Assembly: GCA_035438745.1 (NCBI GenBank)
Contig: DAORIX010000002.1
Span: 1,830 to 65,829 of the forward strand
Reading direction: 5' to 3'
From: Minisyncoccota bacterium
GTDB lineage: Bacteria > Patescibacteriota > Minisyncoccia > Phycocordibacterales > UBA6065
Length of the DNA stretch: 64,000 bases
In this document: positions 1 to 64,000 of the stretch, one piece after another
How positions within the stretch are numbered: the first letter of the stretch is position 1
How the letters are laid out: the number at the start of each line of letters is the position of its first letter
Translations under genes and position numbers: made by a program
Notes under the pieces: model-generated
What the model was told of the DNA's origin: nothing
What the model saw: only the letters and a program-made list of their open reading frames with translations
Database searches by the model: none

Positions 1-125
1 TCCTTGGTCGACGTCTTGCCCACATTACCGGTGATCGCAACAATTTTTGGCTTATGAACAAAAAGCACGAGTCGTGCCTCGAGAGTGAGAATTTCAACAA
101 TAAGTCCTTTAAGAAAATTTTTCAT
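1..125 (-). CDS. Mur ligase family protein, N-terminal fragment (murE/murF-like); gene continues beyond the window start
   Basis: Minus-strand ATG at 125..123 with an in-frame stop 4 codons upstream. Translation MKNFLKGLIVEILTLEARLVLFVHKPKIVAITGNVGKTSTK carries the Mur-ligase P-loop (ITGxxGKT). It sits immediately downstream of ftsI, as in dcw clusters. Confidence 0.5.
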   Translation of the reverse strand, partial: MKNFLKGLIVEILTLEARLVLFVHKPKIVAITGNVGKTSTK

Positions 126-178
126 ATGAATGAGGGTTTAGATTCTAGATTCAATATTCCAGCTTCAGTCTTCCGTCC

Positions 179-1879
179 CTATCTATCCGGTGGAATAGAG
201 TAATAACTAATCAAAAACTTTGTCATGTCCATAAATGGCTCAGTCAACGTATGTGAAGCGTACTCAGCCCCTTTAGGATACACGGTAAACAAGAAAATAA
301 TAAAACGTGGCTTATAGGCTGGAAAATATCCAAAGAACGAATGCAAGTACCTATCATCATAATAGCCTCGCTCGGTAGTACGTGCAATTTGAGCGGTACC
401 AGTTTTTGCCGCGACACTGTAACGAGGAATTTTTACGGTTCCCTTGAGAAGAGCCTCGTCAACCACATTTACCAACATGCGTGTAATGGTTTCTGATGTC
501 TTTTCACTAAAAACACGAGTAGGTTCTGATGCAGTAACTTCTTTTGAAAGTCCTGTCGTGTAATCAATACGCTTCACCACATGAGGATTTGGTAAAATGC
601 CTCCATTTCCAAGAGCCGAAAGAGCTCGTACTGTTGCAATGGGAGTGAGCGCAATACCCTGCCCAAAAGCCGCAGTGGCATGCTCCACCGCACGATTGTT
701 AAACAAATTTTCTATTTTTCCATATACCTCGCCCGGTAAATCTATTCCCGTTTCTTCACCTAAACCAAGTGAGACATAATAATCAGTGAGCTGTTTATTG
801 CCGAGACGTGACGCAACAAAGGCCATACCCGTGTTAAGTGAGTCATTCAAAACCTTCTGCATGTTTACTTCTCCTCTACCGCGTCCATCGAAGTTTGAAA
901 TCTTTGCACCGTCAATTGTCACCGAACCTTTGTCGGTAAAAGTAGTCTCAGGAGTAACCACACCAGCATCAATACCCGCAGCCATAGCAAGGGGCTTAAC
1001 GATAGAACCCATCTCGTACACACCTTGAATTATAGGATTTCCAAATACACGAAAATCTTTTTCACTACTATATGCGTTGAGGTCAAAAGTAGGAGCGAGA
1101 GCAAGAGCATAAATCTCTCCTGTGTAGGGATCCATAATGACACCTCCAGACAAATCAGACTTCCAGGTGTCCTCTATTTTTTGCAAACGGTTTTCAAGCT
1201 CTTCCTGAACGGTGGGTTCAATGGTGAGAACAATATCCCCTTCTGATTTTTTCCCCTTGAGGGACTCTGAAAGATTAAGAAATATTTCAGCAAAGAAGTT
1301 TTGATATGCGCCCTCTGAAGAACGACTCAGAGTGTCGTTATAATATTTTTCGAGACCATAAAGGCCTCCAATCTCATTCTCCTCCTTATAGCCCACAAAA
1401 CCGAGTGTATGAGCAGCAATTTTCCCATAAGGATAGTAACGCCACTTTTCTTTGTATACGTTTACCCCTGCCAGTTTCAAAGACTCAATACGTGTTTTTG
1501 TATCGGTATCAAGACGTTTTGCTATTTCTTCATAAGAGTCATTTACTTTTGTTGCTTTGAGTAAAAAATCTTCCTCAGAAAGCTCAAAGATATCAGAAAA
1601 ACTGTTGTACACATCCTCGGGATATTCTATGAGTTTAGGATTGAGAGCGAGAGTATACCCCGTCTTGAGAGTTGCAGCTGACACAAGACTGCCGTCTTTT
1701 GCACTAAAGAAAATAGAGCCTCTGTTAAAAATAGTATCCCCTTGTTTTGTGTACTGTCGATCGGCCTTATTACGAAAATGATCTCCATACATAATCTGGA
1801 GATAGTATAATCGCCCTACAAAGAGTAGGGCGCATGCGATTACAAAAAAACCAATAAAGAAAATCCGAGAAGACTTCAT
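179..1879 (-). CDS. ftsI: Penicillin-binding protein transpeptidase (FtsI/PBP3-like), dcw cluster
   Basis: 566-aa ORF with an N-terminal TM, an SxxK motif (SIVKP) and a KTG motif (AAKTGTAQ). It follows ftsL-rsmH-mraZ on the same strand. Confidence 0.85.
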   Translation of the reverse strand: MKSSRIFFIGFFVIACALLFVGRLYYLQIMYGDHFRNKADRQYTKQGDTIFNRGSIFFSAKDGSLVSAATLKTGYTLALNPKLIEYPEDVYNSFSDIFELSEEDFLLKATKVNDSYEEIAKRLDTDTKTRIESLKLAGVNVYKEKWRYYPYGKIAAHTLGFVGYKEENEIGGLYGLEKYYNDTLSRSSEGAYQNFFAEIFLNLSESLKGKKSEGDIVLTIEPTVQEELENRLQKIEDTWKSDLSGGVIMDPYTGEIYALALAPTFDLNAYSSEKDFRVFGNPIIQGVYEMGSIVKPLAMAAGIDAGVVTPETTFTDKGSVTIDGAKISNFDGRGRGEVNMQKVLNDSLNTGMAFVASRLGNKQLTDYYVSLGLGEETGIDLPGEVYGKIENLFNNRAVEHATAAFGQGIALTPIATVRALSALGNGGILPNPHVVKRIDYTTGLSKEVTASEPTRVFSEKTSETITRMLVNVVDEALLKGTVKIPRYSVAAKTGTAQIARTTERGYYDDRYLHSFFGYFPAYKPRFIIFLFTVYPKGAEYASHTLTEPFMDMTKFLISYYSIPPDR

Positions 1880-1888
1880 ACCCTCACA

Positions 1889-2218
1889 TTATAAACCTTT
1901 ATGGAGAGAAAGTACGTTTGTATTACCTACAAGAGAAATAAAATGAGCATCTATCGTTGGCTTCGTAAAGCCGATACCGTACGCAAATTCTTCGCTTATT
2001 GTAGAACGAAGGGCATTGTACTCTGTCTCTAAATCACTCATCGAAGCGACAAGTTCAGCCTTCTCTGTATTGATATCCTTGCTCTCAACGGCAAGCATAA
2101 TAGCCCCGTTTATAAAATAAATGTAGAGAGCAAAGAGTAATACAAAAAGAGAACATGCCACCCAGAGGGTTACAGGGGTTTCCATTTTTTTTACATTGTT
2201 GAGAACGTATTGAGTCAT
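1889..2218 (-). CDS. Small bitopic membrane protein, FtsL-like cell division protein
   Basis: 109 aa with a single TM and a coiled-coil-like region, located between rsmH and ftsI. Confidence 0.5.
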   Translation of the reverse strand: MTQYVLNNVKKMETPVTLWVACSLFVLLFALYIYFINGAIMLAVESKDINTEKAELVASMSDLETEYNALRSTISEEFAYGIGFTKPTIDAHFISLVGNTNVLSLHKGL

Positions 2219-2220
2219 GT

Positions 2221-3111
2221 TTATTTTTTTATAAAAATTCTTAATTTTGAGCTACGAGAGCGAGGGTTGGCCTTGAGTTCTTCATCGTTTGGTATCAGTG
2301 GTTTCTTAAAGAGATTGGTACCGAGCATTAAACCTTCTTTTTCTTTAAAAAATCGTTTTACAATCCTGTCTTCCAAACTATGAAAGGTTATGACCGCTAT
2401 CCTTCCACCAGAACATGTTCTATCAAAAGCCTTGTGTAATCCTTCCCGAAGGGCACCCAACTCATCGTTTACCGCAATACGTATTGCCTGGAATGTCTTT
2501 GTGGCGGGATGAATCTTTTTCATGTGTACCCACCGTGGCAGAGCTTCCTCGATAATCGCCACGAGCTCACCGGTTGTCTCTATGGGTTTTTCCTCCCGAG
2601 CGAGAACAATTGCGCGAGCTATTCTCCGAGCAAATGTCTCTTCGCCGTATCCGTAAATAATGTCTGCTATGTTTTCCTCGTCCCACTCGTTTACCACATC
2701 ATATGCAGTGGTAGATTCCTCGTCTGGATTCTTTGAGAGAGTCATGACGAGAGGCTCATCGAGCTTTATTGCAAAACCCCTACCCGACTCATCTATTTGA
2801 TGAGACGAAACGCCGAGATCAAGGAGTACCTTGTTTACACATGAGATGTCTTCGTCATCGAGAACCGTATCAATGTTTCTAAAGTTCTCACGCACAAGGG
2901 TTACCTTGTCAGCAAAAGAAGCGAGGCGTGTTTCAGAGCGAGTAATAGCCTCCTCATCGAGGTCAATACCAATCGCCTGTATCTTTTTGCCTGTTTCAAA
3001 TGCACCAAGGATGTGTCCGCCCGACCCTAATGTACAATCGAGAAAAACATCTCCATCTTCAAAAGAAAGGCCTTTGATAACTTCATGTAAAAGAACGCTC
3101 TTGTGCATCAT
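2221..3111 (-). CDS. rsmH: 16S rRNA (cytosine1402-N4)-methyltransferase RsmH/MraW
   Basis: 296 aa with an SAM-binding glycine motif (DCTLGSGGH). Downstream of mraZ. Confidence 0.9.
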   Translation of the reverse strand: MMHKSVLLHEVIKGLSFEDGDVFLDCTLGSGGHILGAFETGKKIQAIGIDLDEEAITRSETRLASFADKVTLVRENFRNIDTVLDDEDISCVNKVLLDLGVSSHQIDESGRGFAIKLDEPLVMTLSKNPDEESTTAYDVVNEWDEENIADIIYGYGEETFARRIARAIVLAREEKPIETTGELVAIIEEALPRWVHMKKIHPATKTFQAIRIAVNDELGALREGLHKAFDRTCSGGRIAVITFHSLEDRIVKRFFKEKEGLMLGTNLFKKPLIPNDEELKANPRSRSSKLRIFIKK

Positions 3112-3177
3112 ATATTTCGGTGTGTCTGAATCAGAAAATAAAAAATTATTTTATGCTCTGATTCATACGCACAACTT

Positions 3178-3612
3178 TTAGAGAACGCCGATTTGTCCGA
3201 GCTTCTCTGCAAGCGTATCTGCTTGCTTTTCTACGACCTTTTTATAGTCGGTCCATGCTTTTTCATTCCAAATCTCAGCACGCGACTGAACTCCAATGAT
3301 CACCACTTTGTCTTTGAGACCCGCACGCTCTCTCAAGAAATCAGGGAGTAAAATACGACCAATTGAGTCCACATCAACGAGAACCGCACCTCCAAACATA
3401 AAACGGTTGAAACTACGATTGTCCGCCTGAAGCATTGAGGACTCTGAAAGTTTTTTAGATATAACTTCCCACTCCTTTACTGCAAAAATAAACAGACAAT
3501 TGTCGAGACCTGGAGTCACCACAACTTTTTTACCCATCTCTTGTCGAAACTTTGCGGGCAGAGAGACGCGATTCTTGTCATCAAAAGCATGTGTGTATTC
3601 TCCAATGAGCAT
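3178..3612 (-). CDS. mraZ: Transcriptional regulator MraZ
   Basis: 144 aa with a duplicated MraZ fold (FDDKNRVSLP ... DSIGRILLP). First gene of the dcw cluster. Confidence 0.9.
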   Translation of the reverse strand: MLIGEYTHAFDDKNRVSLPAKFRQEMGKKVVVTPGLDNCLFIFAVKEWEVISKKLSESSMLQADNRSFNRFMFGGAVLVDVDSIGRILLPDFLRERAGLKDKVVIIGVQSRAEIWNEKAWTDYKKVVEKQADTLAEKLGQIGVL

Positions 3613-3832
3613 GGTTATGGTCTTTTTATACGCACAGGCTGTCGCATCTTCAAACCTACAATCTTTACGATTTTTATTTCACGGAACGTGGTTCCATTTT
3701 TTATAACGTATGTTGTGGTGATGGCTCGCATATTTTTGTGAGAAATTATTCATACCACTATTTCCCACTTACATATTATTGTATAACACTCTCACCCACT
3801 TGCCTACAAAGTTATCCACCTTTTTCATGTAC

Positions 3833-3862
3833 AAAAAAACAATTCCGTGTGGAATTGTTTTT
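3833..3862. terminator. Bidirectional rho-independent terminator between lysS (minus) and the dcw promoter region
   Basis: 7-bp stem caattcc/ggaattg with loop gtgt, flanked by an A7 run upstream and a T5 run downstream. Confidence 0.45.
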
Positions 3863-3886
3863 AAAAAATAATTTGTTTAAAAAACG

Positions 3887-5350
3887 CTATTCTGAGTCTT
3901 TTTTTGGCTTCATGAGAGGAAATAAATGTGTCTCACGTAGTGGTTTGTCGGCAAGAAAGGCAAACAAGCGCTCACCAAAGCCGAAACCACAGGTAGGAGG
4001 CATCCCATGCTCGAGCATTTCCACGAATTCCCCGTCAAACATCATTGCCTCCTCATCACCCGCAAGGGTAAGTTTCTGCTGTGCGAGAAAACGCTCACGT
4101 TGATCGAGAGGGTCATTTAACTCAGAATATCCTCTACCTACCTCACTGCCCGCAATGAGAGGCTGAAACATCTGGACAGTCTGTTTGTCTGAGAGCGCTT
4201 TTGCGAGAGGGGCAACAAGCACAGGATGATGTACGAGAAAAGCAGGACCTGAAATATTTTTTCGGCAGTACTTCCACAGAGTATCTGTTAAACGCTCACG
4301 ATTGTCCCCTTCATACTTCACATGGAGCTCTTCGAGCTTCTTTTTGATGTCTTTTTCAGAAGAAGTATAGACATTGATACCTGTTTGCTTTTGTATCTCA
4401 TCGGCATAGTTAATTTCTTTCCACTCATCTGCCAAATCAAAGGTGTGTCCTCGTGTAGTAAATTTCGTCTTACCAAAAACCTCACGCGCAATGGTGCGAT
4501 AGAGCTCAGTAACGAGCTTCATACCATCACGATAGTCTGCATACGACCAATAGAACTCCATGTTAGTAAATTCTTGGAGATGTTCCGGACTCGAACCTTC
4601 ATTACGATATACCCGTCCGATTTCAAACGTTTTTTGAAAGCCACCCGCCATCAATCTTTTCTGCCAAAGCTCACCCACAGAGATACGGAGAAACACATCG
4701 AGGTCATAATCATTGTGATGTGTCTTGAAAGGACGAGCCTCTGCTCCGCCTGTCGTTATTTCAAGTGTAGGAGTCTCCACTTCAAGGAATCCTTCTTTTT
4801 TAAGAAATGTCCTCGTTACATCCCAAAATTTTGATCGTTTTACAAAAAGATCTCGAAGCTCTGGATCAGTTGCCAAATCAAGATAGCGCTTTCTCAAACG
4901 AATATCCTCGTCTTGAATACCGTGCCATTTCTCAGGCATAGGAAGGAGAGACTTTGATGCCATGAGCCACGAGGAAACGAGCACTGATGGCTCACCTCTC
5001 TGAGTGGTGAAAAACGTTCCGGTAATGCTCAGAAAATCTCCTATATCAACCGTATCAACAAAGAGAGAGAAAGCGGTCGCATCAAGAGAGTCTTTTTTGA
5101 AAACAAACTGAAAGGTTCCCTTTCCATCATCGAGCACCACAAAATAAATTGCCCCCTGACCACGGATAGCCATGACGCGCCCTGTGAGAGAAATAGTTTT
5201 ATTTGTTTTGACGTAGTCATCGAAAACAAGACGTGCATCTTTGAGGCACATGTCTCGTGGAACCTTGCTCGGATAGGCCTCAAAACCAGCTTTTTTTAAA
5301 AGCTCAATTTTTGCTATGCGTGTGTTTCGTATTTCGATCTCTGATGCCAT
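3887..5350 (-). CDS. lysS: Lysyl-tRNA synthetase, class II
   Basis: 487 aa with an OB anticodon-binding N-terminus and class II motifs (FEIGRVYRNEG, GGFGFGERLFAFL). Confidence 0.9.
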   Translation of the reverse strand: MASEIEIRNTRIAKIELLKKAGFEAYPSKVPRDMCLKDARLVFDDYVKTNKTISLTGRVMAIRGQGAIYFVVLDDGKGTFQFVFKKDSLDATAFSLFVDTVDIGDFLSITGTFFTTQRGEPSVLVSSWLMASKSLLPMPEKWHGIQDEDIRLRKRYLDLATDPELRDLFVKRSKFWDVTRTFLKKEGFLEVETPTLEITTGGAEARPFKTHHNDYDLDVFLRISVGELWQKRLMAGGFQKTFEIGRVYRNEGSSPEHLQEFTNMEFYWSYADYRDGMKLVTELYRTIAREVFGKTKFTTRGHTFDLADEWKEINYADEIQKQTGINVYTSSEKDIKKKLEELHVKYEGDNRERLTDTLWKYCRKNISGPAFLVHHPVLVAPLAKALSDKQTVQMFQPLIAGSEVGRGYSELNDPLDQRERFLAQQKLTLAGDEEAMMFDGEFVEMLEHGMPPTCGFGFGERLFAFLADKPLRETHLFPLMKPKKDSE

Positions 5351-5363
5351 GAAAAGAGATTAA

Positions 5364-5831
5364 TTACTGAATAGAAAGTATTTTATAAGCAATTGCCCCT
5401 TTTGGAGTTGTAACAGATACTGAATCGCCCTTCTTCTTGCCAATGAGCGCCAAACCGAGTGGTGACTGATTAGAGATCTTGCCTTCATGTGCGTTCACCT
5501 CTTCTGACCCAACAATTTTAAATGAAGCCTCTCCTCCTCCAGATTTCTGAACTTTGATAGTAGAACCCATGCCGACAGAATCCGCATGACGGTCTCCGAC
5601 AATTTCAGCTGTTTTGAGTGTGTCCTCGATAATAGCGATACGGTTTTCAATAGTAGCCTGCATTTCACGTGCCTCCTGATACTCTGCGTTCTCGGATAGA
5701 TCTCCGAGTGAACGTGCGTATTCGAGATTTTGAGCAACCTCTCGACGCTTAACCGTCTTTAAATCCTCAAGTTCTTTTGAAAGCTCTGCAAACTTCTCCT
5801 TGGTAAGGTACTTTATATTTTCCATAGACAT
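5364..5831 (-). CDS. greA: Transcription elongation factor GreA
   Basis: 155 aa with an N-terminal coiled-coil bearing acidic residues and a C-terminal FKBP-like domain. Typical GreA length. Confidence 0.85.
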   Translation of the reverse strand: MSMENIKYLTKEKFAELSKELEDLKTVKRREVAQNLEYARSLGDLSENAEYQEAREMQATIENRIAIIEDTLKTAEIVGDRHADSVGMGSTIKVQKSGGGEASFKIVGSEEVNAHEGKISNQSPLGLALIGKKKGDSVSVTTPKGAIAYKILSIQ

Positions 5832-5905
5832 TGATTAAGTAATGGAAAGATAATAACGTATTTTTTAGTAAAAGGCAAACAACCCTCTCCTCTGCTCAAA
5901 AACGA

Positions 5906-7612
5906 CTACTTGAGATACTCAGGAGTATACAACTCCATCCAATCGAGCATCTCTCTCATAACAAACGTACCTCCATATATATTGGCACGTGGACCACTTT
6001 CCATAATAACCGCAAAGGCATAGCGGGGGTTTTTATAAGGGAAAAAACCAGTAACCCATGAGTTTACATTCTGCTTCGACACACCAAGCTCCGCCGTTCC
6101 TGTCTTTGCAGCAACCTCAACATACGAAACATTGAGACCTGATGCACTACCTATTGTTGCACCCATACGCATACCCTCTTTAACAACATTAAACTGATCT
6201 TGAGTGAATGGTAATTCGAATCGTTTTACCTCATTACTTGATGTAGCTACACGTAAAATTGATGGCTCGAGTAATGATCCGCTATTTGCAATAGACGCCG
6301 TACCACGAAGTATTTGAAGAGGAGTTACTTGAAAACCGTACTGTCCGATTGATGTGAAATACGTATCACCGATACGCCACGGATCACCCGGAAATACTTT
6401 TTCTTTCCATGCGGGCGACGGTACTACCCCTGCAGGACCCGCAAAGAAAGGATGAGTCTGCTCCTTTCCAAAACCAAAAAGAGACAGATATTCATCGATC
6501 GCTTGAATACCAAGACCTTTTTGTTTTTCAAAACCTCCACCAATTTGATAAAAATAGACGTCTGAAGAAACCGCGATCGCCTTGCGCATATCAACTGACC
6601 CGTGATTTTTCCAATCATTAAATACCGTCTTTTTTGTTGGATCATACGGATTTTGAATAGAAATTGAACCCGTGGTAACTATTTCCTTGTTCGGATCAAT
6701 AATATTTTCAGAAAGCGCAGCGAGTGCCATGTATGGTTTTACAATAGAACCAGGCGTATAGAGTCCGGTAAGAAACCTATCAAGAAATGGTTTTCTTTTA
6801 TCAGTATTGTACTCAGAAATAGCAGAACGATCGCCCGATGAAAGAGCTTGGCTATCGTATTCTGGGTAACTCGTCATTGCAATAATTTCGCCCGTCTTCA
6901 CATCAATGATACCTCCCGCTCCTCCCGTAAAACCAACACGGGGCGCAAGCTCTTCTATGTATTCATACAACTTTTTCTGTAAACGTGAATCGATAGATAG
7001 ATAGACGTTTTGCCCAGTAATAGCCGGCTCAACAACCGAACCAGATTGCACCTCACCCAAAGCGTCTGTTTCAATAATTTTGAGACCGTGCTCTCCCTTG
7101 AGAAGATCGTTATAAATTTTTTCTACGCCCTGAACACCCTCAAAATCTTTTCTAAAATAAAAACCATTTTTGTCTTTTGATGGATACCGTATGTAACCAA
7201 GCACATGAGCAAACCCTTTGTCTCTAATATAATTGCGTTCCGAAAAGTCCTCGTCTTCTGTATGTGTGGCATTCCATACCAAACGAACGCCATTGCGATC
7301 AAAAATAGCGCCCCTATCAGCAAAAATAGTTTCGTGTAAAAGTCGATTATTTTCACTCCGTGCCGCATACACTGCCCCATTTTTGACTTCGAGAAACCAT
7401 GCACGCCCTATGAGAATCGCCACGAGTATACCAAAACAAGCCGACACGATAATCACCGCTGAAATGTTTATAGGTTTTTCGAGACGCCCTTCAAACTGAT
7501 ACGTATCAAACTGAGGAAGATTTTTTGAGTCAAGAAAAATCTCGTCCGGATCGATGTTGGCGGAACGAGAACTGAACCTTTTAGTAAAAAGTCTTTTGAA
7601 CGAAGAAAGCAT
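5906..7612 (-). CDS. mrdA: Penicillin-binding protein 2 (elongasome transpeptidase)
   Basis: 568 aa with an N-terminal TM, an SxxK motif (GSIVKP) and a KTG motif (AAKTGTAE). It lies directly downstream of mreB-mreC-mreD. Confidence 0.85.
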   Translation of the reverse strand: MLSSFKRLFTKRFSSRSANIDPDEIFLDSKNLPQFDTYQFEGRLEKPINISAVIIVSACFGILVAILIGRAWFLEVKNGAVYAARSENNRLLHETIFADRGAIFDRNGVRLVWNATHTEDEDFSERNYIRDKGFAHVLGYIRYPSKDKNGFYFRKDFEGVQGVEKIYNDLLKGEHGLKIIETDALGEVQSGSVVEPAITGQNVYLSIDSRLQKKLYEYIEELAPRVGFTGGAGGIIDVKTGEIIAMTSYPEYDSQALSSGDRSAISEYNTDKRKPFLDRFLTGLYTPGSIVKPYMALAALSENIIDPNKEIVTTGSISIQNPYDPTKKTVFNDWKNHGSVDMRKAIAVSSDVYFYQIGGGFEKQKGLGIQAIDEYLSLFGFGKEQTHPFFAGPAGVVPSPAWKEKVFPGDPWRIGDTYFTSIGQYGFQVTPLQILRGTASIANSGSLLEPSILRVATSSNEVKRFELPFTQDQFNVVKEGMRMGATIGSASGLNVSYVEVAAKTGTAELGVSKQNVNSWVTGFFPYKNPRYAFAVIMESGPRANIYGGTFVMREMLDWMELYTPEYLK

Positions 7613-7624
7613 GGGTACCCTCTA

Positions 7625-7879
7625 TTATACATTTCGTGCAAAACTTTTCTTGAGCCAAAAAGAAATGATCACTAAAATACCCCCGAGAATAAGCCCTGTA
7701 TAATGAAAATGATCTGAAGGTATACCAAACAAAACATCATAGAGACCTCCCCACAACACAAGTTCGTAAAAATTGCTTACAAAAAATATCCCCACAAGAG
7801 CAGAAATAAGTGCCACCCACCATGGCAAAAATAACAAGGAAACAATAATAGCGATGTTAACAGTGGTACGTGGACTCAT
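7625..7879 (-). CDS. Small polytopic membrane protein, possible minimal MreD
   Basis: 84 aa with 2-3 TM segments. Its position between mreC and mrdA is where mreD is expected. Confidence 0.4.
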   Translation of the reverse strand: MSPRTTVNIAIIVSLLFLPWWVALISALVGIFFVSNFYELVLWGGLYDVLFGIPSDHFHYTGLILGGILVIISFWLKKSFARNV

Positions 7880-7881
7880 GA

Positions 7882-8682
7882 TTATTGTGGCAAAGCAAAT
7901 ATATCGACAAAGTTGATATCATTAATATTGAAAGGACTTTTAAAATAAACGGTCTGAATGGATTCAGCTGAATCAGTCTCCACATATTCAACAATACCCA
8001 GAATAGAGACATTGATAGATGGAGCTTTTATGACATCACCCTTCTCAACGAGTACATCAATAGGAAGCGAGAGTATGAAATTACCTCCTCCACGGCCAAT
8101 AGCGGTACCAGACACAGATCGTGGTCCAATAAGCACAAGAGTTTCTTTACCTGGAGATGAGTAGAGTTCAACTTTTGATAGCGAATTTTCAACTTCAACA
8201 ATATCACCCATGAGGACTTGTCCTGGACCGTACACCTTGTCTCCAATCGACACCCCCTGTCTCAAACCCGCATCGAGAATGAGAGAGTCGTACGGAGAAA
8301 ATGGCGGGCGTCTGAGGACGACACCTAAAACACGAGAAACACCTTCTGATCTACCCAAGAGCTCCTTAAACTCTTCATTTTGTGCGACAACTTCAGCTAA
8401 ATACAGACGCTCAGAAGCAAAACGCTCACGCTCAAGAAGGAGCGCTTCGTTTTCTTTCACTAGAGATGACTTTGATTTCATTATTGCAAGAGCATTTTCA
8501 AAAGACCCTAATGCAAAAAATTCAAAACGCCATATCGGCGAAAAAACTTTTGACGTAATCGAAAAGAAAAAGTTGGGCGCAAGAATAAATCCAGATGCAA
8601 AAATAAACAACACAACAAAAGATACGAAAACATTGCGTCTCGCATTCGTTTTTGTACGGTTACTTGGTTGGAGGTAAGTCAT
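7882..8682 (-). CDS. mreC: Rod shape-determining protein MreC
   Basis: 266 aa with an N-terminal TM, a coiled coil and C-terminal beta domains. Its start overlaps the mreB stop. Confidence 0.8.
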   Translation of the reverse strand: MTYLQPSNRTKTNARRNVFVSFVVLFIFASGFILAPNFFFSITSKVFSPIWRFEFFALGSFENALAIMKSKSSLVKENEALLLERERFASERLYLAEVVAQNEEFKELLGRSEGVSRVLGVVLRRPPFSPYDSLILDAGLRQGVSIGDKVYGPGQVLMGDIVEVENSLSKVELYSSPGKETLVLIGPRSVSGTAIGRGGGNFILSLPIDVLVEKGDVIKAPSINVSILGIVEYVETDSAESIQTVYFKSPFNINDINFVDIFALPQ

Positions 8683-9724
8683 CTTCGCCTTGTATTAAAA
8701 TATCCCGATATTTACTAATGTCTTCAAGAATAATACCGGTACCTCGAGCAACAGCGGTGAGCGGATCTTCAGCAATATGAACAGGAATTTTAATATGTTC
8801 ACTGATGAGCTCATCGAGTCCTTTGATAAGCGCCCCTCCTCCTACGAGATAAACACCTCTGTGCATAACATCGGCTAGAATTTCTGGAGGAGTTGTTTCC
8901 AAAACCTCTCGAATTGACTCAACGAGGTGATCAATAGACTGTGATATTGCCTCTCGAATATCATCGTCAGTTACCACTACTTCACGAGGAAGACCTGTGA
9001 CGAGATCCCTACCGCGAATAGAAGCTTCGTGTGATTCACGTCCTGGCACAACAACACCAATCGCAATTTTCACTTGCTCAGCAGTTTTTTCTCCAATCAA
9101 AATCTTAAACTCGTTTCGAATATACGACATGATGTCGGAATTGAGTTTGTCGCCTGCTATCTTGAGACTTTTTGAGCGCACAGCACCACCGAGAGCGATA
9201 ACCGCAATGTCAGTAGTACCACCACCGATATCAATAACCATATTACCGACAGGTTCGTGAATAGGTAACCTAATACCAATAGCTGCCGCCATAGGCTGTT
9301 CAACAACATGCACCTCGCGAGCGCCAGCGTTTCGTGTAGCATCTCTCACAGCACGAGCCTCAACGTTTGTAACTCCCGAAGGAATACCTACAACAACACG
9401 AGGTCCAAAAAAAGTACGAGATTTTTTCTGTGCTTTATTCAAAAGGTAGACAATCATTTCCTCTGCAACTTCAAAGTCAGAAATAACACCGTCGACAAGC
9501 GGTCGCACAGCCACAATATGTCCCGGTGTCCTACCGAGCATTTCTTTTGCTTGTGTACCTACAGCAACTACACGACCAGTTTTCTGATTTACAGCTACAA
9601 CCGAAGGCTCGTTAATCACAATGCCTTGGCCGTTTACATAGACGAGCGTATTGGCAGTTCCCAAGTCGATGCCAATATCATTCGAAAACATTCGATACAG
9701 TTTTTCTAGAAAAGGTAGATTCAT
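8660..9724 (-). CDS. mreB: Rod shape-determining actin homolog MreB
   Basis: 354 aa with actin-fold phosphate motifs (IGIDLGTANTLVYV, VIDIGGGTTDIAV). Confidence 0.9.
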   Translation of the reverse strand: MNLPFLEKLYRMFSNDIGIDLGTANTLVYVNGQGIVINEPSVVAVNQKTGRVVAVGTQAKEMLGRTPGHIVAVRPLVDGVISDFEVAEEMIVYLLNKAQKKSRTFFGPRVVVGIPSGVTNVEARAVRDATRNAGAREVHVVEQPMAAAIGIRLPIHEPVGNMVIDIGGGTTDIAVIALGGAVRSKSLKIAGDKLNSDIMSYIRNEFKILIGEKTAEQVKIAIGVVVPGRESHEASIRGRDLVTGLPREVVVTDDDIREAISQSIDHLVESIREVLETTPPEILADVMHRGVYLVGGGALIKGLDELISEHIKIPVHIAEDPLTAVARGTGIILEDISKYRDILIQGEDDLPPTK

Positions 9725-9739
9725 AAAAGAGTTTCGGTA

Positions 9740-10999
9740 TTATTTTTTGAAGTAAGACGTGAATGTGTCAAAAGACATACATTCGATTTTTCCTGTTGAT
9801 CGTTCTTTAACCTCAACCCCCTGTTCTTTGAGAGTTTTATCACTCACTACGACACGAAGTGGAATACCTATGAGATCAGAGTCAGCGAACTTTTCTCCTG
9901 GACGCATATCTCTGTCATCAAAGAGAACTTCGATACCAGCTTTTTTCAAATTCTCATACATACGCACTGCCTCTTTTTCTGTTTCGCTTCCCGCTTTACC
10001 TAGAGAGATGAGATGTACTGCGTACGGAGCAATTGATTGTGGCCACACAATGCCTGACGCATCAGAGAGCACTTCCACAACAGTTCCCATGAGGCGTCCT
10101 GGGCCAATACCGTATGAACCCATGACAACAGGCTTCGGACTACCAGTCTCATCAACATACGTGAGCTCAAAAGCATCAGAGAATCGTGTGCCGAGACTAA
10201 ATATATTTCCCACCTCAACAGCTTTTTTTGGTACGAGATCTGATTTTTCTACACCGAGATCTTTGAGTACATCGTCAGTGAGCACTTCTTTGTTTACGGC
10301 AATCTTTTTCTTTTCATCAACGTAGATAGTGTCCTCACCCGCGTCGGTGATTGTCTGAAATTCATGAGAATATTTTGAAAAGCTACCGCCCGAAGCAAAG
10401 GTAACATAGGTTTTATCGCCCAAACCTACACGATTAAATACTCGAATGTATGCCTCTTTTGCCTTTTCATAAAAAGCTTCGTGACTCGGTATGTCTTTTG
10501 AAAAAGAATAGAGATCTTTCATCAAAAATTCGCGACCGCGCATAATACCTGATTTCGCACGAGCTTCATTTCTGAATTTTGTTTGGATCTGATACGTATA
10601 CACAGGCAAGTCTCGATACGATCTGATGTAATCTTTCATTAAATGAGTGAGCGGTTCCTCATGAGTGAATCCCAAACCGAGCTCAGTATCGTTTTTTAAT
10701 TTTGTTTTGAACCAGTTGTCGACAACTGCGTCTGACCAACGCCCTGTTGTGTCCCATACATTTTTATCCTGAAGAGCGGTCAAAAATAATTCCTCACCTC
10801 CAATAGCGTTCATTTCCTCGCGAATAATTGTCGTGATTTTATTCATCACTCGCAAACCGAGAGGTAAAAAAGAATACACACCAGCCATTTCCTTGTGTAT
10901 AAAACCAGCACGAATGAGTAGCTCTGCATTTTTGCTCACTTCGTCCTTGGGTGCTTCTTTGCGTGTTTTTGTAAAGAGAAGAGATTGCCTCATGGCCAT
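9740..10999 (-). CDS. proS: Prolyl-tRNA synthetase lacking the INS editing domain
   Basis: 419 aa. The N-terminus (MRQSLLFTKTRKEAPKDEVSKNAELLIRAGFI) and class II motifs match ProS. It is too short to contain the bacterial INS domain. Confidence 0.85.
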   Translation of the reverse strand: MAMRQSLLFTKTRKEAPKDEVSKNAELLIRAGFIHKEMAGVYSFLPLGLRVMNKITTIIREEMNAIGGEELFLTALQDKNVWDTTGRWSDAVVDNWFKTKLKNDTELGLGFTHEEPLTHLMKDYIRSYRDLPVYTYQIQTKFRNEARAKSGIMRGREFLMKDLYSFSKDIPSHEAFYEKAKEAYIRVFNRVGLGDKTYVTFASGGSFSKYSHEFQTITDAGEDTIYVDEKKKIAVNKEVLTDDVLKDLGVEKSDLVPKKAVEVGNIFSLGTRFSDAFELTYVDETGSPKPVVMGSYGIGPGRLMGTVVEVLSDASGIVWPQSIAPYAVHLISLGKAGSETEKEAVRMYENLKKAGIEVLFDDRDMRPGEKFADSDLIGIPLRVVVSDKTLKEQGVEVKERSTGKIECMSFDTFTSYFKK

Positions 11000-11031
11000 A
11001 ATAATAGCTTATTTTGAGCTTTTACAAACCC

Positions 11032-11059
11032 TTGCGATTATTTTTATTTGTGGTATTAT
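11032..11059 (+). promoter_or_regulatory. Sigma70-like promoter (TTGCGA-16-TGgTATTAT extended -10) for the small ORF
   Basis: -35 TTGCGA at 11032..11037 and an extended -10 TGgTATTAT at 11051..11059, with a 16-nt spacer. Confidence 0.4.
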
Positions 11060-11076
11060 ATTAGAGAAACACTCAC

Positions 11077-11250
11077 ATGAATGTCCTTCTCCGGAACACC
11101 ATCCACGTCATCGGAAGTATCGTTTCTTCAGGTCTCTGTGTAGCCATCGCGCACAATGCTTTGAAACAAGAACCTCCCCTTGTCATGTATGGTATCTCCT
11201 GGTTTTGTCTGGCGGTGATATTTATGTATCACGCCCTACGCAAACACTAA
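11077..11250 (+). CDS. Small (57 aa) hydrophobic membrane protein, not in the ORF track
   Basis: ATG at 11077 and TAA at 11248..11250, translating to MNVLLRNTIHVIGSIVSSGLCVAIAHNALKQEPPLVMYGISWFCLAVIFMYHALRKH. It is bracketed by a good promoter and a strong terminator. Confidence 0.4.
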   Translation: MNVLLRNTIHVIGSIVSSGLCVAIAHNALKQEPPLVMYGISWFCLAVIFMYHALRKH

Positions 11251-11262
11251 GGGAAAATTCAA

Positions 11263-11310
11263 GGGCTCGTTCGATTCTATCGAACGAGCCCTTCTTCTTT
11301 TTCTTTTTTG
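11263..11310 (+). terminator. Rho-independent terminator
   Basis: Perfect 13-bp stem gggctcgttcgat / atcgaacgagccc followed by a T-rich tract. Confidence 0.55.
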
Positions 11311-11320
11311 TCGCAAAAAA

Positions 11321-12412
11321 TTAGAGCAATTTCATCACGTCTTTTACGGTGATGAAAATCATAAACACGAGAAGTAAACCAAATCCAACAACATTGAGCG
11401 TGTTAGCAATAACTGGTTTTATCGGACGACGTATTACCGCTTCAATGAGAACAAAAAATATACGCCCTCCATCGAGTGCAGGAAACGGAATGAGGTTAAG
11501 TACCGCAAGGTTGAGCGAAATGAAAGCCGTAAATGACATCAAGTAGGCAAACCCAAGTTCACGCGCCTCGCCTACAAGTCCCGCAATACCTACAGGACCT
11601 GCAACACCCGAAAAGTCAGCGGTACCCGTAACGATACCTGCGAGTAAATTATAAATATGGGAACTAATACCTACGAAAAGTCCAAAAGTGAGACGTGCCC
11701 CTTCTACAAACGCTGTATGAATAGGAAGAGAAACATTTCCAACAATATCCATCGAAATACCCACAGCGTAGACATCAGAATCTGCTTTCTGTAGAGGAGT
11801 TACACTGAGCGTTCTTTCTTTTGCTCCTTCACGCAAAACAAAATCAAGAGGAGTTCCCTGCGATTCTTTGACAAGGTTTTGCACTTCTTCTACTGTCTGA
11901 GGCAAAACATTTTCTGATCCCCGCACAATAGCCATAATCTCCTCGCCTGCACGTATACCAGCGGTTCCCGCGGGCGATTCTGAGAGTACACTCGTGATAA
12001 TCACACGCCTGTCTTCGACATACTGCGCCGGAATATCAGAAACTCCTGTCGTGAGACCTGACATGAGAGATATAGAAAAGAATACCCACGCGAGGATAAT
12101 GTTCATGAGAACACCCGAAGACAAAATGAGTACCTGTGCCCATTTTGGTTTATGCACGAAACTGCGTGCACTGTCAGGACCCTGTATAGACTCGTCGTCA
12201 GGATTTTCACCAAATATTTTTACGAAACCGCCAAACGGAACGGCATTGATTGAATATACGGTCTCTCCCCACTTTTTTGAAAAAATCTTTGGCGGAAAAC
12301 CGAGGCCGAATTCATCAACACGAACGCCTAACTTTTTTGCAGAAATAAAATGACCGAACTCATGCACGAGAACGAGCACCGCAAGTATAATGAGAAATAT
12401 AATTATAGACAT
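11321..12412 (-). CDS. rseP: Site-2 protease, regulated intramembrane zinc metalloprotease RseP family
   Basis: 363 aa with an HEFGH zinc motif near the N-terminus, a PDZ-like middle region, and a C-terminal LDGG motif. Confidence 0.85.
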   Translation of the reverse strand: MSIIIFLIILAVLVLVHEFGHFISAKKLGVRVDEFGLGFPPKIFSKKWGETVYSINAVPFGGFVKIFGENPDDESIQGPDSARSFVHKPKWAQVLILSSGVLMNIILAWVFFSISLMSGLTTGVSDIPAQYVEDRRVIITSVLSESPAGTAGIRAGEEIMAIVRGSENVLPQTVEEVQNLVKESQGTPLDFVLREGAKERTLSVTPLQKADSDVYAVGISMDIVGNVSLPIHTAFVEGARLTFGLFVGISSHIYNLLAGIVTGTADFSGVAGPVGIAGLVGEARELGFAYLMSFTAFISLNLAVLNLIPFPALDGGRIFFVLIEAVIRRPIKPVIANTLNVVGFGLLLVFMIFITVKDVMKLL

Positions 12413-12419
12413 ATAACTT

Positions 12420-13001
12420 CTAGCTCATTATTTCCTTCTCCTTCTTTTCAAACTGATCTGATAGTTTTTTGTTTACCTCATCAACAATCTTCTGTACCTC
12501 TTGTTTAAGCTTGAAGTGTTCATCCTTTCCCATACCACCCTCTTTTTCTTTTTTATCAATATCAGAAATAACTTCGTCACGATACTTTCGAAGAGTAATG
12601 CGAGCGTGCTCCAATTTTTCTTTTGCCATTTTTACAAACTGCGTACGTGACTCCGTCGTGAGCGCTGGAAAAGAAACACGCACCCCTTTTTCATCAACAG
12701 AAACCGAGAGTCCGAGATTTGCGGTGGTAATTGCCTTTTCAATAGGCTTCACTTGGCTCGCATCCCACGGAACAATACGAATTGTTCTCGGGTCCTCGCT
12801 CGTGATAGCAGCAACTTGGTTGATAGACATAAATTGTCCGTATGATTCAACCTTTACGGTATCCAAAACAGACGGATTTGCACGGCCGGTACGTACGGTA
12901 CCGAGCTCTTTTTGAAGCCACGCCTCAGATGTTTTTGTCTTTTCTTTAAATGAAGAAAGATTGTATGCCATAGTGGTAAATAAAAAAATAAAATGGTTCA
13001 A
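12420..13001 (-). CDS. frr: Ribosome recycling factor
   Basis: 193 aa with the typical RRF length and a conserved C-terminal helical bundle. Confidence 0.85.
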   Translation of the reverse strand: MNHFIFLFTTMAYNLSSFKEKTKTSEAWLQKELGTVRTGRANPSVLDTVKVESYGQFMSINQVAAITSEDPRTIRIVPWDASQVKPIEKAITTANLGLSVSVDEKGVRVSFPALTTESRTQFVKMAKEKLEHARITLRKYRDEVISDIDKKEKEGGMGKDEHFKLKQEVQKIVDEVNKKLSDQFEKKEKEIMS

Positions 13002-13024
13002 AACCTCAATCAGAGACTAGTATA

Positions 13025-13708
13025 TCACAAACGAGGCATCATGAGAGCGATATGTTCCAAAATCAACTTAAGCGACGACGATCTGTCGCGCAAGAATGAT
13101 TGAAAGCGTACTAATGTCTCGTATATATCATGGCGATCAAGGAAGAGTTTCCTCTTGTGCACAAGAGCAATGAGTCGTTCCACAAAAAGCTGTGCCTTAA
13201 CTTTGTCTTTTTCATCGATAATGCTCTTCATTGCTTCCAAACGCACACTATATGGTGCCTGTAAAAAAGCGACGACCTTGGCATCAAAGTCCTCATTCTG
13301 AGCGTCGACAGACGAGTGACGTATTACTACCACACGAGAAAGAAGTGTCGGTAAAAAACGTTCAAGTGATGATGTGATGATAAAAAAATGTGTCCCTTCG
13401 GTTGGCTCTTCAAAAACCTTGAGTAAAGCATTCTGAGCTTCGTGATTCATGGAATCAACACAAAACAAAAATATCTTTCTCGAACCCGAAAATCCTCGAT
13501 AATTCTGCATACCCTGAATCTTTCGACTGTCATCAATACCAAAATGAGAAAACTCTTCATAGAAAAAATCAGGATTTCCCTGACGCACAATACCGAGCTC
13601 CTCCTTGAGGAGGCCACACACTTCGGAGACAATACGTTCCTTGTCTCCATAAATAATGTATGCGTGGTGAACAGAATCCTTTGTAAACATGGGCTCAGTA
13701 TAAAACAC
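13025..13708 (-). CDS. holB: DNA polymerase III delta-prime-like clamp-loader subunit, shortened
   Basis: 227 aa with HAYIIYG and the sensor motif FEEPTEGTHFFIIT (clamp-loader box VII-like). There is no intact Walker A, as in delta-prime. Confidence 0.65.
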   Translation of the reverse strand: MFYTEPMFTKDSVHHAYIIYGDKERIVSEVCGLLKEELGIVRQGNPDFFYEEFSHFGIDDSRKIQGMQNYRGFSGSRKIFLFCVDSMNHEAQNALLKVFEEPTEGTHFFIITSSLERFLPTLLSRVVVIRHSSVDAQNEDFDAKVVAFLQAPYSVRLEAMKSIIDEKDKVKAQLFVERLIALVHKRKLFLDRHDIYETLVRFQSFLRDRSSSLKLILEHIALMMPRL

Positions 13709-13725
13709 TCTACAGCAGAGAGAAA

Positions 13726-13757
13726 GAAAAAAGCCCCACTCTTTTACGAGCGGGGCT
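13726..13757 (-). terminator. Rho-independent terminator downstream of the second mreB paralog
   Basis: On the minus strand: a 10-bp stem agccccgctc / gagtggggct (one G·U pair) with loop guaaaa, followed by UUUUUU. Confidence 0.55.
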
Positions 13758-13942
13758 AGTCTTCGGCAGTACAGATAGCCTGGTTACAGAATCATGAGCA
13801 AGACCCAAACAGATGCCCACCGAAACGTATGTCTACCTATACTGTGTGTACACACGGCACTCAAAAAAGATTCGTGCGTGAAGAAGACTATAATGTAGTA
13901 TACACCCAAACACTGATAAAGTCAAGTGTCTGTTTTTATGGC

Positions 13943-14956
13943 TTACCTCTTGGCGATAATAGTCTTTTTGTATACGTCGAGATGGTCCATAGCAATACCT
14001 GTCCCCTTCACCACACAATAGAGAGGATCTTCGGCAAGCACGGCCTTTACTCCAGTGCGACGAAACACGAGCTCGGGGAGATTGCGCAACATTGATGAGC
14101 CTCCTGTCATAGTAATACCCTGATCAATAATATCTGCTGACAATTCTGGCGGAGTTTCTTGAAGTACGTCTTTGATAGCTTTGATCATATCTCGTAGCTC
14201 CCTACTAATCGCTTTTACAATTTCATTTGTTTTTATTTCTGTTGAACGAGGAAGACCTGAAATAAAATCACGGCCTTTAATAGTCATCACGAGCTCCTCT
14301 TCGAGAGGCACAGCAGAACCGATCTGCATTTTTATATCCTCAGCAGTCTTGTCTCCGATAGCGAGATTGAATGTTTTCTTTATATAGTCGGCGATAGCCG
14401 CGTCGATTTTGTTACCTGCGCATTTTACAGACGTAGACGACACGATTCCTCCGAGAGAAATAACCGCCACATCAGTAGTACCGCCTCCAATATCTACGAT
14501 CATGTGACCCTTTGCTTCATGAATAGGAATACCCGCACCAATAGCCGCGAGAATGGGCTCCTTTACGACGTATGCATTTTTTGCCCCTGCGTTAATGGCT
14601 GCCTCTACCACAGCGCGTCTCTCTGTTGAAGTGATGCCTGCGGGTACAGAGACGAGAACTTCTGGTTTCCACAAATTCCACTTACCGAGAGCTTTGTCGA
14701 TAAAGTATTTGAGCATCGCCTCAGTCACACGATAGTCGGCAATCACACCGTCCTTCATTGGTCGGTACGCAATGATTGATTCTGGAGTACGTCCAATCAT
14801 TGATTTTGCATCGAGTCCCACCGCCAAGATTTTGTTGTCTTGCTCAGAAACAGCCACAACAGAAGGTTCGTTGAGTACAATACCTTTGCCCGGTACAAAC
14901 ACGAGCGTGTTTGCGGTTCCCAAGTCGATTCCAAGTTTTTTAGTAAATAATGACAT
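13943..14956 (-). CDS. Second MreB-like actin homolog (MreB/Mbl paralog)
   Basis: 337 aa with LGIDLGTANTLVFV, VDIGGGTTDVAVI and related actin-fold motifs. It is clearly paralogous to the gene at 8660..9724. Confidence 0.85.
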   Translation of the reverse strand: MSLFTKKLGIDLGTANTLVFVPGKGIVLNEPSVVAVSEQDNKILAVGLDAKSMIGRTPESIIAYRPMKDGVIADYRVTEAMLKYFIDKALGKWNLWKPEVLVSVPAGITSTERRAVVEAAINAGAKNAYVVKEPILAAIGAGIPIHEAKGHMIVDIGGGTTDVAVISLGGIVSSTSVKCAGNKIDAAIADYIKKTFNLAIGDKTAEDIKMQIGSAVPLEEELVMTIKGRDFISGLPRSTEIKTNEIVKAISRELRDMIKAIKDVLQETPPELSADIIDQGITMTGGSSMLRNLPELVFRRTGVKAVLAEDPLYCVVKGTGIAMDHLDVYKKTIIAKR

Positions 14957-15103
14957 AGAGTGGCTATACTATACGCTTTTTTTACTGTTTTGCGATAGTT
15001 GACTGTTTGAATATATATGACTTGATTCTGTGTATAAACAACAGTTTACTAACATAGCATATATGCTATACTATAAAGACATTACTCTTTTAACACATCA
15101 GCC

Positions 15104-16639
15104 TTGCGTATGAAAAAAACAGAGGACACATTGATTGCTATAGGACACATGATTGCACGTTTGCGAGAAGACAGACGTATGACTCAGGCGGAGCTAGGAG
15201 AAAAAATCGGCACGACCCAGTCAGTTATTGCGCGCATCGAAAAAGGAGAACAAAACCTCTCTACTGAGTCCCTCTCAAAAATAAGTCAGGCACTCAACCA
15301 TGAAATACTCTCGCTCTCACGTGGAGGAACGGTCAATTTTCGTATAGAAGGTGGCAAAAAACTATCAGGATCAATACAAGTACGCACATCTAAAAATGGA
15401 GCGGTAGGAGTCATGTGTGCTTCCCTACTCAACAAAGGCAAGACGGTCATCAAAAATACTCCGAAAATCGAAGAGGTGTTTCGTATTATTGAAGTATTTG
15501 AATCAATAGGAGTAAAAATAGAATGGAAAGGAAATGATCTCCACATTACTCCACCAGAAACATTTTCTCTCAAAGATATTCACTACGAATCAGCTGCAAA
15601 AACACGCAGTGTCGTCATGATGATTGGTTCACTCATTCATCGAATGAAGAAATTTAACCTACCTCAAGCAAGCGGATGCAAATTGGGATCACGCACCATA
15701 AAACCCTACGTATACGCTCTCGAAAAACTTGGCGTCACCATTGAGACGAGCTCGCTGTATTACGAAGTTGAGCATCAAGGTCTCAAGAAAAATAGAGAAA
15801 TCATTATGTATGAGGCAGGTGACACAGTAACTGAGGCAGTACTCATGGCATCAGCACTCATACCAGGAACAACAGTGATTAAATTTGCCTCAGCAAACTA
15901 TCAGGTACAGGACGTATGTTTCTACCTCGAGCTTCTCGGTGTACGTATCGAAGGCATAGGCACATCGACACTCACCGTACACGGCCTCGACACCAGCGTA
16001 CAAAAAGATGTTGAGTACTTCTTGTCCGAAGACCCTATCGAAGCAATGTCTCTCATCACCATAGCGATAGTAACGAATTCATCGATAGTCATCGAGAGAT
16101 GCCCTATTGATTTTCTCGAACTCGAACTTCTCAAACTTGAAAAAATGGGCTTCAAGTACAAAATACTCAAACGCTACAAAGCAGATAACGGCAAAACAAA
16201 CCTCGTCGATATAGAAACAAAACCTTCAAAACTCACTGCGCTCACAGAAAAAATACACGCACAACCGTACCCAGGAATAAATATGGACAATCTTCCCTTC
16301 TTTGCGGTCATTGGTACCCAAGCAGAAGGCGAAACATTTATTCACGATTGGGTATATGAAGAACGAGCGATTTACTACAAAGAACTCGATAAGCTTCGCG
16401 CAGATACTATCCTCGCCGATCCTCACCGTTTTTATGTAAAAGGCCCAACAAAACTCAAAGCTACGGAAATTGTTTGCCCACCAGCATTACGACCATCAGT
16501 AGTACTCATGATTGCTATGATGGGAGCGCAAGGTACTTCAGTACTCAGAAATGTCTACAATATTAACCGTGGATACGAAGACCTTGCCGAGCGACTCAAC
16601 AAAATAGGAGCACACATAGAAACATTCAGAGACCTCTAA
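15104..16639 (+). CDS. murA: XRE-family HTH domain fused to UDP-N-acetylglucosamine 1-carboxyvinyltransferase (MurA)
   Basis: 511 aa. The first ~75 aa form a classical HTH_3 (RMTQAELGEKIGTTQSVIARIEKGEQNLSTESLSKISQAL). The rest aligns to MurA along its length, including the catalytic Cys loop (ASGCKLGSRTI) and C-terminal INRGYEDLAERLNKIGAHIE. Confidence 0.8.
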   Translation: MRMKKTEDTLIAIGHMIARLREDRRMTQAELGEKIGTTQSVIARIEKGEQNLSTESLSKISQALNHEILSLSRGGTVNFRIEGGKKLSGSIQVRTSKNGAVGVMCASLLNKGKTVIKNTPKIEEVFRIIEVFESIGVKIEWKGNDLHITPPETFSLKDIHYESAAKTRSVVMMIGSLIHRMKKFNLPQASGCKLGSRTIKPYVYALEKLGVTIETSSLYYEVEHQGLKKNREIIMYEAGDTVTEAVLMASALIPGTTVIKFASANYQVQDVCFYLELLGVRIEGIGTSTLTVHGLDTSVQKDVEYFLSEDPIEAMSLITIAIVTNSSIVIERCPIDFLELELLKLEKMGFKYKILKRYKADNGKTNLVDIETKPSKLTALTEKIHAQPYPGINMDNLPFFAVIGTQAEGETFIHDWVYEERAIYYKELDKLRADTILADPHRFYVKGPTKLKATEIVCPPALRPSVVLMIAMMGAQGTSVLRNVYNINRGYEDLAERLNKIGAHIETFRDL

Positions 16640-16715
16640 GGCTTTTTGTTTGACCGCTGTGTACTTATCTGGTTGAGTATAAACAGCCACAACTTAGGGG
16701 TATACTTAAAAAGCT

Positions 16716-18596
16716 ATGTTTCTCGTATCTGTCATACCTATCTCGCGGGGCATCGCAACAGATTCCCTATCGTATTTTTCAAAAGAAGCCCCAAAAGAAG
16801 GGTCTGTTGTCACTGTCCCTCTTCGGAAAAAAACGGCTCATGGACTTGTTATAAAAGTTTCTCCTGCCCAAGAGGCAAAATCAGAAATAAAAAACGCAGA
16901 CTTTGAACTCAAAAAAATAGAGGGTCGTTCGCGTACCATTTTTTCTCAATCATTTATCAAAACAGCTGAAGAGGCTGCAACGTATCACACAGGAACAATC
17001 GGTGGCGCGCTCTACGAAATAATCCCGAAAGCAATACTCACCCATCTCGACACAGTACTCGAGTGTACAGAGCCTCACTATGTCGCGAATATTCGACAGC
17101 ATTTTGTACTTCAAGAAAACGATGATGATCGATTTGCTCATTACAAAGGTATCGTGCGTGAAAAATTTGCAAAAAAACGCTCAGTGTTCTTGCTCATGCC
17201 TACAATCGAAGATCTCAAAAAAGGTAGAGCATATCTTGAAAAAGGTATTCAGGACTATACCTATGTTTTTCACAGCGACATGACGCAAAAAGAAACGGTT
17301 GATTTATGGAACAAGGCGCTTCGCGAAAAGCACCCTATTCTCATCATCGGCACGAGTATTTTTCTATCTCTACCACGCTCTGATATTGGGATGATTATTG
17401 TAGAAAAAGACAATTCACGTGGTTACAAAAATATTGGTAGACCCTTCCTCGATATGCGTTATGTTGCCGAGCGTTTAGCAAAAAACATAGGTGCAGATTT
17501 TCTGATTGGCGACTCATGTCTACGTGTTGAAACCATCGAGAGACACAACGAGGGAGATTTTGTCGAATTTGCTCCTCTGTCATTCCGCTCTCTCTCAACA
17601 GCAACCGACGAACTCATAGACATGAAAAAATATTCGGGTCGTGAAGATGGTTTTCGTGTACTATCTGATGAATTTATCAATCTCATCAAAACGAATAAAG
17701 AAAACAATGAACTGCTCTTTGTTTTCGCCGCGAGAAGGGGTGTCTCGCCTTCTACAGTCTGTTCTGATTGCGAGGATGTATTATCCTGTGCAAAGTGCAA
17801 TACACCACTTATCCTCCACGGAAAAGATGATTACCGTTTTTTCCTCTGTAATCATTGCGGAAAAAAATACGACGCAAAAACAACCTGCAAAAAATGTGGT
17901 AGCTGGCGTCTCAAGCCACTCGGTATAGGTAGTGAACTCGTCGAGGAAAAAATCAAAGAAATACTTCCTGATACAAAAATATTCCGTATTGATAAAACAG
18001 TCGCCACCACACACAAGAAAGCTGTTTCCATCGCTGAAAAATGGATGTCTTCTCCTGGAAGCATACTCATAGGTACCGAAATGGCGCTCACCTACATCGA
18101 CAAAAAAATCGACAACTGTGCTATAGCGACCCTCGACTCATACTTTTCAATACCGGATTTTCGTATAAGTGAAAAAATATTCTCTATCATTCTCAAAATG
18201 AGATCTCTTGCGCACAAAAGGTTCCTCCTGCAGACACGAAGGCCCGATGAAGCCCTCCTGTCCTACGCGTGGAAAGGAAATATGATTGACTTCTTTCGAG
18301 AAGAAATAATCTTGCGACGCGCACTCAACTTTCCGCCATTTTCAGTACTTGTTAAACTCTCTTCGAGTGGCACAAAAGAGCGTGTTACAGAAGACATGAA
18401 AACGATAAAAACACTATGTAGCGACTATGGCGTGGATGTCTTTCCTGCGTTTGTTTCACTCCCACGAGGACATGTGGGAATGCACGCACTCATCCGTATT
18501 GAAAAGAAAAGCTGGCCAGACAAAAAACTTATTCAAATACTTGAAACCCTACCCCAATCCTTTACGGTAAATATTGACCCTGAGAGCCTCCTCTAA
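16716..18596 (+). CDS. priA: PriA-like primosomal protein N' with degenerate ATPase motifs
   Basis: 626 aa with a 3'-DNA-binding N-terminal domain and a Cys4-Cys4 zinc-binding region (CSDCEDVLSCAKC...CNHCGKK...CKKCGS). The helicase core is collinear with PriA. The Walker A position reads QENDDDRFAHY instead of GxxGSGKT, and the DExH position reads IVEKDN. Confidence 0.7.
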   Translation: MFLVSVIPISRGIATDSLSYFSKEAPKEGSVVTVPLRKKTAHGLVIKVSPAQEAKSEIKNADFELKKIEGRSRTIFSQSFIKTAEEAATYHTGTIGGALYEIIPKAILTHLDTVLECTEPHYVANIRQHFVLQENDDDRFAHYKGIVREKFAKKRSVFLLMPTIEDLKKGRAYLEKGIQDYTYVFHSDMTQKETVDLWNKALREKHPILIIGTSIFLSLPRSDIGMIIVEKDNSRGYKNIGRPFLDMRYVAERLAKNIGADFLIGDSCLRVETIERHNEGDFVEFAPLSFRSLSTATDELIDMKKYSGREDGFRVLSDEFINLIKTNKENNELLFVFAARRGVSPSTVCSDCEDVLSCAKCNTPLILHGKDDYRFFLCNHCGKKYDAKTTCKKCGSWRLKPLGIGSELVEEKIKEILPDTKIFRIDKTVATTHKKAVSIAEKWMSSPGSILIGTEMALTYIDKKIDNCAIATLDSYFSIPDFRISEKIFSIILKMRSLAHKRFLLQTRRPDEALLSYAWKGNMIDFFREEIILRRALNFPPFSVLVKLSSSGTKERVTEDMKTIKTLCSDYGVDVFPAFVSLPRGHVGMHALIRIEKKSWPDKKLIQILETLPQSFTVNIDPESLL

Positions 18597-18638
18597 AACC
18601 TCCTTTACCTTTTCTGTATTACGTTTTACTATCAGTTC

Positions 18639-19169
18639 ATGGTACCTATCGTCCAAAAAGACAATCCTGTACTCAGAGCACAGGCAAAACCTGTACCCGT
18701 TGAAGATATAGGTTCAGTAAAAATTCAAAAAATACTTGCTGATATGAAGCAAGCTCTCGACTCTCAAGAAGACGGAGTAGCTTTGGCAGCGCCTCAAATC
18801 GGCGCATCTCTACGTATTTTTATTATTTCAGGAAAAGTTTTTGACCTTATCTCTGGAAAAGAAGAGTCTGATAAAAAAGGAGAATCTGATAATAAAGATA
18901 TTGTCTGCATAAACCCGGAAATAATAAAACTATCCAAGGTAAAAAAAGAAGTCGAGGAGGGATGCTTGTCTGTAAGATACCTCTATGGAAAAACTAAACG
19001 AGCGAAACAAGCAAAGATAAAAGCGTTTGATGAAAACGGGAGACCGTTTGAATTAGGAGGTTCAGGACTACTCGCTCAAATATTTCAACACGAAATTGAC
19101 CATCTCAACGGTATACTCTTTACCGACACCGCAACCGATGTGCACGATTTACCTCCAAAAAACCAATGA
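18639..19169 (+). CDS. def: Peptide deformylase
   Basis: 176 aa with the three PDF motifs (GVALAAPQIG, EGCLSV, QHEIDHLNG). Confidence 0.9.
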   Translation: MVPIVQKDNPVLRAQAKPVPVEDIGSVKIQKILADMKQALDSQEDGVALAAPQIGASLRIFIISGKVFDLISGKEESDKKGESDNKDIVCINPEIIKLSKVKKEVEEGCLSVRYLYGKTKRAKQAKIKAFDENGRPFELGGSGLLAQIFQHEIDHLNGILFTDTATDVHDLPPKNQ

Positions 19170-20017
19170 AGAAAAAAATAGCTTTTTTTGGAACATCGGA
19201 ATTTTCTGTTTTTATTCTTGAAGAACTCAAGAAACAAAACCTCCTTCCGAACCTGATTGTGACAATGCCAGACAAGCCACAAGGCAGAAAACTCCTCCTC
19301 ACCCCTCCTCCAGTAAAAATCTGGGCTGATAGAGAAGGCATCCCGACCCTACAGCCGTCCAGCATAAAATCTCCTGAATTCGAACGTACCCTCAAAGAAA
19401 AAGGAGGAGATGGATGGGATCTCTTTATTGTTGCGTCTTATGGAAAAATTATCCCTGACTCTATTCTTTTCATGCCAATAAAAAAGACGCTCAACGTACA
19501 TCCATCCCTCCTGCCCCTTTTGCGCGGAGCTGCACCTATCGAACGGTCAATTCTCGCTAATATGCAGGAAACAGGGGTCACTATCATGAGACTTGATGCC
19601 GAAATGGATCATGGACCAATCGTAAGCCAAGAAAAAGTAACCATTGAGCCGTGGCCACTAGACCGGATTGAACTTGAAAAAAAATTAGGCGCTGTCGGAG
19701 GAGCTCTTCTTGCAAAAACTATTCCGAAATGGCTTGAAGGCACCCTATCAGAAAAAGAACAAGATCATAGCAAGGCAACACACGCGCCAAAAGTGACTAA
19801 AGAAGAAGCGCTCATTGATATGCAAGCGGACGTATATCAAAACCTGCTCAAAATAAAAGCTTTTGCAGGCTGGCCAAAAGCGTATTTCCTCGAAAAAGGA
19901 AAAAGAATAATCATTAACGACGCTACTATCGTAGACGGGAAACTTACTCTTCTACGAGTAACACCAGAAGGAAAACGAGAAATGTCTTGGAAAGATTACT
20001 CTCTTGGTAAAAACTAA
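19166..20017 (+). CDS. fmt: Methionyl-tRNA formyltransferase
   Basis: 283 aa. Its start overlaps the def stop. It carries the formyltransferase core (NVHPSLLPLLRGAAPIERSI) and a C-terminal Fmt domain. Confidence 0.85.
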   Translation: MKKKIAFFGTSEFSVFILEELKKQNLLPNLIVTMPDKPQGRKLLLTPPPVKIWADREGIPTLQPSSIKSPEFERTLKEKGGDGWDLFIVASYGKIIPDSILFMPIKKTLNVHPSLLPLLRGAAPIERSILANMQETGVTIMRLDAEMDHGPIVSQEKVTIEPWPLDRIELEKKLGAVGGALLAKTIPKWLEGTLSEKEQDHSKATHAPKVTKEEALIDMQADVYQNLLKIKAFAGWPKAYFLEKGKRIIINDATIVDGKLTLLRVTPEGKREMSWKDYSLGKN

Positions 20018-20658
20018 AAAGCCTCTAGTAATTCTATTTTTTGTATACGTATAGGCTCTTTTGGTAGATTCTTTGAATCGACAGGGACCGAACTGATTCG
20101 GTCAACAATCTCGATACCCTCAACCACCTCACCAAAAATAGTAAACTTGTCTTGAATCCTTGGTGTATCGTGTGTCAAAACAAAAAACTGACTGCCATTA
20201 GTATCCTTACCATAATTTGCCATAGCAACCGCACCACGAACCATAGGCCTATCGTTAATTTCGTCGGGAATCATATAACCAGGACCACCTGTTCCGTACA
20301 CGCTTATATCATCTTCTCGGGTCAGAGGATCTCCTCCTTGAATCATAAAACCCTTAATCACTCGATGAAATTGAGTTTCGTTGTAAAAATCTTTCTTTGA
20401 AAGACGAATAAAATTCTTTACCGTAAAAGGTGCTTTAGATCTCAAAAAACGAACTTTGAAAACACCCTCCTCGGTATGAATACGAGCATAGAGGATTGGA
20501 GTTTCTTGTAATGCGATCTCGGGATTTTTTTCAGCAAAAACTATACCCGTTTCAAAAGCGGTAGTGAGAAAATAGTACAAACTCGCACCAAAAAATACAC
20601 AAAGAGCGACAAACGCTGTTATTTGACCTCCTAGTGTTTTAAATCCTACCGCATGCAT
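20014..20658 (-). CDS. Membrane-anchored cyclophilin-type peptidyl-prolyl cis-trans isomerase
   Basis: 214 aa with an N-terminal TM and a cyclophilin signature (FHRVIKGFMIQGGDP). Confidence 0.85.
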   Translation of the reverse strand: MHAVGFKTLGGQITAFVALCVFFGASLYYFLTTAFETGIVFAEKNPEIALQETPILYARIHTEEGVFKVRFLRSKAPFTVKNFIRLSKKDFYNETQFHRVIKGFMIQGGDPLTREDDISVYGTGGPGYMIPDEINDRPMVRGAVAMANYGKDTNGSQFFVLTHDTPRIQDKFTIFGEVVEGIEIVDRISSVPVDSKNLPKEPIRIQKIELLEAF

Positions 20659-20663
20659 ATGAA

Positions 20664-21035
20664 TTAATCATTTTTCCTAAAACCTCGCAAAAGATTTTTC
20701 AATTTTAAACCACTTTTTCGGATGAAATCAATTCTTTTGTGCTTCTTTGAGCGCAAAGTTTCAATAAGCTCATCCTTCATGCCGTCAATCGCTGCATAGA
20801 GATCGTCACGTTCAACTTCTGCACGAATATCAAGCTGTTTACCATGCAAAGTCGCTTCTGCTTTAAAGATGTCTCCTGACCTGTGACGATTGGTTGTCTT
20901 TGCTATTTCAACATCTACAATCACCGAATCATCCTGTGGGTCCAAGTACCTATCAAGTGATGCTAATTTTTTGTCGAGATAATCAGAAATACCCGGAGTG
21001 AGCACAATATTAGTGACTTTTATAGTTTTTTTCAT
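20664..21035 (-). CDS. hpf: Ribosome hibernation-promoting factor / RaiA (short form)
   Basis: 123 aa with an N-terminus typical of YfiA/HPF (MKKTIKVTNIVLTPGISDYLDKKL). Confidence 0.75.
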   Translation of the reverse strand: MKKTIKVTNIVLTPGISDYLDKKLASLDRYLDPQDDSVIVDVEIAKTTNRHRSGDIFKAEATLHGKQLDIRAEVERDDLYAAIDGMKDELIETLRSKKHKRIDFIRKSGLKLKNLLRGFRKND

Positions 21036-21125
21036 GGTGTATTATTAAAAATTAAGAAAAACTCATAAACCAACCACACCGACATACTTCTTTACTTAAA
21101 GTATATACCACAATCGTGATGAATT

Positions 21126-21350
21126 CTAACTTTTTTCTTCGATGAGTACGATTTTGTGTGGTGAGTGGTGGCCACTCACAATACGTATAACTCTTTTTGA
21201 CGGTCCAAGGTAACAACGCAATAACTGAAGCGCTCTTTTATTTGCTAAACCACGAGAGGCCGGAGTGTTAACAGATATACTATACCCATCACCATCGTTT
21301 TGTACGCCCTCAGTACGAGCCTCTGGGTAAACAAACACTTTTATATACAT
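21126..21350 (-). CDS. DUF167/YggU-like small protein
   Basis: 74 aa. The GLANKRALQLL pattern resembles the GKANKALIKFL motif of the UPF0235 family. Confidence 0.4.
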   Translation of the reverse strand: MYIKVFVYPEARTEGVQNDGDGYSISVNTPASRGLANKRALQLLRCYLGPSKRVIRIVSGHHSPHKIVLIEEKS

Positions 21351-21411
21351 AAAATACAGTGTACATCAGAACCCTTCCCTTTTTAATAAGCTGTACTACA
21401 ATTATTAAGCT

Positions 21412-22428
21412 ATGCTACAGTCGCTGAAAAATATCTTTAAAAAGGAATCCCTACCTTGTGCGGTAGTGATAATTACTTTGGCATTTGGGACCGGTATTCT
21501 CTCTTATAAATTATTTGATTCGAGCCCTCGGGGCACACAAAAAGACTGTTTATCAGATCTTTTTTTTGTTAATCCAGAACCAGATTGTGAGTTGTATGAA
21601 AAAAAACTTGAAAGCATGTCAACACTTCAAGACAACCTCGAAGACTTAACCAAAAAATACCTTGCTGAGAAAAAAGCAAACAGAATTGGCGTCTTTTCGA
21701 GAGACCTCAAAACACGACGCTTCGTTGGAGTAAACGATACTAACGTTTTTGTAATGGCAAGCTTACTCAAAGTACCCCTCGCGATTGCATATTTCAGACT
21801 AAGCGAAATAACTCCAGACATTTTTTCACAACAAATTAAACACACGAACGCAAACATACTAGAAAACTCATCGTCCCAAAGAATAAAACCGAAAGAAGAT
21901 CTCGTACTTGGTAACATGTACACCGTAAGAGAGCTCATTTACCGAATGCTTGCATATTCAGATAACGCTTCAGCGCAAATGCTCTCAACAAATTTTGTAT
22001 CCCCTGATTACCTTAACAAAGTACTCCTCGCACTCGGCCTACAAGTGACCAAAGCTGGCGAAACAGAGAATATTCTCACAGCAAAAACATATGCCGGTAT
22101 TTTTCGTACTCTCTACAACGCCTCCTTCCTCAGCCGTGATTCATCAAATAACGTACTCGACATCCTCTCTCAAAGTACATTCGCCGACGGCGCCACAGCA
22201 CTCTTACCAAAAAATGTAAAAGTTGCGCATAAATTCGGAGAAAGGATTATTGTGGACGAAAAAGAAACAATTATAATCCAGCAATTACATGATTGCGGTA
22301 TTGTCTATGCAAAAAATGGCGACGAACCGTATACTTTTTGCATACTCACTGAAGGAAAAAAATATGAGGATCTCAAATACGTAATACAGAATCTCTCAAA
22401 AGCAATCTTCGATGAGATGAGTAAATAA
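21412..22428 (+). CDS. Class A beta-lactamase-like serine hydrolase (penicillin-binding fold) with an N-terminal TM anchor
   Basis: 338 aa with an SxxK motif (SLLK) and an SDN motif (YSDNASAQ). The third motif reads HKFGE rather than the canonical KTG/KSG. Confidence 0.5.
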   Translation: MLQSLKNIFKKESLPCAVVIITLAFGTGILSYKLFDSSPRGTQKDCLSDLFFVNPEPDCELYEKKLESMSTLQDNLEDLTKKYLAEKKANRIGVFSRDLKTRRFVGVNDTNVFVMASLLKVPLAIAYFRLSEITPDIFSQQIKHTNANILENSSSQRIKPKEDLVLGNMYTVRELIYRMLAYSDNASAQMLSTNFVSPDYLNKVLLALGLQVTKAGETENILTAKTYAGIFRTLYNASFLSRDSSNNVLDILSQSTFADGATALLPKNVKVAHKFGERIIVDEKETIIIQQLHDCGIVYAKNGDEPYTFCILTEGKKYEDLKYVIQNLSKAIFDEMSK

Positions 22429-22429
22429 A

Positions 22430-23029
22430 CTATCTCGTCTCACCTTCAAAATTCTGTTCAACCTCGCCAAACTGCATAGTGGTAGGATCAAGTTTTAACC
22501 ACACGCTCTTACCCAAAGAAGGCTCTGCTGTAAAAGGCTCATTTGGTAAACGAACAGCGTAATTAACAACAACAACGTTTTTTCTAGTAGTTCCCCTGCT
22601 TGTTTCACCCTCGTCTATGACAGTCGATTGTGGGGCGATTCTATCTCCTAGAAAAAAAGCGTGCGAACCGACATACCCATCAGGAGTATTGAGCGCGGCA
22701 ACAGCATACACAAAAATACCAGTACCACCTGCCTCCTGAGTCACTAAAAAAACAACATCCTCTCGTCCATCGTCGTTCAAGTCGTGTTTCACCTCATTGC
22801 CAAAATAACGCGTTATCGTTTTTGTGGCAGATCCAGCAACGGGAGATGTTTCAGCATAGCCATTCTGTAAAGAAACAGGCTCGCCTTCAATTATGTATGT
22901 TGTATTTTTATAGTCACCGTGTACGACCTGAGTAGAATTATCGTTCTTGAGAAAATAAAAAAGAGCGCCGAAAATGAGCACGAGAGAAATAACGATGTAT
23001 ATTTTTTTCATACAACAACTATATACCAA
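22430..23029 (-). CDS. Hypothetical membrane-anchored extracellular protein
   Basis: 199 aa with an N-terminal TM (probable true start at M7, MKKIYIV...). No recognizable domain. Confidence 0.5.
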   Translation of the reverse strand: MVYSCCMKKIYIVISLVLIFGALFYFLKNDNSTQVVHGDYKNTTYIIEGEPVSLQNGYAETSPVAGSATKTITRYFGNEVKHDLNDDGREDVVFLVTQEAGGTGIFVYAVAALNTPDGYVGSHAFFLGDRIAPQSTVIDEGETSRGTTRKNVVVVNYAVRLPNEPFTAEPSLGKSVWLKLDPTTMQFGEVEQNFEGETR

Positions 23030-23058
23030 AACATTCCCCGGAGGAAAACCTTACGCTC

Positions 23059-23943
23059 TTAGTGCTTTGGAATCTCTATAGAAACAGTAGTTCCTTTATT
23101 TTCCCCTTTTGATGTAACAGAGAGAGTACCCTTATGGCGTTTGATAATTTTTTTAGCAATATACAAACCCATACCCAAACCCTCAGTATGCATCGTGCGA
23201 GCTTTTTCTGTTCGGAAAAACCTTTTTGAAACCTTGTGCCTATCTCGTGAACGCATTCCAATACCAGTATCCTCTATTGAGAAAACAAGGAACTTTTTTG
23301 TATCGATGATACGCACATGCACCGTACCTCCTTCTGGGGTGTATCTAATAGCATTATCAAAGACAACATCGATAACAAACTGAATTTTTGACTCATCAAT
23401 AATAATAAGAGGTAGTCCTGAAACAGGCTCCATTATGAAATGGACCTTTTTTTGTTTCAAAAAATCAGAATACTTAACAAGTGTTTTTTCAACGATATCC
23501 CTAAAAGAGACCGCTTTATATGCGTACTCTGATCCTTTATCAAATTTTGTAAAATTCACCAACATATCGACCATTTCAAGGAGGTTTTCACTCGCCCGAG
23601 TCAATTCATTGATAGAATTTTGTTTCTCCTCAAGGGTAATATTCTTTTTGAGGGATTCTATTGTCCACTTAACCGACGTGAGCGGTGTGCGAAATTTGTG
23701 AGTGACGATGGTAATGAACTCATTTTTTATATTCTCATTGTCTCTCAGTGTGCGCCAATAAAAATAAGCAAAAAGAAAAGAAACTAAAAATAAAAAAGAA
23801 ATCGCGATATGAAAAGACACGGAAAAATGAGTCATGATAATTTCTCCGTAGAAACTCACGCAAACAATTCCAGCCACCACAATAAACACGAAGAGAAAAG
23901 ACAAAAAATTCTTCATAAATCTAGTATAGCAGAAGACACGCAC
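23059..23943 (-). CDS. Sensor histidine kinase (two N-terminal TMs, HisKA and HATPase_c domains)
   Basis: 294 aa with an H-box (THKFRTPLTSV), an N-box (DNAIRYT) and G-boxes (DTGIGM ... GLGMGLYI). No response regulator gene is adjacent. Confidence 0.85.
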   Translation of the reverse strand: MRVFCYTRFMKNFLSFLFVFIVVAGIVCVSFYGEIIMTHFSVSFHIAISFLFLVSFLFAYFYWRTLRDNENIKNEFITIVTHKFRTPLTSVKWTIESLKKNITLEEKQNSINELTRASENLLEMVDMLVNFTKFDKGSEYAYKAVSFRDIVEKTLVKYSDFLKQKKVHFIMEPVSGLPLIIIDESKIQFVIDVVFDNAIRYTPEGGTVHVRIIDTKKFLVFSIEDTGIGMRSRDRHKVSKRFFRTEKARTMHTEGLGMGLYIAKKIIKRHKGTLSVTSKGENKGTTVSIEIPKH

Positions 23944-24273
23944 ACGCTTATTAACACAAAACGAATAAAAGACGGTGAATCTCTCATATTAGGTATAAAC
24001 ACTTTAGTGTGTCATAAAACAATAAAATTTTATTATTGTCAAAAAGTAGTGTATACTTACTAAGTCGCAAAAATCTCTAATCAGTAGTACCGGTAAGGAC
24101 TCATTCGTTCCATAGATCGATACACAGATACATCTCATTGTCTGTGATGGAAAATCCTCACTCGTATTTTAGATATTGTTTTGCAGAAAGTGCTCATGAA
24201 CCACAAAAGGTCACTGAACTATACTGGCCACATGATCAACTCTTATTACACTCGGTACTAATTTAAAAAATCT

Positions 24274-24948
24274 ATGACTTCTCTTACAACAAAGACTTCA
24301 AAGCATCTTGCTTCTACAGGAGCAGTGCTTGTTGTCGCAATGCTTATTACCACTGGATTTATGCCCTCAGTAGCTCGTGCAGAAACACTCACTCGACAGC
24401 TCGAAATCGAAATGACTGGCACGGATGTTTCAGCGCTTCAGACGTTCCTAGCCCAAGACAGAACCCTGTACCCACAAGGTATAGTAACGGGATACTTTGG
24501 TTTTCTTACCAAAGCAGCAGTAGCAAATTTCCAAACACGTAATGGTATCGCTGCGGTTGGACGAGTTGGACCAGCAACACTACCTGTACTCAACCTACAA
24601 ATGGCTGCAGGAGGAATGGGAATGGCTGACGTTTCTACACAAGCACCTACCATCATAAGCGTAGGGGTAAATTCAAGTAGAAATAATGCAACGGTTGCAT
24701 GGAACACAAACGAAGCAACAAAGGGAGTAGTTTACTACAGCACAAGTCCCCTTTCTGTTTATGAATACCCTCACTCTGTGACTATCAGTGGTAATACCGC
24801 AATGACAGATACTAATTTCCGCACATCACAAAGTCTCTCTATACAGAACCTCGAGACAAACACAACATATTACTACATGATTCATACAACGGATCTATCT
24901 GGTAATGTGAGCGTTACCCTACCGTCAACATTTAGAACAACAAACTAA
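24274..24948 (+). CDS. Secreted protein with a peptidoglycan-binding (PG_binding_1-like) domain and a C-terminal FN3-like domain
   Basis: 224 aa with a signal peptide. The PG-binding helix-pair motif reads ALQTFLAQDRTLYPQGIVTGYFGFLTKAAVANFQTRNGI. The C-terminus carries an FN3/PAP-N-like beta domain. Confidence 0.6.
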   Translation: MTSLTTKTSKHLASTGAVLVVAMLITTGFMPSVARAETLTRQLEIEMTGTDVSALQTFLAQDRTLYPQGIVTGYFGFLTKAAVANFQTRNGIAAVGRVGPATLPVLNLQMAAGGMGMADVSTQAPTIISVGVNSSRNNATVAWNTNEATKGVVYYSTSPLSVYEYPHSVTISGNTAMTDTNFRTSQSLSIQNLETNTTYYYMIHTTDLSGNVSVTLPSTFRTTN

Positions 24949-24964
24949 ATCACCTGTTTAAAAA

Positions 24965-24990
24965 ACCGCCCTCGAATGGGGTGGTTTTTT
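24965..24990 (+). terminator. Rho-independent terminator
   Basis: 7-bp stem accgccc / gggtggt with loop tcgaatg, followed by TTTTTT. Confidence 0.5.
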
Positions 24991-25040
24991 GTATAATCGC
25001 CTCAAAATTAAACGAAGTAGAAAGTAACTAAAAAAATTAT

Positions 25041-25289
25041 ATGGAAATTATTCTTTGGATTATATTTGGTGGTATTGTTGGCTGGATTGCATCTATTATT
25101 ATGAAAACCAACGCTGAACAAGGGCTCGTCCTCAATGTCATCGTTGGTGTTGTTGGTGCAGTCATCGGCGGTTGGATCATGAGTTTTTTTGGCCAAACAG
25201 ACGCCACAGGTTTCAACCTATATGGTTTTCTCGTAGCGCTTGTTGGTGCAATTGTTCTTATCTGGATTGTTAAAATGATACGAAGATAG
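25041..25289 (+). CDS. GlsB/YeaQ/YmgE-family small membrane protein (transglycosylase-associated)
   Basis: 82 aa with three TM segments and the glycine-zipper pattern GGIVGWIAS ... VGAVIGGWI. Confidence 0.75.
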   Translation: MEIILWIIFGGIVGWIASIIMKTNAEQGLVLNVIVGVVGAVIGGWIMSFFGQTDATGFNLYGFLVALVGAIVLIWIVKMIRR

Positions 25290-25317
25290 AGATAGTAAGA
25301 AGATACGAGCCTTAAAA

Positions 25318-25352
25318 CACACAAACCACCGATAAGGTGGTTTGTGTGTTTT
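25318..25352. terminator. Bidirectional terminator between convergent genes
   Basis: 13-bp stem cacacaaaccacc / ggtggtttgtgtg with loop gataa, flanked by an A-run and a T-run. Confidence 0.6.
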
Positions 25353-25357
25353 AAAAA

Positions 25358-25546
25358 TTAAACTCGCGTTTTATTTTTTAACAACCCATCTTTTCTTTTG
25401 CTCCTTACAATATAAACAATACTTGAAATCACAATGAGGAGTCCGAGCCCTTGAGCACCAGGACTGTCGTCATATCCACCGTACACAAATACAAACACAC
25501 CAAAGAGCATGAGAAGGATTGCGCCTGCAATTTTAAGTTTATTCAT
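25358..25546 (-). CDS. Small membrane protein (62 aa)
   Basis: Two predicted TM helices. Position is consistent with the convergent terminator. Confidence 0.4.
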   Translation of the reverse strand: MNKLKIAGAILLMLFGVFVFVYGGYDDSPGAQGLGLLIVISSIVYIVRSKRKDGLLKNKTRV

Positions 25547-25589
25547 AGAGTTTATAGAAGTATAGCAAATTGACGAGATTGAGTAGAGG

Positions 25590-25850
25590 AAAGGAACATC
25601 GACCCTTACAGGGTCAGTACCCCGATTGGCGCGAGTACACGACTCAATCGAGCTTCGATCCCTTACGAAATCAATCCCTATTGATTTCGTAAGGGATATC
25701 TCGCCTTACAGGCGCAGTACAGGTTTCCTATTTTCTCGCATGAAAATACTCGAAAATATAGGAGAACCTTTTCGATCCCTTCACGTCGGTCTAACAGACC
25801 GACTTCCCGGAGTCACAAAAAGTAAAAGCGCCTCGAAAGGCGCTTAAACT
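25590..25850 (+). other. Structured intergenic element: three hairpins plus a tRNA-Asn 3'-end-like fragment
   Basis: Hairpin gaccct-tac-agggtc at ~25601. A perfect 17-bp inverted repeat tcccttacgaaatcaat / attgatttcgtaaggga at 25659..25696. Hairpin cgcct-tac-aggcg at ~25702. The tract ttcgatcccttc (25771..25782) plus ttcccggag (25804..25812) matches the T-arm/acceptor 3' strand of the tRNA-Asn at 41703..41740. That match is interrupted by a 7-bp-stem hairpin. Confidence 0.35.
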
Positions 25851-25994
25851 TTGTGGGCTCAACATCTTGGACGATTTTCGAGCGATATTCTACAAGACTT
25901 CCGGTCGATAGATTGGCTTACTGAATACCCCTTCCCCACGCTCGCACTGGAACAAATAAAAAAATTGCTGGTTTAATTTATTAGCTTTGAATAA

Positions 25995-26312
25995 TTGATT
26001 CTTATCAAAATGAAAGGAGGCTACAGAAAAGGTGCTGGACGGAAGAAAGGCTTTGCTGCGTATGAGGCTGAAAAGGCCCGTGAATTCATCGTGCAAAGAC
26101 TTTCAGCTGATCTTGAGCCAATTATCGAAAAAGCCATCAAACAAGCCAGGAGGGGCGATAAACAGGCAAGAACATGGTTATTTGAGAGAGCTTACGGAAA
26201 GCCTAAAGAGACTGTTGATATGTCGATTAATAATCCGGTTCCCCTCTTAACTGATCCACAAAAAGAAAAGATTGCCAGACGGGTACTCATGAAGACTAAA
26301 AACATCAATTAG
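25995..26312 (+). CDS. Hypothetical basic DNA-binding-like protein (GRKKG-type motif), possibly mobile-element related
   Basis: 105 aa, basic N-terminus MKGGYRKGAGRKKGFAAYEAEKAREFIVQRL. No confident family assignment. Confidence 0.4.
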   Translation: MILIKMKGGYRKGAGRKKGFAAYEAEKAREFIVQRLSADLEPIIEKAIKQARRGDKQARTWLFERAYGKPKETVDMSINNPVPLLTDPQKEKIARRVLMKTKNIN

Positions 26313-26457
26313 ATTGCAAAGTGCAATTTAAGAATCTACCTTAACTACAGAAGCATGTTTTTATAAACCCCTACGCTTTGAACGTCTTCCTGAATAAACC
26401 CAAAGACCAATTCCGTATCGGAGTAAGCTTTACGAGCGTCGATCAGGGATATAAAAC

Positions 26458-26685
26458 CTACTTAATTAAAGCTAGGGCTATAAGTATTAAACTCAGCGCA
26501 AGTCCTACCGGTGCAAAAAGATACTTAGTTAATATCATAGTTTTCTCGATACCGAATATTTTCCTCCAAATATACGCTTTCGGACTTTCGGTTACATATT
26601 TTCTTGCAAACGTTTGATCAATGAAAAATCTTCCTGAAAAATACAAAGCTATGAAGCCAGTTATTATTAATACGATTTTTTCCAC
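26458..26685 (-). CDS. Small membrane protein (75 aa), uncertain
   Basis: Two hydrophobic helices. It overlaps an alternative plus-strand ORF (26378..26617). The strand choice follows the neighbouring operon direction. Confidence 0.3.
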   Translation of the reverse strand: MEKIVLIITGFIALYFSGRFFIDQTFARKYVTESPKAYIWRKIFGIEKTMILTKYLFAPVGLALSLILIALALIK

Positions 26686-26737
26686 GTTAATTATGCTTAT
26701 TTATAACATTTGATTATTCTACTTTCTTTTAGTATCT

Positions 26738-27172
26738 CTATAAATTAGGTATTTTCAATATTTCTCTTACCCCTTTCCATTCCGGATCCCTTTCCATCCT
26801 ATAATCAAATTCTCTAGCCTGAGACCCACTTTCGATAATCTTGTTGAGCGTTGAAGAAATTGTTTGAGGGTTTGTAACATAGAAGAACAAACTCCTTATG
26901 CCGTTATGTGTAAATCGTCCGGCACGATACACCTCATCAACAGCTTTAAATTTGTGATATAGGTCGTCCTCCATATCATTCAGAATCTTATCTTCCATAT
27001 TCGATATTGAACCATTCTCAGAAACAAGAAGTTGGATATTAATACATAAAAACCAAGAAAGTTTTTCTTTAAATTTAGCTTTTAAATACCCTTCTGTAAG
27101 AATGAGATTCCATGGCAAATTATCCTTTTCTCCCTGATAAAGTTTGAACACATCCTGTTCAGTTTTTTTCAT
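26738..27172 (-). CDS. Candidate immunity protein for the RHS C-terminal toxin
   Basis: 144-aa cytoplasmic protein. Its start overlaps the RHS stop codon (ATGA). Position and size fit RHS toxin-immunity pairs. No recognizable domain. Confidence 0.5.
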   Translation of the reverse strand: MKKTEQDVFKLYQGEKDNLPWNLILTEGYLKAKFKEKLSWFLCINIQLLVSENGSISNMEDKILNDMEDDLYHKFKAVDEVYRAGRFTHNGIRSLFFYVTNPQTISSTLNKIIESGSQAREFDYRMERDPEWKGVREILKIPNL

Positions 27173-27173
27173 A

Positions 27174-30100
27174 TTATTTTATTCCAGTTATTCTCTTGAA
27201 ATTATTAACGAACGTCTCAACTTCCTTCTGTGAAATATTAAGGTAATTAGCTGCATTCTTGTTTGAAGGAGAGATGCCCCGAATCGCATTACCAGAACGA
27301 CCTACTGAATTGGCAACATCTTGCCCTATTTGCTCTAGCCCTCTGACCGTATTATATGAATTTGTTGAGTGTATAAGTCGTGCAGGTCCATATCCTTGCT
27401 CATTCATGTGATGAGTACGGTCTCTTTTTATTACATTTTTCTCGGGGATACTCTTACCACTTGTCCTTCCTGTATAAATTATATCGTCTTTCATTTTCGC
27501 ATATATTTCAAAACTTTTTTCAGCGACATTATCAACCTTATTTACAACCTTCGTAGTTCTCGCGACCACACCCACACCAGTTACTCCTGGTATTACCGCT
27601 CCAGCAACATCAAGGCTCAGATAGTTAAGTTCGGTGCGCACGTCTCCACCTGTAGCCATGGCTTCTCCAACTCTATACAAGTCATAGGCAATGAAACCAA
27701 TGTCAGCAATCGTATCAATTATTCTTCCGCTCGGATCTTTCAGTGTAACCGGATTATCACCCGCGTAAGCATATGAGTTCTGTAGTTGTGGGCTAGTAAG
27801 TACCCCCATACCATCATTAGTTAATCCAACTTCCCAAAACACCGGATCCTGTGAGAGGAATTGTCCACGAGCTCCCTCATAATATCGTGCATTCAGATAC
27901 GAGAGGTTATTTCCCTCATTCTCAAACTGCCCGATGAAACCACGATTTGAGTCTGTGCCATCTTCGACTCTCATAGATCCATACGGCATGTAATCCTTCT
28001 CTAGAATAACATCACCTGCCTCATTTGTTACAACATTTGTACTCTCTAAGTGGTCTGGGTGTACATAGTATGTTTTAGCTGTACCTGATGGGCTACCACT
28101 TACAATCGGTCTCTCTACATAGGCTATCAGAGTGTCTCCTGCCCAGATATATGAGGTTGAGGTGCCTGTTTGATATGTAGAGTCAGTATATTCGGCTGAG
28201 TAAAACTTATTTGGATAATGATGAACCTTGCTACCCACTGTTTCCGACATTCTGGCCATTGTGTGGTCGTATGTGTAGGCGGTAGTTGTACCTGTGGTTG
28301 TGGCTGATACGAGACGATTTAGGAAGTCCCAAGTATATGTAGTTGTGGCAGAACTAAAGATTGAAGAAGTAAGGTTACCATTGTTGTCATAGGTATACGT
28401 TGTTGATGCAGTTCCATCAAAATACTCGGAAGGAGCATGAGGATTGAGGTAACCTGAACCTGAATAGAGATAGAGAGACGAAGGTGCTGATTGGCTCACA
28501 GCAACATCAGTGGAGAATGTGGCACCGTTATTGTTCGTTAGATGATTTGCGTTTCCACTCGAATCTTGACCATTGCTATCGAGCTTCCACCAACCCTGAA
28601 GGCTGGAACCGTTTGAGAAATTATATGGATCACTGTAGAAGTTTCCGATTTCCGTTGATGTAAGCTTTCGAGACCATATACGAACATCATCCATGAGACC
28701 ATCGACATAGTATGTCGACACAGAATCAGTTTCCAACATCGCACCGATCGCTAATTTTCTAGCGCTATTATACAAACTTGTCACACTTCCTGTTTGCGTA
28801 CCCTGAGACACACCGTTAATCCATAGTTCGCCTACACTACCGGACCCTGTCCAAGTAAAGACTACATGCGTCCATGCACCTGTAGGAATAGTGCTCCCTA
28901 GTGTCCACGCGAGAGTTTCTTCATATGCGCCACTGCTCGATGGACGGAAGAACATCATGTGGGTACCACCAGCGTTGTACATATAGAGTTTATAAGACTC
29001 TTGGCTCGCATCTCCTTTGTGCACAAGGGTTTGTATCGTTCCGTTGTCAAAAGACTCAGGTTTTATCCATGCAGAAAAAGTGAGAACTGTACTCATGTCG
29101 AGACCTGTCTGAGAAGCATCTGCAATAGACCAAAACTGACTCGAACTTAATTCAAGGTCCGTTGAACGGAAGTTATCCTCTACTTGGTTTGAGAGAATTT
29201 TTTCTTTGAGATTTCCAATTTTGTTATATGAGTACAACTCTCTGAAAGAGACCGAGCTTGTGGCTGTTGTTGAAGCAGAGACAAGACGTGACAAGTCGTC
29301 GTACGCATAATTAACCTTGCGTGCTAGAGATGACGTTGCGGCCTCGATTATCGAAGTAATATTTCCAACAGAATCATAATAGTAGAGGATGTCTTGTAGT
29401 CGAGTGCCGTTTGCATTTGGGAAAGGATCCTCTATAGGGGGCAGTCCTGTATGCTCGATTACAAGTTTCGGATCCTCTGTCGTTCCCGTGGTATCAGCGA
29501 AAACAGTTTCAGCGTTGTATGATCTGTGATCACGCCAACCCGGACTGGTATTATCCAAATCAAGCCCGATACGAAGACCTAACCACGTATTACCAGATTT
29601 ATTTATATTTCCAAGTCCTGTTGAATTGAAGGGAAAATTATAATATTGTCTTGTTGAAATTGTGTTAATCGCTATCTCGGTATTTGACTGTCTGACACTA
29701 TCCCAGTTTGCAATATTATAATCATTATTCACAATAGCGTTTGAGCTTGCAGGACCATCGTGCTTATCAACCACAACTTTAAAGTCACCAGGATTTGTTC
29801 CTCCGCCCATTCCTGAATGCATAGTAACGCTTAATGTGGCAGATAAAATCATATCACTGTCGATGAGTGACGTGTTAAAACCAAATATGTTTCGTACTAA
29901 ATTTTGAAAATAGTAGTCAGCCACACGGATACCTACTTCACCCCCTGCACATGTATCACAAGAAATAACACCGTTTGAATCATGCGCCGAAGCCCAATCA
30001 CCAGAGCCATTCCAATACGCCATACCATCGACAGGTGATGCCTGACCTGCTGCTGAGTAAAAAGTACTCACTGTTTTTCCTTTTTTCCCTTTTATAATCC

Positions 30101-33100
30101 GCTCCGGACCGTGAATATTTTTCATCACAGAGAGATTATGTTCTATGACCTGCAATAGAGCCTCTCGAGGGTCTTCACGAAGGGTACGGACGTATTGTTT
30201 CTCCTCACCGGTAGATACATCTGTCTGCGTCCACTCTTGTCTAATGGTTCCACGCTCATCAGGCACAAGTATAGGAGGATTAAAGATGCGGAAACGCTCC
30301 ATGTCGACTGTACCATCAACACCAAACCCTATTCGTTTTCCTTTACTATCCCAAGCTCGAACAAAAACCTGAACACCACCCTCTATTGGCTCAACAGAAA
30401 CTATCTCAAATGTATAGTCCTTACGTTTCTCACGAACACCGCGAACAGCCTTTGCAATCTCCTCACCTTTAATGTTCGCACGTTTATAAGAACCCTTACC
30501 TTCAAGCAAAGCTCGGATCGAACCAGGCTCTGCAGGTGTAACGGAAAGTATTTTTTCAACAACTTTTGACTCAGTTCTCAAACGTGCTTCCGATGTACTA
30601 GCTGTGGTACTTGCTACCACAGGAACTATAAGAGGTTCAATTGGGACAATTGTTTTGTCATCAGAAACGACTTCATCTTGCGTCTCTACATCTGTTTCAA
30701 GTTCAGGTGGAGCGTCTTTAGGAATAAGCGCTTCCTCTGGAGTGACAGGCTCAGAAATCTCATTTGGAGAACTTTCATCAGAAGTTTTCTCTGTTTCTTG
30801 TGTAGAAACTTCGTCAGCAGAAACAGCGGGCTCGACTTGTGATGATTCAGGTGTTGGATTTGAAACATCTTCATTCGAAGGATTTTCTATCTCCTGAGCA
30901 TATACACTAGGAGCAAATAAAACTTGAGTAATTTCCTTGAGGCGTGATAATGCAAAATGAGACTTACTAGACGATTCACTTAGAGTCAAACCGCTTGTAT
31001 AAGTTGTGAGAATATTCACGAGGCGATACAGCGCATTAGAGTCATACGCATAATGTGTCTCGATACCATTAGCAAACTTTTTTGCCGCAAGTTTACCGTG
31101 TGGACCATAGTTAAGATCGGTGACGATCGGATTTCCTGCATGAGCAACAGAGTCGATTGTTCCAGCATTGTTATAGTTATAACCCTGAGTGACCCCGTTC
31201 GGAAGCGTAACCGTAAGCGGAGAGCCACGTCTATCGTAGGTATAACTCGTCGTATAAGTCTTATTCCCAATCTTTTTAGCTTCGCTATCAACATTACCTA
31301 AAATATCATAATCAAAAGTAGTCTGTGCAGAGGTACTCGACGCAACACAAAGACGACCGACTCCGTTGTCGCAACTATCATAGGTATATGTGTGCTCTGT
31401 GCCACTAGCTCCAGTATAATTTTCTGTGAGTTTGCGATTCAATGCGTCATAAGAATTTACTATGTTCTGAGCCTTAGGATCAGTACTAGATGCCAAATTT
31501 CCAAAAAGGTCATATGCATAGTTCCAAACCCCATAAGTGGAATCTCCTGATGCGTGTAGGTCTTGGGCGGTCGTGCGACGAGAAAGTCCATCATATGAGA
31601 ATGAACGAGTGTTACCAAGCGAATCGGTCATTCCCACTAAATTGTTGAGCGCATCGTGGGTATAACTCGTCGTATAGGTTTCTTCATCATTGTACTCAAC
31701 AACCGATGAAACATTACCGTAGGCATCTTTCTGTATGTCTTTTGGAACACCATTAGCGTCAGTTACCTTAACCTGCCAAGGGGTATACGCATACGTGGTG
31801 GTTCCAATAGATGTGGCAATCGATACAGGACGCTGCAAGGCATCATATGTGTAATTGGTATAAAGTGAAGATACATGAGTAGGAGAAGTACGCGCTGAAG
31901 TAGATGCAAAATACGGAAGGGACTCCTTCGCAAGTAAACCTGCACTACCGTAAACATAACTTTTAACTGAGTATCGATTGGTCATTTCTGCCTGAGAACG
32001 CTCCTGAATGACACGACCAAGACCATCACGATAAGTGTATACGTCTGTCGTGCTCGCGCTCGTTAAATATGTGCGAGTACGAGTGCTAGCTGGAAATGTA
32101 TCCGTATAAACATAATCTCGTAACACCTCAGTCAGAAGAGGGAATGAAGGATTAGTTTGGCGTTCCTCTTGTACTCGTCCAAGCGGTTCAAATACTGTTC
32201 TACGAACGGTACCGTTTTCATCTTCAACCCTTATTGGCTTGCCCACCATATAGTCATATTCATAATCAGTACCTTGGCTCAAAGCATTCGTAACAGTTTC
32301 TGGGTACAAATTAAATGAGTCATATGAATACGTCGTCGTATTGCTTCGGGGATCAGTCTCCGATGTGACTAATCCATATGAGTTATATGCTTTCGTCGTG
32401 CTTGAATAGTCACTTCCACTGATCCATTTTTCTTCTTTCGTTAAGTTGCCCTTGACCGCAGTACCAAGGGACTGAGTGTCGTAATACAAACGAGTAAGTG
32501 CAACAGATGTTCCTGAGTTGTCTTTGACCTCTTTCGTTGTAGGAAGAGTAAGATTTTTGCTTGTAGTTGCACTATAAGTAATAATCGTGGTACGTGTATC
32601 AGAACCAGTATTGCTATACGTTCCGTCAGACGATCCAGTCACTTCTCCCCTCTCAATTGACTGGAGAAGGTTGCCGGTTGTTGTTGAATAGGAGTATTCC
32701 GTCGCACGATCTTTGTGAGTTGATCCGCCTTCAAAATCCTGGACCGAGTCCGATGCAAGTCGTGTAAACCAATATGCGGGTGTAGGAGAAGATATAGTAC
32801 GACTTGGATTGAGCGCAATCACATTCTTGAGCATAGTTCCAGAGTTAGTACTCGAATATATGACGCTCTTCGCTCCAACGGCTCCGAGTCCCCCTCCGCT
32901 ATCCCAAGATTCTGTGTCTGAAGTCTGGATAAAAGCACCTGAGTTTACAGAATGGCTTCCTGCGGTTGATCCAAACACACCGACAAGCCATGCATTTGGA
33001 GTGTCGGTTGTGACTGTTGCTGTAACCGAAGTGCCTGAAATTCCACCCTCTGCATCGTACCAACCAAATGGATTTTCGGTATCAACACCTGAATACGAAA

Positions 33101-35873
33101 TTGCATGTGCTCCAAACCAGCCGTCTAACCCTCCTCGTGTCATCGTGAGGGTGTGAGTTCCCGTTGGAGGATTAAGTAAATACCACAAATTAACGTTTCG
33201 ATTGCTAGCCGCAGAAGCGCCAGCTCCAACCGGTGTCAGTGCAATACCATTATAAGTAACACCACTAACAAAGAGTCCGCCCTGAGAATCACCAATAACA
33301 AGGAGCATATTATCACTGCTACCTACCGTAAAACTATATGAATGAGACGAACCAGAAGCTACATTTGAAAACTGCGACGAGCCTCGAGCGATGTCAGTTG
33401 TACTGGTACTCGTCGTTGCACTTGTTATGTATTGGTCACTTGAATAAACATAGAATGATTTTTTGAGCGTTGTTGAGGCCATGCTCACAACATCTTCACG
33501 ATATTTTTTTCCAATGAGTGCAAATCCGTCAAGAAGCTCTCCTACGCTTGTCGAGGCCGTGTTGCCTTGATGGTAATAACTCTGTGTTGATCCGAGGCCA
33601 TCAAATCGATTGATTTTTGCAAACCCAGCAAATCGTCTATCTCTAGTGTTTGAAGGATTCAAATAAATTCTGCCACCCTCATACGTGTATGAGTAAGATT
33701 GTGAACCGCCAAAACCATCATTGTCTGTTAATTTTGTGACAACTAAAATTGAAAAAGGTAAGTCGGGATTCTGACTAGCCATTTGAGCCGAAAACTGATA
33801 TTCAATTTGAGTATTTCCTCCCGTACTTAAGCGACGGAATGTGAGCATGTCAGCCTTAGCTGTGCCACCCGAAGATACTGTGCTTTTTGTACTAGCGCTG
33901 TCGGGGATACCGTCTCCATTCCAATCAACGAGCTCGTTGTAATCTACACGTCCTGTCCATTGGCCTCCCGAAACCACCCCATTAAAGATATACTCTGGTA
34001 CCGTGAGAGATGATGTTGCGAATCCACCGCCCGTGTTTAGGTATACGTAATTGTAGCTTCCTGTTTGAATGTCTGTCACACCACTTGCCTTGGTTGAATA
34101 GGACGGCATATTGTATGACCTAATGTAGTCGAGGAGACCGTCACCATTCATATCTATGAATCGAATGCCTTTGTCCCAACCACCTGTCTGACGCACACCT
34201 GTGTTAATGGTCCATCTCGTATCAACAGAACCCCAACTAGATCCATTGTTAAGATAGAATTTGGTTGAACTTGCATCTGAGTACATCCAGTCGTCGAGGC
34301 CGTCTCCGTTAACGTCCACGAGTTGTGACATTGAAACGTCGGTTGCTGTGGTCGGCATTGCCGCAATAGGCGCAAAAGAACTTTTCACTCGCCAACCGTT
34401 CTCCAAACCACTATTGAGATAACTTCCATTAGCGGCACAGATTGTCGTTGTCGCCACATAATCAACAAGCCAGTCGCCGTTAAGATTTCCAAATAATCCC
34501 GTTGCAACACTCTCAGAACCATTCGCGCAACTAAAGAGTGGTAAACGAGATGGGGTTGCAGTGCTTGTCCAAGTGAAAGGAGCGGTGTTCTCGTAGTATC
34601 CTCGAGTAATAACACCACTTGAGTCACGATAGCTTCGTGCAATGTCTGCCTTACCATCCCCATTGAAATCAACGAGGCGGACACCGCGTTCTACGTATGG
34701 AAAATCATTTGATCCTCCGAGCCCAGAGTTGTCGTAGCTCCAAAATTCAGAAGAGACCGCCTGATTATATTGGGGAAAGTTGGGAAATTCATTCTCGTCT
34801 ACGATTCTGTGTGCGCTCGATGTTCCACTATTGCTCCAGAAGACTGCCTTATCAGGCAAACCATTACCATCCACATCGGCAACCATACGAGCACTGTTCC
34901 AAATCCGAGGATTGGTTGATGATGCGTATGTCGGTGTTGAAGTAGAGTATCCAAACGTAACAGCAGGCAAAGCGGCAGTATTACCGTCACTATCCCTTCC
35001 AGTTTCAATGGCTGAAATAAGAAGAGAGCGTGAACCATTGCTTCCACTTAAATAACCAAGAGTATACTTTCTTCTCCATTCATCATTTATGGATGCTTTT
35101 ACTTCTGTAAGACGCTTTGTTGTATTTACCCAAAATCCCGTTTCGTATGAAGTATAAACATCTGGACGTGTTTCGTAAGTGAAATCAACTTCAAATGGAC
35201 CGTCCGTTGTTCCGTTTCCGGTGTACGTAATTTTGGATGGGTAAATCTGATTACCGTCCTTTGTATATTCGAATTTTATGAAGTTGTCATTAGTATCTCG
35301 CACCTCCTCAAGCATCCAGCGATAAACATTATCAGGACTTGTCGTTGCCGACTGCCTAGACGCAGTGGTTGTACCGAAAGAGTATCGTGTGCCGCTTTTA
35401 TCAAATACGGTCCAAACGTTGTTTTGAAGACGGTAGGTAATAAAATTGCCATCCTCAAAGCGATGGCGATATCCTCCATTATTGTCCGATGGAACAAGTT
35501 CACCACCAAGAGATGAGGTAAAGTAGTTATCAATGTAGAGACGATCGGTTCCTATCTGATTCATGCGTGTGATAGACGGAATCGATAACTTCCAACCATA
35601 ACCATAAGGACTCTCACTTAAATCTTGACTGTTGTATGTAAGAGCAAGGTCTGGAGTAAGTCCCTTTCTTCCAGGTGGAACCTTAAACGAAATACTATCT
35701 GTGTATGCACCTTGATTTAAATCGACTCTCACTCTTCCAACACTAGCGCTAACAATATCTTCTCGCTCTTTTGCGTCCACAAGAGAGGGAGGAATAAGAC
35801 TGAGAACAAGATTACACAACACAAAAAGAACGATCGCTCGTCCACATCTGCGCAACGCTACAGTTGAGTACAT
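27174..35873 (-). CDS. Giant secreted RHS/YD-repeat polymorphic toxin, TcB-TcC (BC-fusion)-like
   Basis: 2899-aa uninterrupted ORF with a signal peptide and an SpvB/TcaC N-terminal motif (ISFKVPPGRKGLTPDLALTYNSQ). It has at least five FG-GAP-like calcium-binding repeats (VDVNGDGLPD, DFNGDGKAD, DVNGDGLDD, DMNGDGLLD, DWNGDGIPD). It has many YD repeats and a Glu/Pro/Ser-rich linker. It has a LamG/ConA-like jelly-roll (LTFSAWIKP ... ELWINGVSQG). The RHS core ends NPVTLKDPSGR at ~27723..27755. A unique 182-aa C-terminal domain follows. Confidence 0.85.
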   Translation of the reverse strand: MYSTVALRRCGRAIVLFVLCNLVLSLIPPSLVDAKEREDIVSASVGRVRVDLNQGAYTDSISFKVPPGRKGLTPDLALTYNSQDLSESPYGYGWKLSIPSITRMNQIGTDRLYIDNYFTSSLGGELVPSDNNGGYRHRFEDGNFITYRLQNNVWTVFDKSGTRYSFGTTTASRQSATTSPDNVYRWMLEEVRDTNDNFIKFEYTKDGNQIYPSKITYTGNGTTDGPFEVDFTYETRPDVYTSYETGFWVNTTKRLTEVKASINDEWRRKYTLGYLSGSNGSRSLLISAIETGRDSDGNTAALPAVTFGYSTSTPTYASSTNPRIWNSARMVADVDGNGLPDKAVFWSNSGTSSAHRIVDENEFPNFPQYNQAVSSEFWSYDNSGLGGSNDFPYVERGVRLVDFNGDGKADIARSYRDSSGVITRGYYENTAPFTWTSTATPSRLPLFSCANGSESVATGLFGNLNGDWLVDYVATTTICAANGSYLNSGLENGWRVKSSFAPIAAMPTTATDVSMSQLVDVNGDGLDDWMYSDASSTKFYLNNGSSWGSVDTRWTINTGVRQTGGWDKGIRFIDMNGDGLLDYIRSYNMPSYSTKASGVTDIQTGSYNYVYLNTGGGFATSSLTVPEYIFNGVVSGGQWTGRVDYNELVDWNGDGIPDSASTKSTVSSGGTAKADMLTFRRLSTGGNTQIEYQFSAQMASQNPDLPFSILVVTKLTDNDGFGGSQSYSYTYEGGRIYLNPSNTRDRRFAGFAKINRFDGLGSTQSYYHQGNTASTSVGELLDGFALIGKKYREDVVSMASTTLKKSFYVYSSDQYITSATTSTSTTDIARGSSQFSNVASGSSHSYSFTVGSSDNMLLVIGDSQGGLFVSGVTYNGIALTPVGAGASAASNRNVNLWYLLNPPTGTHTLTMTRGGLDGWFGAHAISYSGVDTENPFGWYDAEGGISGTSVTATVTTDTPNAWLVGVFGSTAGSHSVNSGAFIQTSDTESWDSGGGLGAVGAKSVIYSSTNSGTMLKNVIALNPSRTISSPTPAYWFTRLASDSVQDFEGGSTHKDRATEYSYSTTTGNLLQSIERGEVTGSSDGTYSNTGSDTRTTIITYSATTSKNLTLPTTKEVKDNSGTSVALTRLYYDTQSLGTAVKGNLTKEEKWISGSDYSSTTKAYNSYGLVTSETDPRSNTTTYSYDSFNLYPETVTNALSQGTDYEYDYMVGKPIRVEDENGTVRRTVFEPLGRVQEERQTNPSFPLLTEVLRDYVYTDTFPASTRTRTYLTSASTTDVYTYRDGLGRVIQERSQAEMTNRYSVKSYVYGSAGLLAKESLPYFASTSARTSPTHVSSLYTNYTYDALQRPVSIATSIGTTTYAYTPWQVKVTDANGVPKDIQKDAYGNVSSVVEYNDEETYTTSYTHDALNNLVGMTDSLGNTRSFSYDGLSRRTTAQDLHASGDSTYGVWNYAYDLFGNLASSTDPKAQNIVNSYDALNRKLTENYTGASGTEHTYTYDSCDNGVGRLCVASSTSAQTTFDYDILGNVDSEAKKIGNKTYTTSYTYDRRGSPLTVTLPNGVTQGYNYNNAGTIDSVAHAGNPIVTDLNYGPHGKLAAKKFANGIETHYAYDSNALYRLVNILTTYTSGLTLSESSSKSHFALSRLKEITQVLFAPSVYAQEIENPSNEDVSNPTPESSQVEPAVSADEVSTQETEKTSDESSPNEISEPVTPEEALIPKDAPPELETDVETQDEVVSDDKTIVPIEPLIVPVVASTTASTSEARLRTESKVVEKILSVTPAEPGSIRALLEGKGSYKRANIKGEEIAKAVRGVREKRKDYTFEIVSVEPIEGGVQVFVRAWDSKGKRIGFGVDGTVDMERFRIFNPPILVPDERGTIRQEWTQTDVSTGEEKQYVRTLREDPREALLQVIEHNLSVMKNIHGPERIIKGKKGKTVSTFYSAAGQASPVDGMAYWNGSGDWASAHDSNGVISCDTCAGGEVGIRVADYYFQNLVRNIFGFNTSLIDSDMILSATLSVTMHSGMGGGTNPGDFKVVVDKHDGPASSNAIVNNDYNIANWDSVRQSNTEIAINTISTRQYYNFPFNSTGLGNINKSGNTWLGLRIGLDLDNTSPGWRDHRSYNAETVFADTTGTTEDPKLVIEHTGLPPIEDPFPNANGTRLQDILYYYDSVGNITSIIEAATSSLARKVNYAYDDLSRLVSASTTATSSVSFRELYSYNKIGNLKEKILSNQVEDNFRSTDLELSSSQFWSIADASQTGLDMSTVLTFSAWIKPESFDNGTIQTLVHKGDASQESYKLYMYNAGGTHMMFFRPSSSGAYEETLAWTLGSTIPTGAWTHVVFTWTGSGSVGELWINGVSQGTQTGSVTSLYNSARKLAIGAMLETDSVSTYYVDGLMDDVRIWSRKLTSTEIGNFYSDPYNFSNGSSLQGWWKLDSNGQDSSGNANHLTNNNGATFSTDVAVSQSAPSSLYLYSGSGYLNPHAPSEYFDGTASTTYTYDNNGNLTSSIFSSATTTYTWDFLNRLVSATTTGTTTAYTYDHTMARMSETVGSKVHHYPNKFYSAEYTDSTYQTGTSTSYIWAGDTLIAYVERPIVSGSPSGTAKTYYVHPDHLESTNVVTNEAGDVILEKDYMPYGSMRVEDGTDSNRGFIGQFENEGNNLSYLNARYYEGARGQFLSQDPVFWEVGLTNDGMGVLTSPQLQNSYAYAGDNPVTLKDPSGRIIDTIADIGFIAYDLYRVGEAMATGGDVRTELNYLSLDVAGAVIPGVTGVGVVARTTKVVNKVDNVAEKSFEIYAKMKDDIIYTGRTSGKSIPEKNVIKRDRTHHMNEQGYGPARLIHSTNSYNTVRGLEQIGQDVANSVGRSGNAIRGISPSNKNAANYLNISQKEVETFVNNFKRITGIK

Positions 35874-36011
35874 AAAAAATAGAGATTAAAAAATATAAAC
35901 TCAATTCACCCTACGTTCAACACTAAAACTATACCACTTGAGCTTATAAGAAGCATAAGGGTTTATCCACCTCATATACTTTCATCATTTAACGAAGCCC
36001 AGTTTGGTTAT

Positions 36012-36401
36012 TTAAAGTGCGGTATAAAAGCCTGAAGGAGTAGATACGTAGCTTGGTATCTGGAAGCGTACTTTATCTAAGGTATATCTCACCCTGTTGA
36101 ACCGAATAATCTCACCAGAAGTTTCCGCCACACAATAATCATCCAGCGTAAAATTTTGATAAATCACGTTAAGGTTTTCAGACGTTGCTATTGAATGTCC
36201 GGAATTTGCATTAGGAATACGAGTATTATTTTCAGACACAAATGCAAGAAAAATGGTTGTTCGTGCTTGTAAAACAAGTTCTGATTCGTTTGGGGTAAGA
36301 GGCTGGAAGTTATTATTTGAAAATTGCACAACTCCAATACCATGAACATTTCCATGATGAGTAACTTGTGTGGCAAAAATCCTCTCGATCTTTTTTCTCA
36401 A
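36012..36401 (-). CDS. Hypothetical protein (129 aa)
   Basis: ORF of reasonable length in an AT-rich accessory region. No recognizable motif. Confidence 0.4.
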   Translation of the reverse strand: MRKKIERIFATQVTHHGNVHGIGVVQFSNNNFQPLTPNESELVLQARTTIFLAFVSENNTRIPNANSGHSIATSENLNVIYQNFTLDDYCVAETSGEIIRFNRVRYTLDKVRFQIPSYVSTPSGFYTAL

Positions 36402-36490
36402 AATTGGGTCTTTTATGTGAACATCTTCACACGTATCCCCTAACTACATAATCAGATGAATAAATACTAGCATTTGTTACACTACTAGAC

Positions 36491-37252
36491 ATGCTTGCTT
36501 TCATAGATGAGACTGGGGACCATAATTTAAACATGAAGACTGTTGATAATAACTACAATATTTTTGTATTGTCTCTGGTTCTCATTAGAAAAAAGGACTA
36601 TAAGAAGATAGACATGGGGTTTAAAAAGATAAAAAAAGATATATTTGGAGACGAGAACTTTATAATCCACACATGGGAATTAACACATCCAACGCACAGG
36701 AAATCAGACAAACGTAATGGAATAATGCGTGTCCATGAAAAAAGAGAAGAATTTTATAAAAAAATGAATGACTTTATCGAGTCGTCGTTAATAAAGACGT
36801 GCTTCACGGTAGTTAGAAAACTACATTTTGCTGGTAAATATGTATTTCCGTCGGATCCATATGAATTATCTTTTGAAAATCACCTAAACAGAATTTTACA
36901 CTACTCTAGTGGTGATGATATAAGTATTTATGCGGAATCTAGAGATGATGCTTTGGATAAGAGTCTTTTAGCAGAATATACTAAATATTCAATTAAAGGG
37001 GTATGTTTCCACGACTCAGAAAAAATGAAGAGAATAAAGGAATTCAATATAAAAAGCAAAAAAGAAAATATCACAGGACTTCAGATAGCAGATTTACTAG
37101 CAAGTCCAGTAGCAAGACATTTTTTAAATATTAAACCTAGACCAATAGGAAACGAAATACCTTATTCATTAGTAAGAAAAAAACTAGCAGGAAATATAAA
37201 GTTATCCATAACAATTATTCCAGATGATGCAGAGATTAACCTATTGAAATGA
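36491..37252 (+). CDS. DUF3800-family protein
   Basis: 253 aa. The N-terminal FIDETGD and later GLQIADLLA resemble the conserved IDESG and LQxAD motifs of DUF3800. Confidence 0.55.
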   Translation: MLAFIDETGDHNLNMKTVDNNYNIFVLSLVLIRKKDYKKIDMGFKKIKKDIFGDENFIIHTWELTHPTHRKSDKRNGIMRVHEKREEFYKKMNDFIESSLIKTCFTVVRKLHFAGKYVFPSDPYELSFENHLNRILHYSSGDDISIYAESRDDALDKSLLAEYTKYSIKGVCFHDSEKMKRIKEFNIKSKKENITGLQIADLLASPVARHFLNIKPRPIGNEIPYSLVRKKLAGNIKLSITIIPDDAEINLLK

Positions 37253-37605
37253 GAAGAGCGCCCCACAAAGGCGGTGCGCTCTTCTACTACATAAATGGTA
37301 TCATAAGGTATCTAATCCAGATAACTAGTTATCCCCTTAAAATATGGCTACAAACGAAGACAAATTTCTCTCTACTTTACTAGGTGCTTTATTGCCTGTT
37401 TCAAGATAGATACAAAAGTTTTCTTATTCATTCGCTTTACTTTAATTACTTTAGTATAACTATACCAGTATTAATAAAAACTCTTCTAAAACTGCCTACA
37501 GCGGTTTTTATTTTTCCTCTAATTATACTCATGAAGGGAGACGTGTGTATGTGCAGTCCCTAACAAAAAATATTTTTGTTAATCTTTTATTGAAATCATA
37601 TACAC

Positions 37606-38271
37606 TTACATCTGAATGAGCTCTAACTGTAACTTTGCTTTTAAAACCTCAAACTCTGCAATCTTTTTATCTAAAAGAACTTGAGGGGGTCTGATTGTAG
37701 GTGATTTCTGCCAATTTTCATTACAAGAAGATGGATTACTAGTGCATATTTCTTTATCGTAATCGCCCGCACGGACCCTACTGATTTCAAGATCCATGCT
37801 CGCAATTGCGGCAAGCGTTGCCTTTTTCTGCGCCTCAGCTTGGGTTAAAGACGCCTCCAACTGTTTGATCCTTGCCTGTAGCTTTTCTAAATCAATAAGA
37901 CATTGATTTGGTGTTCCTTGGAGTTCTTTAATCTTTAATTTAAGAGAGTTATTTTCATCAATTACTGATTGGTCCGGCTTAATTACAATCTTTTCAACAA
38001 TCCGGTCCACTGGCACTGTAACTGTTTTGATTACCGCCCTTTCGATAACCGTTGATTCCGGTACTATCACAGAAGATGAAGTAGCGGTTGTTTCAGGAAC
38101 TTCATTATGTTCATTAACACTTCTCTTAAGATCACCTGCATCAACCCTAAGCTCTGGAATATTTTTTATTTCGTTTTGCACAAACCAAGTACGTGGATTC
38201 CACCATTCTGCATGAACAATAGACGGAAGGAGAATCGCCCCCAGAGATAGCACTATTATTTTATTTTTCAT
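37606..38271 (-). CDS. Secreted coiled-coil protein
   Basis: 221 aa with a signal peptide, a Val/Ile/Pro-rich repeat region and a long coiled coil (LKLKIKELQ ... LEASLTQAEAQKKATLAAIASMDLEISRVRAG). Confidence 0.55.
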   Translation of the reverse strand: MKNKIIVLSLGAILLPSIVHAEWWNPRTWFVQNEIKNIPELRVDAGDLKRSVNEHNEVPETTATSSSVIVPESTVIERAVIKTVTVPVDRIVEKIVIKPDQSVIDENNSLKLKIKELQGTPNQCLIDLEKLQARIKQLEASLTQAEAQKKATLAAIASMDLEISRVRAGDYDKEICTSNPSSCNENWQKSPTIRPPQVLLDKKIAEFEVLKAKLQLELIQM

Positions 38272-38635
38272 AGTAAAAGTTTTAATAAACCTTACCTGTG
38301 TATTGCATACAAAAAACCTGCCACAGGTAGAGGCCTAAGCCTCTCATACCGGTTTCCCGATATGGCGAGTTAAGCGACCCTATGACAGGCTCTTTATGCT
38401 TAACTCGACTTCTGACCATGCCACTGATGACTCAGTAGTTTAGGTACTTTTTCATATTCAATTGTCTCCTTCACTCTACCATCACTTCCCTCAAATACAA
38501 AAGAGTTTAAAAAAATGGGAGGGGGGGCAAAAATGCTAGCAAATGCAATCATGAAAATGATAGCATTTCGAAAACTTATTAGCCCACCTAAACTTACTTA
38601 AAAATATATGTATAATTGACCCATACAGAGCTGAA

Positions 38636-39346
38636 ATGAAACCTCAAGAAAGAGCTGATTATGAGATATGGTGGGTACTACAAGAGATTAAAAAAGAGTG
38701 TTTGATTTTAAGATCAGACCATTTTGTTGTTAGAAAAGACACGCCTTTTGAAATAACTCATACCCATACAGACACGGCCCCCACACATAAAACACAAACA
38801 AAGATTTTATATAGACTTCATGAACTAGGGACAGTTATTATTGACGTATTGCCTATAGGTGTCGAAACAGAGATCGTCTTTGTCGATGGTATCCCTTCTT
38901 TAGCGAAAAAAGAAAAACAATCATACAATCCTGAATTATCGATAAAGGTAATTCAACCAAAGTTTGAACAAACATATAGTGAGTATGCAGGTTTATTGTC
39001 AACAACTGTAGATAATAAAAGTTTAAAAGGTAGAAAAATCATATATGATGAGACAAAGCAAATTATTTTTATCGATGCAATACCCTGTCCGCTCGTGCCC
39101 TCACGTAACGAAAGCGATCTTGCAAAAGTAATGTTTAAAAAAGAGATTGGACAATTTGTAGACTGGTCAATCCTCTACGAAGAAATAACTGGTATCGAAG
39201 CTCTAGGAACAGATAAAAAAAATCAGAAAAGACAAAAAATGCTTAGGGATACCAAAGATAGATTAAACAAACATATAAAACATGTGGCTAACACCGAAGA
39301 CAATCTTTTAAGTTGGAAAAATAAAAGTATTTCGAGAAACTACTAA
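38636..39346 (+). CDS. Hypothetical protein (236 aa)
   Basis: AT-rich ORF inside the putative element. No recognizable domain. Confidence 0.5.
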   Translation: MKPQERADYEIWWVLQEIKKECLILRSDHFVVRKDTPFEITHTHTDTAPTHKTQTKILYRLHELGTVIIDVLPIGVETEIVFVDGIPSLAKKEKQSYNPELSIKVIQPKFEQTYSEYAGLLSTTVDNKSLKGRKIIYDETKQIIFIDAIPCPLVPSRNESDLAKVMFKKEIGQFVDWSILYEEITGIEALGTDKKNQKRQKMLRDTKDRLNKHIKHVANTEDNLLSWKNKSISRNY

Positions 39347-39437
39347 CAACAATCAGAAGTGATTCGCAGGTGAGTCACCACTCACACTGCTAAAGTCGAG
39401 GCACGAAAGCTTCGGCTTTTGTTTTAGTTAGTTATTT

Positions 39438-39617
39438 ATGTCAGAAAAACAAATCAAAACAAATGTCGAAAAAGACTGCCAGATTATAGAGCTATTAGAG
39501 TTCTTTGAACTTTTAGCGCGGTTTGATTATGAGGATAAACAAAAATCAGAAGCCAAGACAGACTCTTTAGAATCAGCTCCTAAAGAGTCTGTCTTGGGGT
39601 CGGATATAAAAAAATAA
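39438..39617 (+). CDS. Small acidic protein (59 aa), not in the ORF track; contains a 15-bp perfect inverted repeat in its 3' end
   Basis: ATG at 39438 and TAA at 39615. Translates to MSEKQIKTNVEKDCQIIELLEFFELLARFDYEDKQKSEAKTDSLESAPKESVLGSDIKK. Ends 11 nt before the next gene. Confidence 0.3.
   Translation: MSEKQIKTNVEKDCQIIELLEFFELLARFDYEDKQKSEAKTDSLESAPKESVLGSDIKK
39555..39595. repeat. Perfect 15-bp inverted repeat aagacagactcttta(N11)taaagagtctgtctt
   Basis: Read directly from the sequence. Candidate protein-binding site (recombinase or regulator) or RNA hairpin. Confidence 0.6.
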
Positions 39618-39628
39618 TTACAATAATC

Positions 39629-40135
39629 ATGGCAAAAAAAAGAATAATTAACACTCGGTTCTGGGTAGATGAATACATATCAAGGCTCGATCCTATAGAA
39701 AAACTGCTATTTCTATATTTTTTAACAAATCCCTCTACAGAGATATGTGGAATATATGAAATACCCTTGAAAACTGTCGCCACCGATACCGGTATCGACA
39801 AAGATATGGTAGAAAAAATAATTAAAAGGTTTAGTAAAGATAATAAAATTTACTACAAGAAAGGTTGGATTGCGATAAAAAATTTTACGAAGCACCAAAC
39901 CCTAAATCCAAGCGTAAAGACAGGAATAGGAATATGTGTTTCTAAGGCCCCTAAATTCATGTTAAAGAAGGTCAATCTGCCCCCAGACTGTGTACACTCT
40001 CCAGGCAACATCACGCATGTTAATCCAAACCCAAATCCTAAAAATAAATCTAAAATGGACACAGACACCAAGCGTCATTTAATACTTAGAAAAGAAATTG
40101 ATGAAATAGTTAACCAAAAAAGAACAATTCCTTAA
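39629..40135 (+). CDS. Winged-helix DNA-binding protein, phage replisome-organizer/DnaD-N-terminal-like (tentative)
   Basis: 168 aa. The N-terminus (RFWVDEYISRLDPIEKLLFLYFLTNPSTEICGIYEIPLKTVATDTGIDKDMVEKIIKRF) resembles phage replication-initiation / DnaD-like winged-helix domains. Confidence 0.45.
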   Translation: MAKKRIINTRFWVDEYISRLDPIEKLLFLYFLTNPSTEICGIYEIPLKTVATDTGIDKDMVEKIIKRFSKDNKIYYKKGWIAIKNFTKHQTLNPSVKTGIGICVSKAPKFMLKKVNLPPDCVHSPGNITHVNPNPNPKNKSKMDTDTKRHLILRKEIDEIVNQKRTIP

Positions 40136-40156
40136 ATATTTGATAAAATTACATCA

Positions 40157-41761
40157 ATGAGAAATAAAGCTATTACTTATTGTAGAGTATCCTCTAAAGA
40201 ACAAGAAGAAACTGGTTATTCTCTTGATGCTCAAGAAAAACTATTAAAAGAGTATGCTGAAAAAAAAGAATGTGAGGTCACTAAGGTGTTTCGTATCTCT
40301 GAATCCGCAAGTGGAAAACAAATCAGGAAAACATTTAACGAAATGCTCGCTTACATGGAGAAAAACCACGTACCTGTTTTACTCTGTGAAAAAATAGATC
40401 GCCTTACCAGAAACCTAAAGGATGCCGCGACTGTCAGTGACTGGTTACAAGCTGATCCTATACGAGAAATTCACTTTGTTAAAGAAAACTTTGTAGTAAA
40501 CAAAAATACTCGTGCTCATGAAAATCTTGTTTGGGACATGAAGGTTGCCATTGCGCGCTTCTATACAAACAATCTATCAGAAGAGGTTAAAAAGGGGCAA
40601 GCAGAGAAAATTTCACAAGGCGGCCTCCCTACTAAACCACCTATTGGATACAAGACTATTGGAGAAAAAGGCCACAAGGTCCATGTTTTAGATCCGGACA
40701 AAGCACCTTTTGTAAAAAGAATGTTTGATCTTTACGCTACTGGGAACTACTCAATGACCAGCCTCAGAGAAGAGTTACATACGGAGGGTTTTCGAATGAG
40801 ATCCGGAAAAAAGGTTATGAAAAGTAAATTTGAGCAAATGCTTAAAGACCCTTTCTATTACGGTGCTTTGAGATGGAATGATGTCATATATCACAATGGA
40901 ACACATGAACCGATTATCTCAAAAGAAACGTTTGATAAAGTTCAAGATATAAGAACAAAGAAAAAAGCACCTAGTTACTCAAGACATTCTTTTCAGTTTA
41001 GAAAGATGTTCAAGTGTGGAGAATGTGGTGGAAGCGTCACCGCTGAAATACAAAAAAACATCGTCTATTACCATTGTAATCATTATCGACCTTGCTCTCA
41101 AAAGAAATACACTCCTGAGGAAAAGCTTGAAGAGAAATTATTTGGTGTATTCAAGTTTTTTGAAACCATTACAGTAGAAGAAGCAGAAGAAATAAAGGCC
41201 AAAATCAAGCTAAACCACTGCCAGGAAATCGAATATAAGGAAAACACCATTAAAGCCCTGAACGAACGGTATAACACGCTACAAAGACGGTTAGACAACC
41301 TTTATAACGACAAGCTCGATGAGAAAATCACACGCGAGTTCTGGGAAAAGAAGCAAGCTGAAATAACAAATGAGCAAAAAGCTATTCAGGACCAGCTTTC
41401 TCGCCTCAAAGGCGAAGAAGCGAAGTATTTTGAAATCTGGCTCAACATCCTAGATCTCGCTCGTCGAGCCGGCGAGATCTACAAGAAACGATCACCAGAG
41501 GAGAGGCGTTTACTTTTGAGTCATATTTTTTCGAACCTGGTCCTAAAAGACGAAACAGTGACTCCTACTCTCAAAGCTCCAGTCCAGAAACTTGCTGAAC
41601 GTGTCCAACAACGACTAGACGCCGAAAAGACTTTCGAACCAGATAAAAACGGCTCTATAAAAACACAAAAAGGTGCTCTCGCACCCCTTGTGTCCAACTA
41701 TGCTCCGGGAGAAGGGATCGAACCTTCGACCAATCGCTTACGCTTACCCTCTCATTACTGA
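40157..41761 (+). CDS. Large serine recombinase (resolvase catalytic domain, recombinase domain, zinc ribbon and coiled coil)
   Basis: 534 aa with N-terminal ITYCRVSSKEQEETGYSLDAQ (catalytic Ser). It has a recombinase domain, a zinc ribbon (CGECGGS ... YYHCNHYRPC) and a C-terminal coiled coil. The last ~20 codons overlap the tRNA-Asn 3' exon on the opposite strand. Confidence 0.85.
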   Translation: MRNKAITYCRVSSKEQEETGYSLDAQEKLLKEYAEKKECEVTKVFRISESASGKQIRKTFNEMLAYMEKNHVPVLLCEKIDRLTRNLKDAATVSDWLQADPIREIHFVKENFVVNKNTRAHENLVWDMKVAIARFYTNNLSEEVKKGQAEKISQGGLPTKPPIGYKTIGEKGHKVHVLDPDKAPFVKRMFDLYATGNYSMTSLREELHTEGFRMRSGKKVMKSKFEQMLKDPFYYGALRWNDVIYHNGTHEPIISKETFDKVQDIRTKKKAPSYSRHSFQFRKMFKCGECGGSVTAEIQKNIVYYHCNHYRPCSQKKYTPEEKLEEKLFGVFKFFETITVEEAEEIKAKIKLNHCQEIEYKENTIKALNERYNTLQRRLDNLYNDKLDEKITREFWEKKQAEITNEQKAIQDQLSRLKGEEAKYFEIWLNILDLARRAGEIYKKRSPEERRLLLSHIFSNLVLKDETVTPTLKAPVQKLAERVQQRLDAEKTFEPDKNGSIKTQKGALAPLVSNYAPGEGIEPSTNRLRLPSHY

Positions 41762-42319
41762 AAGGAGCGGACTATATCATTCTCGTGATCCACCTCTGGA
41801 CCTTACGAGACGAGGGGCTTCCCATCTGCCCCGTGGCAGACAGTACTCCTAAAAAGGATAGTCTCTACACCCTCCCTTCAACCTCACTCAAGATTTACTT
41901 TGAGTTTTCGTCAAAGGGCTCGGCTCGGGATTGCCCACACATGTGGGGTTCCCCGAATTCACCTCGTTTTCGACCAAGCTTTCACTTGGAAGCTGCATGA
42001 TGCCCGCACCAACCTCTCTGTGGCAATTCGCGCACAAAAGAATACATTTATCGAGCTCTGCTTTTACCTTATCCCATGAACGCGTATAACCCTTATCACC
42101 AATCCCGAATCCTTTTTCTTCTTTTTTGATATGGTGAAGTTCTAACGCGCCTTGATATTTATTGTATCCACAGATCTGACATTTGCCTCCTTTGTACTCA
42201 ATAGCCAAAGATTTGATTTTTTTGCGTCTTTTAGAAACCGCACGAATCAAAGCTTCGCGTCGATCGGCATATTTTCTTCTGTCTGGCATTACTTTAATAA
42301 TACCACCAGAAAATCGTTT
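41741..42319 (-). mobile_element. Group I intron (~579 nt) carrying an HNH homing-endonuclease ORF
   Basis: The 3' part of the intron contains the paired P7-type elements AGAGACUA ... GAUAUAGUCCGCUCC. These are close to the Tetrahymena CAGACUA ... AUAUAGUCGGACC core. The intron ends in G before the 3' exon and follows an exon U. Confidence 0.7.
41888..42289 (-). CDS. HNH homing endonuclease encoded within the group I intron
   Basis: 133 aa with HNH motifs CQICGYNKYQGALELHHI ... LLCANCHR. Confidence 0.8.
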   Translation of the reverse strand: MPDRRKYADRREALIRAVSKRRKKIKSLAIEYKGGKCQICGYNKYQGALELHHIKKEEKGFGIGDKGYTRSWDKVKAELDKCILLCANCHREVGAGIMQLPSESLVENEVNSGNPTCVGNPEPSPLTKTQSKS

Positions 42320-42536
42320 ACAGGCGACTGCTCTACCGCTGAGCTATCCCGGAATGTTTTATGTGCTCTATCTGGCTATCAGTTTACTCATAGCCAGAAC
42401 AAAACCTTAAAACACAGAGTACTAAACTTATGAATCCTACGCCTCCTTCCGAGCTTCTACCTATACATAACCGGAATGTTCTGTATCATAGCAAATTATA
42501 GACATGAAGCAATAAAGCCACCGCCCTACCCTCACC

Positions 42537-43061
42537 CTACATTTTTTTCAACTCAAGTGATGACAAAATCTTGTAAAAATCAGTACGAATCATATCGCTC
42601 TTTGCTTTATACGAAACAGTAAAAACATAGACCCGAGAACCAACTTCTACTGCAAAAGCATCGCCGTTAAATGCTCCCGCCCACTCATACGTGAGTGCAG
42701 GAAATCCGGACAGAGTTGTCCTTTTAAAAGAACCCTTTGATGCTACCCACGAATCTTCTCGCCTGAGAGTAAGCCACTGATCGAGCGTACTCGCATCGCT
42801 TTTTTCATACACCCGCACAGCAATTGAAGGCACATTGTCTCGATTGAGTGTCTGTCCTTGCTTAATAGTACTCTCAGTGAGTGTTACGGTATGTCCCGAT
42901 TTATCTATAGTAAAACTATCATCAAGAAAATACTTCGATGGATAGGTGAAAAAGATAGAATTGTCTTCTGTTCGATACTCTTTTGCAATAGTTTGAGAAA
43001 AATATTTTCCTGCAAAAATACCAATACCGAGCACAAACAAAATAACAATAAAAGTTTTCAT
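42537..43061 (-). CDS. Membrane-anchored extracellular hypothetical protein
   Basis: 174 aa with an N-terminal TM. Its architecture is similar to the protein at 53757..54314. Confidence 0.5.
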   Translation of the reverse strand: MKTFIVILFVLGIGIFAGKYFSQTIAKEYRTEDNSIFFTYPSKYFLDDSFTIDKSGHTVTLTESTIKQGQTLNRDNVPSIAVRVYEKSDASTLDQWLTLRREDSWVASKGSFKRTTLSGFPALTYEWAGAFNGDAFAVEVGSRVYVFTVSYKAKSDMIRTDFYKILSSLELKKM

Positions 43062-43151
43062 AAAAATGATTCTAATTTATTTTCTATAAGTATAACATTT
43101 ACCCACAGATACTTTGACTCAAAGGGTGCCACATGGTATAATTGACTTTAT

Positions 43152-44141
43152 ATGAGAACAGTGTTGAAACACTATTTTGTTCCCCACGCGGATAATGAGT
43201 ACGCACCCCATTTTTTCCGCGACACCTGTCTAACTTTTTTTGCGATCATAACTATCGCTCTCCTCTCCCTCTCTGTTGCAGGATCATTTGCTGCAAAGGA
43301 GACAGGACTTTTGGGCGCTATCTATTCATCAGTACTTGTAGACCTCGCAAACCAAAATCGAGAAGAAACCAATCTCAAAACCCTCACCATAAACCCTGTA
43401 CTCGAGAGAGCCGCTTCGCTCAAAGTCGATGACATGATTCAAAAAGGTTATTTTGCACACCAGAGCCCTGATGGTATCACTCCATGGTACTGGCTCAGCA
43501 AAGCAGGCTATTCATTTATATACGCAGGTGAAAATCTCGCCATTCACTTTACCGAGTCAGAAGCAGTAAATCAGGCATGGATGGCCTCTCCCGGACACCG
43601 TGCAAATATTTTAAACAAAAACTTCAGTGAAATCGGAATCGCGGTCCGTGACGGTTTTTATAACGGAAGAAACACAACATTTGTTGTCCAAATGTTTGGT
43701 AAGCCTACCTATCTCAGCGAGAAACATACTCCCAAGACTCTCTCCTACGAAGACAACACTGTTCCCAACGTCAAAGGTGAGTCTATAGAGATCCTCGAAC
43801 AGACACAAAACGACACACAAACAGAATCCTTTATTTTTGCAAAGAACACCGCCCTCGAAGAAAATATCGAACTCGTTGGAGAAATGACTGCCCCTCAAGA
43901 GAAAAAAACATATTCATCGTGGTTTGAGCGCCTTGTCATGCGTTTTCCTAAAATAATTGAAAATATGTACATTACGCTCGGTACACTCGTTGCCCTCGCA
44001 ATTCTCGTCCTTGTTTCAATCGAAATCAAACACCAGCATCCAAAACATCTCGCCTACGGTCTCCTCATACTCGTACTCATCGGAGGATCACTCTACGTAC
44101 ACAACACTACAGAGCTCGCGCAACTCGCTCGACTCCTCTAA
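43152..44141 (+). CDS. CAP/SCP (cysteine-rich secretory protein / PR-1-like) domain protein with a C-terminal TM anchor
   Basis: 329 aa with an N-terminal TM. The CAP motifs read AHQSPDGITPWYW and NQAWMASPGHRANILNKNFSEIGIA. C-terminal hydrophobic helices follow. Confidence 0.7.
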   Translation: MRTVLKHYFVPHADNEYAPHFFRDTCLTFFAIITIALLSLSVAGSFAAKETGLLGAIYSSVLVDLANQNREETNLKTLTINPVLERAASLKVDDMIQKGYFAHQSPDGITPWYWLSKAGYSFIYAGENLAIHFTESEAVNQAWMASPGHRANILNKNFSEIGIAVRDGFYNGRNTTFVVQMFGKPTYLSEKHTPKTLSYEDNTVPNVKGESIEILEQTQNDTQTESFIFAKNTALEENIELVGEMTAPQEKKTYSSWFERLVMRFPKIIENMYITLGTLVALAILVLVSIEIKHQHPKHLAYGLLILVLIGGSLYVHNTTELAQLARLL

Positions 44142-44250
44142 CGTAAATCAAATGCAAACAAGTTGCATTTACTAAAAATCTGTGCTACTTTAGCCAACAG
44201 AAAGATAAGACATTGTGTCTTATCTATGAGCACCTTCAATAACGAGCACT

Positions 44251-45009
44251 ATGTGTAAAACATACGACGGAGACCGAACCCAGCTACCTATACACAAAAA
44301 AGGACTGAATGCAGTACTCAACATCTACTCATCACGAGTAACCGAGGGAGTCCCCCTCCCCGAAAAAGTTGTTACTGAATGCTACGGAGCAATGACCGAC
44401 AAACTGCACGTACGTATTATGCATTTTGTCGCACTCATTGATCTCGTGTATCGATACTACAACGATGAGAAAGGACTATGGGGAATGGGACCAGAGCTCT
44501 TGTTCTCTGCCCATCTCCCTAACACCCTCACTCGTTTTCGCTCGAAAGAAATGACAGCACTGCACGACTCATGGTTGTCATTCCAACTCGCAGAAAGGAA
44601 TAGAAAGAAACTCGACAGCATACTCCGAACACACTGTGACTTAGCGCTTGTGTCCCTCTGCTGTTGCGGAAGCAAGGCCGTAGCCTTTGGCGATGCAAAA
44701 CACGCCTTAGAACTATCGGGAGATTTCAACTATGTCCGAACAACTGCCGACATGTATGGACAAGTCGACGAAACAACGGAGCTTGATGACATTCCGAACG
44801 AAGCAATGCCCGATCTACTACGTTCAGCATTCAAAAGAATCATCATCAACGCACACAAGATTGCTCACGCACAGAATGATTGTTTCTGTTGTTCAATCTC
44901 CCCTACGCTCAAAACCGCAGGTGTGATCGACTCAGAAATCAAGCGCGCACAACAAGTTCAGTTGTTCCTCCCAGAACTGTCAAAAACAAAAGAGACGGTA
45001 CTCGTATAA
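44251..45009 (+). CDS. Cys-rich hypothetical protein (GC-richer than its neighbours)
   Basis: 252 aa with CCCGSK and CFCCS clusters. No recognizable family. A strong terminator follows. Confidence 0.5.
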   Translation: MCKTYDGDRTQLPIHKKGLNAVLNIYSSRVTEGVPLPEKVVTECYGAMTDKLHVRIMHFVALIDLVYRYYNDEKGLWGMGPELLFSAHLPNTLTRFRSKEMTALHDSWLSFQLAERNRKKLDSILRTHCDLALVSLCCCGSKAVAFGDAKHALELSGDFNYVRTTADMYGQVDETTELDDIPNEAMPDLLRSAFKRIIINAHKIAHAQNDCFCCSISPTLKTAGVIDSEIKRAQQVQLFLPELSKTKETVLV

Positions 45010-45017
45010 GGAACACA

Positions 45018-45051
45018 GCTGTGAATGGACAAACACATTCACAGCTTTTTT
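45018..45051 (+). terminator. Rho-independent terminator
   Basis: 10-bp stem gctgtgaatg / cattcacagc with loop gacaaaca, followed by TTTTTT. Confidence 0.6.
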
Positions 45052-45070
45052 ATAAAAAAGAAAAAATACT

Positions 45071-45901
45071 ATGATAATAGGATTCTTAGGAAAAGGAGGA
45101 AGCGGAAAATCAACACTTTCCACTCATTTCACAAAATACTTAGCACAAAAAAAGTATATGGTACTTGCTATTGATGGTGACCACAACATGGATATGAGTT
45201 ATCTTTTGGGAAACAAAAACTCATCTACCCCATATCTAGGAAACGGCCTCGGTGACTTGCTCGAGTACAAAAACAAAAAATATGCACATTATAGTGATAT
45301 GCTTTTTGACGATGAAAGGCCTCAATTTTCGATACATCCAAAAGATGCTTTTACAAAGAAATATTCTGTAAAAATTTCACGAGGCATTGACCTTATGATA
45401 GGTGGACCCCACACAGACAATGTAAAATTTGGTCAGAGTTGTAGCCATGTACTAACTACACCTCTCAAGTCATACCTACCTTTGGTAAAATTTTCAAAAA
45501 AACAAGCAATCGTGCTCGATGAAAAAGCTGGCTCAGACGGTGCAGGAACAGGTATTGCGACGGGTTTAACCTTAGCGATTATTTGTGTTGAGCCCACACC
45601 ACAGAGCATAAAAGCAGCAAAACAAATTGCGGAACTGCTCACCTTTTTTGGCACACCATACGAATACATAGTAAATAAATACAAGAAAAATTCTCCTCTT
45701 AACGGCCTAGATAAAAAACCTCTCGCCTTGATCCCATTCTCAGAGCAAGCGACTTCAAAAAAGTTTACCGGTGCAAAAAAAGCGTTTAGTACTATCGAAA
45801 AAAGAGCACTTAATGAAGAGCAAAAAGATACCGAGGCTCGCTTCAAACGAAGTAAACAAAAATTTGAGAGAAACAAAAGCTTCAAAAATACAAATTCGTA
45901 A
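45071..45901 (+). CDS. MinD/ParA/CooC-family P-loop ATPase with a basic C-terminal tail
   Basis: 276 aa with a deviant Walker A (FLGKGGSGKST) and an LAIDGDHNMD motif that is MinD/CooC-like. Confidence 0.7.
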   Translation: MIIGFLGKGGSGKSTLSTHFTKYLAQKKYMVLAIDGDHNMDMSYLLGNKNSSTPYLGNGLGDLLEYKNKKYAHYSDMLFDDERPQFSIHPKDAFTKKYSVKISRGIDLMIGGPHTDNVKFGQSCSHVLTTPLKSYLPLVKFSKKQAIVLDEKAGSDGAGTGIATGLTLAIICVEPTPQSIKAAKQIAELLTFFGTPYEYIVNKYKKNSPLNGLDKKPLALIPFSEQATSKKFTGAKKAFSTIEKRALNEEQKDTEARFKRSKQKFERNKSFKNTNS

Positions 45902-45922
45902 TAAAAAAAATAAGCTGTCTAG

Positions 45923-45951
45923 TTGCTTGACCTGTCGAGACTCTATATACT
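45923..45951 (+). promoter_or_regulatory. Sigma70-like promoter TTGCTT-17-TATACT upstream of the DUF4430 operon
   Basis: -35 at 45923..45928 and -10 at 45946..45951, with a 17-nt spacer. Confidence 0.4.
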
Positions 45952-45984
45952 CCTAGGTGTTAGCTATCACGCACGATGCGTGAC

Positions 45985-46205
45985 ATTCAAAGAAAAAAGA
46001 TTTGAATGTGGAAATGAGGTAAGAAACAAATAGATAGTTTCAATTCCTCTACTGTGCCGCAACGGTAATGCCTGACATCTCATGATGTACAGGACAAGTC
46101 CGGTCGTTAGCTACATTTTACAATTCCGAGCAGAAGCGCATACACCATGGTGAGACACCTAAACTCTCCATACCTATCCTTCTCTCGCGAGAAGCTTTTT
46201 TATTA
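45985..46205 (+). promoter_or_regulatory. Long structured leader with a terminator-type attenuator; candidate riboswitch, possibly cobalamin-class
   Basis: ~260-nt untranslated leader after the promoter. It has a 9-bp hairpin acattcaaa / tttgaatgt. It has the tract AGGTAAGAAA ... TTCC ... CTGTGCCGCAACGGTAATGCC, which resembles the cobalamin-riboswitch core (GGGAAG ... GGTGAAA-TCC ... CCCGCAACTGTAA). The GGTGAAA motif is poorly matched. A hairpin cttctc-tcgc-gagaag plus CTTTTTT at 46179..46201 sits immediately before the ATG at 46213. Confidence 0.3.
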
Positions 46206-46212
46206 TCTTATT

Positions 46213-46734
46213 ATGCGTACACATATACAAAAAATAGTAGTAGGCGTTCTGGGTTTAATTATCCTGACTTTTTTACTCCTTGGATCACAAAAAACAAGCC
46301 CTACCGTAGAGAATGAGGTATCGCCCACAACCACGCCCGATATTACAACAAACATCGAGATAAAAAATACCCCTCGAGAATACCCTACTGAAAAAATAAC
46401 TCCAAAAGTTGCAGAAAACCCTCTCAAGGAACCGATAACAGTAACGCTCACCATTCCTCAAAAAACATACGAGACGAGCGTAGAAAACAAATCATCGGTG
46501 TATGACCTCATGGAACACCTCCGAAATACACAAGGGCTACTTTTTGAATCTGAATACTACACAGGCATGGGTTTTTTCATTACATCACTATCAGGTACCA
46601 AGCAAAACCCGAAAAATAGTGACTATTGGACTCTTTATATAAACAACAAGGAATCACAAACCGGAGTGTCCTCTGCCCTTTTGAAAAACGGAGACTCAGT
46701 AGAGTGGAAATTAGAAAACAGAAATAACCTATAA
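46213..46734 (+). CDS. Membrane-anchored DUF4430-domain protein (transcobalamin beta-domain-like)
   Basis: C-terminal DUF4430 pattern (SDYWTLYINNKESQTGVSSALLKNGDSVEWKLE). The start is placed at 46213, after the leader hairpin. The ORF track offers an in-frame upstream ATG at 46147. Confidence 0.6.
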   Translation: MRTHIQKIVVGVLGLIILTFLLLGSQKTSPTVENEVSPTTTPDITTNIEIKNTPREYPTEKITPKVAENPLKEPITVTLTIPQKTYETSVENKSSVYDLMEHLRNTQGLLFESEYYTGMGFFITSLSGTKQNPKNSDYWTLYINNKESQTGVSSALLKNGDSVEWKLENRNNL

Positions 46735-46739
46735 ACATC

Positions 46740-48740
46740 ATGAAAAAATTACTTTTTGTAACATTACTTTTTGTTGCGCCACTCATTACACTCGCTGATG
46801 AAGCAACATCAACTGCAACCACGACGCCAGAAACCACTGTAGAAGAAACTATTGTAGTAAACCTCAACATCAGACATACCAACACGGTTATTTTTTCAGA
46901 ACCAATCACCGTACCAAAGAATAAAACAATAGGAACACTGGATAATACCGGCGCGAGCCATACCGTACTCAGCGATAGTGTTCTCGGAGCACTCGTGCGT
47001 GCAGACAGTGATAGTGAGTTGTTCCGTATTTCAGACCTCGCCCACTACAGCTCTTTTGATTCGTTTATCATAAACTGTATCGAAGCAAATACTTCAAACT
47101 TCTGCTACAACTGGCAATATGTAGTAAACAATACCTATCCCTATGTCGGTATAGACGATTACATTCTTTCTCAGGGCGACACGATATATCTCTACTTTGG
47201 ATCGCCTCGAAAATTTTCCTTTACCGCTACGACCACAGACACACAAACACCTTTTGATGTTCTTGTAGAAACATATGATTACGAAAACGACGCATGGAAT
47301 CCTCTAGAAAATGCTCGCGTAGGTGCAACACAGCCAAATCCAAGCGACCCCTACTCACCCCTCGTACCATTTTCATCAATGAGCAATACGCTAGGTATTG
47401 CGTCTCTACTCGTATCAACTCCTGGAACATTTGATATTGGACTAGAGCTTGATTATTACTACCCTACGCAACCTATTGTCGTTATCGAGGCTCTTTCTAC
47501 CACAACAAGTACAAGTACTCCTCCTGAAAATACTCAATCAAATAATTCATCTTCACGCAGAGAAGAATCACAGACAACAGAACCTCAGAAAAACTTTGAT
47601 TTGGAAAAAGCCCTCTCGTTCATACTCTCATACCAAAATGAACAAGGCGTATTCGCCAACGACCTCTACACCGACTGGGCACTTCTCGCGCTCATAGCGG
47701 GAGACGCATCTGGAAATGCCATCAGTAAAACCAAAAAATACATCACCGAAAATCCGACAACAGGATCATATCTCCTTGATTATGAGAGACGCGCTCTTTC
47801 CCTCATGAGCGCAGGTATAAACCCCTACACAGGTAGCTCTCAAAATTACATAGAGTACATACTAAAAACGTTTGACGGCACACAGTTTGGTAACAGCGAC
47901 CTCTTTAATGACGATATTTTTGCACTCATACCCCTCCTCAAAGCGGGATACGGGGCACAGGATTCAGAAATACAAAAAGCGGTTACGTTTATCATCTCCA
48001 AACAAGATAGTAACGGATCATGGCTCGGTGTAGACCTCACCAGTGCAAGTATTCAGGCCCTCATGCCCGTACGATCCCTCAGTGGAGTCGAAGAGGCGCT
48101 TCAGAAAGCAAAGAGCTATCTCAAAAACGCGCAAGGATCTGACGGCGGGTTCGGAAATAGTTTTGCTACAAGCTGGGCAATTCAAGCAATACATGCTCTC
48201 GGAGAAAATCCACAGACATGGACAAAAAATAACAAAAGCCCTCTCGACTATCTTGCGAACACACAAGACACTGACGGAGGTCTCGACAAAAGCCTCGATA
48301 CCAATTCTCGTCTATGGGCAACAAGCTATGCCATCACAGCCCAGAGCGGTAAAACATGGAATGCACTCATGGCAACATTCTCAAAAAACACCTCTCGAGA
48401 CGCCGGCTCTTCTCCGGTCGTTTCGGCGGGAGCAACTGGTACAACGACAGGGTTTGTACTTGGCACAAGTACAAACGCAGTTATTCAAACAGATCGAGAT
48501 ATGACACGAAAAATTGTTCTCGATTACATCTATGAACTCACAGGACTCACCGGAGACACGCTCATTCTACTCTATGAACCACAGACAGTCATTCCCGCGC
48601 CTAAAAAACAGACTGTATCTACTACAACAGAACAAGAAATACCAAACGATACGCTGCCGGCACGAACCTTTGAAGTGCCAACACCGCCACGGAACATAAA
48701 GGGTACGCTCAAAGACTTCCTCGATTCGATATTCAAATAA
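46740..48740 (+). CDS. Secreted DUF4430 plus prenyltransferase/squalene-cyclase-like alpha/alpha-toroid protein (bacterial transcobalamin-like architecture)
   Basis: 666 aa with a signal peptide. The N-terminal DUF4430-like pattern reads NWQYVVNNTYPYVGIDDYILSQGDTIYLYF. A Ser/Thr linker follows. The C-terminal half has repeated toroid motifs (QNEQGVFANDLYTDWALLAL, SDGGFGNSFATSWAIQAIHALGE, QDTDGGLDKS...LWATSYAI). Confidence 0.65.
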   Translation: MKKLLFVTLLFVAPLITLADEATSTATTTPETTVEETIVVNLNIRHTNTVIFSEPITVPKNKTIGTLDNTGASHTVLSDSVLGALVRADSDSELFRISDLAHYSSFDSFIINCIEANTSNFCYNWQYVVNNTYPYVGIDDYILSQGDTIYLYFGSPRKFSFTATTTDTQTPFDVLVETYDYENDAWNPLENARVGATQPNPSDPYSPLVPFSSMSNTLGIASLLVSTPGTFDIGLELDYYYPTQPIVVIEALSTTTSTSTPPENTQSNNSSSRREESQTTEPQKNFDLEKALSFILSYQNEQGVFANDLYTDWALLALIAGDASGNAISKTKKYITENPTTGSYLLDYERRALSLMSAGINPYTGSSQNYIEYILKTFDGTQFGNSDLFNDDIFALIPLLKAGYGAQDSEIQKAVTFIISKQDSNGSWLGVDLTSASIQALMPVRSLSGVEEALQKAKSYLKNAQGSDGGFGNSFATSWAIQAIHALGENPQTWTKNNKSPLDYLANTQDTDGGLDKSLDTNSRLWATSYAITAQSGKTWNALMATFSKNTSRDAGSSPVVSAGATGTTTGFVLGTSTNAVIQTDRDMTRKIVLDYIYELTGLTGDTLILLYEPQTVIPAPKKQTVSTTTEQEIPNDTLPARTFEVPTPPRNIKGTLKDFLDSIFK

Positions 48741-48764
48741 AAATAAGTTACAATAAACCCCACC

Positions 48765-49307
48765 ATGAAAACACGTACCAAAATAATTCTCGCACTACTC
48801 CTCATCGCTTTTGGCTTTGCAGGACGAATGCTTCCTCATGCATGGAACTTCACACCACTCATCGCTATTTCACTCTTTGCAGGAGCTTATCTCGGACGAC
48901 GTTATGTGATAGCAATACCTATCATCACCATGCTTCTCTCAGATATATTCCTCGGCTTTTATAATGTCGGAGTTATGCTCACGGTATACACAAGCATAAT
49001 TCTAGCGGGCTACATAGGAACATATCTCTCCTCACAAAAAAATCTCGAACGTCTCACTCTCGCAACGCTCTCCTCATCAACACTTTTCTTCCTTACAACT
49101 AACACAGCAGTGTGGGCTTTTGGAACTATGTACGAAAAAAGTATTACCGGCCTCCTCGCGTCATATACCGCAGGAATACCCTTTTTTAGAAATATGATTG
49201 TAGGAGATATGTGGTTTACCCTTGTTCTCTTTGGATCGTATGAATTGGCAGTACTTTTGTACAAAAGAATAAACACAAAGGAAACACCCGAAACTATTAA
49301 CTTGTAA
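48765..49307 (+). CDS. Small polytopic membrane protein, ECF-transporter S-component-like (candidate substrate-capture subunit)
   Basis: 180 aa with 5-6 predicted TM helices. Its size and topology match ECF S components. It is the last gene of the DUF4430 operon. Confidence 0.4.
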   Translation: MKTRTKIILALLLIAFGFAGRMLPHAWNFTPLIAISLFAGAYLGRRYVIAIPIITMLLSDIFLGFYNVGVMLTVYTSIILAGYIGTYLSSQKNLERLTLATLSSSTLFFLTTNTAVWAFGTMYEKSITGLLASYTAGIPFFRNMIVGDMWFTLVLFGSYELAVLLYKRINTKETPETINL

Positions 49308-49377
49308 CACGTAGAGACCAGAATCTAGAAGCTAAAAACTAGAATCTAAAACCTGACCCTTGAAAGCTTCCCATCAA

Positions 49378-51567
49378 CTACCTACCCAATCTATAGAGCT
49401 GTTTTGCTTCGTCGACAGAGAGCACTCTGTTATATACGCGAACTTCATCAATAGCTCCATCAAATGTTCGTGCAGTATCAGCACGATTACCTATAACCAA
49501 ATCGAGAGAAGCATCGGATCCGGCAGAATCAGTAGCGCCAGCAACAACAGTATGGTACGAAATTTCGACACCGTTCCTATAAATACGTGATCCTGAGTTG
49601 TTATAGCCGGTAGATCCATCCCATGTAACCATAAAATGTTGCCACTCGCCTATAGTAAAACTATTACTTGCACCGCAACGTCCCGCTCTCGCGGTAGCAG
49701 TAGAACCTACTTTTATAAAATATATAGCATTTGTAAGACTTGCTTCTCCAGCGAGACAACCAGCACCTGTAACTAAAGTAATCTGCCATTGGCCAGCAAC
49801 ACCAATATTTCCATTCTTTGCTACCACACGAGATTGATTACCCTCACCTGCAGAATTTGGTTTAATCCAAAAACTAACACTCATAGGAATGAGGTCGTCG
49901 AGAGAACTCGCTGAACCAGCATTCACAATATCGTCCACCGCATCAAAACGTAGTGCCTGACCTGATTTTCCTGGAACAGGAGATGTGGTGGTACTCATAC
50001 TTGTAATCACCGCGTTACTGTTACGACCAGAACGATCGTATGCGATATTATTCGCCCAACTGATGTCAGAACCATTAAATGACCAGTATCCCACGAGACC
50101 GTCAGTAAATCTATTTTGTTGTGATGAGTTAATAGCGGTCTGATTTTGATTGTAGAGTGCCTGTACTTCACTATCAGAAAGTGCCCTACTGTACACGCGC
50201 ACATCGTCTATTTTTCCAGGGAAAAATCGTCCTGGAGTACCACTGATATACGCTCCTCCAATAGCAGCATTGGCTGAAGAACTCTGTGCACCCACAGCTT
50301 TTACAGCACTTGCCACCAATACACCATCGACATATAACACCCAAGATGTCCCATTATAAAGTCCGACAACATGATGCCATGTGTTTATCGGAAAATTAAT
50401 ATTCCAAGAAGTACCGTAGTCGATCGAGGGACCGAAAGTCAGAACCTCCAACTTTGCGGGACTGCCACTATAGCGTAAAACGTATGCTTCTCGAGTACCA
50501 TCAAATCCCTTCTCCATAATTATACCGCAGTAGTTAGCGCAACCATTATTGTTCGATGGAAAAGAACTAAAATTGACCCACGCAGACAATGTTATTTGTC
50601 CCGTAATATTAAGCGCAGACGGATTACCGAGAGCGATAAAGTCATCTGTACCGTCAAAATCCAAAGCCTTGCCTTTCTTTCCTCCTACCCAATCAGTGTG
50701 TGGAGCCATGTTGGTGAGAGTTCCATGAAGGCTATTACCAGAAAAATCATGAGCGATAGTAGAAGTACCTTCGTCAAAAGACCAGTGTCCGACAAGTCCT
50801 CTGTTTGAAACAACCTTACGAGTCACCTGACCGTTTGAGTAGAGTGCCTGAATTTCATTGAGAGATAGAGCTCTGTTATAAATACGCACGTCGTCTATTT
50901 GAGCACTGACATACCCGTCATCACCAGTACCCACTCCAGCTCCGATAGCAACCGCTCCTCCGTTGTTCATACTTCCCATACTCGCACCCGACGTTGCAAC
51001 AAGAACTCCATCATAATAAAGGAGTGCATTAGAGCCGTTTGAAACACCGACAATGTGGACCCATTTGCCTGTTTGAGGAAAAGGTCCGATAGCCCACTGG
51101 TTTTCAGCACCTCCCTGCCTACCAAAACGCATACCAGTACCAACATGAGACCAAAAGGCATATGAGCCAGAAGCTTTCGACAAAAGATCGCCGTCATCCC
51201 ATACAGAATCTTTGACCCACATAGAAATAGTCACTGTGCTCGAAATGTTGAGCCGGCCTTGAGAATCAGTCACAGAAACATACTCATTTACACCATCAAA
51301 ATCGAGTGCCTTTCCCCTTTTACCGTTTATCCAGTCGGTTGCCTCCATGTTGTTGAGGTTTCCGTTTTGACCAAAACCAGAAAAATCATGAGCAATAGTC
51401 CCAGCACTTTCATCAAAAGACCAGTAACCCACAAGACCGAGGTTTGATGGCGGTTTAGAGAAAGTTCCAGCATGAAGAGGTAAAACCATCAACAAGTAAC
51501 TTGCCACAACAAAACCAAATACAAAGGTAAATCGAATTTTTTTGCTATGTAGTAGTGAGGAAAACAT
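49378..51567 (-). CDS. Secreted protein with three LamG/ConA-like lectin-fold repeats
   Basis: 729 aa with a signal peptide. It has three repeats of GLVGYWSFDE..GT.A.D.SG...G...NM....DW..GK.GKAL.FDG.DD.V........W.H.V......LY.DGV.......IDDVR.YNRALS..E...LY. Confidence 0.7.
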   Translation of the reverse strand: MFSSLLHSKKIRFTFVFGFVVASYLLMVLPLHAGTFSKPPSNLGLVGYWSFDESAGTIAHDFSGFGQNGNLNNMEATDWINGKRGKALDFDGVNEYVSVTDSQGRLNISSTVTISMWVKDSVWDDGDLLSKASGSYAFWSHVGTGMRFGRQGGAENQWAIGPFPQTGKWVHIVGVSNGSNALLYYDGVLVATSGASMGSMNNGGAVAIGAGVGTGDDGYVSAQIDDVRIYNRALSLNEIQALYSNGQVTRKVVSNRGLVGHWSFDEGTSTIAHDFSGNSLHGTLTNMAPHTDWVGGKKGKALDFDGTDDFIALGNPSALNITGQITLSAWVNFSSFPSNNNGCANYCGIIMEKGFDGTREAYVLRYSGSPAKLEVLTFGPSIDYGTSWNINFPINTWHHVVGLYNGTSWVLYVDGVLVASAVKAVGAQSSSANAAIGGAYISGTPGRFFPGKIDDVRVYSRALSDSEVQALYNQNQTAINSSQQNRFTDGLVGYWSFNGSDISWANNIAYDRSGRNSNAVITSMSTTTSPVPGKSGQALRFDAVDDIVNAGSASSLDDLIPMSVSFWIKPNSAGEGNQSRVVAKNGNIGVAGQWQITLVTGAGCLAGEASLTNAIYFIKVGSTATARAGRCGASNSFTIGEWQHFMVTWDGSTGYNNSGSRIYRNGVEISYHTVVAGATDSAGSDASLDLVIGNRADTARTFDGAIDEVRVYNRVLSVDEAKQLYRLGR

Positions 51568-51613
51568 TTTTTAAAAAATAACTCTTTTCATTTTAACATG
51601 CCAACCTTTCAAA

Positions 51614-53779
51614 TTATTTTCTACCCATTCCGTATAACTTTTTTACTTCATCGGCAGACAGTGCTCTATCATAGATACGAAACTCATCCATATTTCCATC
51701 AAAACGACCAGTTCCACTTTGATGACCACCGATTAAAGGACGTATTGGAGTCAAACTAAGACTACCAGAATCAACCACGGAGCTTTGGAAAACACCGTTC
51801 CTATAAATAGAAAAAGTACTATTATAATTGCGAACAAACGCAATATGGGTCCACTCATTAAGAACAATATCCCCAATCGTACAAACAGCCCCTAAGCCAG
51901 TACTATTTTCATAACGCTTTTGCAAACAATACTTATTCCCTATTGGTTTAAGCGATATAAGTGAGTTACTAGTAGTCATGCGATCAAAAAAATAAGTACC
52001 TGAACCATCGGTCGAGAGACCGTTCGTATAAGCACGAGGCTTTAACCACACACTGTATGTAAAACTACCATTAGAATTTATACTCGGATTAGCGTTCACC
52101 TCAACAGAATCATCAACACCGTCAAAACTCAGAGCTTGGCCTGATGCGCCCGCTACTGGTGATGATGAGTTACTCATATTAACAATGGAAGCATTATTTC
52201 CTCTCCCTGAGCGATCATACGCTACGTTTGTAGGCCAATGTATATCAGGAGCATTAAATGACCAGTAGCCGACAAGACCGCTCGTCAGTTGATCTTTTTG
52301 TGGAGCATTAATTAATGTTTTATTTTGTTGATATAGTGCTCTTACTTCAGACGAAGAAAGTGTTCTATTATAAATACGTACATCATCAATATTTCCATCA
52401 AAAGATCTAGTCCCAGCGAATGCATCACCTCCTATCCTGAAAGAACCGTTAAGTGTTTGATTGTTGTGCGTGATGACGTTTTCAGCACTACGACATGAAT
52501 CACCAGTACATAAATACGCTGTTGCTTTTGTTGGTTCAATCGCCACTGCAACCAAAGACCATGTATCCAATGGTATTGAAAGCCCACTCGACCATCCATA
52601 TGTTGCAACATTATTATCGTTCCAAGTATATGTTAAGTCATTTGTAGCGTCTCGATAGTGTATACCAACTGACTGTGGATCATTTCTTAAATACAATATA
52701 CCTGTATAGGCTCCTGTTCTTACCCCTTTAACCCACGCAACAAAGGTTACTGTATTTGAAGTAATCCCAGAAACAGGAAATGAAACATAATCATTCGTAC
52801 CATCAAAGTCTAAAGCTTTTCCCTTCTTGCCTGCTACCCAGTCGGTGTTTGCGTCCATGTTGGTCATATTTCCATTGCGACCATTCCCTGAAAAATCATG
52901 AGCGATGGTGGATGTGCCCTCGTCAAAAGTGAAATGTGCAAGAATGCCCCTGTCGGATACTCCAGTTCGAATCGTCTGTCCCACAGTAGCAAGCGCCTTG
53001 ATTTCATCTCGAGTCAACGCCCTGTTGTAAATACGCACATCATCAATGGAGCCCGCAGTGAATTCAGAAGTACCTTGATATGAACCGAAATACGCGCCCG
53101 TTGATCCTGAGAAGACCGGAAGGTTTACATTGGGTGTATCTTTTTGGTTTGTAACAGACCCATCAACGTACACTTTGAAACCATTAGTTGTATTCTTCTC
53201 CCACGTCATAGCAATATGCCGCCACTTACCATCATGTACGTTACCGCCACCAATATTCACACCTGTGACTCCTCCGTCTGTAGAAACGAGAGCACGTGGT
53301 GCAAATGCCCCACTACTTGTCCAACCTAAAACAATATAAGCAGTACCATCTTGTAAGCGCACCATAGACTCAATATCAGAACCCTTAAACCAACCGGCTA
53401 TTGTTATTGCAGTATTACCAGAAACACGACTAGAAAGATTGGCGCTTGGTAACGCAACATAATCATCGACTCCATCAAAATCAAGAGCCTTACCTCTCTT
53501 GCCCGCTACCCAGTCAGTAGATGCATCCATGTTGGTCATAACACCGTTGAATCCATTCCCTGAAAAATCACGAACAATCGTAGAGACACCCTCATCAAAA
53601 GACCAGTGACCAATGAGCCCGAAGTTTGAAGGAGGTTTTGAAAAGGTGGCAGCATGAACAGGCAAAACCATTAACGAGTAACCTGTCACGACAAAACCAA
53701 ACAAAAGGGCAATTCGGATATTTTTAATGTTAAACAAAAAAGACATTATGTTTTTATTATTTCCACTCCATAGTAGCAA
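51614..53779 (-). CDS. Secreted protein with three LamG/ConA-like repeats, a paralog of 49378..51567
   Basis: 721 aa with the same repeat architecture and the same N-terminal sequence pattern (VLPVHAATFSKPPSNFGLIGHWSFDEG). Confidence 0.7.
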   Translation of the reverse strand: MLLWSGNNKNIMSFLFNIKNIRIALLFGFVVTGYSLMVLPVHAATFSKPPSNFGLIGHWSFDEGVSTIVRDFSGNGFNGVMTNMDASTDWVAGKRGKALDFDGVDDYVALPSANLSSRVSGNTAITIAGWFKGSDIESMVRLQDGTAYIVLGWTSSGAFAPRALVSTDGGVTGVNIGGGNVHDGKWRHIAMTWEKNTTNGFKVYVDGSVTNQKDTPNVNLPVFSGSTGAYFGSYQGTSEFTAGSIDDVRIYNRALTRDEIKALATVGQTIRTGVSDRGILAHFTFDEGTSTIAHDFSGNGRNGNMTNMDANTDWVAGKKGKALDFDGTNDYVSFPVSGITSNTVTFVAWVKGVRTGAYTGILYLRNDPQSVGIHYRDATNDLTYTWNDNNVATYGWSSGLSIPLDTWSLVAVAIEPTKATAYLCTGDSCRSAENVITHNNQTLNGSFRIGGDAFAGTRSFDGNIDDVRIYNRTLSSSEVRALYQQNKTLINAPQKDQLTSGLVGYWSFNAPDIHWPTNVAYDRSGRGNNASIVNMSNSSSPVAGASGQALSFDGVDDSVEVNANPSINSNGSFTYSVWLKPRAYTNGLSTDGSGTYFFDRMTTSNSLISLKPIGNKYCLQKRYENSTGLGAVCTIGDIVLNEWTHIAFVRNYNSTFSIYRNGVFQSSVVDSGSLSLTPIRPLIGGHQSGTGRFDGNMDEFRIYDRALSADEVKKLYGMGRK

Positions 53780-54314
53780 GCGCTTTATCCAAACCCTCTA
53801 CTCCTTCACGGGTCGATGAAAATTGGTACGCATATCCATCTTTTACAAACCACACTTCAAAAGTATCCCCGAGCGACTCGTGTCGAGAGACAAAAGAGAG
53901 CGCTTTAATTCCGCTAGGTAACGATACTGTTTCTGGACTCTTCATAACAATATCTGGTATATCATTTTGAATTCGGTTTGGAGTAAGCTCAATATTCGGC
54001 TCATCAAAAGGGGTGACGAAAATCTGAAAACCTGCTAGAGAGTCCCCTCCTCTACTCACTACAATAGAATCTCCTATTTCTTCCTCAATAAGACTTGGCG
54101 CGTATCCTTCTGGATACTCAAAAGAAAAAACAGGATCTGAGTGGCTATACTTTGAACCTGTAGCGGTTTGTGTTTTCGGAGCGTCCCCCACTTCTGGAGT
54201 TTTTACAGCAGTAGTGTCAAAAACAATACTTCTGTCTATTTTGAAGAAGAAAAAGTAAACAACAAAACCAACGATGAGCAAAAAAAGTATAAGGATGATA
54301 TTTTTCTTATGCAT
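53757..54314 (-). CDS. Membrane-anchored extracellular hypothetical protein
   Basis: 185 aa with an N-terminal TM. It lies immediately downstream of the giant fibre-like gene. Confidence 0.5.
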   Translation of the reverse strand: MHKKNIILILFLLIVGFVVYFFFFKIDRSIVFDTTAVKTPEVGDAPKTQTATGSKYSHSDPVFSFEYPEGYAPSLIEEEIGDSIVVSRGGDSLAGFQIFVTPFDEPNIELTPNRIQNDIPDIVMKSPETVSLPSGIKALSFVSRHESLGDTFEVWFVKDGYAYQFSSTREGVEGLDKALATMEWK

Positions 54315-54336
54315 GTTTTTTAATTTGAGTTAACTA

Positions 54337-57300
54337 TTAAGGGGTTTCAGGTGCTGGTTCTGGAGCAGGTTCAGGATCTGGGGTTGGAGCTGGCTCTGGA
54401 TCAGGTGTTGACTCCGGTGTCGGTTCTGGATCAGGAGTAGGTGTTGGTTCAGGGGTCGGAGTAGGTTCAGGATCTGGGGTTGGAGCTGGCTCTGGATCAG
54501 GTGTTGACTCCGGTGTCGGTTCTGGATCAGGAGTAGGTGTTGGTTCAGGGGTCGGAGTAGGTTCAGGATCTGGGGTTGGAATTATTGGACTTGTTGTTGT
54601 CGCTCCACACTCTCCTGCCTCAGACTGCATCACACCGTTTGCGATAAACATACAAACAGATTCGCCTGTAATACGATCGGTCACCGTGATACCCGCAGTA
54701 CTCCTGTCATCAGGAACAATCTTGAGAGATTTCGCGGTAACAGCATTCGCCACAAGATTGTTTACCGTTATTGTTTCTGCGAATATGTCGGTAAAGCGCG
54801 CAATCGTATTTTCAAACACTACACCAATCTGAGTAAACCACTCTGAAACTATTGAAATAGTTGTCGATGCTGTTGTTGAAGCAGTAGTTGTTCCTGAGAG
54901 AGCCTCGAATGTCGATGTTGCAGTTGTTGAAGACATTATAGAAGCGAGGAGATTTGCTGTGGCGTCGAGGCGAGCTTCGAGTGTTGTTACGCGATCAGAC
55001 AAAGCATCGATTACACGAACCTGTTCCTGAACACCAGCGAGGATGTAGGTAGAAAGTTTATAAATATCTACACCCTTACCTCCAGGAGCGAGAACTTCGA
55101 GTGGAGCCTCTTCTGCAATGAGACCGAGGCGAAGAGGTTCTGAACCTGACTCAGTGTTGTAGTGATACGTTGCAACTCCAATATTTCGAATGGTATCCAA
55201 GACAGAAGCTTTCTCTTCTTGTGACAAGTACGTAATATCTTTCTTTGCATCTCGTGTTGAAACATTTACAAACGATGTCGCCGCAACATCACCATCTACA
55301 TAGAGTTTGTATGCTGCCGAAGTAGTACCGAATCCTGCATGACCATTCGCGTCAATCACAAAGACCTCGTCACCTTCATTGTCCTTGAGAATAAGTTTTT
55401 GAAGTACAGAAGGATTGAGATCGCCTTCAGTAAACGCAAAGCTGTTTGCGAACACCAAGTCGCCCGTATAGGTATTTCCTGTTGTACGGAGATTTCCCTT
55501 GACCCATAGGTTTGAAGAGTACGTTGATGTTGAGTTTGCGCCAGTACCCAAGACATCGAGATAACCAAAGATTGTTGATGTAGCGCTTGTTGATGTTGCG
55601 GTGAACTTTTCTGCAACAACAGCACCTGCAACTGACAACTTTGCATATGGAGATGATGTTCCAATACCTACAGCGGTATTTTTTATACCTCCCGCACCGT
55701 TTGATTCAGCGTACACAGTAAGAAGTGGATCGCCGTTGATAGCTGCGGTGTAGCTCTGCTTTGTACCATCTGCTGACGCTGACGTTACTGGCATATCTGT
55801 CCATGTCACAATACCTGCATCAGAATCAAATGTTGTGATACCCAACTGAAGGTTATCGATGTTCGTTACTCCTGATGAGAAGTCATAACGAAGAGATCCG
55901 TTACCCACATTGAATCCTCCAGCAAATGTTGAAGTAGCTGTTGTTGATGTTGCAGTGAACTTTTCTGCAACTACCTCACCTACAACTGACAACTTTGCGT
56001 ATGGAGATGTCGTACCGATACCAACGTTTCCGTTACCCGAAACGATGAAGAGTGTTGATGTCGCAAGGTTGGTTGATGATGTTGCAATGACAAAGAGAGG
56101 AGTAGCTACCGCTCCATTATGTGAACCAACAGAAAGCTTTGCGTATGGTGATGTGGTACCTACGCCAACTGTTCCAGCGACAAGTGTTCCAACAGAACTT
56201 CCTTTTGTACCGGCACCAACAAATAATTTGCCAGCCTCTCCTCGAGAAATACCTATATCTTTTGTTGACCACCACTGATCATTACCCCAACCAACAATTG
56301 CCTGATATCCCAAATTGACTCCTCGAGGATAGTTAGCGGACTCAGTACTACTATCAACGAGCATCGCTGTCTGATCATCTAGCGTACCCAAGTTAGAAGA
56401 ACCAATAAGACCATCCTCACGAATAAAGGCAACTTGTACTCCTGATGAGTTATTGATACGGAGGACAGGATTAGCAGTACCTCCTCCCACGTTACCTGCT
56501 GCTCCCTGAATAGTCACACGAGTATTTGTTGTACCTCTAAAGAAAGCAGTAGCCGCAGTAGCAGAACTCAACACTGAGAACGTATTAAACGGAGTTGTAG
56601 TTCCTACTCCCACATTTCCAAATCGATCAACAATAAACACTGTGCTTGTGGCAGTACCTGCTGTTGAAGATGCGATAACAAAGAAAGGAGAGACAGGATT
56701 TGTTGTAGTAGAAACAGAGAGTATTCCCCATGGAGACGTGGTACCGAGACCCATTCTGTATGCAGAGTTGGTGTAGATAGAGAGAGCATCTAGAGTAGAT
56801 GTTGCCCACTTTGAATTTGCACTACCTCCGCCTCCCGCACCGCCGTCATCATCAGAACAAACAACTTGTCCCAAAGCATTTGTAGTGAGGGCTCCACCGT
56901 TGGTGTTTCCTGTACAGTTAAGTCCTGTTATAACAAGGGCAGTGGTTGATGCAGTACCTGTGGCAGTGAGGTTACCTCCGATGTATGCATTGCCGGCTAC
57001 AGAAAGACGGGTGAATGGCGTAGATGTACCAATACCAATTCTGCCACCTTGCACAATCCTCATTGCTTCAGATTGCGCAGGAGAAAATGCAATAAAGTTT
57101 GCTGTTCCGCCTGTGTAATTAGTCGTAACGTTAAGATAATTGTCTCCGCTATTATTAAAGAGAAGCTGAGCGTTTTGACTCGTTGCACCACTGCCGAGCT
57201 GCAAGAGGCCGTTTGTAGAATAGATACCTGTGTCCACACCAAGTGATCCAGAAACACTAAGATTTCCTGTTGTTGTCGCACCACCAGAAATAGTGAGACC

Positions 57301-60300
57301 TCCGTTTTGAGCACCGTTTCCAATAGTTGATGAAGCTGAAACGAGTATGCCGAGTGTTGTTGTTGGAGCGAGATAACCGTTAGTGATCTCCCATGCTTTA
57401 CCGAATGTAAGTCCGCTACCACCTACTGATCCTGTGATACATGATCCGTTAATAGCGAAACATCCTCCAGTAAGATTGAATCCAACGTTTGAGGTTGATG
57501 TAGCAGAGCCTGAGATGTTGAGGCCTGAGAGTGTTGTGGTACCAAAGCCTGTAGCTGATACAGAGAGGAGCGTTGTTGAGGCGCTTGAAGTAACTTCAAA
57601 GGCACGACCCGTTGTTGTTGCCCATACAGAGAGACGAGCATATGGAGTGGTTGTTCCAATTCCTACTGCACTATTTTGTATACCTCCAACACCGTTTGAT
57701 TCTGCGTAAACAGTAAGGAGAGGATTTCCGTTAATTTCTGCAGTGTAGCTATGCTTTGTAGCGAGAGGAGATGCTGCGGTCACTGGCATATCTGTCCATG
57801 TCACGATACCTGAGTCTGTATCAAAGGTAGTGAGGCCGAGTTGGAGATTATCGATGCTTGTGACGTTTGATGAGAAATCATATCTCAAAGATCCATTACC
57901 AACATCGAGTCCTCCAGCAAAGGTTGATGTTGCTGTCGTTGATGTTGCGGTGAAATTACGCGCAACTACTTCACCGACAACTGAAAGTTTTGCGTATGGA
58001 GTTGTAGTACCGATACCAACGCTTCCATTAAAGTATGCATTGCCGGTAGTAGTTGAGTTTCCAGAAACAGTGAGACCTCCCTGTCCTGTACCATTTCCGA
58101 TTGTTGATGAAGCTGAAACGAGAACACCGAGAGTGGTTGTAGGTCGGAGTGAACCAGCAACTATAGACCAGTCACGGAATTGTGAAGCGTAATAATCTTG
58201 TGATGTTGTAGCCCATGATCCAGCAGCTGCTCCACAAGCAGAACCTGTACCTGATACCTGACCAAGAGAGTTCACTTGGAGACACTGAGTAGAGCCGGTT
58301 ATTGAAGTGATAGTGAGATTCGTTGTGGTTGCAGTGCCTGTAGCAAAGAGATTTGCGACAGTGAGATTACCTGAGAAGAGGCCGTTACCCTGTACTGAAA
58401 GTTTCGTTGCTGGGGTTGTTGTACCGATAGCCATATTTCCTGCAAAGTAACCATCTCCGTTGTCGAGGTCCACAAATGCAACGTTCGTGTTGTTTCCCAT
58501 CCACTGGAACTTATTCTCAGGATTATTCCAATACAAACCGTATGTATCGTAATTGGTAGATCCGATAAAGAAAGACATTACATATCGACTCGAGCTTGCA
58601 TCAAATCTCCAACGACCAGTTGAACTAATATCTCCTACAATTTCGAGAGCATCGCGAGGAGCCGGTGCGTTTATACCAACCCTTCCGTTATTAAGTACGG
58701 TGAAGAGTGTGGTTGTTGAGTTTGACGTAGATGACGCTATAGAGAAGAGAGATGTGTTGGTTTCTCCGTTGTATGCATGCACAGAAAGTTTTGAGACAGG
58801 AGTTGAGGTACCAATGCCAACATTTCCAGTTGATGATATTCTCATTCTTTCAGTATTGTTTGTACCGAAGAGAATACTGTTAGCGCTGTTGTTACCGATA
58901 AGCAAGTTTGTAGAAGAAATAAGAGATGAAACCGCAAAAGAGCTTACTCCCCACACTGAACCCGTAGCACCTGCTCCATACATTCTCAAAGTAAGGTTCG
59001 ATGCAGCTCCAAGACTCTGGAGAACAAGGTTCGCAGAACCGCTCGCACCGTTTGATGTCTCCTGAACTTCGATACCTGAATGTGCATTAGCAGTGCTCTT
59101 TATTTTCAAAAGCGCATTAGAAAGTGTTCCGCTGTATGTACCACCAATAGCCATTACACCTGTAGTAGTTGAGTTTCCAGAAACAGTGAGACCTCCCTGT
59201 CCTGTACCATTTCCGATTGTTGAAGAAGCTGAGACGAGGACACCGAGAGTGGTTGTAGGTCGGAGGTATCCGTTGAATATTGAGAAATCACGGAATTGTG
59301 AAGCGTAATAATCTTGTGAGGTTGTAGCCCATGATCCAGCAGCTGCTCCACAGGCAGAACCTGTGCCAGATACCTGACCGAGAGAGTTCACTTGGAGACA
59401 CTGAGTAGAGCCGGTGATTGAGGTGATAGCGAGGTTGGTGGTTGATGCGGTGCCTGTAGCGGTGAGGTTTCCTCCGATGTATGCAGAGCCGGCTACTGAG
59501 AGACGTGCGAATGGAGATGAGGTTGCGATACCGAAGTTACCAGCACTAGAGAACTTGAAGCGTTCCATGTAATTAGCACCTCCATCTAGATTGCCCCATG
59601 CCAATCCCTCATCCTGAGTGGTTGAAGCAAACCAGAAAACAGATGGAGTATCTTGATTTGAAATAAAGAATTGAGGTGACTGAGTTGAGTAGGCTATCAT
59701 ACCAAGCATAGAAGAAACTTCGCCAACAAAGACAGACTCACTATCTACAATTAAATTTGTAGTTCTCAACATATCGCCGAGAACAGTCAAAGATCCCGTC
59801 GTCGTAGCACCACCAGAAATAGTGAGGCCTCCCTGTCCTGTACCATTTCCAATTGTTGAAGAAGCTGAAATGAGCACACCGAGTGTTGTTGTCGGACGAA
59901 GTGAGCCTGCGACTATAGACCAATCACGGAATTGCGAGTTGTAGAAGTTAGCTGAAGTTGTAGCCCATGATGAAGATCCTGCTCCGCAGGCAGAACCTGT
60001 TCCTGATACCTGACCGAGAGAGTTGACTTGGAGACATTGAGTAGAGCCGGTGATTGAGGTGATAGCGAGGTTGGTGGTTGATGCGGTGCCTGTAGCAAAG
60101 AGATTTGCGACAGTGAGATTGCCTGAGAAGAGACCATTACCCTGGACTGAGAGTGTGGTAAATGGCGTTGAGGTGCCAATGCCTATACTGCCCGAATCTG
60201 TAATTCTTAGACGTTCTAATTTTGTGGTGCCACCACTGAGAGTGGTGTCAAAAGTGATGTATGTTCCTTGATTTGTTGTTGACCAACCCTCTGCTGTTTT

Positions 60301-63300
60301 GAAAGAAATACTTGCCTTAGAAGCACTTGTAAATGATTGCCCTGTATGGCCGCGACCTCCAAATACCATAAGGTCTTGATTCGCAGTAACAGCAGAAGGA
60401 GAATCAGATGTTCCTCCTGATCTTCGTCCGATTAAACCAACTCCAGTTGTATTGCTATACAAATCAAGCAACATTGCGCCTGATGATTGTGTAAACACGG
60501 TATGGAATCTTGACTCTGGGCTTGTTGTTCCCACACCCACATTTCCAAACTTGTCTACAATAAACACAGTGCTTGTGGCAGTGCCTGCTGTTGAGCTTGC
60601 GATAACAAAGAATGGTGTAGCAGGATTTGTGGTGGTAGCTATTGAGAGTTGTGCCCACGGAGTTGTAGTACCGAGACCGATAGTACCAGTGATAAAGGCT
60701 CCTGAAATGTCATTTGATGTTCCGCTTCCAAGAGAAAGCTTTCCATCTGAAAGTCGAGTAAGGACAGTATCAAAGTCATTAAGGAACGGCTGTCCTATAC
60801 TCAAAGCGCCATTTAGAGCAACCAACGTATCAGTTCCAGTCAATATAGGAGTGTTATCAGGTCTCTGTATAGAAATATTTCCTAGGCCAGGATTCGTTGA
60901 ACCATCCATCAACTTGAAACCAAAAGATCCAGACCCTGATGTAAATGCTGCATATGGTGCTCCAATATTAGGTGTAGAAAAAGCAGAGGCATATGCATTA
61001 CCTGTGGTCGTTGAGTTTCCAGAAATAGTGAGTCCTCCCTGTCCTGTACCGTTTCCAATTGTTGAAGACGCTGAAACGAGAATACCGAGAGTTGTTGTTG
61101 GACGGAGTGAGCCGGCGACTATAGACCAATCACGGAACTGTGAGTTGTAGAAGTTAGCTGACGTTGTTGAGAACGCTGAAAGAGACTGCTGTGTGAGCCA
61201 GTAGTTAGATGAGGTTGTTGAGAATGAGAGACCTTGTGAAGCGAAGTATGAAGCTGATGTGGTAGACCAACGAGAAAGTGTAGAGTCCCAGTATGCAGCT
61301 GAGGTTGTTGAGAAGAAGTTGTTAACTGACTTCCAGTAGTCAGATGATGTTGTTGACCATGCAAATGCAGAGGTGAGGTAGTCTGTACCTGCTACAGCTG
61401 GTACTACTTGGCCGAGAGCGTTTGTTTTGAGGAGAGTACCGAGTACGTTGGTGATGCTGAGGTTAGTTGTGGTTGCTGTACCTGTAGCGGTGAGGTTACC
61501 TCCGATGTATGCATCGCCGGCTACTGAGAGACGCTTGAATGGAGATGTTGTACCTACACCCACAAAACCAGAAACTGCAGATGCTCCGAGGATGGTGAGC
61601 TTTGCATCATTTGATGGGCCAATCTGAGTTGATGACGCTGTGCTGTTTGTAATTCCCCATCCAATTGCGCTCGCACCTACTGCAGAAACGGTATTTCCTA
61701 CACCGAGAGTGATTGAGTTTACTGTGTTGATACTGTTGTTTGAACCAATACCAATTGAGCGGCGTCCTGCAATGAGATTTGCTGTACCGATAGCGATTGA
61801 ATCCTGCTGATTTGCTTCTGCGGTATAACCAATAGCCACAGAGTTTACTCCAGCTGCAATAGAAGTATTACCGATAGCTGTTGCGCGTGACTGGCTTGCT
61901 GTGTTTTGGAAACCGATAGCGGTTGTCTCGGTAAACGACGCGATGTTTCCATAACCAACAGCAGTGATGAATGAGCTTGAAACATTGTTTCCGATACCGA
62001 GAGCGGTTGAGCTGTCTTGGCTGATGCTGTTACCCTGTCCAAAAGACATACCAAAGTTACCAGTGATGTTGTTGTTGATACCGACAGACACTGCGTTTGT
62101 TCCTCCTGCTGTGTTGAGGAGACCAAATGCAACTGACTGATTTCCGCTCGTCACTTGAGTGAGAGCTGAACGATATCCCTGAACGTCGATAGATCCAATT
62201 CCACGAGCATCTCCCGTTGTGTCTCCGATAGCAACAACACTATTTGCTGAACCGATATTGAGTCCTCCATATATAGACACTTTTGCTGTTGCCTCAGGTG
62301 TTGTGGTGCCTATAGCAACTCCGCCAGCTATATAAGCGTCACCCGTCGTTGTAGCACCACCAGAAATAGTGAGACCTCCATTTTGTGTTCCAGAGCCGAT
62401 GGTTGAAGAAGCTGAGACGAGAACACCAAGTGTTGTGGTTGGACGAAGTGTTCCAGATACAACGTTCCAATCTTTAAATGCTGATGAGATGTAGTCTGTA
62501 CCTGCTACAGCTGGTACTACCTGACCGATAGCGTTTGTTTTGAGGAGAGTGCTGAGTGCGCTTGTGATGCTGAGGTTAGTTGTGGTTGCTGTACCTGTAG
62601 CGAGAAGGTTTGCGAGAGTTACGTTGCCTGAGAAGAGACCATTGCCTTGTACTGAGAGTGTGGTTGCCGGAGTAGTTGTTCCCACACCAACACTGCCAGC
62701 AAAATATGACTTAGCTGTTGCGTTTGAATAGAGGGCGTAATTGTCAGCACCAGTAGCCGGTCCTTCTATCTGAATACCATAATTTGTAGTTCCGCCAGTA
62801 GAATACGCGTAGAGACCTGTATTTAAAGTAGCTCCTACTCCAGTAGCGAGGCCGACAACTCCATAATTGTTACCAGAAGTTGAGAGGCTCTCAGAGCGAA
62901 TCAGTCCTTGGCCTGAAGCTGAAGTTGAGCGCACATGTAGTTTTGACTCTGAACTTGGAGTAATGATTCCGACTCCTATGGTTCCCGCAAAATATGCATT
63001 ACCAGTCGTTGTCGCACCACCAGAAATGGTGAGTCCTCCATTTTGAGCACCGTTTCCAATAGTCGAAGAAGCAGAGATGAGAACACCAAGAGTCGTTGTT
63101 GGACGAAGAGTTCCTGCGACTATAGACCAATCACGGAACTGTGAGTTGTAGAAGTTTTGTGAAGTAGTCGAGAACGCAAGTCCCTGTGAAGCGAAGTATG
63201 AAGCTGAGGTTGTTGAGAAGAATTCACCGAGGAGAGCAGAAGTGATGAGACCGTTTGAATTAGTCTTGAGGAATGAAGATGCGAGTCCTGAGAGAACGAG

Positions 63301-64000
63301 GTTGGTTGTCGTTGCGTTTGTTGTTGTGCTGTTGGTGATTGTGAGTGAGCCGATGGTTGATGAAGCAGTGAGGATGAGTCCACGAGTTGTTGTAGGTGCG
63401 AGATATCCATTGCCTTGAACAGTGAGAGCGTTAAAGAGTGAAGCGTAGTAGTTTTGTGATGTTGTAGCCCAGCCAGTGAGTGTGAGAGAACCTCCGAGTG
63501 ATACTGATCCTCCACCGGTGATACCACCAGCGGTGTTCAAAGTAATAGATGAGTTTTGAAGTTGTGCGTTTCCAATAGTAGATGTAGCAACAACTCGTCC
63601 AGAAGCATTCACTGAAAGGAGTGATGATGTGATTCCTGTGATAGCGAGGTTGGTTGTGGTTGCGTTTGTGGTTGTACCGTTTGTGACAGAAAGATTGTTG
63701 ATTGTAGATGATGCGGTGACGAAGATTCCTCGAGTGGTTGTAGGAGCGAGAGCGCCGAATGAGTTGATAGACCAGTCACGGAATGATGATGAGAGGTAGT
63801 CTACTCCTTCTACTGCATTTGAGAGCACACCTGAAGTTGATTTAATGATGCCGTTTGAGAGAGCGGTGAGTGTGACTGTACCCGTAGCAGTGAGGTTACC
63901 TCCGATGTATGCATCTCCTGCGACTGAGAGGCGTGCGAATGGAGATGTGGTAGCGATACCAAGGTTGGCGGTTGATCCAGGAGCAGAGGTAAAATGCCCT
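54337..64000 (-). CDS. Giant tail-fibre-like surface protein (more than 3163 aa; N-terminus lies beyond the window end)
   Basis: Uninterrupted minus-strand ORF running to the window edge, with extremely Thr/Ser/Gly-rich beta-type repeats. A ~150-200-aa module recurs at least 6 times at near identity ([44 protein letters not shown] ... [38 protein letters not shown]). A C-terminal peptidase-S74 (endosialidase chaperone) domain lies at ~54960..55265 ([37 protein letters not shown] ... [12 protein letters not shown]). A P/T/E-rich tail follows. Confidence 0.85.
54366..54590. repeat. 96-nt tandem repeat (~2.3 copies) encoding the [32 protein letters not shown] tail
   Basis: Direct tandem duplication seen in the sequence (ggttcaggatctggggttggagctggctctggatcaggtgttgactccggtgtcggttctggatcaggagtaggtgttggttcaggggtcggagta, twice). 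Confidence 0.8.
57000..63900. repeat. Large near-identical intragenic direct repeats (0.6-1.2-kb modules, 5 or more copies) inside the giant gene
   Basis: Long identical stretches recur. For example, ...gactatagaccaatcacggaa(c/t)tg(c/t)ga ... gcagaacctgt(a/t)cctgatacctgacc(a/g)agagagtt(c/g)acttggagaca(c/t)tgagtagagccggt(t/g)attga(a/g)gtgatag... is seen at ~58150, ~59270 and ~59890, with partial copies at ~61090 and ~63110. This explains the many antisense ORFs in the track. Confidence 0.75.

What the first reader, a model, noticed from the sequence alone, without database searches (positions are those of the whole stretch)
36012..41761. AT-rich putative integrated element with a large serine recombinase, DUF3800 and replication-like genes next to the intron-bearing tRNA
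Composition drops sharply relative to the flanking housekeeping and RHS genes. The cargo includes a DUF3800 protein, a family recurrently seen in phage-defence / abortive-infection neighbourhoods. It also includes a secreted coiled-coil protein, a winged-helix DnaD-like protein preceded by a small acidic ORF with a perfect 15-bp inverted repeat, and a 534-aa large serine recombinase. The recombinase reading frame terminates inside the tRNA-Asn 3' exon. This could be a small integrative plasmid or satellite-like element that uses tRNA-Asn as its att site. It could carry an uncharacterised defence cargo.
Basis: inference. Interest (0 to 1): 0.55.

Follow-up and report, generated by a model that had tools for sequence, protein, structure and literature searches.

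The report
Serine-recombinase mobile element at tRNA-Asn
This AT-rich 5.7-kb stretch is a small mobile element that a large serine recombinase inserted at the 3' end of a tRNA-Asn gene in a Paceibacterota (CPR) bacterium. It belongs to a large, apparently undescribed family of such elements that also carries the orphan LOOT RNA.

Summary
Window ~36.05-41.70 kb has the lowest G+C in the window (0.360 against 0.423 +/- 0.018). It encodes a DUF3800 protein, a signal-peptide coiled-coil protein, a DnaD-like protein and a 59-aa acidic ORF with an 18-bp perfect inverted repeat. It also encodes an intact 534-aa large serine recombinase (LSR). The LSR frame runs antisense through the whole 3' exon of an intron-split tRNA-Asn(GUU).

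Comparison with 80 other genomes shows this LSR is a family hallmark. In at least 68 of 88 loci its 3' end overlaps the 3' end of an opposite-strand tRNA, mostly Asn. Upstream gene content is variable and often includes restriction-modification or other defence genes.

Three conserved RNA-level features emerged:
- the Rfam LOOT RNA, always on the element side and followed by a membrane or secreted protein gene;
- a tRNA terminator embedded in the recombinase's last codons.

Best reading: an integrative, plasmid- or satellite-like element with DUF3800 as cargo. The left end is only approximately placed. No empty site or circular form was found. A defence role for DUF3800 remains untested.

The parts
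36051..41705 (.). Proposed extent of the integrated element. The right end is firm. The left end is approximate and lies somewhere in 35874-36055.
   Evidence: G+C is 0.360, the lowest of all same-length windows. The right junction is at the tRNA 3' end, 'TGCTC', 41701-41705. The left candidate 'GCTT|GGTATCTGGAAGCGTACT' at 36051 resembles the left ends of L024, L026, L033 and L048. However, the 9-mer is not enriched overall.
36012..36401 (-). orf129: orphan ORF that straddles the proposed left junction. It may not be a gene.
   Evidence: No hit in Pfam, PHROG, NCBIfam or PADLOC. No tblastn match in any locus searched.
36491..37252 (+). DUF3800 protein (RNase H-like fold family). Cargo gene.
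   Evidence: Pfam PF12686, E 1.1e-13. The N-terminal FIDETGD and C-terminal LQIAD (QxxD) motifs can be read in the sequence. It is absent from all 80+ sibling loci. Homologues are solitary genes elsewhere.
37606..38271 (-). 221-aa secreted or membrane-anchored protein, translated downstream of LOOT.
   Evidence: It has an N-terminal hydrophobic signal-like segment. Its position after LOOT is conserved: 34 of 35 LOOT-downstream ORFs have a TM or signal segment, against 36% of control ORFs.
38316..38328 (-). Terminator-like hairpin plus U-run directly after LOOT.
   Evidence: Found by the scan. The tail 'ACCYGTGGYGGGCTTTTTGT' is conserved in most LOOT loci.
38329..38446 (-). LOOT RNA (Rfam RF03000).
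   Evidence: 87 bits against a gathering score of 46.4. Own covariance models find LOOT in 35 of 84 sources, always on the element side of the LSR. 92% of cells are paired and 33 of 35 pairs show compensatory changes.
38636..39346 (+). 236-aa protein with a C-terminal OmpR/PhoB-type winged-helix DNA-binding domain. Probable regulator.
   Evidence: The C-terminal ~110 aa are conserved in 339 cluster representatives. The AF2 model has pLDDT 85. Top Foldseek PDB hits are the RpaA, PhoB, VicR and ToxR effector domains, probability 0.97-1.0, TM 0.6-0.67, but E only 0.014-0.1. The family occurs in only 6 loci.
39438..39617 (+). 59-aa acidic ORF (motif FFELLARFDYEDKQK). Conserved companion of the LSR module. 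Either a leader peptide or a small protein.
   Evidence: tblastn finds homologues in 25 loci, 0.4-1.0 kb upstream of the LSR. A related 67-aa family occurs in 24 more loci.
39553..39597 (+). Conserved mRNA hairpin: 18-bp perfect stem, loop AAUCAGCUC.
   Evidence: A hairpin is present in 24 of 26 loci, median z -4.7. Across 24 pairs, 89% of cells are paired, 19 pairs show compensatory changes, and 0 of 500 shuffles reach this. G-U pairs on the + strand point to sense RNA. In 12 of 24 loci the loop is complementary to the first codons of the next gene, with covariation. The window itself lacks this partner.
39629..40135 (+). DnaD-like replication organiser or initiator candidate.
   Evidence: PHROG 1701 'DnaD-like helicase loader', E 3.7e-20. 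PHROG 6251 'replisome organizer', E 3.9e-18. The only homologue among the loci is in L021, at 52% identity.
40157..41761 (+). Large serine recombinase (integrase), intact.
   Evidence: Pfam Resolvase E 2.2e-25, Recombinase E 6.2e-19, Zn_ribbon_recom E 1.2e-06. PHROG 95 'integrase', E 1.5e-86. The catalytic R10 and S12 fall in invariant alignment columns. 2015 homologues have E <= 1e-10.
41668..41689 (-). Intrinsic terminator for the tRNA-Asn gene, embedded in the LSR's last codons.
   Evidence: Found by the scan. A hairpin plus T-run on the tRNA strand lies within 60 nt of the tRNA end in 48 of 64 loci, against 14 of 320 control positions inside the LSR ORF.
41703..41740 (-). tRNA-Asn(GUU) 3' exon. 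It contains or abuts the attachment core (TGCTC, 41701-41705).
   Evidence: The tRNA 3' end is conserved at the LSR end in at least 68 of 88 loci.
41741..42319 (-). Group I intron in the anticodon loop, carrying an HNH endonuclease ORF (41888-42289). Host side; not part of the element.
   Evidence: Rfam RF00028, 51.7 bits against a gathering score of 50. HNH Pfam E 7.4e-06. PHROG HNH E 6e-31. HNH homologues sit at the same position in 10 loci.
42320..42353 (-). tRNA-Asn 5' exon (host).
   Evidence: In-silico splicing gives a canonical tRNA-Asn(gtt) in ARAGORN.

Best explanation
Window ~36.05-41.70 kb is a small (~5.7 kb) integrative mobile element. Its large serine recombinase inserted it at the extreme 3' end of the tRNA-Asn(GUU) gene of a Paceibacterota bacterium.

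Shown:
- The recombinase gene sits at the tRNA-proximal edge and reads across the junction.
- The tRNA stays intact.
- The element supplies the tRNA's transcription terminator from within the recombinase's last codons.

Inferred:
- After excision the element replicates like a plasmid, using its DnaD-like initiator.
- The upstream 59-aa ORF and its long, covarying mRNA hairpin control that initiator. In half of the siblings the hairpin loop pairs with the initiator's start region.
- A winged-helix protein regulates the element.
- LOOT RNA, with its terminator, precedes and probably controls a secreted or membrane protein.
- DUF3800 occupies the variable cargo slot. In siblings this slot holds restriction-modification and other defence genes.

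The element has no virion or transfer genes. Horizontal spread would therefore need a helper (satellite-like) or natural DNA uptake.
For: - Composition is the outlier of the window.
- The LSR is intact, with all three domains and the catalytic Ser.
- LSR-tRNA overlap: ARAGORN calls an opposite-strand tRNA overlapped by the LSR stop in 45 loci. A tRNA 3'-half motif sits at the LSR end in 68 of 88 sources. Targets are mostly Asn, with Gln, Leu, Val, Asp and Ser in sub-branches.
- In L001, L003 and L004 the tRNA side is a conserved housekeeping cluster, while the LSR side differs in every genome.
- Direct repeats of the tRNA 3' end lie 6.7-9.9 kb upstream in L026, L027, L033 and L034. L024 holds tandem elements.
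- Cargo in siblings: type II R-M in L001 and L027, an AAA_15/AbiL-like ATPase in L026, and PDC-S11 in L033.
- Replication module: DnaD-like in the window, HTH_36/O-like initiators in L029-type loci, and Prim-Pol helicases in 7 loci.
- Hairpin covariation. LOOT association. Embedded terminator.
- A 95%-identical copy of 38441-39417 exists in an unrelated sequencing run.
Against: - No copy of the tRNA 3' end and no clear attL exists in the window. The left-end motif match is weak.
- No empty site, circular contig or attP was found.
- The window's hairpin loop has no complementary partner at the DnaD-like gene.
- The LSR-tRNA adjacency is so widespread that part of it could be old and vertically inherited.
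- This copy may be immobilised. The tRNA plus element lie 21 kb from, and inverted relative to, the housekeeping cluster that flanks the tRNA in relatives.
- The replication function of the 168-aa protein rests on PHROG profile matches only.
Confidence: 0.75

Rival explanations
1. It is a decayed, immobilised remnant of such an element. The recombinase end is intact, but the distal attachment site has been lost to deletion or rearrangement, so it can no longer excise.
For: No repeat of the tRNA 3' end occurs anywhere in the 64-kb window. At 5.7 kb it is smaller than siblings with defined ends, which are 6.7-9.9 kb. The locus is rearranged relative to relatives. orf129 is an orphan that straddles the candidate junction.
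Against: Serine recombinases need only a 2-bp shared core, so a missing long repeat is expected. Most siblings also lack one. All element ORFs are open and the LSR catalytic residues are intact. A candidate left end resembling sibling left ends exists at 36051. A 95%-identical partial copy is found in another sample.
Confidence: 0.25
2. It is a phage satellite, or a remnant of a filamentous or tailed prophage, rather than a plasmid-like element. It would rely on a helper virus for packaging.
For: Distant members of the same LSR family sit in inovirus-like contigs with a Zot ATPase and a rolling-circle Rep (L006/L082, L007, L047, L055, L070). A close N-terminal relative (69% identity) abuts TerS and TerL genes in L184. 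The LOOT-type sibling L001 encodes a small-terminase-like protein without TerL (phrog_4102, E 2.9e-20). Variable defence cargo is typical of satellites (own knowledge of PICI and P4-like elements).
Against: The window element has no Zot, Rep, TerS, TerL or capsid homologue by Pfam, PHROG or a custom Zot HMM. No prophage-like genes were seen among the upstream ORFs checked at 15.1-24.9 kb; the rest of the window was not scanned.
Confidence: 0.15
3. It is not mobile DNA. The recombinase next to tRNA-Asn would be a conserved host gene of Patescibacteria, and the AT-rich genes beside it ordinary lineage-specific genes.
For: LSR-tRNA-Asn adjacency is seen across many Patescibacteria classes, with 43-70% protein identity.
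Against: - Gene content next to the LSR differs in every genome.
- Repeats flank some copies, and one locus has tandem copies.
- Sub-branches target other tRNAs.
- Family members occur in virus-like contigs and in bins labelled archaeal or proteobacterial.
- The composition shift is strong.
Confidence: 0.04

Closest known systems
Large serine recombinase integrases of phages and integrative elements (phiC31, Bxb1, A118/LI integrase, SCCmec Ccr, XisF)
   Same: Same three-domain architecture: Resolvase, Recombinase and zinc ribbon. PHROG 'integrase' E 1.5e-86. Weak NCBIfam similarity to XisF and CcrA/B/C. The gene sits at the element edge next to the attachment site.
   Different: NCBIfam scores are far below every equivalog cut-off, for example XisF 111.6 bits against 375. 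The target is the 3' end of a tRNA gene, which is typical of tyrosine integrases and, to my knowledge, unusual for LSRs. The ORF reads across the junction into the tRNA. A terminator for the tRNA is encoded within it.
tRNA-targeting integrative plasmids and AICEs (pSAM2, SLP1) and integrative mobilizable elements (own knowledge)
   Same: A small element with an integrase and a replication module, inserted at a tRNA 3' end. The tRNA is kept functional and the cargo is variable.
   Different: The integrase is a serine, not a tyrosine, recombinase. There is no FtsK-like transfer gene, relaxase or oriT. The host is a CPR bacterium. The element carries the LOOT RNA.
Phage satellites with defence cargo (PICI, P4-like) (own knowledge)
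   Same: Small size. Integrase, regulator and replication module. A variable slot that holds defence systems in siblings. One sibling has a TerS-like gene.
   Different: No packaging or capsid-remodelling gene in the window copy. No helper phage is known. No primase-helicase in this copy.
LOOT RNA motif (Rfam RF03000; from the Weinberg et al. 2017 candidate-RNA survey, PMC5737381)
   Same: Full-length match at 87 bits, with strong covariation in 35 copies.
   Different: The main text of PMC5737381 does not discuss LOOT and its supplements were not readable. From my own recollection, unverified, Rfam files LOOT as an sRNA of unknown function from unclassified metagenomic sequence. Here every copy lies inside an LSR element, is followed by a terminator-like tail, and then by a membrane or secreted protein gene.
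Leader-peptide, pseudoknot and antisense control of rep translation in IncB/IncI-alpha/IncL-M plasmids (own knowledge)
   Same: A small upstream ORF, a long hairpin whose loop pairs with the start region of the replication-initiator gene, and covariation of loop and target.
   Different: No sequence relationship. No antisense RNA has been demonstrated. The window copy lacks the loop partner. The upstream ORF is longer (59-76 aa) and conserved as protein.

Membership tests
Large serine recombinase (integrase) family | N-terminal resolvase catalytic domain with the Ser nucleophile | tested here: met
   PF00239, E 2.2e-25, residues 5-156. R10, V11 and S12 are invariant in a 28-sequence alignment.
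Large serine recombinase (integrase) family | Recombinase domain plus zinc-ribbon domain C-terminal to the catalytic domain | tested here: met
   PF07508, E 6.2e-19. PF13408, E 1.2e-06, 29.2 bits against a cut-off of 25.3.
Large serine recombinase (integrase) family | Unidirectional attP x attB recombination with a 2-bp crossover | not testable with these tools
   There is only indirect junction evidence. Sibling left ends start right after 'GCTC' (L024, L026, L048), or after a 15-17-nt copy of the tRNA end (L026, L027, L033, L034).
tRNA-integrated mobile element | Integrase gene adjacent to the 3' end of an intact tRNA gene | tested here: met
   The LSR ORF overlaps the entire 3' exon. The spliced tRNA is canonical. 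The same arrangement holds in at least 68 of 88 loci.
tRNA-integrated mobile element | Direct repeat of the tRNA 3' end at the distal boundary | tested here: not met
   None in the window at up to 3 mismatches, except chance-level hits inside the priA ORF (17724; identified) and at 24310. The feature is met in 4 siblings.
tRNA-integrated mobile element | Related genomes with an empty site | tested here: inconclusive
   Two metagenome scans and the viral scans returned nothing for this lineage. Family-level variability of the LSR side is clear.
Known anti-phage defence systems (PADLOC-DB v2) | A protein matching a defence-system model | tested here: not met
   No hit has E < 0.003 for any window protein. 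The three weak hits are coiled-coil or HNH noise. DUF3800 gave no hit.
DUF3800 (PF12686) | Pfam match above the gathering score, with the N-terminal DE and C-terminal QxxD motifs | tested here: met
   52.6 bits against 21. FIDETGD and LQIAD can be read in the translation. The motif definition comes from PMC7736814.
Inovirus (filamentous prophage) | Zot/pI morphogenesis ATPase and a rolling-circle Rep | tested here: not met
   Absent from the window by Pfam, PHROG and a custom Zot HMM. Present only in the distant LSR relatives L006/L082, L007, L047, L055 and L070.
LOOT RNA (RF03000) | Covariance-model score above Rfam's gathering threshold over the full model | tested here: met
   87 bits against 46.4, model positions 1-121.
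DnaD-like replication organiser | Profile match to the DnaD N-terminal winged helix | tested here: inconclusive
   PHROG 1701, E 3.7e-20, and PHROG 6251, E 3.9e-18, over residues 1-106. No Pfam or NCBIfam hit.

The most novel reading that the evidence does not exclude
The window copy is one member of a pan-Patescibacteria family of serine-recombinase satellites or integrative plasmids, which act as the main carriers of defence cargo in these tiny genomes. LOOT RNA would be the family's own riboregulator, controlling a surface or exclusion protein. The orf59 hairpin would be a new translational switch for the replication initiator. DUF3800 would be a nuclease cargo working against competing mobile DNA.
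Probability: 0.3. Interest if true: 0.75.

Novelty: new variant of a known kind. Interest (0 to 1): 0.58.

Why it matters
Very few mobile elements of CPR/Patescibacteria are characterised, and these organisms are hard to manipulate genetically.

- **A possible genetic tool.** This family offers a conserved, probably still active serine integrase with a predictable target, the 3' end of tRNA-Asn. That makes it a natural candidate for building an integration tool.
- **Context for an orphan RNA.** LOOT gets a concrete genomic setting: inside these elements, ahead of a membrane or secreted protein gene. Its function therefore becomes testable.
- **A new covarying RNA element.** The hairpin in front of the replication gene had not, as far as I could find, been described.
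- **A compact host-element arrangement.** The integrase ORF crosses the junction and also encodes the host tRNA's terminator.
- **A route for defence genes.** Sibling elements carry restriction-modification and other defence genes, so the family may be a main path by which such genes move among CPR bacteria.

Tried and rejected
- **Distal copy of the tRNA 3' end in the window.** Three searches gave only chance-level hits. The hit at 17724 looked like sibling junctions, but it lies inside the priA coding region, so I rejected it.
- **Left-end motif.** A regex built from the left ends of L024, L026 and L033 hits the window at 36051-36055. The shorter 9-mer is not enriched on the element side: 10 hits per 0.65 Mb against 20 per 1.75 Mb. 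The left end therefore stays approximate.
- **Empty site or circular form.**
  - The metagenome scan with the RHS N-terminus found nothing.
  - The metagenome scan with a 32-mer shared with L088 found nothing.
  - The viral scan with a 22-mer found nothing.
  - The viral scan with the hairpin-loop pattern gave 90 hits, none of which encodes the LSR, so they are chance matches.
  - No contig has terminal overlaps.
  - The orf236 alignment was not searchable, and orf236 alone found no viral relative.
- **DUF3800-associated RNA motifs.** None was found beside DUF3800 in the window or beside three homologues.
- **orf236 by sequence.** No Pfam hit in any of 32 family members and no PDB sequence hit. 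Only the fold comparison was informative.
- **orf236 as the LOOT partner.** Rejected, because the family occurs in only 6 loci.
- **TerS in L024 and L026.** I had suspected this by eye from their first genes, but neither Pfam nor PHROG supports it.
- **Inverted repeats at the presumed inversion breakpoints.** None found.
- **LOOT literature.** The main text of the Weinberg 2017 paper does not discuss it, and the supplements were not held.

Full report
**1. What is at the coordinates**

G+C falls to 0.34-0.38 between 36 and 41 kb, against 0.40-0.47 on either side. For 36055-41700 the value is 0.360. The 471 other windows of equal length have mean 0.423, sd 0.018 and minimum 0.386.

Protein identifications:
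- The 253-aa protein is DUF3800 by Pfam (E 1.1e-13).
- The 534-aa protein has the Resolvase, Recombinase and Zn_ribbon_recom domains. It also matches the PHROG 'integrase' family, E 1.5e-86.
- The 168-aa protein matches PHROG 'DnaD-like helicase loader' (E 3.7e-20) and 'replisome organizer' (E 3.9e-18). It has no Pfam hit.
- The 221-aa protein has a signal-like hydrophobic N-terminus.
- The inverted repeat in the 59-aa acidic ORF has 18-bp perfect arms (39553-39570 / 39580-39597).

ARAGORN finds no tRNA in the window.

Reading the sequence and splicing it in silico gives a canonical tRNA-Asn(GTT):
- 5' exon: 42353-42320;
- intron: 42319-41741, 579 nt, with an HNH ORF;
- 3' exon: 41740-41703.

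The recombinase frame covers the entire 3' exon on the opposite strand. It stops at 41759-41761, which is 21 nt inside the intron.

**2. The recombinase is the hallmark of a large family of tRNA-targeting elements**

The protein has 2015 homologues with E <= 1e-10. The nearest, apart from itself, are about 70% identical and come almost all from Paceibacterota and other Patescibacteria.

In three genomes fetched through homologues (L001, L003, L004), the recombinase's stop codon lies inside the 3' end of an opposite-strand tRNA-Asn. Beyond the tRNA lies a conserved S30AE-fmt-def-priA cluster. On the recombinase side the genes differ completely between genomes.

A scan of one genome per species found 256 relatives, of which 80 loci were fetched.
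- ARAGORN calls an opposite-strand tRNA overlapped by the recombinase stop, by 12-141 nt, in 45 loci.
- Most loci without a call still carry the tRNA 3' half (TGCTCC...GGATCGAACC) at that position. These are intron-split tRNAs or contig ends.
- In total, 68 of 88 sources show the junction.
- Asn(GTT) dominates. Sub-branches use Gln, Leu, Val, Asp or Ser.

The conserved C-terminal 'LLR(G)' of the protein family is simply the antisense translation of the tRNA acceptor stem.

**3. Boundaries**

Four siblings carry an exact or near-exact 15-17-nt copy of the tRNA 3' end, 6.7-9.9 kb upstream: L026, L027, L033 and L034.

L024 holds two elements in tandem. The inner junction reads '...AACAT TGCTC | GGTATTGTGGACGACTTTCGAAC'. 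The same left-end sequence follows 'GCTC' in L026 and L048. The crossover therefore lies within the last ~16 nt of the tRNA gene. Its exact position is unresolved.

The window has no second copy of the tRNA end. This is not unexpected for a serine recombinase, and most siblings lack one too.

A sequence resembling the sibling left ends, 'GCTT|GGTATCTGGAAGCGTACT', lies at 36051, where the composition shift begins. The short motif is not statistically enriched. I therefore place the left end only within 35874-36055. orf129 straddles that point and has no homologue anywhere.

**4. Conserved RNA-level features**

(a) *A terminator for the tRNA inside the recombinase gene.* On the tRNA strand, a hairpin followed by a T-run lies within 60 nt of the tRNA end, inside the recombinase's last codons. 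In the window it is at 41668-41689. The feature is present in 48 of 64 loci, against 14 of 320 control positions inside the same ORFs. The stems differ between loci, as can be seen in the listing. The element thus brings a terminator for the tRNA it abuts.

- The 59-aa ORF has homologues in 25 loci just upstream of the recombinase module. A related 67-aa family occurs in 24 more.
- Its 3' half folds into a long hairpin in 24 of 26 loci, median z -4.7.
- On a 15-sequence ungapped alignment, 24 pairs are 89% paired against 71% in shuffles. Nineteen pairs show changes on both sides, 0 of 500 shuffles reach the observed values, and slid controls pair at 33-51%.
- G-U pairs on the + strand argue for a structure in the sense RNA.
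- The loop (UCAGCUC) is conserved. In 12 of 24 loci it is complementary over 7-12 nt to the first codons of the next gene, and it covaries with them: GAGCUGA, GAGUUGA in L018, GAGGUGA in L026 and GGGAUGGA in L013.
- That next gene is a replication-initiator type: HTH_36/DnaD_N and PHROG O-like in L029, and DnaD-like in the window.

This resembles the leader-peptide and pseudoknot control of rep translation in IncB/IncI-alpha plasmids. That comparison rests on my own knowledge and is an analogy only. The window and its nearest relative L021 keep the hairpin and loop but lack the partner sequence.

(c) *LOOT RNA.*
- Covariance models built here find LOOT in 35 of 84 sources. It is always on the element side of the recombinase, 0.8-8 kb away, and in 29 of 35 cases on the opposite strand.
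- Structure support is strong: 92% paired, and 33 of 35 pairs show compensatory changes.
- LOOT is followed by a conserved terminator-like tail. Within about 0-140 nt there is then an ORF with a signal peptide or transmembrane segment in 34 of 35 cases, against 36% of control ORFs.
- These proteins are mostly not homologous to each other. Those in the window, L026 and L054 share a 'WWNP..W' motif after the signal peptide.

**5. Other genes of the window element**

The 236-aa protein has a C-terminal ~110-aa domain conserved in 339 cluster representatives. An AlphaFold model has pLDDT 85. It matches the OmpR/PhoB/VicR/ToxR DNA-binding winged helices best, at probability 0.97-1.0 and TM 0.6-0.67, though with weak E-values of 0.014-0.1. 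Sequence profiles give nothing. The family is present in only 6 of the loci, always upstream of the recombinase.

DUF3800 is absent from every sibling. Its nearest homologues, at 52-60% identity and also patescibacterial, are solitary genes among housekeeping genes. Published work describes DUF3800 in three ways:
- as an RNase H-like fold;
- as the effector of type VII retrons (PMC7736814);
- as a partner of a Cas12a2 sub-branch that is also linked to ncRNA motifs (PMC10910872; PMC5737381).

PADLOC gives no hit for any window protein, and no DUF3800-type RNA motif lies nearby.

**6. What kind of element**

Siblings with defined ends carry defence genes in the variable slot:
- an AlwI-like type II restriction-modification system in L027 (REase_II E 2.5e-122) and in L001;
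- an AAA_15 ATPase of the NsnB/AriA/AbiL type in L026;
- PDC-S11 in L033.

Replication modules vary: DnaD-like, HTH_36/O-like, or Prim-Pol with a helicase.

More distant members of the recombinase family (43-50% identity) sit in inovirus-like contigs with a Zot ATPase and a rolling-circle Rep. This agrees with the report of CPR inoviruses and serine recombinases in PMC6813254. A relative that is 69% identical over its N-terminus abuts TerS and TerL genes in L184. L001 has a TerS-like gene but no TerL.

The integration module is therefore shared by several types of mobile element. The window copy has no virion, packaging or transfer gene. I read it as an integrative plasmid-like or satellite-like element.

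**7. Limits**

No empty site, attP or circular form was found. Mobility of this particular copy is inferred, not shown.

The element and its tRNA are also displaced. In relatives, the S30AE-fmt-def-priA-EPSP cluster lies directly beside the tRNA. In the window it lies at 15.1-21.0 kb, in an orientation that implies an inversion of roughly 21.0-42.35 kb. No repeats mark the breakpoints.

**8. Novelty**

tRNA-targeted integrative elements and large serine integrases are both well known. Within the library I could search, I found no description of this family, of its tRNA-3'-end targeting by a serine recombinase in Patescibacteria, of LOOT's context, or of the hairpin. I rate it a new variant of a known kind.

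Noticed in passing
window 41703-42353 (-): tRNA-Asn(GUU) is split after anticodon position 35 by a 579-nt group I intron that encodes an HNH endonuclease. Homologous HNH ORFs occupy the same place next to the recombinase in 10 other loci (L021, L029, L038, L039, L048, L058, L061, L068, L078, L084). Many more tRNA-Asn genes in these lineages go uncalled by ARAGORN.
   Followed up: partly
window 15104-21035 versus 41703-42353: The EPSP-priA-def-fmt-(PPIase)-S30AE cluster lies directly beside tRNA-Asn in L001, L003 and L004. In the window it is 21 kb away. Its orientation implies an inversion of about 21.0-42.35 kb, carrying the tRNA, the element and the RHS region. No inverted repeats were found at the presumed breakpoints.
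   Followed up: partly
window 37606-38271 (-); L026 5658-6905 (-); L054 ORF after LOOT (7579-7699): Three LOOT-downstream proteins share a 'WWNP(R/F)(T/S)W' motif immediately after the predicted signal-peptide cleavage site. This may be a sorting or anchoring signal.
   Followed up: no
L006/L082, L007, L047, L055, L070; L184: Relatives of the same serine recombinase are carried by inovirus-like elements (Zot ATPase plus rolling-circle Rep) and by a contig with TerS and TerL. The integration module is therefore shared among different kinds of mobile elements in CPR bacteria.
   Followed up: partly
L024 1286-11610: Two recombinase-bearing elements sit in tandem at one tRNA-Asn. Their 3' ends share 19 nt (TAAATACAAAACATTGCTC). 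The inner junction gives the best clue to the crossover position.
   Followed up: partly
L026 3299-3500; L033 1790-2000: A conserved segment of about 200 nt follows the tRNA-end repeat in both loci, beginning GGTATCTCCCTCGACT and containing an A/T palindrome. Its nature is unknown. It could be a remnant of an older element or a structured RNA.
   Followed up: no
alignment A1, C-terminal region (e.g. P0012, P0014, P0022, P0025, P0042, P0070): Longer recombinase variants (552-576 aa) carry an extra ~35-aa insert with 'NNFRTSKK'. At DNA level this resembles the element left-end or junction motif (TTGCTCGG...TTTCGAAC). It may be a fossil of an earlier junction read into the ORF.
   Followed up: no
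window 15104-16639 (+); L003 16376-17917: The EPSP-synthase-family (PF00275) protein carries an N-terminal XRE-type HTH domain, both in the window and in a relative.
   Followed up: no
window 27174-35873 (-) and 54337-63828 (-): Two giant ORFs of 2899 and 3163 aa. The first is RHS/YD-repeat-like with a C-terminal toxin-like tip, followed by a small 144-aa ORF (26738-27172). It directly abuts the element's distal end.
   Followed up: no
L088 (Logan SRR25018324, 975 bp): A fragment 95.3% identical to window 38441-39417 (start of LOOT to the end of orf236) exists in an independent sequencing run. A close relative of this element is therefore present elsewhere.
   Followed up: partly

Follow-up and report, generated by a model that had tools for sequence, protein, structure and literature searches.

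Introns at anticodon position 35/36 of tRNA-Asn(GUU) as well as tRNA-Asp(GUC) have been described in Patescibacteria (Nakagawa, Amikura, Omae, Suzuki, mSystems 2026; PMC13011429; preprint 10.1101/2025.07.03.662931). In a survey of 95 complete Patescibacteria genomes, 15 of the 22 intron-containing tRNA genes were tRNA-Asn(GUU) genes interrupted at 35/36, with HNH endonucleases of the PF01844 family encoded in four of those 15 introns; nearly all tRNA introns of the phylum belong to subgroup IA, and 81% of bacterial tRNA introns belong to IC (PMC13011429). The interrupted tRNA-Asn is usually the sole copy, and default tRNA finders miss such genes (PMC13011429). The tRNA-Asn intron of GCA_016700035.1 was shown to self-splice precisely at 35/36 in vitro, and a change of its terminal G to C blocks exon ligation (PMC13011429). 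Both the description of such introns and the demonstration that they splice date from 2025-26, and the locus analyzed here is a further example of the kind, not a discovery.

In phage T4, the td, nrdB, and sunY introns are of subgroup IA2 and encode endonucleases, among them the HNH enzyme I-TevIII, their ORFs being expressed not as part of the precursor but from intron-internal promoters. They resemble the present intron in their IA-type core and in having an endonuclease ORF within the loop of a peripheral helix, but they interrupt protein-coding genes and carry their ORFs in P6 or P9.1 loops, not in P1; moreover, the T4 HNH proteins are not close relatives, with no significant match in a PDB sequence search. 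The introns of Azoarcus tRNA-Ile and Anabaena/Nostoc tRNA-Leu(UAA) are IC3 introns without P7.1/P7.2 or an ORF, and lie at sites 34/35 or 36/37. The tRNA-fMet intron of Synechocystis PCC 6803 (Bonocora and Shub 2001, as cited in PMC3984707) is likewise an anticodon-loop group I intron with its own endonuclease, I-SspI, whose target is the anticodon region of the gene that lacks the intron. This intron differs from the present one in its tRNA (tRNA-fMet), site (33/34), endonuclease (PD-(D/E)XK, PF11645), cyanobacterial host, and, according to the survey, subgroup (PMC13011429).

The locus studied here lies in the window, that is, the whole 64-kb stretch of DNA analyzed, and very probably represents a functional chromosomal tRNA-Asn(GUU) gene of a small-genome member of the Paceibacteria (Patescibacteria/CPR), interrupted between U35 and U36 by an IA-type group I intron carrying an HNH homing endonuclease. 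It shares with the introns of Nakagawa et al. the phylum, the tRNA, the 35/36 site, the IA-type core, the guide GCAGC, the motifs AGAGACUA and GAUAUAGUCC, and the terminal G; it is not among the sequences in the accessible part of their table. It differs from them in a longer ORF (133 aa vs about 104-117) and in that a 15.8-kb serine-integrase island uses the gene for its attachment, and the published HNH-bearing intron of GCA_016699425.1 begins MPDTRTYADRRE..., vs MPDRRKYADRRE... in the window. The gene and its intron are arranged as follows.

42320..42353, minus strand: 5′ exon of tRNA-Asn(GUU), tRNA nt 1-35, 5′ half TCCGGGATAGCTCAGCGGTAGAGCAGTCGCCTGT (from the sequence, ARAGORN with introns, and the joined-exon cloverleaf)
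41741..42319, minus strand: group I intron, 579 nt, of subgroup IA-like architecture, at anticodon position 35/36
41703..41740, minus strand: 3′ exon of tRNA-Asn(GUU), U36 to discriminator G73, 3′ half TAAGCGATTGGTCGAAGGTTCGATCCCTTCTCCCGGAG (from the sequence and ARAGORN)

Default ARAGORN called 0 tRNAs in the whole 64-kb window. With long introns allowed, as the sequence-only reading had suggested, it calls a tRNA-Asn(gtt) interrupted at position 35 by a 579-nt intron, and joining of the exons gives a canonical 73-nt cloverleaf with a GUU anticodon, a perfect 7-bp acceptor stem, and the anticodon loop CUGUUAA. That reading's account of two minus-strand halves 579 nt apart, split between anticodon positions 35 and 36, with the same acceptor stem and loop, is thus borne out. 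The 5′ exon ends in ...CUGU, with U35 as the 5′ splice-site U, and CCA is not encoded in the 3′ exon. Under default settings, tRNA finders miss this tRNA-Asn, and the genome would then seem to lack one and score as incomplete, an annotation problem of missed intron-bearing tRNAs that is likewise raised in PMC13011429. The sequence-only reading took splicing to be essential because the window has no other tRNA-Asn, a conclusion for which 64 kb of a genome are too little. That the gene is the genome's sole copy is nonetheless plausible, because such interrupted genes were usually sole copies in the published survey.

Were the intron placed two bases upstream, at 33/34, the gene would read as tRNA-Thr(UGU). 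ARAGORN in fact gives Thr(tgt) for 11 related loci (13 with two Thr(agt) calls) and puts their introns at 33 or 34, and a Thr/Asn ambiguity of such genes is likewise found in the published paper (PMC13011429). However, the sequenced spliced product of the published homologue joins at 35/36, and uninterrupted genes identical to the Asn version exist. The call for the window tRNA itself is Asn(gtt), and with an intron ending in ...GUAAGCG a 33/34 boundary cannot rebuild the 7-nt anticodon loop. As the discriminator at all related loci is furthermore G73, which is typical of tRNA-Asn, the Thr assignment is exceedingly improbable.

The elements of the intron, listed in the 5′ to 3′ direction of the transcript, are as follows.

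41992..41996, minus strand: internal guide sequence GCAGC, invariant in 32 of 32 aligned introns including the spliced homologue
41974..41989, minus strand: P2 hairpin CCAAGU-GAAA-GCUUGG (covariation in 27 sequences)
41962..41967, minus strand: 5′ strand of P3, ACGAGG, pairing with 41810..41815 in a pseudoknot with P7
41925..41956, minus strand: P4-P5 domain UCGGGG / CCCAC-AUGU-GUGGG / UCCCGA (covariation and single-sequence fold)
41869..41924, minus strand: extended arm P6 / P6a / P6b (P6 and P6a covary; P6b from the single-sequence fold)
41859..41863, minus strand: 5′ strand of P7, GACUA (within AGAGACUA), pairing with 41770..41774
41822..41858, minus strand: P7.1 (UCC-UUUUUA-GGA) and P7.2 (9-bp hairpin), between P7 and the 3′ strand of P3, a hallmark of subgroup IA
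41810..41815, minus strand: 3′ strand of P3, CCUCGU (covariation analysis)
41782..41809, minus strand: P8 hairpin (covariation and single-sequence fold)
41770..41774, minus strand: 3′ strand of P7, UAGUC (within GAUAUAGUCC; covariation alignment)
41747..41766, minus strand: P9 hairpin with a GUAA tetraloop (covariation)
41741, minus strand: terminal guanosine (omega-G), G in 32 of 32 aligned introns

The sole group I match in the 64-kb window is a match of this intron to Rfam RF00028 (42020..41748, minus strand; E = 3e-10), which spans the full model (1-253) and exceeds the gathering score of 50 by a narrow 1.7 bits (51.7 bits); relatives score 56-96 bits. RNAalifold applied to 27 homologous introns found P2, P4, P5, P6, P7, and P9, with compensatory changes at 27 of 34 pairs. 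The hand-drawn full structure, which includes the P3 pseudoknot, P7.1, and P8 and was tested on 27 homologous introns, has 85.6% of its cells paired, vs 32-48% with the partners slid, and 38 of its 48 pairs change on both sides, values that were reached by 0 of 500 shuffles. The single-sequence fold of the window intron gives the same helices (z = -4.84). The group I core proposed in the sequence-only reading, together with the RF00028 search that it called for, is therefore confirmed, with a foldable and compensated P3/P7/P8 core, and the two motifs quoted there as the P7 pair, AGAGACUA and GAUAUAGUCC, prove to be the P7 strands, nearly invariant in 32 homologous introns.

Individual helices vary in how they contribute to this result. 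P2 shows 7-15 double compensatory changes at five of six pairs, with its outermost pair unpaired in 16 of 27 sequences; P3 changes on both sides at four of six pairs; in P4-P5, 96.9% of cells are paired, and P4 is compensatory at five of six pairs. P7 hardly varies and is 100% paired. Among the 17 sequences with a P7.1, this hairpin covaries, and both P7.1 and P7.2 appear in the single-sequence fold. Four of the five outer pairs of P8 are compensatory, the MAFFT alignment being imperfect in this helix, and each of the eight P9 pairs has changes on both sides, in 1-12 sequences, with the outermost unpaired in 19 of 27. The IA label rests on the architecture, namely the two extra hairpins P7.1 and P7.2 between P7 and the 3′ strand of P3, and on the published family assignment (PMC13011429). 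The core aligns end to end, helix by helix, with the tRNA-Asn intron of GCA_016700035.1, the two having GCAGC, AGAGACUA, GAUAUAGUCC, and the terminal G in common; by homology with that intron, the window intron probably self-splices.

P1 comprises 4 bp between the guide GCAG and the exon CUGU (42323..42320), the splice-site pair being a G.U wobble, and has a flanking C-C mismatch at exon position -5. Exon ...CUGU is, like the guide GCAGC, invariant in the 32 sequences, and because both strands are invariant, this pairing falls outside the covariation test. A P1 placed instead in a hairpin near the 5′ end of the intron (UCUGG...CCAGA + ACAG) was rejected, because the splice site would be U-A and not U.G, and because ORF-less relatives place the guide at the invariant GCAGC just before P2. 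A search for a P10 in which the 3′ exon UAAGCG would pair with bases 5′ of the guide gave no convincing helix. At the 3′ splice site, UAAGCG occurs twice in a row (UAAGCG|UAAGCG); a duplication was considered for this repeat and rejected, the intron copy being a semi-conserved intron-end motif (UAAGUG in relatives).

According to the proposed mechanism, the tRNA-Asn precursor would be made as one RNA, in which the guide GCAG (41996..41993) would pair with C32-U35 of the anticodon loop to form P1, which places the U.G wobble at the splice site. Attack by an external guanosine after U35 would be followed by entry of the terminal G (41741) into the G-binding site in P7, and ligation of the exons would restore CUGUUAA. 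In the host organism, the intron might instead splice poorly or not at all, as a decaying relic in a tRNA-Asn pseudogene whose function is served by an uninterrupted copy elsewhere. The barely sufficient RF00028 score, the 4-bp P1 with its mismatch, and the missing P10 would fit such a relic, as would the presence in metagenomes of uninterrupted tRNA-Asn genes of identical sequence and a window with no other tRNA that covers 64 kb of the genome. Decay is nevertheless very unlikely: no core helix is disrupted, and the window retains each position that is invariant in the alignment of 32 sequences. Among seven sibling contigs, the tRNA and intron show 0-1 differences in 579 nt vs about 3% in the flanks, a pattern contrary to decay; in the published survey, genomes with the interrupted gene usually have no other tRNA-Asn; and nine identical intron-less alleles sit in other gene neighborhoods, in organisms only 50-65% identical at the protein level. 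A functional, spliced tRNA-Asn thus remains the preferred reading.

The intron also contains the following two features.

41888..42289, minus strand: HNH ORF of 133 aa, most likely of a homing endonuclease (ORF list, Pfam, homologues, pN/pS)
42297..42305, minus strand: extended -10-like box TGGTATTAT, ending 7 nt before the HNH ATG (pattern match)

The ORF sits in the 323-nt loop of P1 and matches Pfam HNH (PF01844) with 26.5 bits (cut-off 21.4), in agreement with the complete HNH nuclease ORF already read from the letters; its translation keeps CQICGY...HH...CANCH and hence the full CxxC...HH...N...CxxCH catalytic and zinc motif. It is under strong purifying selection, with pN of 0.12-0.28 vs pS of 0.77-0.92 (synonymous sites saturated) and dN/dS of 0.03-0.11 in closer pairs. 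Roughly the last 36 codons coincide with the guide sequence and P2-P6b. The HNH ORF of relatives ends at a stop codon in P3 (AAAUGAGG), whereas the window has ACGAGG there; because this stop is missing, the ORF reads on with a ribozyme-derived tail of 25-30 codons and is longer than those published. The tail could impair the HNH protein or the folding of the intron.

TGGTATTAT is a putative intron-internal promoter, which would give a leaderless or near-leaderless HNH mRNA. Of 22 homologous intronic ORFs, 13 are preceded by a perfect TATAAT or TATACT-like box whose start lies 12-17 nt ahead of the ATG. A generic sigma-70 promoter scan called neither a tRNA promoter nor an intron-internal one, the internal box being missed because it has no -35 element. 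Neither an intron-internal promoter nor free-standing HNH homologues are mentioned in the main text of Nakagawa et al. (PMC13011429).

The product most likely cuts intron-less tRNA-Asn near 35/36, a site assumed from the position of the ORF and the general behavior of homing endonucleases. The gene for this enzyme, of the beta-beta-alpha-metal, zinc-finger type, would probably be transcribed from its own extended -10 box, and repair of the cut allele would copy the intron and the gene into it (homing). Bearing on this are the location of the ORF in a mobile-type intron, the occurrence of identical tRNAs with and without the intron, and relatives that stand free next to tRNA genes. It is unlikely that the ribozyme is active while the HNH protein no longer homes, being unexpressed or having taken on a maturase-like role in folding of the intron, a role in nicking other DNA, or one in defense. 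Purely selfish endonucleases classically follow a cycle of gain, decay, and loss, and purifying selection that persists across deeply diverged lineages favors a non-homing role because this cycle does not predict such persistence. The abnormal C-terminal extension points the same way, as does the protein's lack of a specific match: an NCBIfam search gave no family for it, and the nearest structures in a PDB sequence search, HNH (En) domains of group II intron proteins and McrA, match it only weakly. HNH intron proteins are not known to have maturase activity, however, and the catalytic motif is retained in full. Intron-less target alleles are abundant, so that continued homing is possible, and genes of the same family stand free beside tRNA-Asn in bacteria and in phage tRNA arrays, an arrangement typical of active homing endonucleases.

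A second mobile element occupies the 3′ end of the tRNA gene.

25861..41701, strand not assigned: integrated island, 15.8 kb (blastn of the sibling contigs L001-L006 against the window, and junction sequences)
40157..41761, plus strand: large serine recombinase gene (Pfam Resolvase, Recombinase, and Zn_ribbon_recom)
41668..41689, minus strand: terminator-like hairpin and U-run, 14 nt after the tRNA (terminator scan and junction comparison)

The six sibling contigs are without the island, which is inserted at the 3′ end of tRNA-Asn with the core GAGC common to both junctions. Recombinase domains at the insertion edge, a short shared core, and absence from related contigs mark it as a large serine recombinase element, and the observation that such an element abuts the tRNA proved accurate: the recombinase gene overlaps the 3′ exon, its last 20 codons being antisense to that exon and the intron end. 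NCBIfam matches of the recombinase are XisF/Ccr-like and below the cut-offs. The ORF was translated conceptually for both the integrated and circular forms of the island, and the predicted attB is TCCCGGAGC|CCATAAAG. The island took the 3′ end of tRNA-Asn as its attachment site and left the tRNA undamaged; its own hairpin (41668..41689) stands in for the native terminator, now at about 25810..25850. Two mobile elements of unrelated kinds thus share one 72-nt gene, the intron occupying its anticodon loop and the serine-integrase island its 3′ end.

The window HNH has 3,279 homologues in metagenomes, and the same layout—HNH ORF within a tRNA-Asn 35/36 intron—was found at 23 of 30 species-level loci. 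The sequence-only reading had called such an insertion with an endonuclease uncommon, which does not hold: 35/36 tRNA-Asn introns are the commonest tRNA intron in Patescibacteria, as the published counts given above indicate, and with more than 3,000 HNH homologues, HNH-bearing introns are far commoner in metagenomes than the four in complete genomes suggest. The present locus adds one example resolved in detail, in which the guide, the core helices, and the position of the ORF are mapped and an internal promoter is likely.

Intron-less alleles are also frequent. In metagenomes, at least 120 tRNA-Asn genes without an intron carry an identical 39-nt sequence from the D arm to the variable loop, and at nine metagenome loci an uninterrupted 72-nt tRNA is identical to the whole spliced window tRNA; empty target sites therefore exist. 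Comparison of the window with these intron-less alleles showed no synteny at the DNA level and only distant protein-level matches elsewhere in the window, so that no same-species empty site was found among them.

The most interesting side result concerns the free-standing relatives of the HNH protein, which were seen in other species and phages only, the window HNH being intronic. At L019 and L022-L025, a free-standing gene of the HNH family ends about 25 nt before a tRNA-Asn with an ORF-less 35/36 intron, and other relatives stand free beside tRNA-Asn genes in phage tRNA arrays. Collaborative homing, in which free-standing endonucleases act with ORF-less introns, has been described for T4 mobE and cyanophage F-CphI (PMC2790892, PMC6083498, PMC3984707). 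The bacterial layout matches this model, from which the window differs in having its endonuclease inside the intron. It is possible, though tentative, that the family has three states among which it moves: a separate gene within phage tRNA arrays, beside intron-less tRNA-Asn; a separate gene just upstream of a bacterial tRNA-Asn with an ORF-less 35/36 intron; and, as in the window, a gene housed in the P1 loop with its own putative promoter and with C-terminal codons doubling as guide and P2. If the three states share descent, they would form a natural series from a free-standing endonuclease and a passive ribozyme to a mobile intron. Such a series might explain the persistence of 35/36 introns in reduced CPR genomes, where the intron would shield the sole tRNA-Asn gene from a phage-borne tRNA-targeting nuclease. 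A literature search of main texts for LOOT RNA gave nothing usable. Among the other loci, L026 gives a group I match and L035 a group II intron match.

A tRNA-Asn(GUU) gene on the minus strand of the window is split into two halves lying 579 nt apart. A default ARAGORN run called zero tRNAs in the 64-kb window, and allowing long introns returned tRNA-Asn(gtt) interrupted at position 35 by an intron of 579 nt. Once joined, the halves fold as a canonical cloverleaf, with every acceptor-stem position paired and CUGUUAA as the anticodon loop; the split gene described in the sequence-only reading was thus confirmed by both minus-strand inspection and ARAGORN with introns. The features of the locus, all on the minus strand, are as follows.

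42353–42320: 5′ half of tRNA-Asn, 34 nt
42297–42305: TGGTATTAT box, ending 7 nt before the HNH ATG
42289–41888: HNH endonuclease ORF, 133 aa
42020–41748: group I intron match (Rfam RF00028)
41996–41993: internal guide sequence, GCAG
41822–41858: P7.1 and P7.2 hairpins, between P7 and the P3 3′ strand
41740–41703: 3′ half of tRNA-Asn, 38 nt

The group I intron and complete HNH ORF that had been proposed within the gap were both borne out, the former by an RF00028 match (51.7 bits against a gathering score of 50; E = 3e-10) that is the sole group I match in the window and has a core that folds, and the latter by a match to Pfam PF01844 (26.5 against 21.4 bits). Likewise, the motifs quoted as a P7 pair are the two P7 strands in the homologue alignment. 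The sequence itself, together with the Rfam and Pfam matches, therefore shows the coordinates and sequence observations of that reading to be exact. Its claim that such an insertion is uncommon, however, fails: the tRNA-Asn 35/36 intron is the commonest tRNA intron in the phylum, and a search with the HNH protein at E ≤ 0.001 returned 3,279 homologues, the E values of the best 120 all lying below 1e-49. The interpretation of the locus is right, and some of its value lies in the free-standing relatives of the endonuclease and in a tRNA gene doubly occupied by mobile elements.

An analysis of 95 complete Patescibacteria genomes identified 22 intron-bearing tRNA genes, 15 of them being tRNA-Asn(GUU) genes interrupted at 35/36 by a group I intron, and these 35/36 introns were assigned to class IA (Nakagawa et al., mSystems 2026, PMC13011429; preprint July 2025). 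The intron of the Patescibacteria genome GCA_016700035.1 was shown to self-splice precisely at 35/36 in vitro, with a terminal G-to-C change abolishing the reaction, and four tRNA-Asn introns with PF01844 HNH genes were reported (PMC13011429). When the published sequences were taken from the supplementary table of that paper, the window core aligned over its full length with the validated GCA_016700035.1 intron (69% identity over aligned positions), sharing all invariant columns of the alignment, and one published HNH-bearing intron was found to encode a protein with the same beginning as the window HNH. The window locus is therefore a further member of an experimentally supported class rather than a rarity, and by homology its intron very probably shares the ribozyme mechanism.

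To define the core, 30 species-level loci encoding HNH relatives were collected, tRNA-Asn exons were located in 28, and 27 intron cores were aligned with MAFFT, revealing an invariant GCAGC, then P2, then the P7 strands AGAGACUA and GAUAUAGUCC, and a terminal G. RNAalifold recovered P2, P4, P5, P6, P7, and P9 from these cores, with double compensatory changes in 27 of 34 pairs. A hand-drawn structure adding the P3 pseudoknot, P7.1, and P8 had 85.6% of cells paired, versus 32–48% with partners slid by 1–3 columns, and changes on both sides in 38 of 48 pairs; none of 500 shuffles reached the observed values. Folding the window intron as a single sequence gave the same helices (z = −4.84). The intron is IA-like, as indicated by the P7.1 and P7.2 hairpins. 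P1 is formed by the guide and exon C32–U35, with a U·G pair at the splice site, and comprises only 4 bp in the window because exon position −5 is C; both of its strands are invariant in the aligned introns, placing P1 beyond the reach of covariation. GCAGC lies 5–9 nt past the splice site in ORF-less relatives, whereas 323 nt separate splice site and guide in the window, and the endonuclease gene therefore occupies the P1 loop.

The window ORF retains the CxxC...HH...N...CxxCH motif. Comparisons with relatives gave saturated pS (0.77–0.92) and low pN (0.12–0.28), with dN/dS of 0.03–0.11 for closer pairs, indicative of strong purifying selection on the protein. Most relatives are 103–118 aa long and stop at a UGA within the P3 5′ strand (AAAUGAGG); in the window this strand is ACGAGG, which lets the frame continue across P3–P6b and accounts for the length of 133 aa. 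The C-terminal codons ...ATG CAG CTT CCA... also constitute the guide sequence and P2 5′ strand; nearly all HNH-bearing introns read GCAGCUUCC here, whereas ORF-less introns vary past GCAGC. Furthermore, 13 of 22 intronic relatives (L007–L032) carry a TATAAT-type box 6–11 nt upstream of the ATG (starting 12–17 nt before it), a putative intron-internal promoter that would yield a leaderless or near-leaderless HNH mRNA; a generic promoter scan of the window made no call at its own TGGTATTAT box. Function and expression of the endonuclease in the window can be proposed with moderate confidence.

With respect to mobility, an exact-match scan with the spliced D-arm-to-variable-loop sequence returned at least 120 intron-less tRNA-Asn genes. 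Among the matches listed, at least nine were identical to the window tRNA over its entire mature length, occurring in other gene neighborhoods whose host proteins are 50–65% identical to those of the window. Empty target sites of identical sequence are thus available. Comparison of seven sibling contigs showed zero or one difference per 579 positions in the tRNA and its intron (41703–42353) and ~3% divergence in the flanks, a near-identity of the former that could reflect strong constraint or recent gene conversion.

At five species-level loci, the HNH is a separate gene outside the intron, ending ~25 nt short of a downstream tRNA-Asn gene whose 35/36 intron is ORF-less and 174–214 nt long (RF00028, 61–77 bits). 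Its stop codon overlaps TTGATATAAT, likely the tRNA promoter. Distant relatives (35–65% identity) were also found on 17 IMG/VR viral contigs (L037–L053), mostly free-standing in phage tRNA gene clusters.

L019, 1477–2082: separate HNH upstream of tRNA-Asn
L022, 1501–2147: the same
L023, 1477–2088: the same
L024, 1477–2115: the same
L025, 240–849: the same
L037, 1265–1746: viral HNH
L042, 1501–1798: viral HNH
L047, 1346–1761: viral HNH

Four of the 17 viral loci lack any tRNA, in four the HNH lies no more than ~340 nt from a tRNA-Asn gene lacking an intron, and no group I match was obtained at any of the 17. The free-standing arrangement resembles the "collaborative homing" of T4-like phages and cyanophages, in which a free-standing homing endonuclease cooperates with an ORF-less intron. 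These free-standing homologues, of which the main text of PMC13011429 makes no mention, may preserve traces of the steps by which the mobile intron came together.

The same tRNA gene hosts a second mobile element. Six sibling contigs run straight from the tRNA into sequence that matches the window from 25860 downward, which identifies a 15.8-kb stretch of the window as an insertion that these siblings lack.

25861–41701: integrated island
40157–41761, plus strand: large serine recombinase (Resolvase, Recombinase, and zinc ribbon; Pfam)
38329–38446, minus strand: LOOT RNA (Rfam RF03000; 87 against 46.4 bits), between hypothetical genes
27174–35873, minus strand: SpvB/FG-GAP/RHS-repeat/Laminin_G_3 protein, 2,899 aa, polymorphic-toxin-like
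26738–27172, minus strand: DUF695 protein, following the 2,899-aa protein

A GAGC core is present at both junctions, the uninterrupted site being TCCCGGAGC followed by CCATAAAG, and GC content is lower (0.34–0.36) at 36–40 kb. As the sequence-only reading had noted, the recombinase element adjoins the tRNA: the recombinase ORF runs across the junction at which the island is attached, and its final 20 codons lie on the strand opposite the tRNA 3′ exon and the end of the intron. The attachment site attP thus falls within the 3′-terminal part of this gene. A circular form of the element would carry an ORF of 531 aa, ending 17 codons into the opposite island end and differing at its C-terminus. 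The island leaves the tRNA intact, with the native terminator swapped for an island-supplied one. No discussion of LOOT RNA was found in the searchable literature. The cargo also includes a DUF3800 protein, and the DUF695 protein may be the immunity partner of the toxin-like protein.

Elsewhere among the HNH relatives, one adjoins a group II intron domain match (L035, 1859–1959), another precedes a group I match (L026, 1920–2259), and the L036 locus has no RNA match. Several Patescibacteria-type tRNA-Asn introns occur in MAGs titled "uncultured Gammaproteobacteria" (L011, L022–L024), and others in MAGs titled Elusimicrobia or Chloroflexota, pointing to either mislabelled bins or spread of the intron outside CPR. 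The window itself is a CPR/Patescibacteria chromosome, its neighboring genes encoding penicillin-binding proteins, PriA, a histidine kinase, and CAP-domain and Laminin_G surface proteins. Its HNH protein occurs on 21 contigs and matches without any difference an NCBI entry from a Candidatus Paceibacterota MAG. Big surface proteins typical of CPR genomes are also present.

54337–63828, minus strand: ORF of 3,163 aa, with weak YadA-head and Peptidase_S74 matches only
49378–51567 and 51614–53779, minus strand: paralogous 720–730-aa proteins, each with triple Laminin_G_3 domains

Follow-up and report, generated by a model that had tools for sequence, protein, structure and literature searches.

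A probable vitamin B12 scavenging operon behind a divergent cobalamin riboswitch in a Minisyncoccota bacterium

Gene arrangement and leader of the locus

The DNA analyzed here is a 64-kb stretch of a Minisyncoccota genome, referred to below as the window. It contains three tightly packed genes on the same strand (46213-46734, 46740-48740 and 48765-49307), separated by gaps of only 5 and 24 nt, in agreement with the three co-directional genes of the original prediction. The genes and the elements assigned to the leader that precedes them are as follows.

45923..45951, + strand: possible promoter, TTGCTT-17 nt-TATACT, inferred from reading the sequence
about 45966-46202, + strand: leader, cobalamin riboswitch (Rfam, profile and covariance models)
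45985..46142, + strand: AdoCbl-type aptamer (RF01482 match, profile from relatives, lineage model R1)
46001-46008 with about 46114-46123, + strand: outer stem of the aptamer
46010-46013, + strand: GGAA of the aptamer
46016-46019 with 46046-46049, + strand: P5
46023-46041, + strand: 20-nt hairpin inserted in L5
46052-46068, + strand: riboswitch core CUGUGCCGCAACGGUAA
46057-46068, + strand: tract CCGCAACGGTAA, within the riboswitch core of the RF01482 match
46063-46065 with 46100-46102, + strand: P6
46071-46074 with 46090-46093, + strand: P6 extension
46096-46103, + strand: B12-box-like AAGUCCGG
46124-46126 with 46133-46135, + strand: P13, loop CGAGCA
46125..46190, + strand: predicted antiterminator, L13/P13 3' segment 46125-46136 paired with 46175-46190 (MFE fold)
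46179..46201, + strand: intrinsic terminator, 6-bp stem CUUCUC/GAGAAG, 4-nt loop, CUUUUUU (terminator scan)
46213..46734, + strand: gene 1, 173 aa, N-terminal membrane anchor, Thr/Pro-rich linker and DUF4430 (Pfam)
46740..48740, + strand: gene 2, 666 aa, secreted, with signal peptide, DUF4430 (aa about 37-155), beta-sandwich (about 157-250), alpha/alpha toroid (about 288-545) and disordered tail
48765..49307, + strand: gene 3, 180 aa, DUF6580 membrane protein, seven helices in the predicted structure (Pfam, AlphaFold2)

The promoter had been described as good. The candidate matched the consensus at 8 of 12 positions and was not picked up by a consensus scan, and we therefore regard it as weak; L001, a close relative, likewise has a TATACT-like -10 element. 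The longest open reading frame of gene 1 begins at 46147, inside the expression platform, making 46213 the more sensible start.

Identity and predicted folds of the riboswitch

The only notable Rfam match of the leader, and the best among the Rfam models, was to the AdoCbl riboswitch RF01482 (45985-46142), which scored 24.4 bits (E value of 0.022) against a cut-off of 50. The tract originally noticed as resembling the cobalamin riboswitch core, CCGCAACGGTAA, lay inside the core of this match. The Rfam scan that had been proposed as a check thus favored the AdoCbl type, but below the cut-off, as with every other standard Rfam model, so that standard annotation misses this leader. The original prediction was to be given up if no riboswitch model scored on the leader, a rule that, taken literally, would have misfired because no standard model reached its cut-off. 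Five leaders of homologous operons did exceed Rfam cut-offs: L014 (57.6 bits), L012 (52.5 bits), L003 (36.5 bits, RF00174), L011 (47.5 bits, RF01689) and L015 (40.4 bits, RF01689).

An nhmmer search found the window leader with an E value of 4e-9 when its profile was restricted to three riboswitches that pass Rfam cut-offs and belong to homologous operons. A covariance model, R1, was built from 31 leaders of homologous operons, excluding the window and L001, whose leader is nearly identical to that of the window, platform included, and which shares 89% identity in the gene 2 protein. This model scored the window leader at 82.7 bits (E value of 3e-18), which was its sole significant match across the 64 kb, and all 46 of the 46 lineage-model matches fell on the operon strand. 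When the 24 proposed pairs were examined in the 31 relatives, 85.9% of cells were paired, versus 38 to 52% when the partners were slid. The covariation score was 0.436, versus 0.10 to 0.22 for the slid controls; 18 of the 24 pairs had changed on both sides, and none of 500 shuffles attained the score.

The core GCCGCAACGGUAA...AAGUCCGG was found in the window leader, and the departures of its P6 (CGG/CCG) and P13 (UUC/GAA) from the consensus were compensatory. Its outer stem contained three non-standard pairs in the R1 alignment and requires a shifted register to pair. Insertions at the same L5 site were observed in two relatives (L056 and L019). On this sequence evidence, the leader is a divergent but genuine cobalamin riboswitch, as originally claimed, and is predicted to bind its ligand and to control expression.

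The terminator-type hairpin reported just before the start codon was confirmed at 46179-46194; it is followed by a T-run, and the terminator ends 11 nt upstream of the start codon at 46213. Its stem is short, with 6 bp and a predicted energy of -6.4 kcal/mol. A mutually exclusive antiterminator, which the original prediction had suggested looking for, was also found: the MFE fold of 46120-46206, P13 included, was the antiterminator (-17.6 kcal/mol, z of -2.67), in which pairing of 46125-46136 with 46175-46190 sequesters the 5' arm of the terminator. The terminator was predicted to fold once the P13 segment was omitted, and an antiterminator fold was predicted for L001 too. A hairpin equivalent to the terminator, with its U-tract, was present in 22 of 25 related leaders, and in most of the 25 the stretch with which the conserved CGAGCAGGAA segment pairs coincided with the terminator start. 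The terminator and antiterminator are thus predicted to exclude one another, a design common to 22 of the 25 relatives.

Encoded proteins and conservation of the operon

Gene 1 matched Pfam PF14478 (DUF4430) with 52.4 bits (E value of 7e-14; cut-off of 23.8) and, in a phmmer search, weakly matched the beta domain of haptocorrin (4kki; E value of 0.19). By its sequence, this DUF4430 is an SLBB domain resembling the beta domain of transcobalamin. Gene 2 matched the same family with 30.4 bits, against the cut-off of 23.8, and was also assigned SQHop_cyclase_C by Pfam; its match to PF01122 (Cobalamin_bind) reached 22.9 bits, below the cut-off of 25, and covered only aa 448-498. The profile of its toroid matched squalene-hopene cyclases with an E value of 1e-12, but none of the transcobalamin chains of the PDB at E values up to 1. 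The likeness of the toroid to terpene cyclases was about equal to its likeness to intrinsic factor; the toroid is at least as near to terpene cyclases as to transcobalamin and, by sequence, nearer to terpene cyclases. The predicted model of gene 2 had a pTM of 0.49, leaving the inter-domain geometry uncertain, and it therefore demonstrates no corrin-binding cleft. Both halves of the transcobalamin fold that had been predicted are accordingly present, but with the DUF4430 N-terminal and the toroid C-terminal, the reverse of the transcobalamin order, and with a toroid that is not specific to transcobalamin. We propose that the products of genes 1 and 2 are corrinoid-capture proteins of the cell surface.

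Gene 3 matched PF20221 (DUF6580) with 155.4 bits (E value of 2e-45; cut-off of 27). Its AlphaFold2 model had a pLDDT of 94, and in Foldseek searches of the PDB the best matches were all S components (FolT, BtuM and RibU; TM of 0.61 to 0.64). The protein had been predicted to be ECF-S-like with six transmembrane helices; the S-component fold was upheld, but seven helices are now predicted. The DUF6580 family profile matched 6fnp_A, a 182-residue chain named "Membrane protein", with an E value of 1.6e-5 over profile positions 5 to 121, while a single-sequence search of the PDB found nothing. Entry 6FNP is the crystal structure of ECF-CbrT, through which Lactobacillus delbrueckii imports vitamin B12 (Santos et al. 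2018, PMC5997447). The size and hydrophobicity of the chain and its lack of an Ecf name suggest to us that it is CbrT. Weak Pfam matches to ECF-ribofla_trS and ECF_trnsprt were seen in 9 and 3, respectively, of 54 DUF6580 members. No conserved cysteine column was found in alignments of 18 or 54 DUF6580 sequences. Judged from the model and the profile, gene 3 has the ECF S-component fold and is distantly related to CbrT, and we propose that it is a corrinoid transporter.

The window contained no ABC ATPase, and no ECF ATPase or T genes were found in it or adjoining the homologous operons; the neighbors checked near related operons were an ABC-F protein or were without family assignment. The co-occurrence of ECF A/T components raised in the original prediction was thus not seen at these sites.

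Among the 59 DUF6580 loci with leader sequence at hand, a same-strand cobalamin riboswitch was found at 44, and none was detected at 15. The linked loci belonged to Patescibacteria, Ignavibacteriota and Bacteroidota. The order of riboswitch, DUF4430, toroid protein and DUF6580 recurred throughout Patescibacteria, with a small DUF4430 gene 3' of the riboswitch at most related loci and a minimal operon of riboswitch, DUF4430 and DUF6580. Directly 3' of DUF6580, two loci (L038 and L072) carried a PduO-type cobalamin adenosyltransferase. In Ignavibacteriota and Bacteroidota, DUF6580 was found in RF00174-controlled operons with TonB-dependent receptors. In species-representative genomes, the lineage model detected a same-strand riboswitch at 41 of 80 DUF6580 loci; only 7 of the 40 of these loci that were scanned with Rfam had a match above cut-off. 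Rfam cobalamin models therefore appear to under-call riboswitches in AT-rich CPR genomes.

Proposed function, alternatives and known systems

Taken together, the locus is most probably a corrinoid (vitamin B12) scavenging operon controlled through transcription attenuation by an AdoCbl-type riboswitch, and the original interpretation is supported as largely right. At low intracellular cobalamin, the L13/P13 segment (CGAGCAGAAG) would pair with the 5' arm of the terminator, and RNA polymerase would read through the resulting antiterminator into the three genes. With cobalamin bound, P13 would be kept in the folded aptamer, presumably by an L5-L13 contact as in known cobalamin riboswitches, allowing the terminator at 46179-46201 to form and turn the operon off.

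The gene products would act outside the cell and in the membrane. In transcobalamin, the beta and alpha domains sandwich B12. For ligand binding, hand-over, transport and its energy source, we infer a scheme in which the membrane-anchored DUF4430 protein of gene 1 and the secreted protein of gene 2 would bind corrinoid on the cell surface much as transcobalamin does and pass it to gene 3, which would move it across the membrane, acting either alone, as BtuM does, or together with an ECF module whose genes lie elsewhere.

The riboswitch might be real and the cargo a different one, such as heme, cobinamide or another tetrapyrrole or corrinoid precursor, with the surface proteins serving as broad tetrapyrrole binders. 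Such a role would fit the operon Lsa1836-1840 of Lactobacillus sakei, which unites an S component and an ECF module with split proteins resembling the alpha and beta parts of transcobalamin and was proposed for heme, not B12, uptake (bioRxiv 10.1101/864751), and Burroughs et al. 2007 (PMC1796856) allowed for "B12 or its precursors". We consider it unlikely, however, since cobalamin riboswitch control in three phyla and the adenosyltransferase adjoining DUF6580 tie the system to the corrinoid pool rather than to heme, and cobinamide salvage would require CobU/CobS-type genes, none of which were seen in the loci. It is quite improbable that gene 3 is the sole transport component and that genes 1 and 2 encode co-regulated cell-surface or envelope proteins, for example isoprenoid or glycan toroid enzymes, that do not bind B12. 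That the leader has decayed or resembles a riboswitch by chance, and that the operon is constitutive, as its sub-threshold Rfam score, imperfect outer stem and L5 insertion could suggest, is very improbable given the score of the independent lineage model, the almost unchanged leader and platform of L001, the L5-site insertions of other relatives, the compensatory changes in P13 and P6 and the intact terminator/antiterminator logic.

CPR bacteria (Patescibacteria) have minimal genomes and obtain cofactors from hosts or neighbors. The B12 scavenging operon favored here would provide a concrete, regulated means of acquiring B12, one found in dozens of CPR species. Because of the riboswitch linkage in three phyla and the distant homology to CbrT, we hypothesize a B12 function for DUF6580, and this uncharacterized family is likely to gain a B12-transport role. 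More tentatively, DUF6580 could be a hitherto unrecognized, widespread S-component-derived family of corrinoid transporters without a dedicated ECF module, served by BtuB-type outer-membrane receptors in diderms and by split, surface-displayed transcobalamin-like capture in CPR; if so, B12 piracy under a lineage-specific riboswitch subgroup would be a common trait of ultra-small CPR episymbionts. The novelty lies in the proposed B12 role of DUF6580 and in the riboswitch subgroup of CPR bacteria; both carry established principles over to a little-studied lineage and do not overturn current understanding.

Among known systems, the AdoCbl riboswitch (RF01482, clan CL00101) shares with the window leader the core sequence, the four-way junction helices, the P6 extension, the P13 hairpin and the OFF terminator platform. 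In the window leader, P13 is short (3 bp) and its CGAGCA loop is conserved, the stems are AT-rich and L5 carries a 20-nt insertion, all of which set it apart. ECF-CbrT employs a small S-component-type membrane protein dedicated to cobalamin, and the DUF6580 profile matches the 6FNP chain that we take to be this protein, but DUF6580 is a separate Pfam family, only distantly related and without linked EcfA/A'/T genes. BtuM of Thiobacillus denitrificans is reportedly a solitary S-component-like B12 transporter in which a cysteine is said to ligate cobalt. It occurs in riboswitch-controlled operons beside a TonB-dependent receptor, without an ECF module nearby, an arrangement shared by diderm DUF6580. 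BtuM (PDB 8OVV) was also the second-best structural match of gene 3 (TM of 0.61), but the two have no detectable sequence similarity and DUF6580 has no conserved cysteine.

The idea of transcobalamin-like capture had been put forward before. Burroughs, Balaji, Iyer and Aravind (2007, PMC1796856) predicted that surface proteins with SLBB and alpha/alpha-toroid domains are B12 scavengers, and thereby a comparable capture module in Gram-positive bacteria; the original statement that such a module was uncharacterized in this lineage was fair, but a Gram-positive counterpart had been predicted. These systems and that of L. sakei resemble the window operon in three respects: a secreted protein joins an SLBB/DUF4430 domain to a toroid, whichever of the two comes first, the operon encodes a further SLBB paralog, and an S-component-type transporter is associated. 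They differ in occurring in Firmicutes and archaea and in being linked to CbiO/CbiQ (ECF) genes, whereas the window operon has DUF6580 without ECF genes, belongs to Patescibacteria and is under cobalamin riboswitch control. In animal transcobalamin, intrinsic factor and haptocorrin, an N-terminal alpha6/alpha6 toroid is followed by a C-terminal beta domain; gene 2 has the reversed domain order and an extra beta-sandwich, and the window operon includes a second, separate DUF4430 protein. The operon may therefore encode bacterial counterparts of transcobalamin with rearranged alpha and beta halves, which would be relevant to the proposal that the animal B12 carriers originated in bacteria.

The operon and its neighbourhood

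The three genes of the operon are co-directional, as the original prediction had it, with gaps of 5 nt between genes 1 and 2 and 24 nt between genes 2 and 3. They are preceded by 311 nt of non-coding DNA, which begins after the end of a ParA-like gene at 45901. The features of the operon are as follows.

46179-46194 (+), terminator-like hairpin, then CUUUUUU, just before the ATG at 46213
46213-46734 (+), gene 1, 173 aa; DUF4430 by Pfam (E 7e-14)
46740-48740 (+), gene 2, 666 aa; DUF4430 and SQHop_cyclase_C by Pfam
48765-49307 (+), gene 3, 180 aa; DUF6580 by Pfam (E 2e-45)

The longest ORF of gene 1 begins at 46147, within the leader; we prefer 46213 as the start because it yields a normal signal-anchor N-terminus. 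The promoter, previously described as good, was less convincing, since the candidate from 45923 (TTGCTT, 17 nt, TATACT) matches at 8 of 12 positions and was not called by a consensus promoter scan. Gene 2 also gave sub-threshold Pfam matches to Cobalamin_bind (22.9 bits, cut-off 25) and Prenyltrans, and NCBIfam contributed no specific match.

The immediate upstream neighbour of the riboswitch is an orphan ParA/MinD-like P-loop ATPase (45071-45901, +). The corresponding neighbour in L001, a near relative whose gene 2 protein is 89% identical, is a CAP-domain gene, so that a ~2-kb segment spanning two ORFs (44251-45901) looks like an insertion in the window relative to L001. Four further large ORFs, presumably encoding surface proteins and convergent with the B12 operon, were noted.

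27174-35873 (-), giant ORF, 2899 aa
54337-63828 (-), giant ORF, 3163 aa
49378-51567 (-), ORF of ~725 aa; three Laminin_G_3 repeats
51614-53779 (-), adjacent ORF of ~725 aa

Rfam at its gathering cut-offs called no riboswitch in the whole window, reporting just a LOOT RNA (RF03000; 38329-38446, -; 87 bits, well over the cut-off of 46.4) and a group I intron (RF00028; 41748-42020, -; 51.7 bits, barely over the cut-off of 50). The intron overlaps an ORF on the minus strand (41888-42289), borders on a large ORF resembling a serine recombinase (40157-41761, +) and may be part of a mobile or prophage-like segment. ARAGORN found no tRNA in the whole window.

Identity and predicted switching of the leader

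In Rfam's E-value mode, the sole notable match in the leader was to the AdoCbl riboswitch family RF01482 at 45985-46142, which scored 24.4 bits (E 0.022; cut-off 50). The alignment spans the conserved core, and helix P6 reads CGG/CCG versus the model consensus CUG/CAG, a compensatory change. Homologues of genes 2 and 3 are numerous in Patescibacteria, and a comparative set was assembled from 80 DUF6580 loci in species-representative genomes and three loci from metagenome/genome assemblies. The DUF6580 alignment of 54 sequences proved too divergent for the locus search, and a closer subset of 18 sequences served instead. The leaders of five homologous operons, in the equivalent position, passed the Rfam cut-offs for cobalamin-riboswitch families (loci L014, L012, L003, L011 and L015). 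An nhmmer profile built from three Rfam-passing leaders only found the window leader at E 4e-9, together with ~40 other leaders, all on the operon strand.

A structure of 24 pairs, modelled on RF01482, was then examined in an alignment of 31 leaders from which the window and L001 were excluded. RNAalifold alone recovered 10 pairs from the MAFFT alignment; the outer stem, a small hairpin and P13 were supplied manually before testing. Cells were paired in 85.9% of cases, versus 38-52% when partners were slid by 1-3 columns, and 18 pairs showed changes on both sides. The covariation score was 0.436, versus 0.10-0.22 for slid partners, and was reached by none of 500 shuffles. The resulting lineage covariance model scored the window leader at 82.7 bits (E 3e-18), with the next match in the 64 kb at E ~1, and located 46 elements distributed over 44 of the 84 sources, without exception on the plus strand, that of the operon. 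These comparative tests (nhmmer, covariation and lineage model) were decisive, and we place the leader in a Patescibacteria subgroup of AdoCbl-type riboswitches that general models under-score. The riboswitch claim of the original prediction is thus upheld by homology and covariation, and it is not by the Rfam cut-offs, none of which the leader reached.

The window leader has several features of its own. The joining strand before the outer stem is longer, and P13 comprises 3 bp (UUC/GAA, compensatory versus the UCC/GGA consensus) with the conserved loop CGAGCA. Loop L5 carries a 20-nt inserted hairpin (46023-46041) of 5 bp (GAAAC...GUUUC); variable insertions occur at the same alignment site in L056 and L019. 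L5 is normally in contact with L13, and the insertion may alter or decorate this contact.

The leader had been described as ending in a terminator-type hairpin, with a mutually exclusive antiterminator to be looked for, and the predicted folds include both. In the minimum-free-energy fold of 46120-46206 (-17.6 kcal/mol, z -2.67), the L13/P13 3' segment (46125-46136) is paired with 46175-46190, a stretch containing the terminator's 5' arm. Folding without the P13 segment gives the terminator hairpin instead. The same alternative folds are predicted for L001. A hairpin and U-tract lie within 110 nt of P13 in 22 of 25 related leaders, and in most of these the stretch that pairs best with the conserved CGAGCAGGAA segment starts at, or within a few nt of, the terminator start (partner and terminator offsets of 39 and 39 nt in the window, 32 and 32 in L002, and 26 and 27 in L010). 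As modelled, the platform is of the standard OFF design: ligand binding would lock P13 through the L5-L13 contact, as in known cobalamin riboswitches, and the aptamer, by holding P13, would allow the terminator to form.

Predicted surface proteins and membrane protein

In the gene 1 protein, a hydrophobic anchor at the N-terminus is followed by a Thr/Pro-rich linker and a DUF4430 domain, the last weakly matching the haptocorrin beta domain (4kki) by phmmer (E 0.19). The gene 2 protein has a signal peptide, and its AlphaFold2 model (mean pLDDT 80.4, pTM 0.49) comprises beta domains (37-250) and an alpha/alpha toroid (288-545). A profile of the toroid matched squalene-hopene cyclases (E 1e-12) and gave no match to any transcobalamin chain. 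The predicted toroid has the fold of the transcobalamin alpha domain, yet it is not specifically transcobalamin-like. The proposed two-domain likeness to transcobalamin is retained at the level of predicted fold; in sequence the toroid is nearer to the cyclases, and the domain order is reversed.

Gene 3 was proposed to encode an ECF S-component-like protein, and its model (pLDDT 94) is consistent with this, being a small all-helical membrane protein with seven predicted helices whose best PDB structure matches were all ECF S components (FolT, BtuM, RibU and ThiT; TM 0.61-0.64). The single sequence found nothing by phmmer among PDB sequences and a family profile was needed; the DUF6580 profile matched one, a chain of 182 residues labelled "Membrane protein" in 6FNP (E 1.6e-5), the structure of the ECF-CbrT vitamin B12 transporter. 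We infer that this chain is CbrT from its size and hydrophobicity and because it bears no Ecf name. Weak ECF-ribofla_trS matches were present in 9 of 54 family members. A phmmer search of the window ORFs revealed no ECF ATPase or T component, and none was seen next to the operons; DUF6580 may act alone or together with an ECF module encoded at a distance. An ECF module suspected downstream of DUF6580 in L002, L012 and L014 was rejected: the tandem ATPase of L002 is an ABC-F protein of the ribosomal-protection type, and no family could be assigned to the L012 proteins. The suspected proteins had no relative among the window ORFs by phmmer.

Related loci and comparison with known systems

The commonest order after the riboswitch is a small DUF4430 protein, a toroid protein and DUF6580; the minimal form is DUF4430 then DUF6580, and the toroid gene comes first in some loci. 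Complete CPR genomes with the operon include OY969116.1 and JBAZSB010000001.1. A cobalamin riboswitch on the same strand is present in 44 of the 80 species-level loci; another 21 end before the leader is reached, and in the remaining 15 none was detectable, so that 44 of the 59 loci with a readable leader carry one. Re-searching the 15 at a permissive threshold yielded nothing convincing. Ten Patescibacteria loci with DUF4430 then DUF6580 (L018, L021, L024, L027, L030, L031, L037, L040, L055 and L059) gave no riboswitch by the lineage model or Rfam, and may be regulated by another variant or by none. One operon subtype has a conserved ORF of ~175 aa between the toroid and DUF4430 genes (L012 2314-2856, L014 2427-2942, L052 2365-2901), the L012 copy of which matched nothing in Pfam or NCBIfam.

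A PduO-type cobalamin adenosyltransferase directly follows DUF6580 in L038 (E 7e-57) and L072 (E 5e-61), and an ORF of similar size occupies this position in L062. Directly after the DUF4430-DUF6580-adenosyltransferase operon of L072 lies a second cobalamin riboswitch (4467-4622; 94.9 bits, lineage model) followed by a 431-aa ORF (4623-5918). This ORF is a candidate for another gene under B12 control; its only Pfam match is below threshold, and NCBIfam gave none.

In two Ignavibacteriota loci (L063 94-321, L064 1008-1241), an RF00174 riboswitch (88-94 bits) is followed by a TonB-dependent receptor and then DUF6580, with a DUF5074 beta-propeller protein between the two in L063. In the Bacteroidota locus L058, riboswitches (3157-3295, 3916-4055) flank DUF6580, the second preceding a TonB-dependent receptor. 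This suggests that DUF6580 replaces BtuCDF or BtuM as the inner-membrane step in Bacteroidota and Ignavibacteriota. The B12 link thus extends beyond Patescibacteria, and DUF6580 sits, in three phyla, where the inner-membrane B12 transporter would be. For this family of unknown function, a role in B12 transport is now a well-supported hypothesis.

Searches of the literature library returned nothing on DUF6580, its Pfam/InterPro accessions or cobalamin riboswitches in Patescibacteria. The main alternative is that the cargo is heme: in Lactobacillus sakei, heme uptake was reported for an operon that encodes an S component and an ECF module together with split proteins resembling the alpha and beta parts of transcobalamin (bioRxiv 10.1101/864751). 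In the present system, corrinoids are favoured by control through the riboswitch and by the neighbouring adenosyltransferase genes. Secreted bacterial proteins that join an SLBB (DUF4430) domain to an alpha/alpha toroid, with the two in either order, have been described; their operons often include another, paralogous SLBB gene, and they are linked to CbiO/CbiQ. B12 scavenging was predicted for Gram-positive bacteria without B12 synthesis (Burroughs et al. 2007, PMC1796856). The original observation is confirmed and its interpretation as a B12-capture operon is supported, the capture module of genes 1 and 2 being of a kind known so far from prediction. The system combines a known class of riboswitch, here in a divergent form specific to the lineage, with this predicted module and with DUF6580 as the hypothesised B12 transporter.
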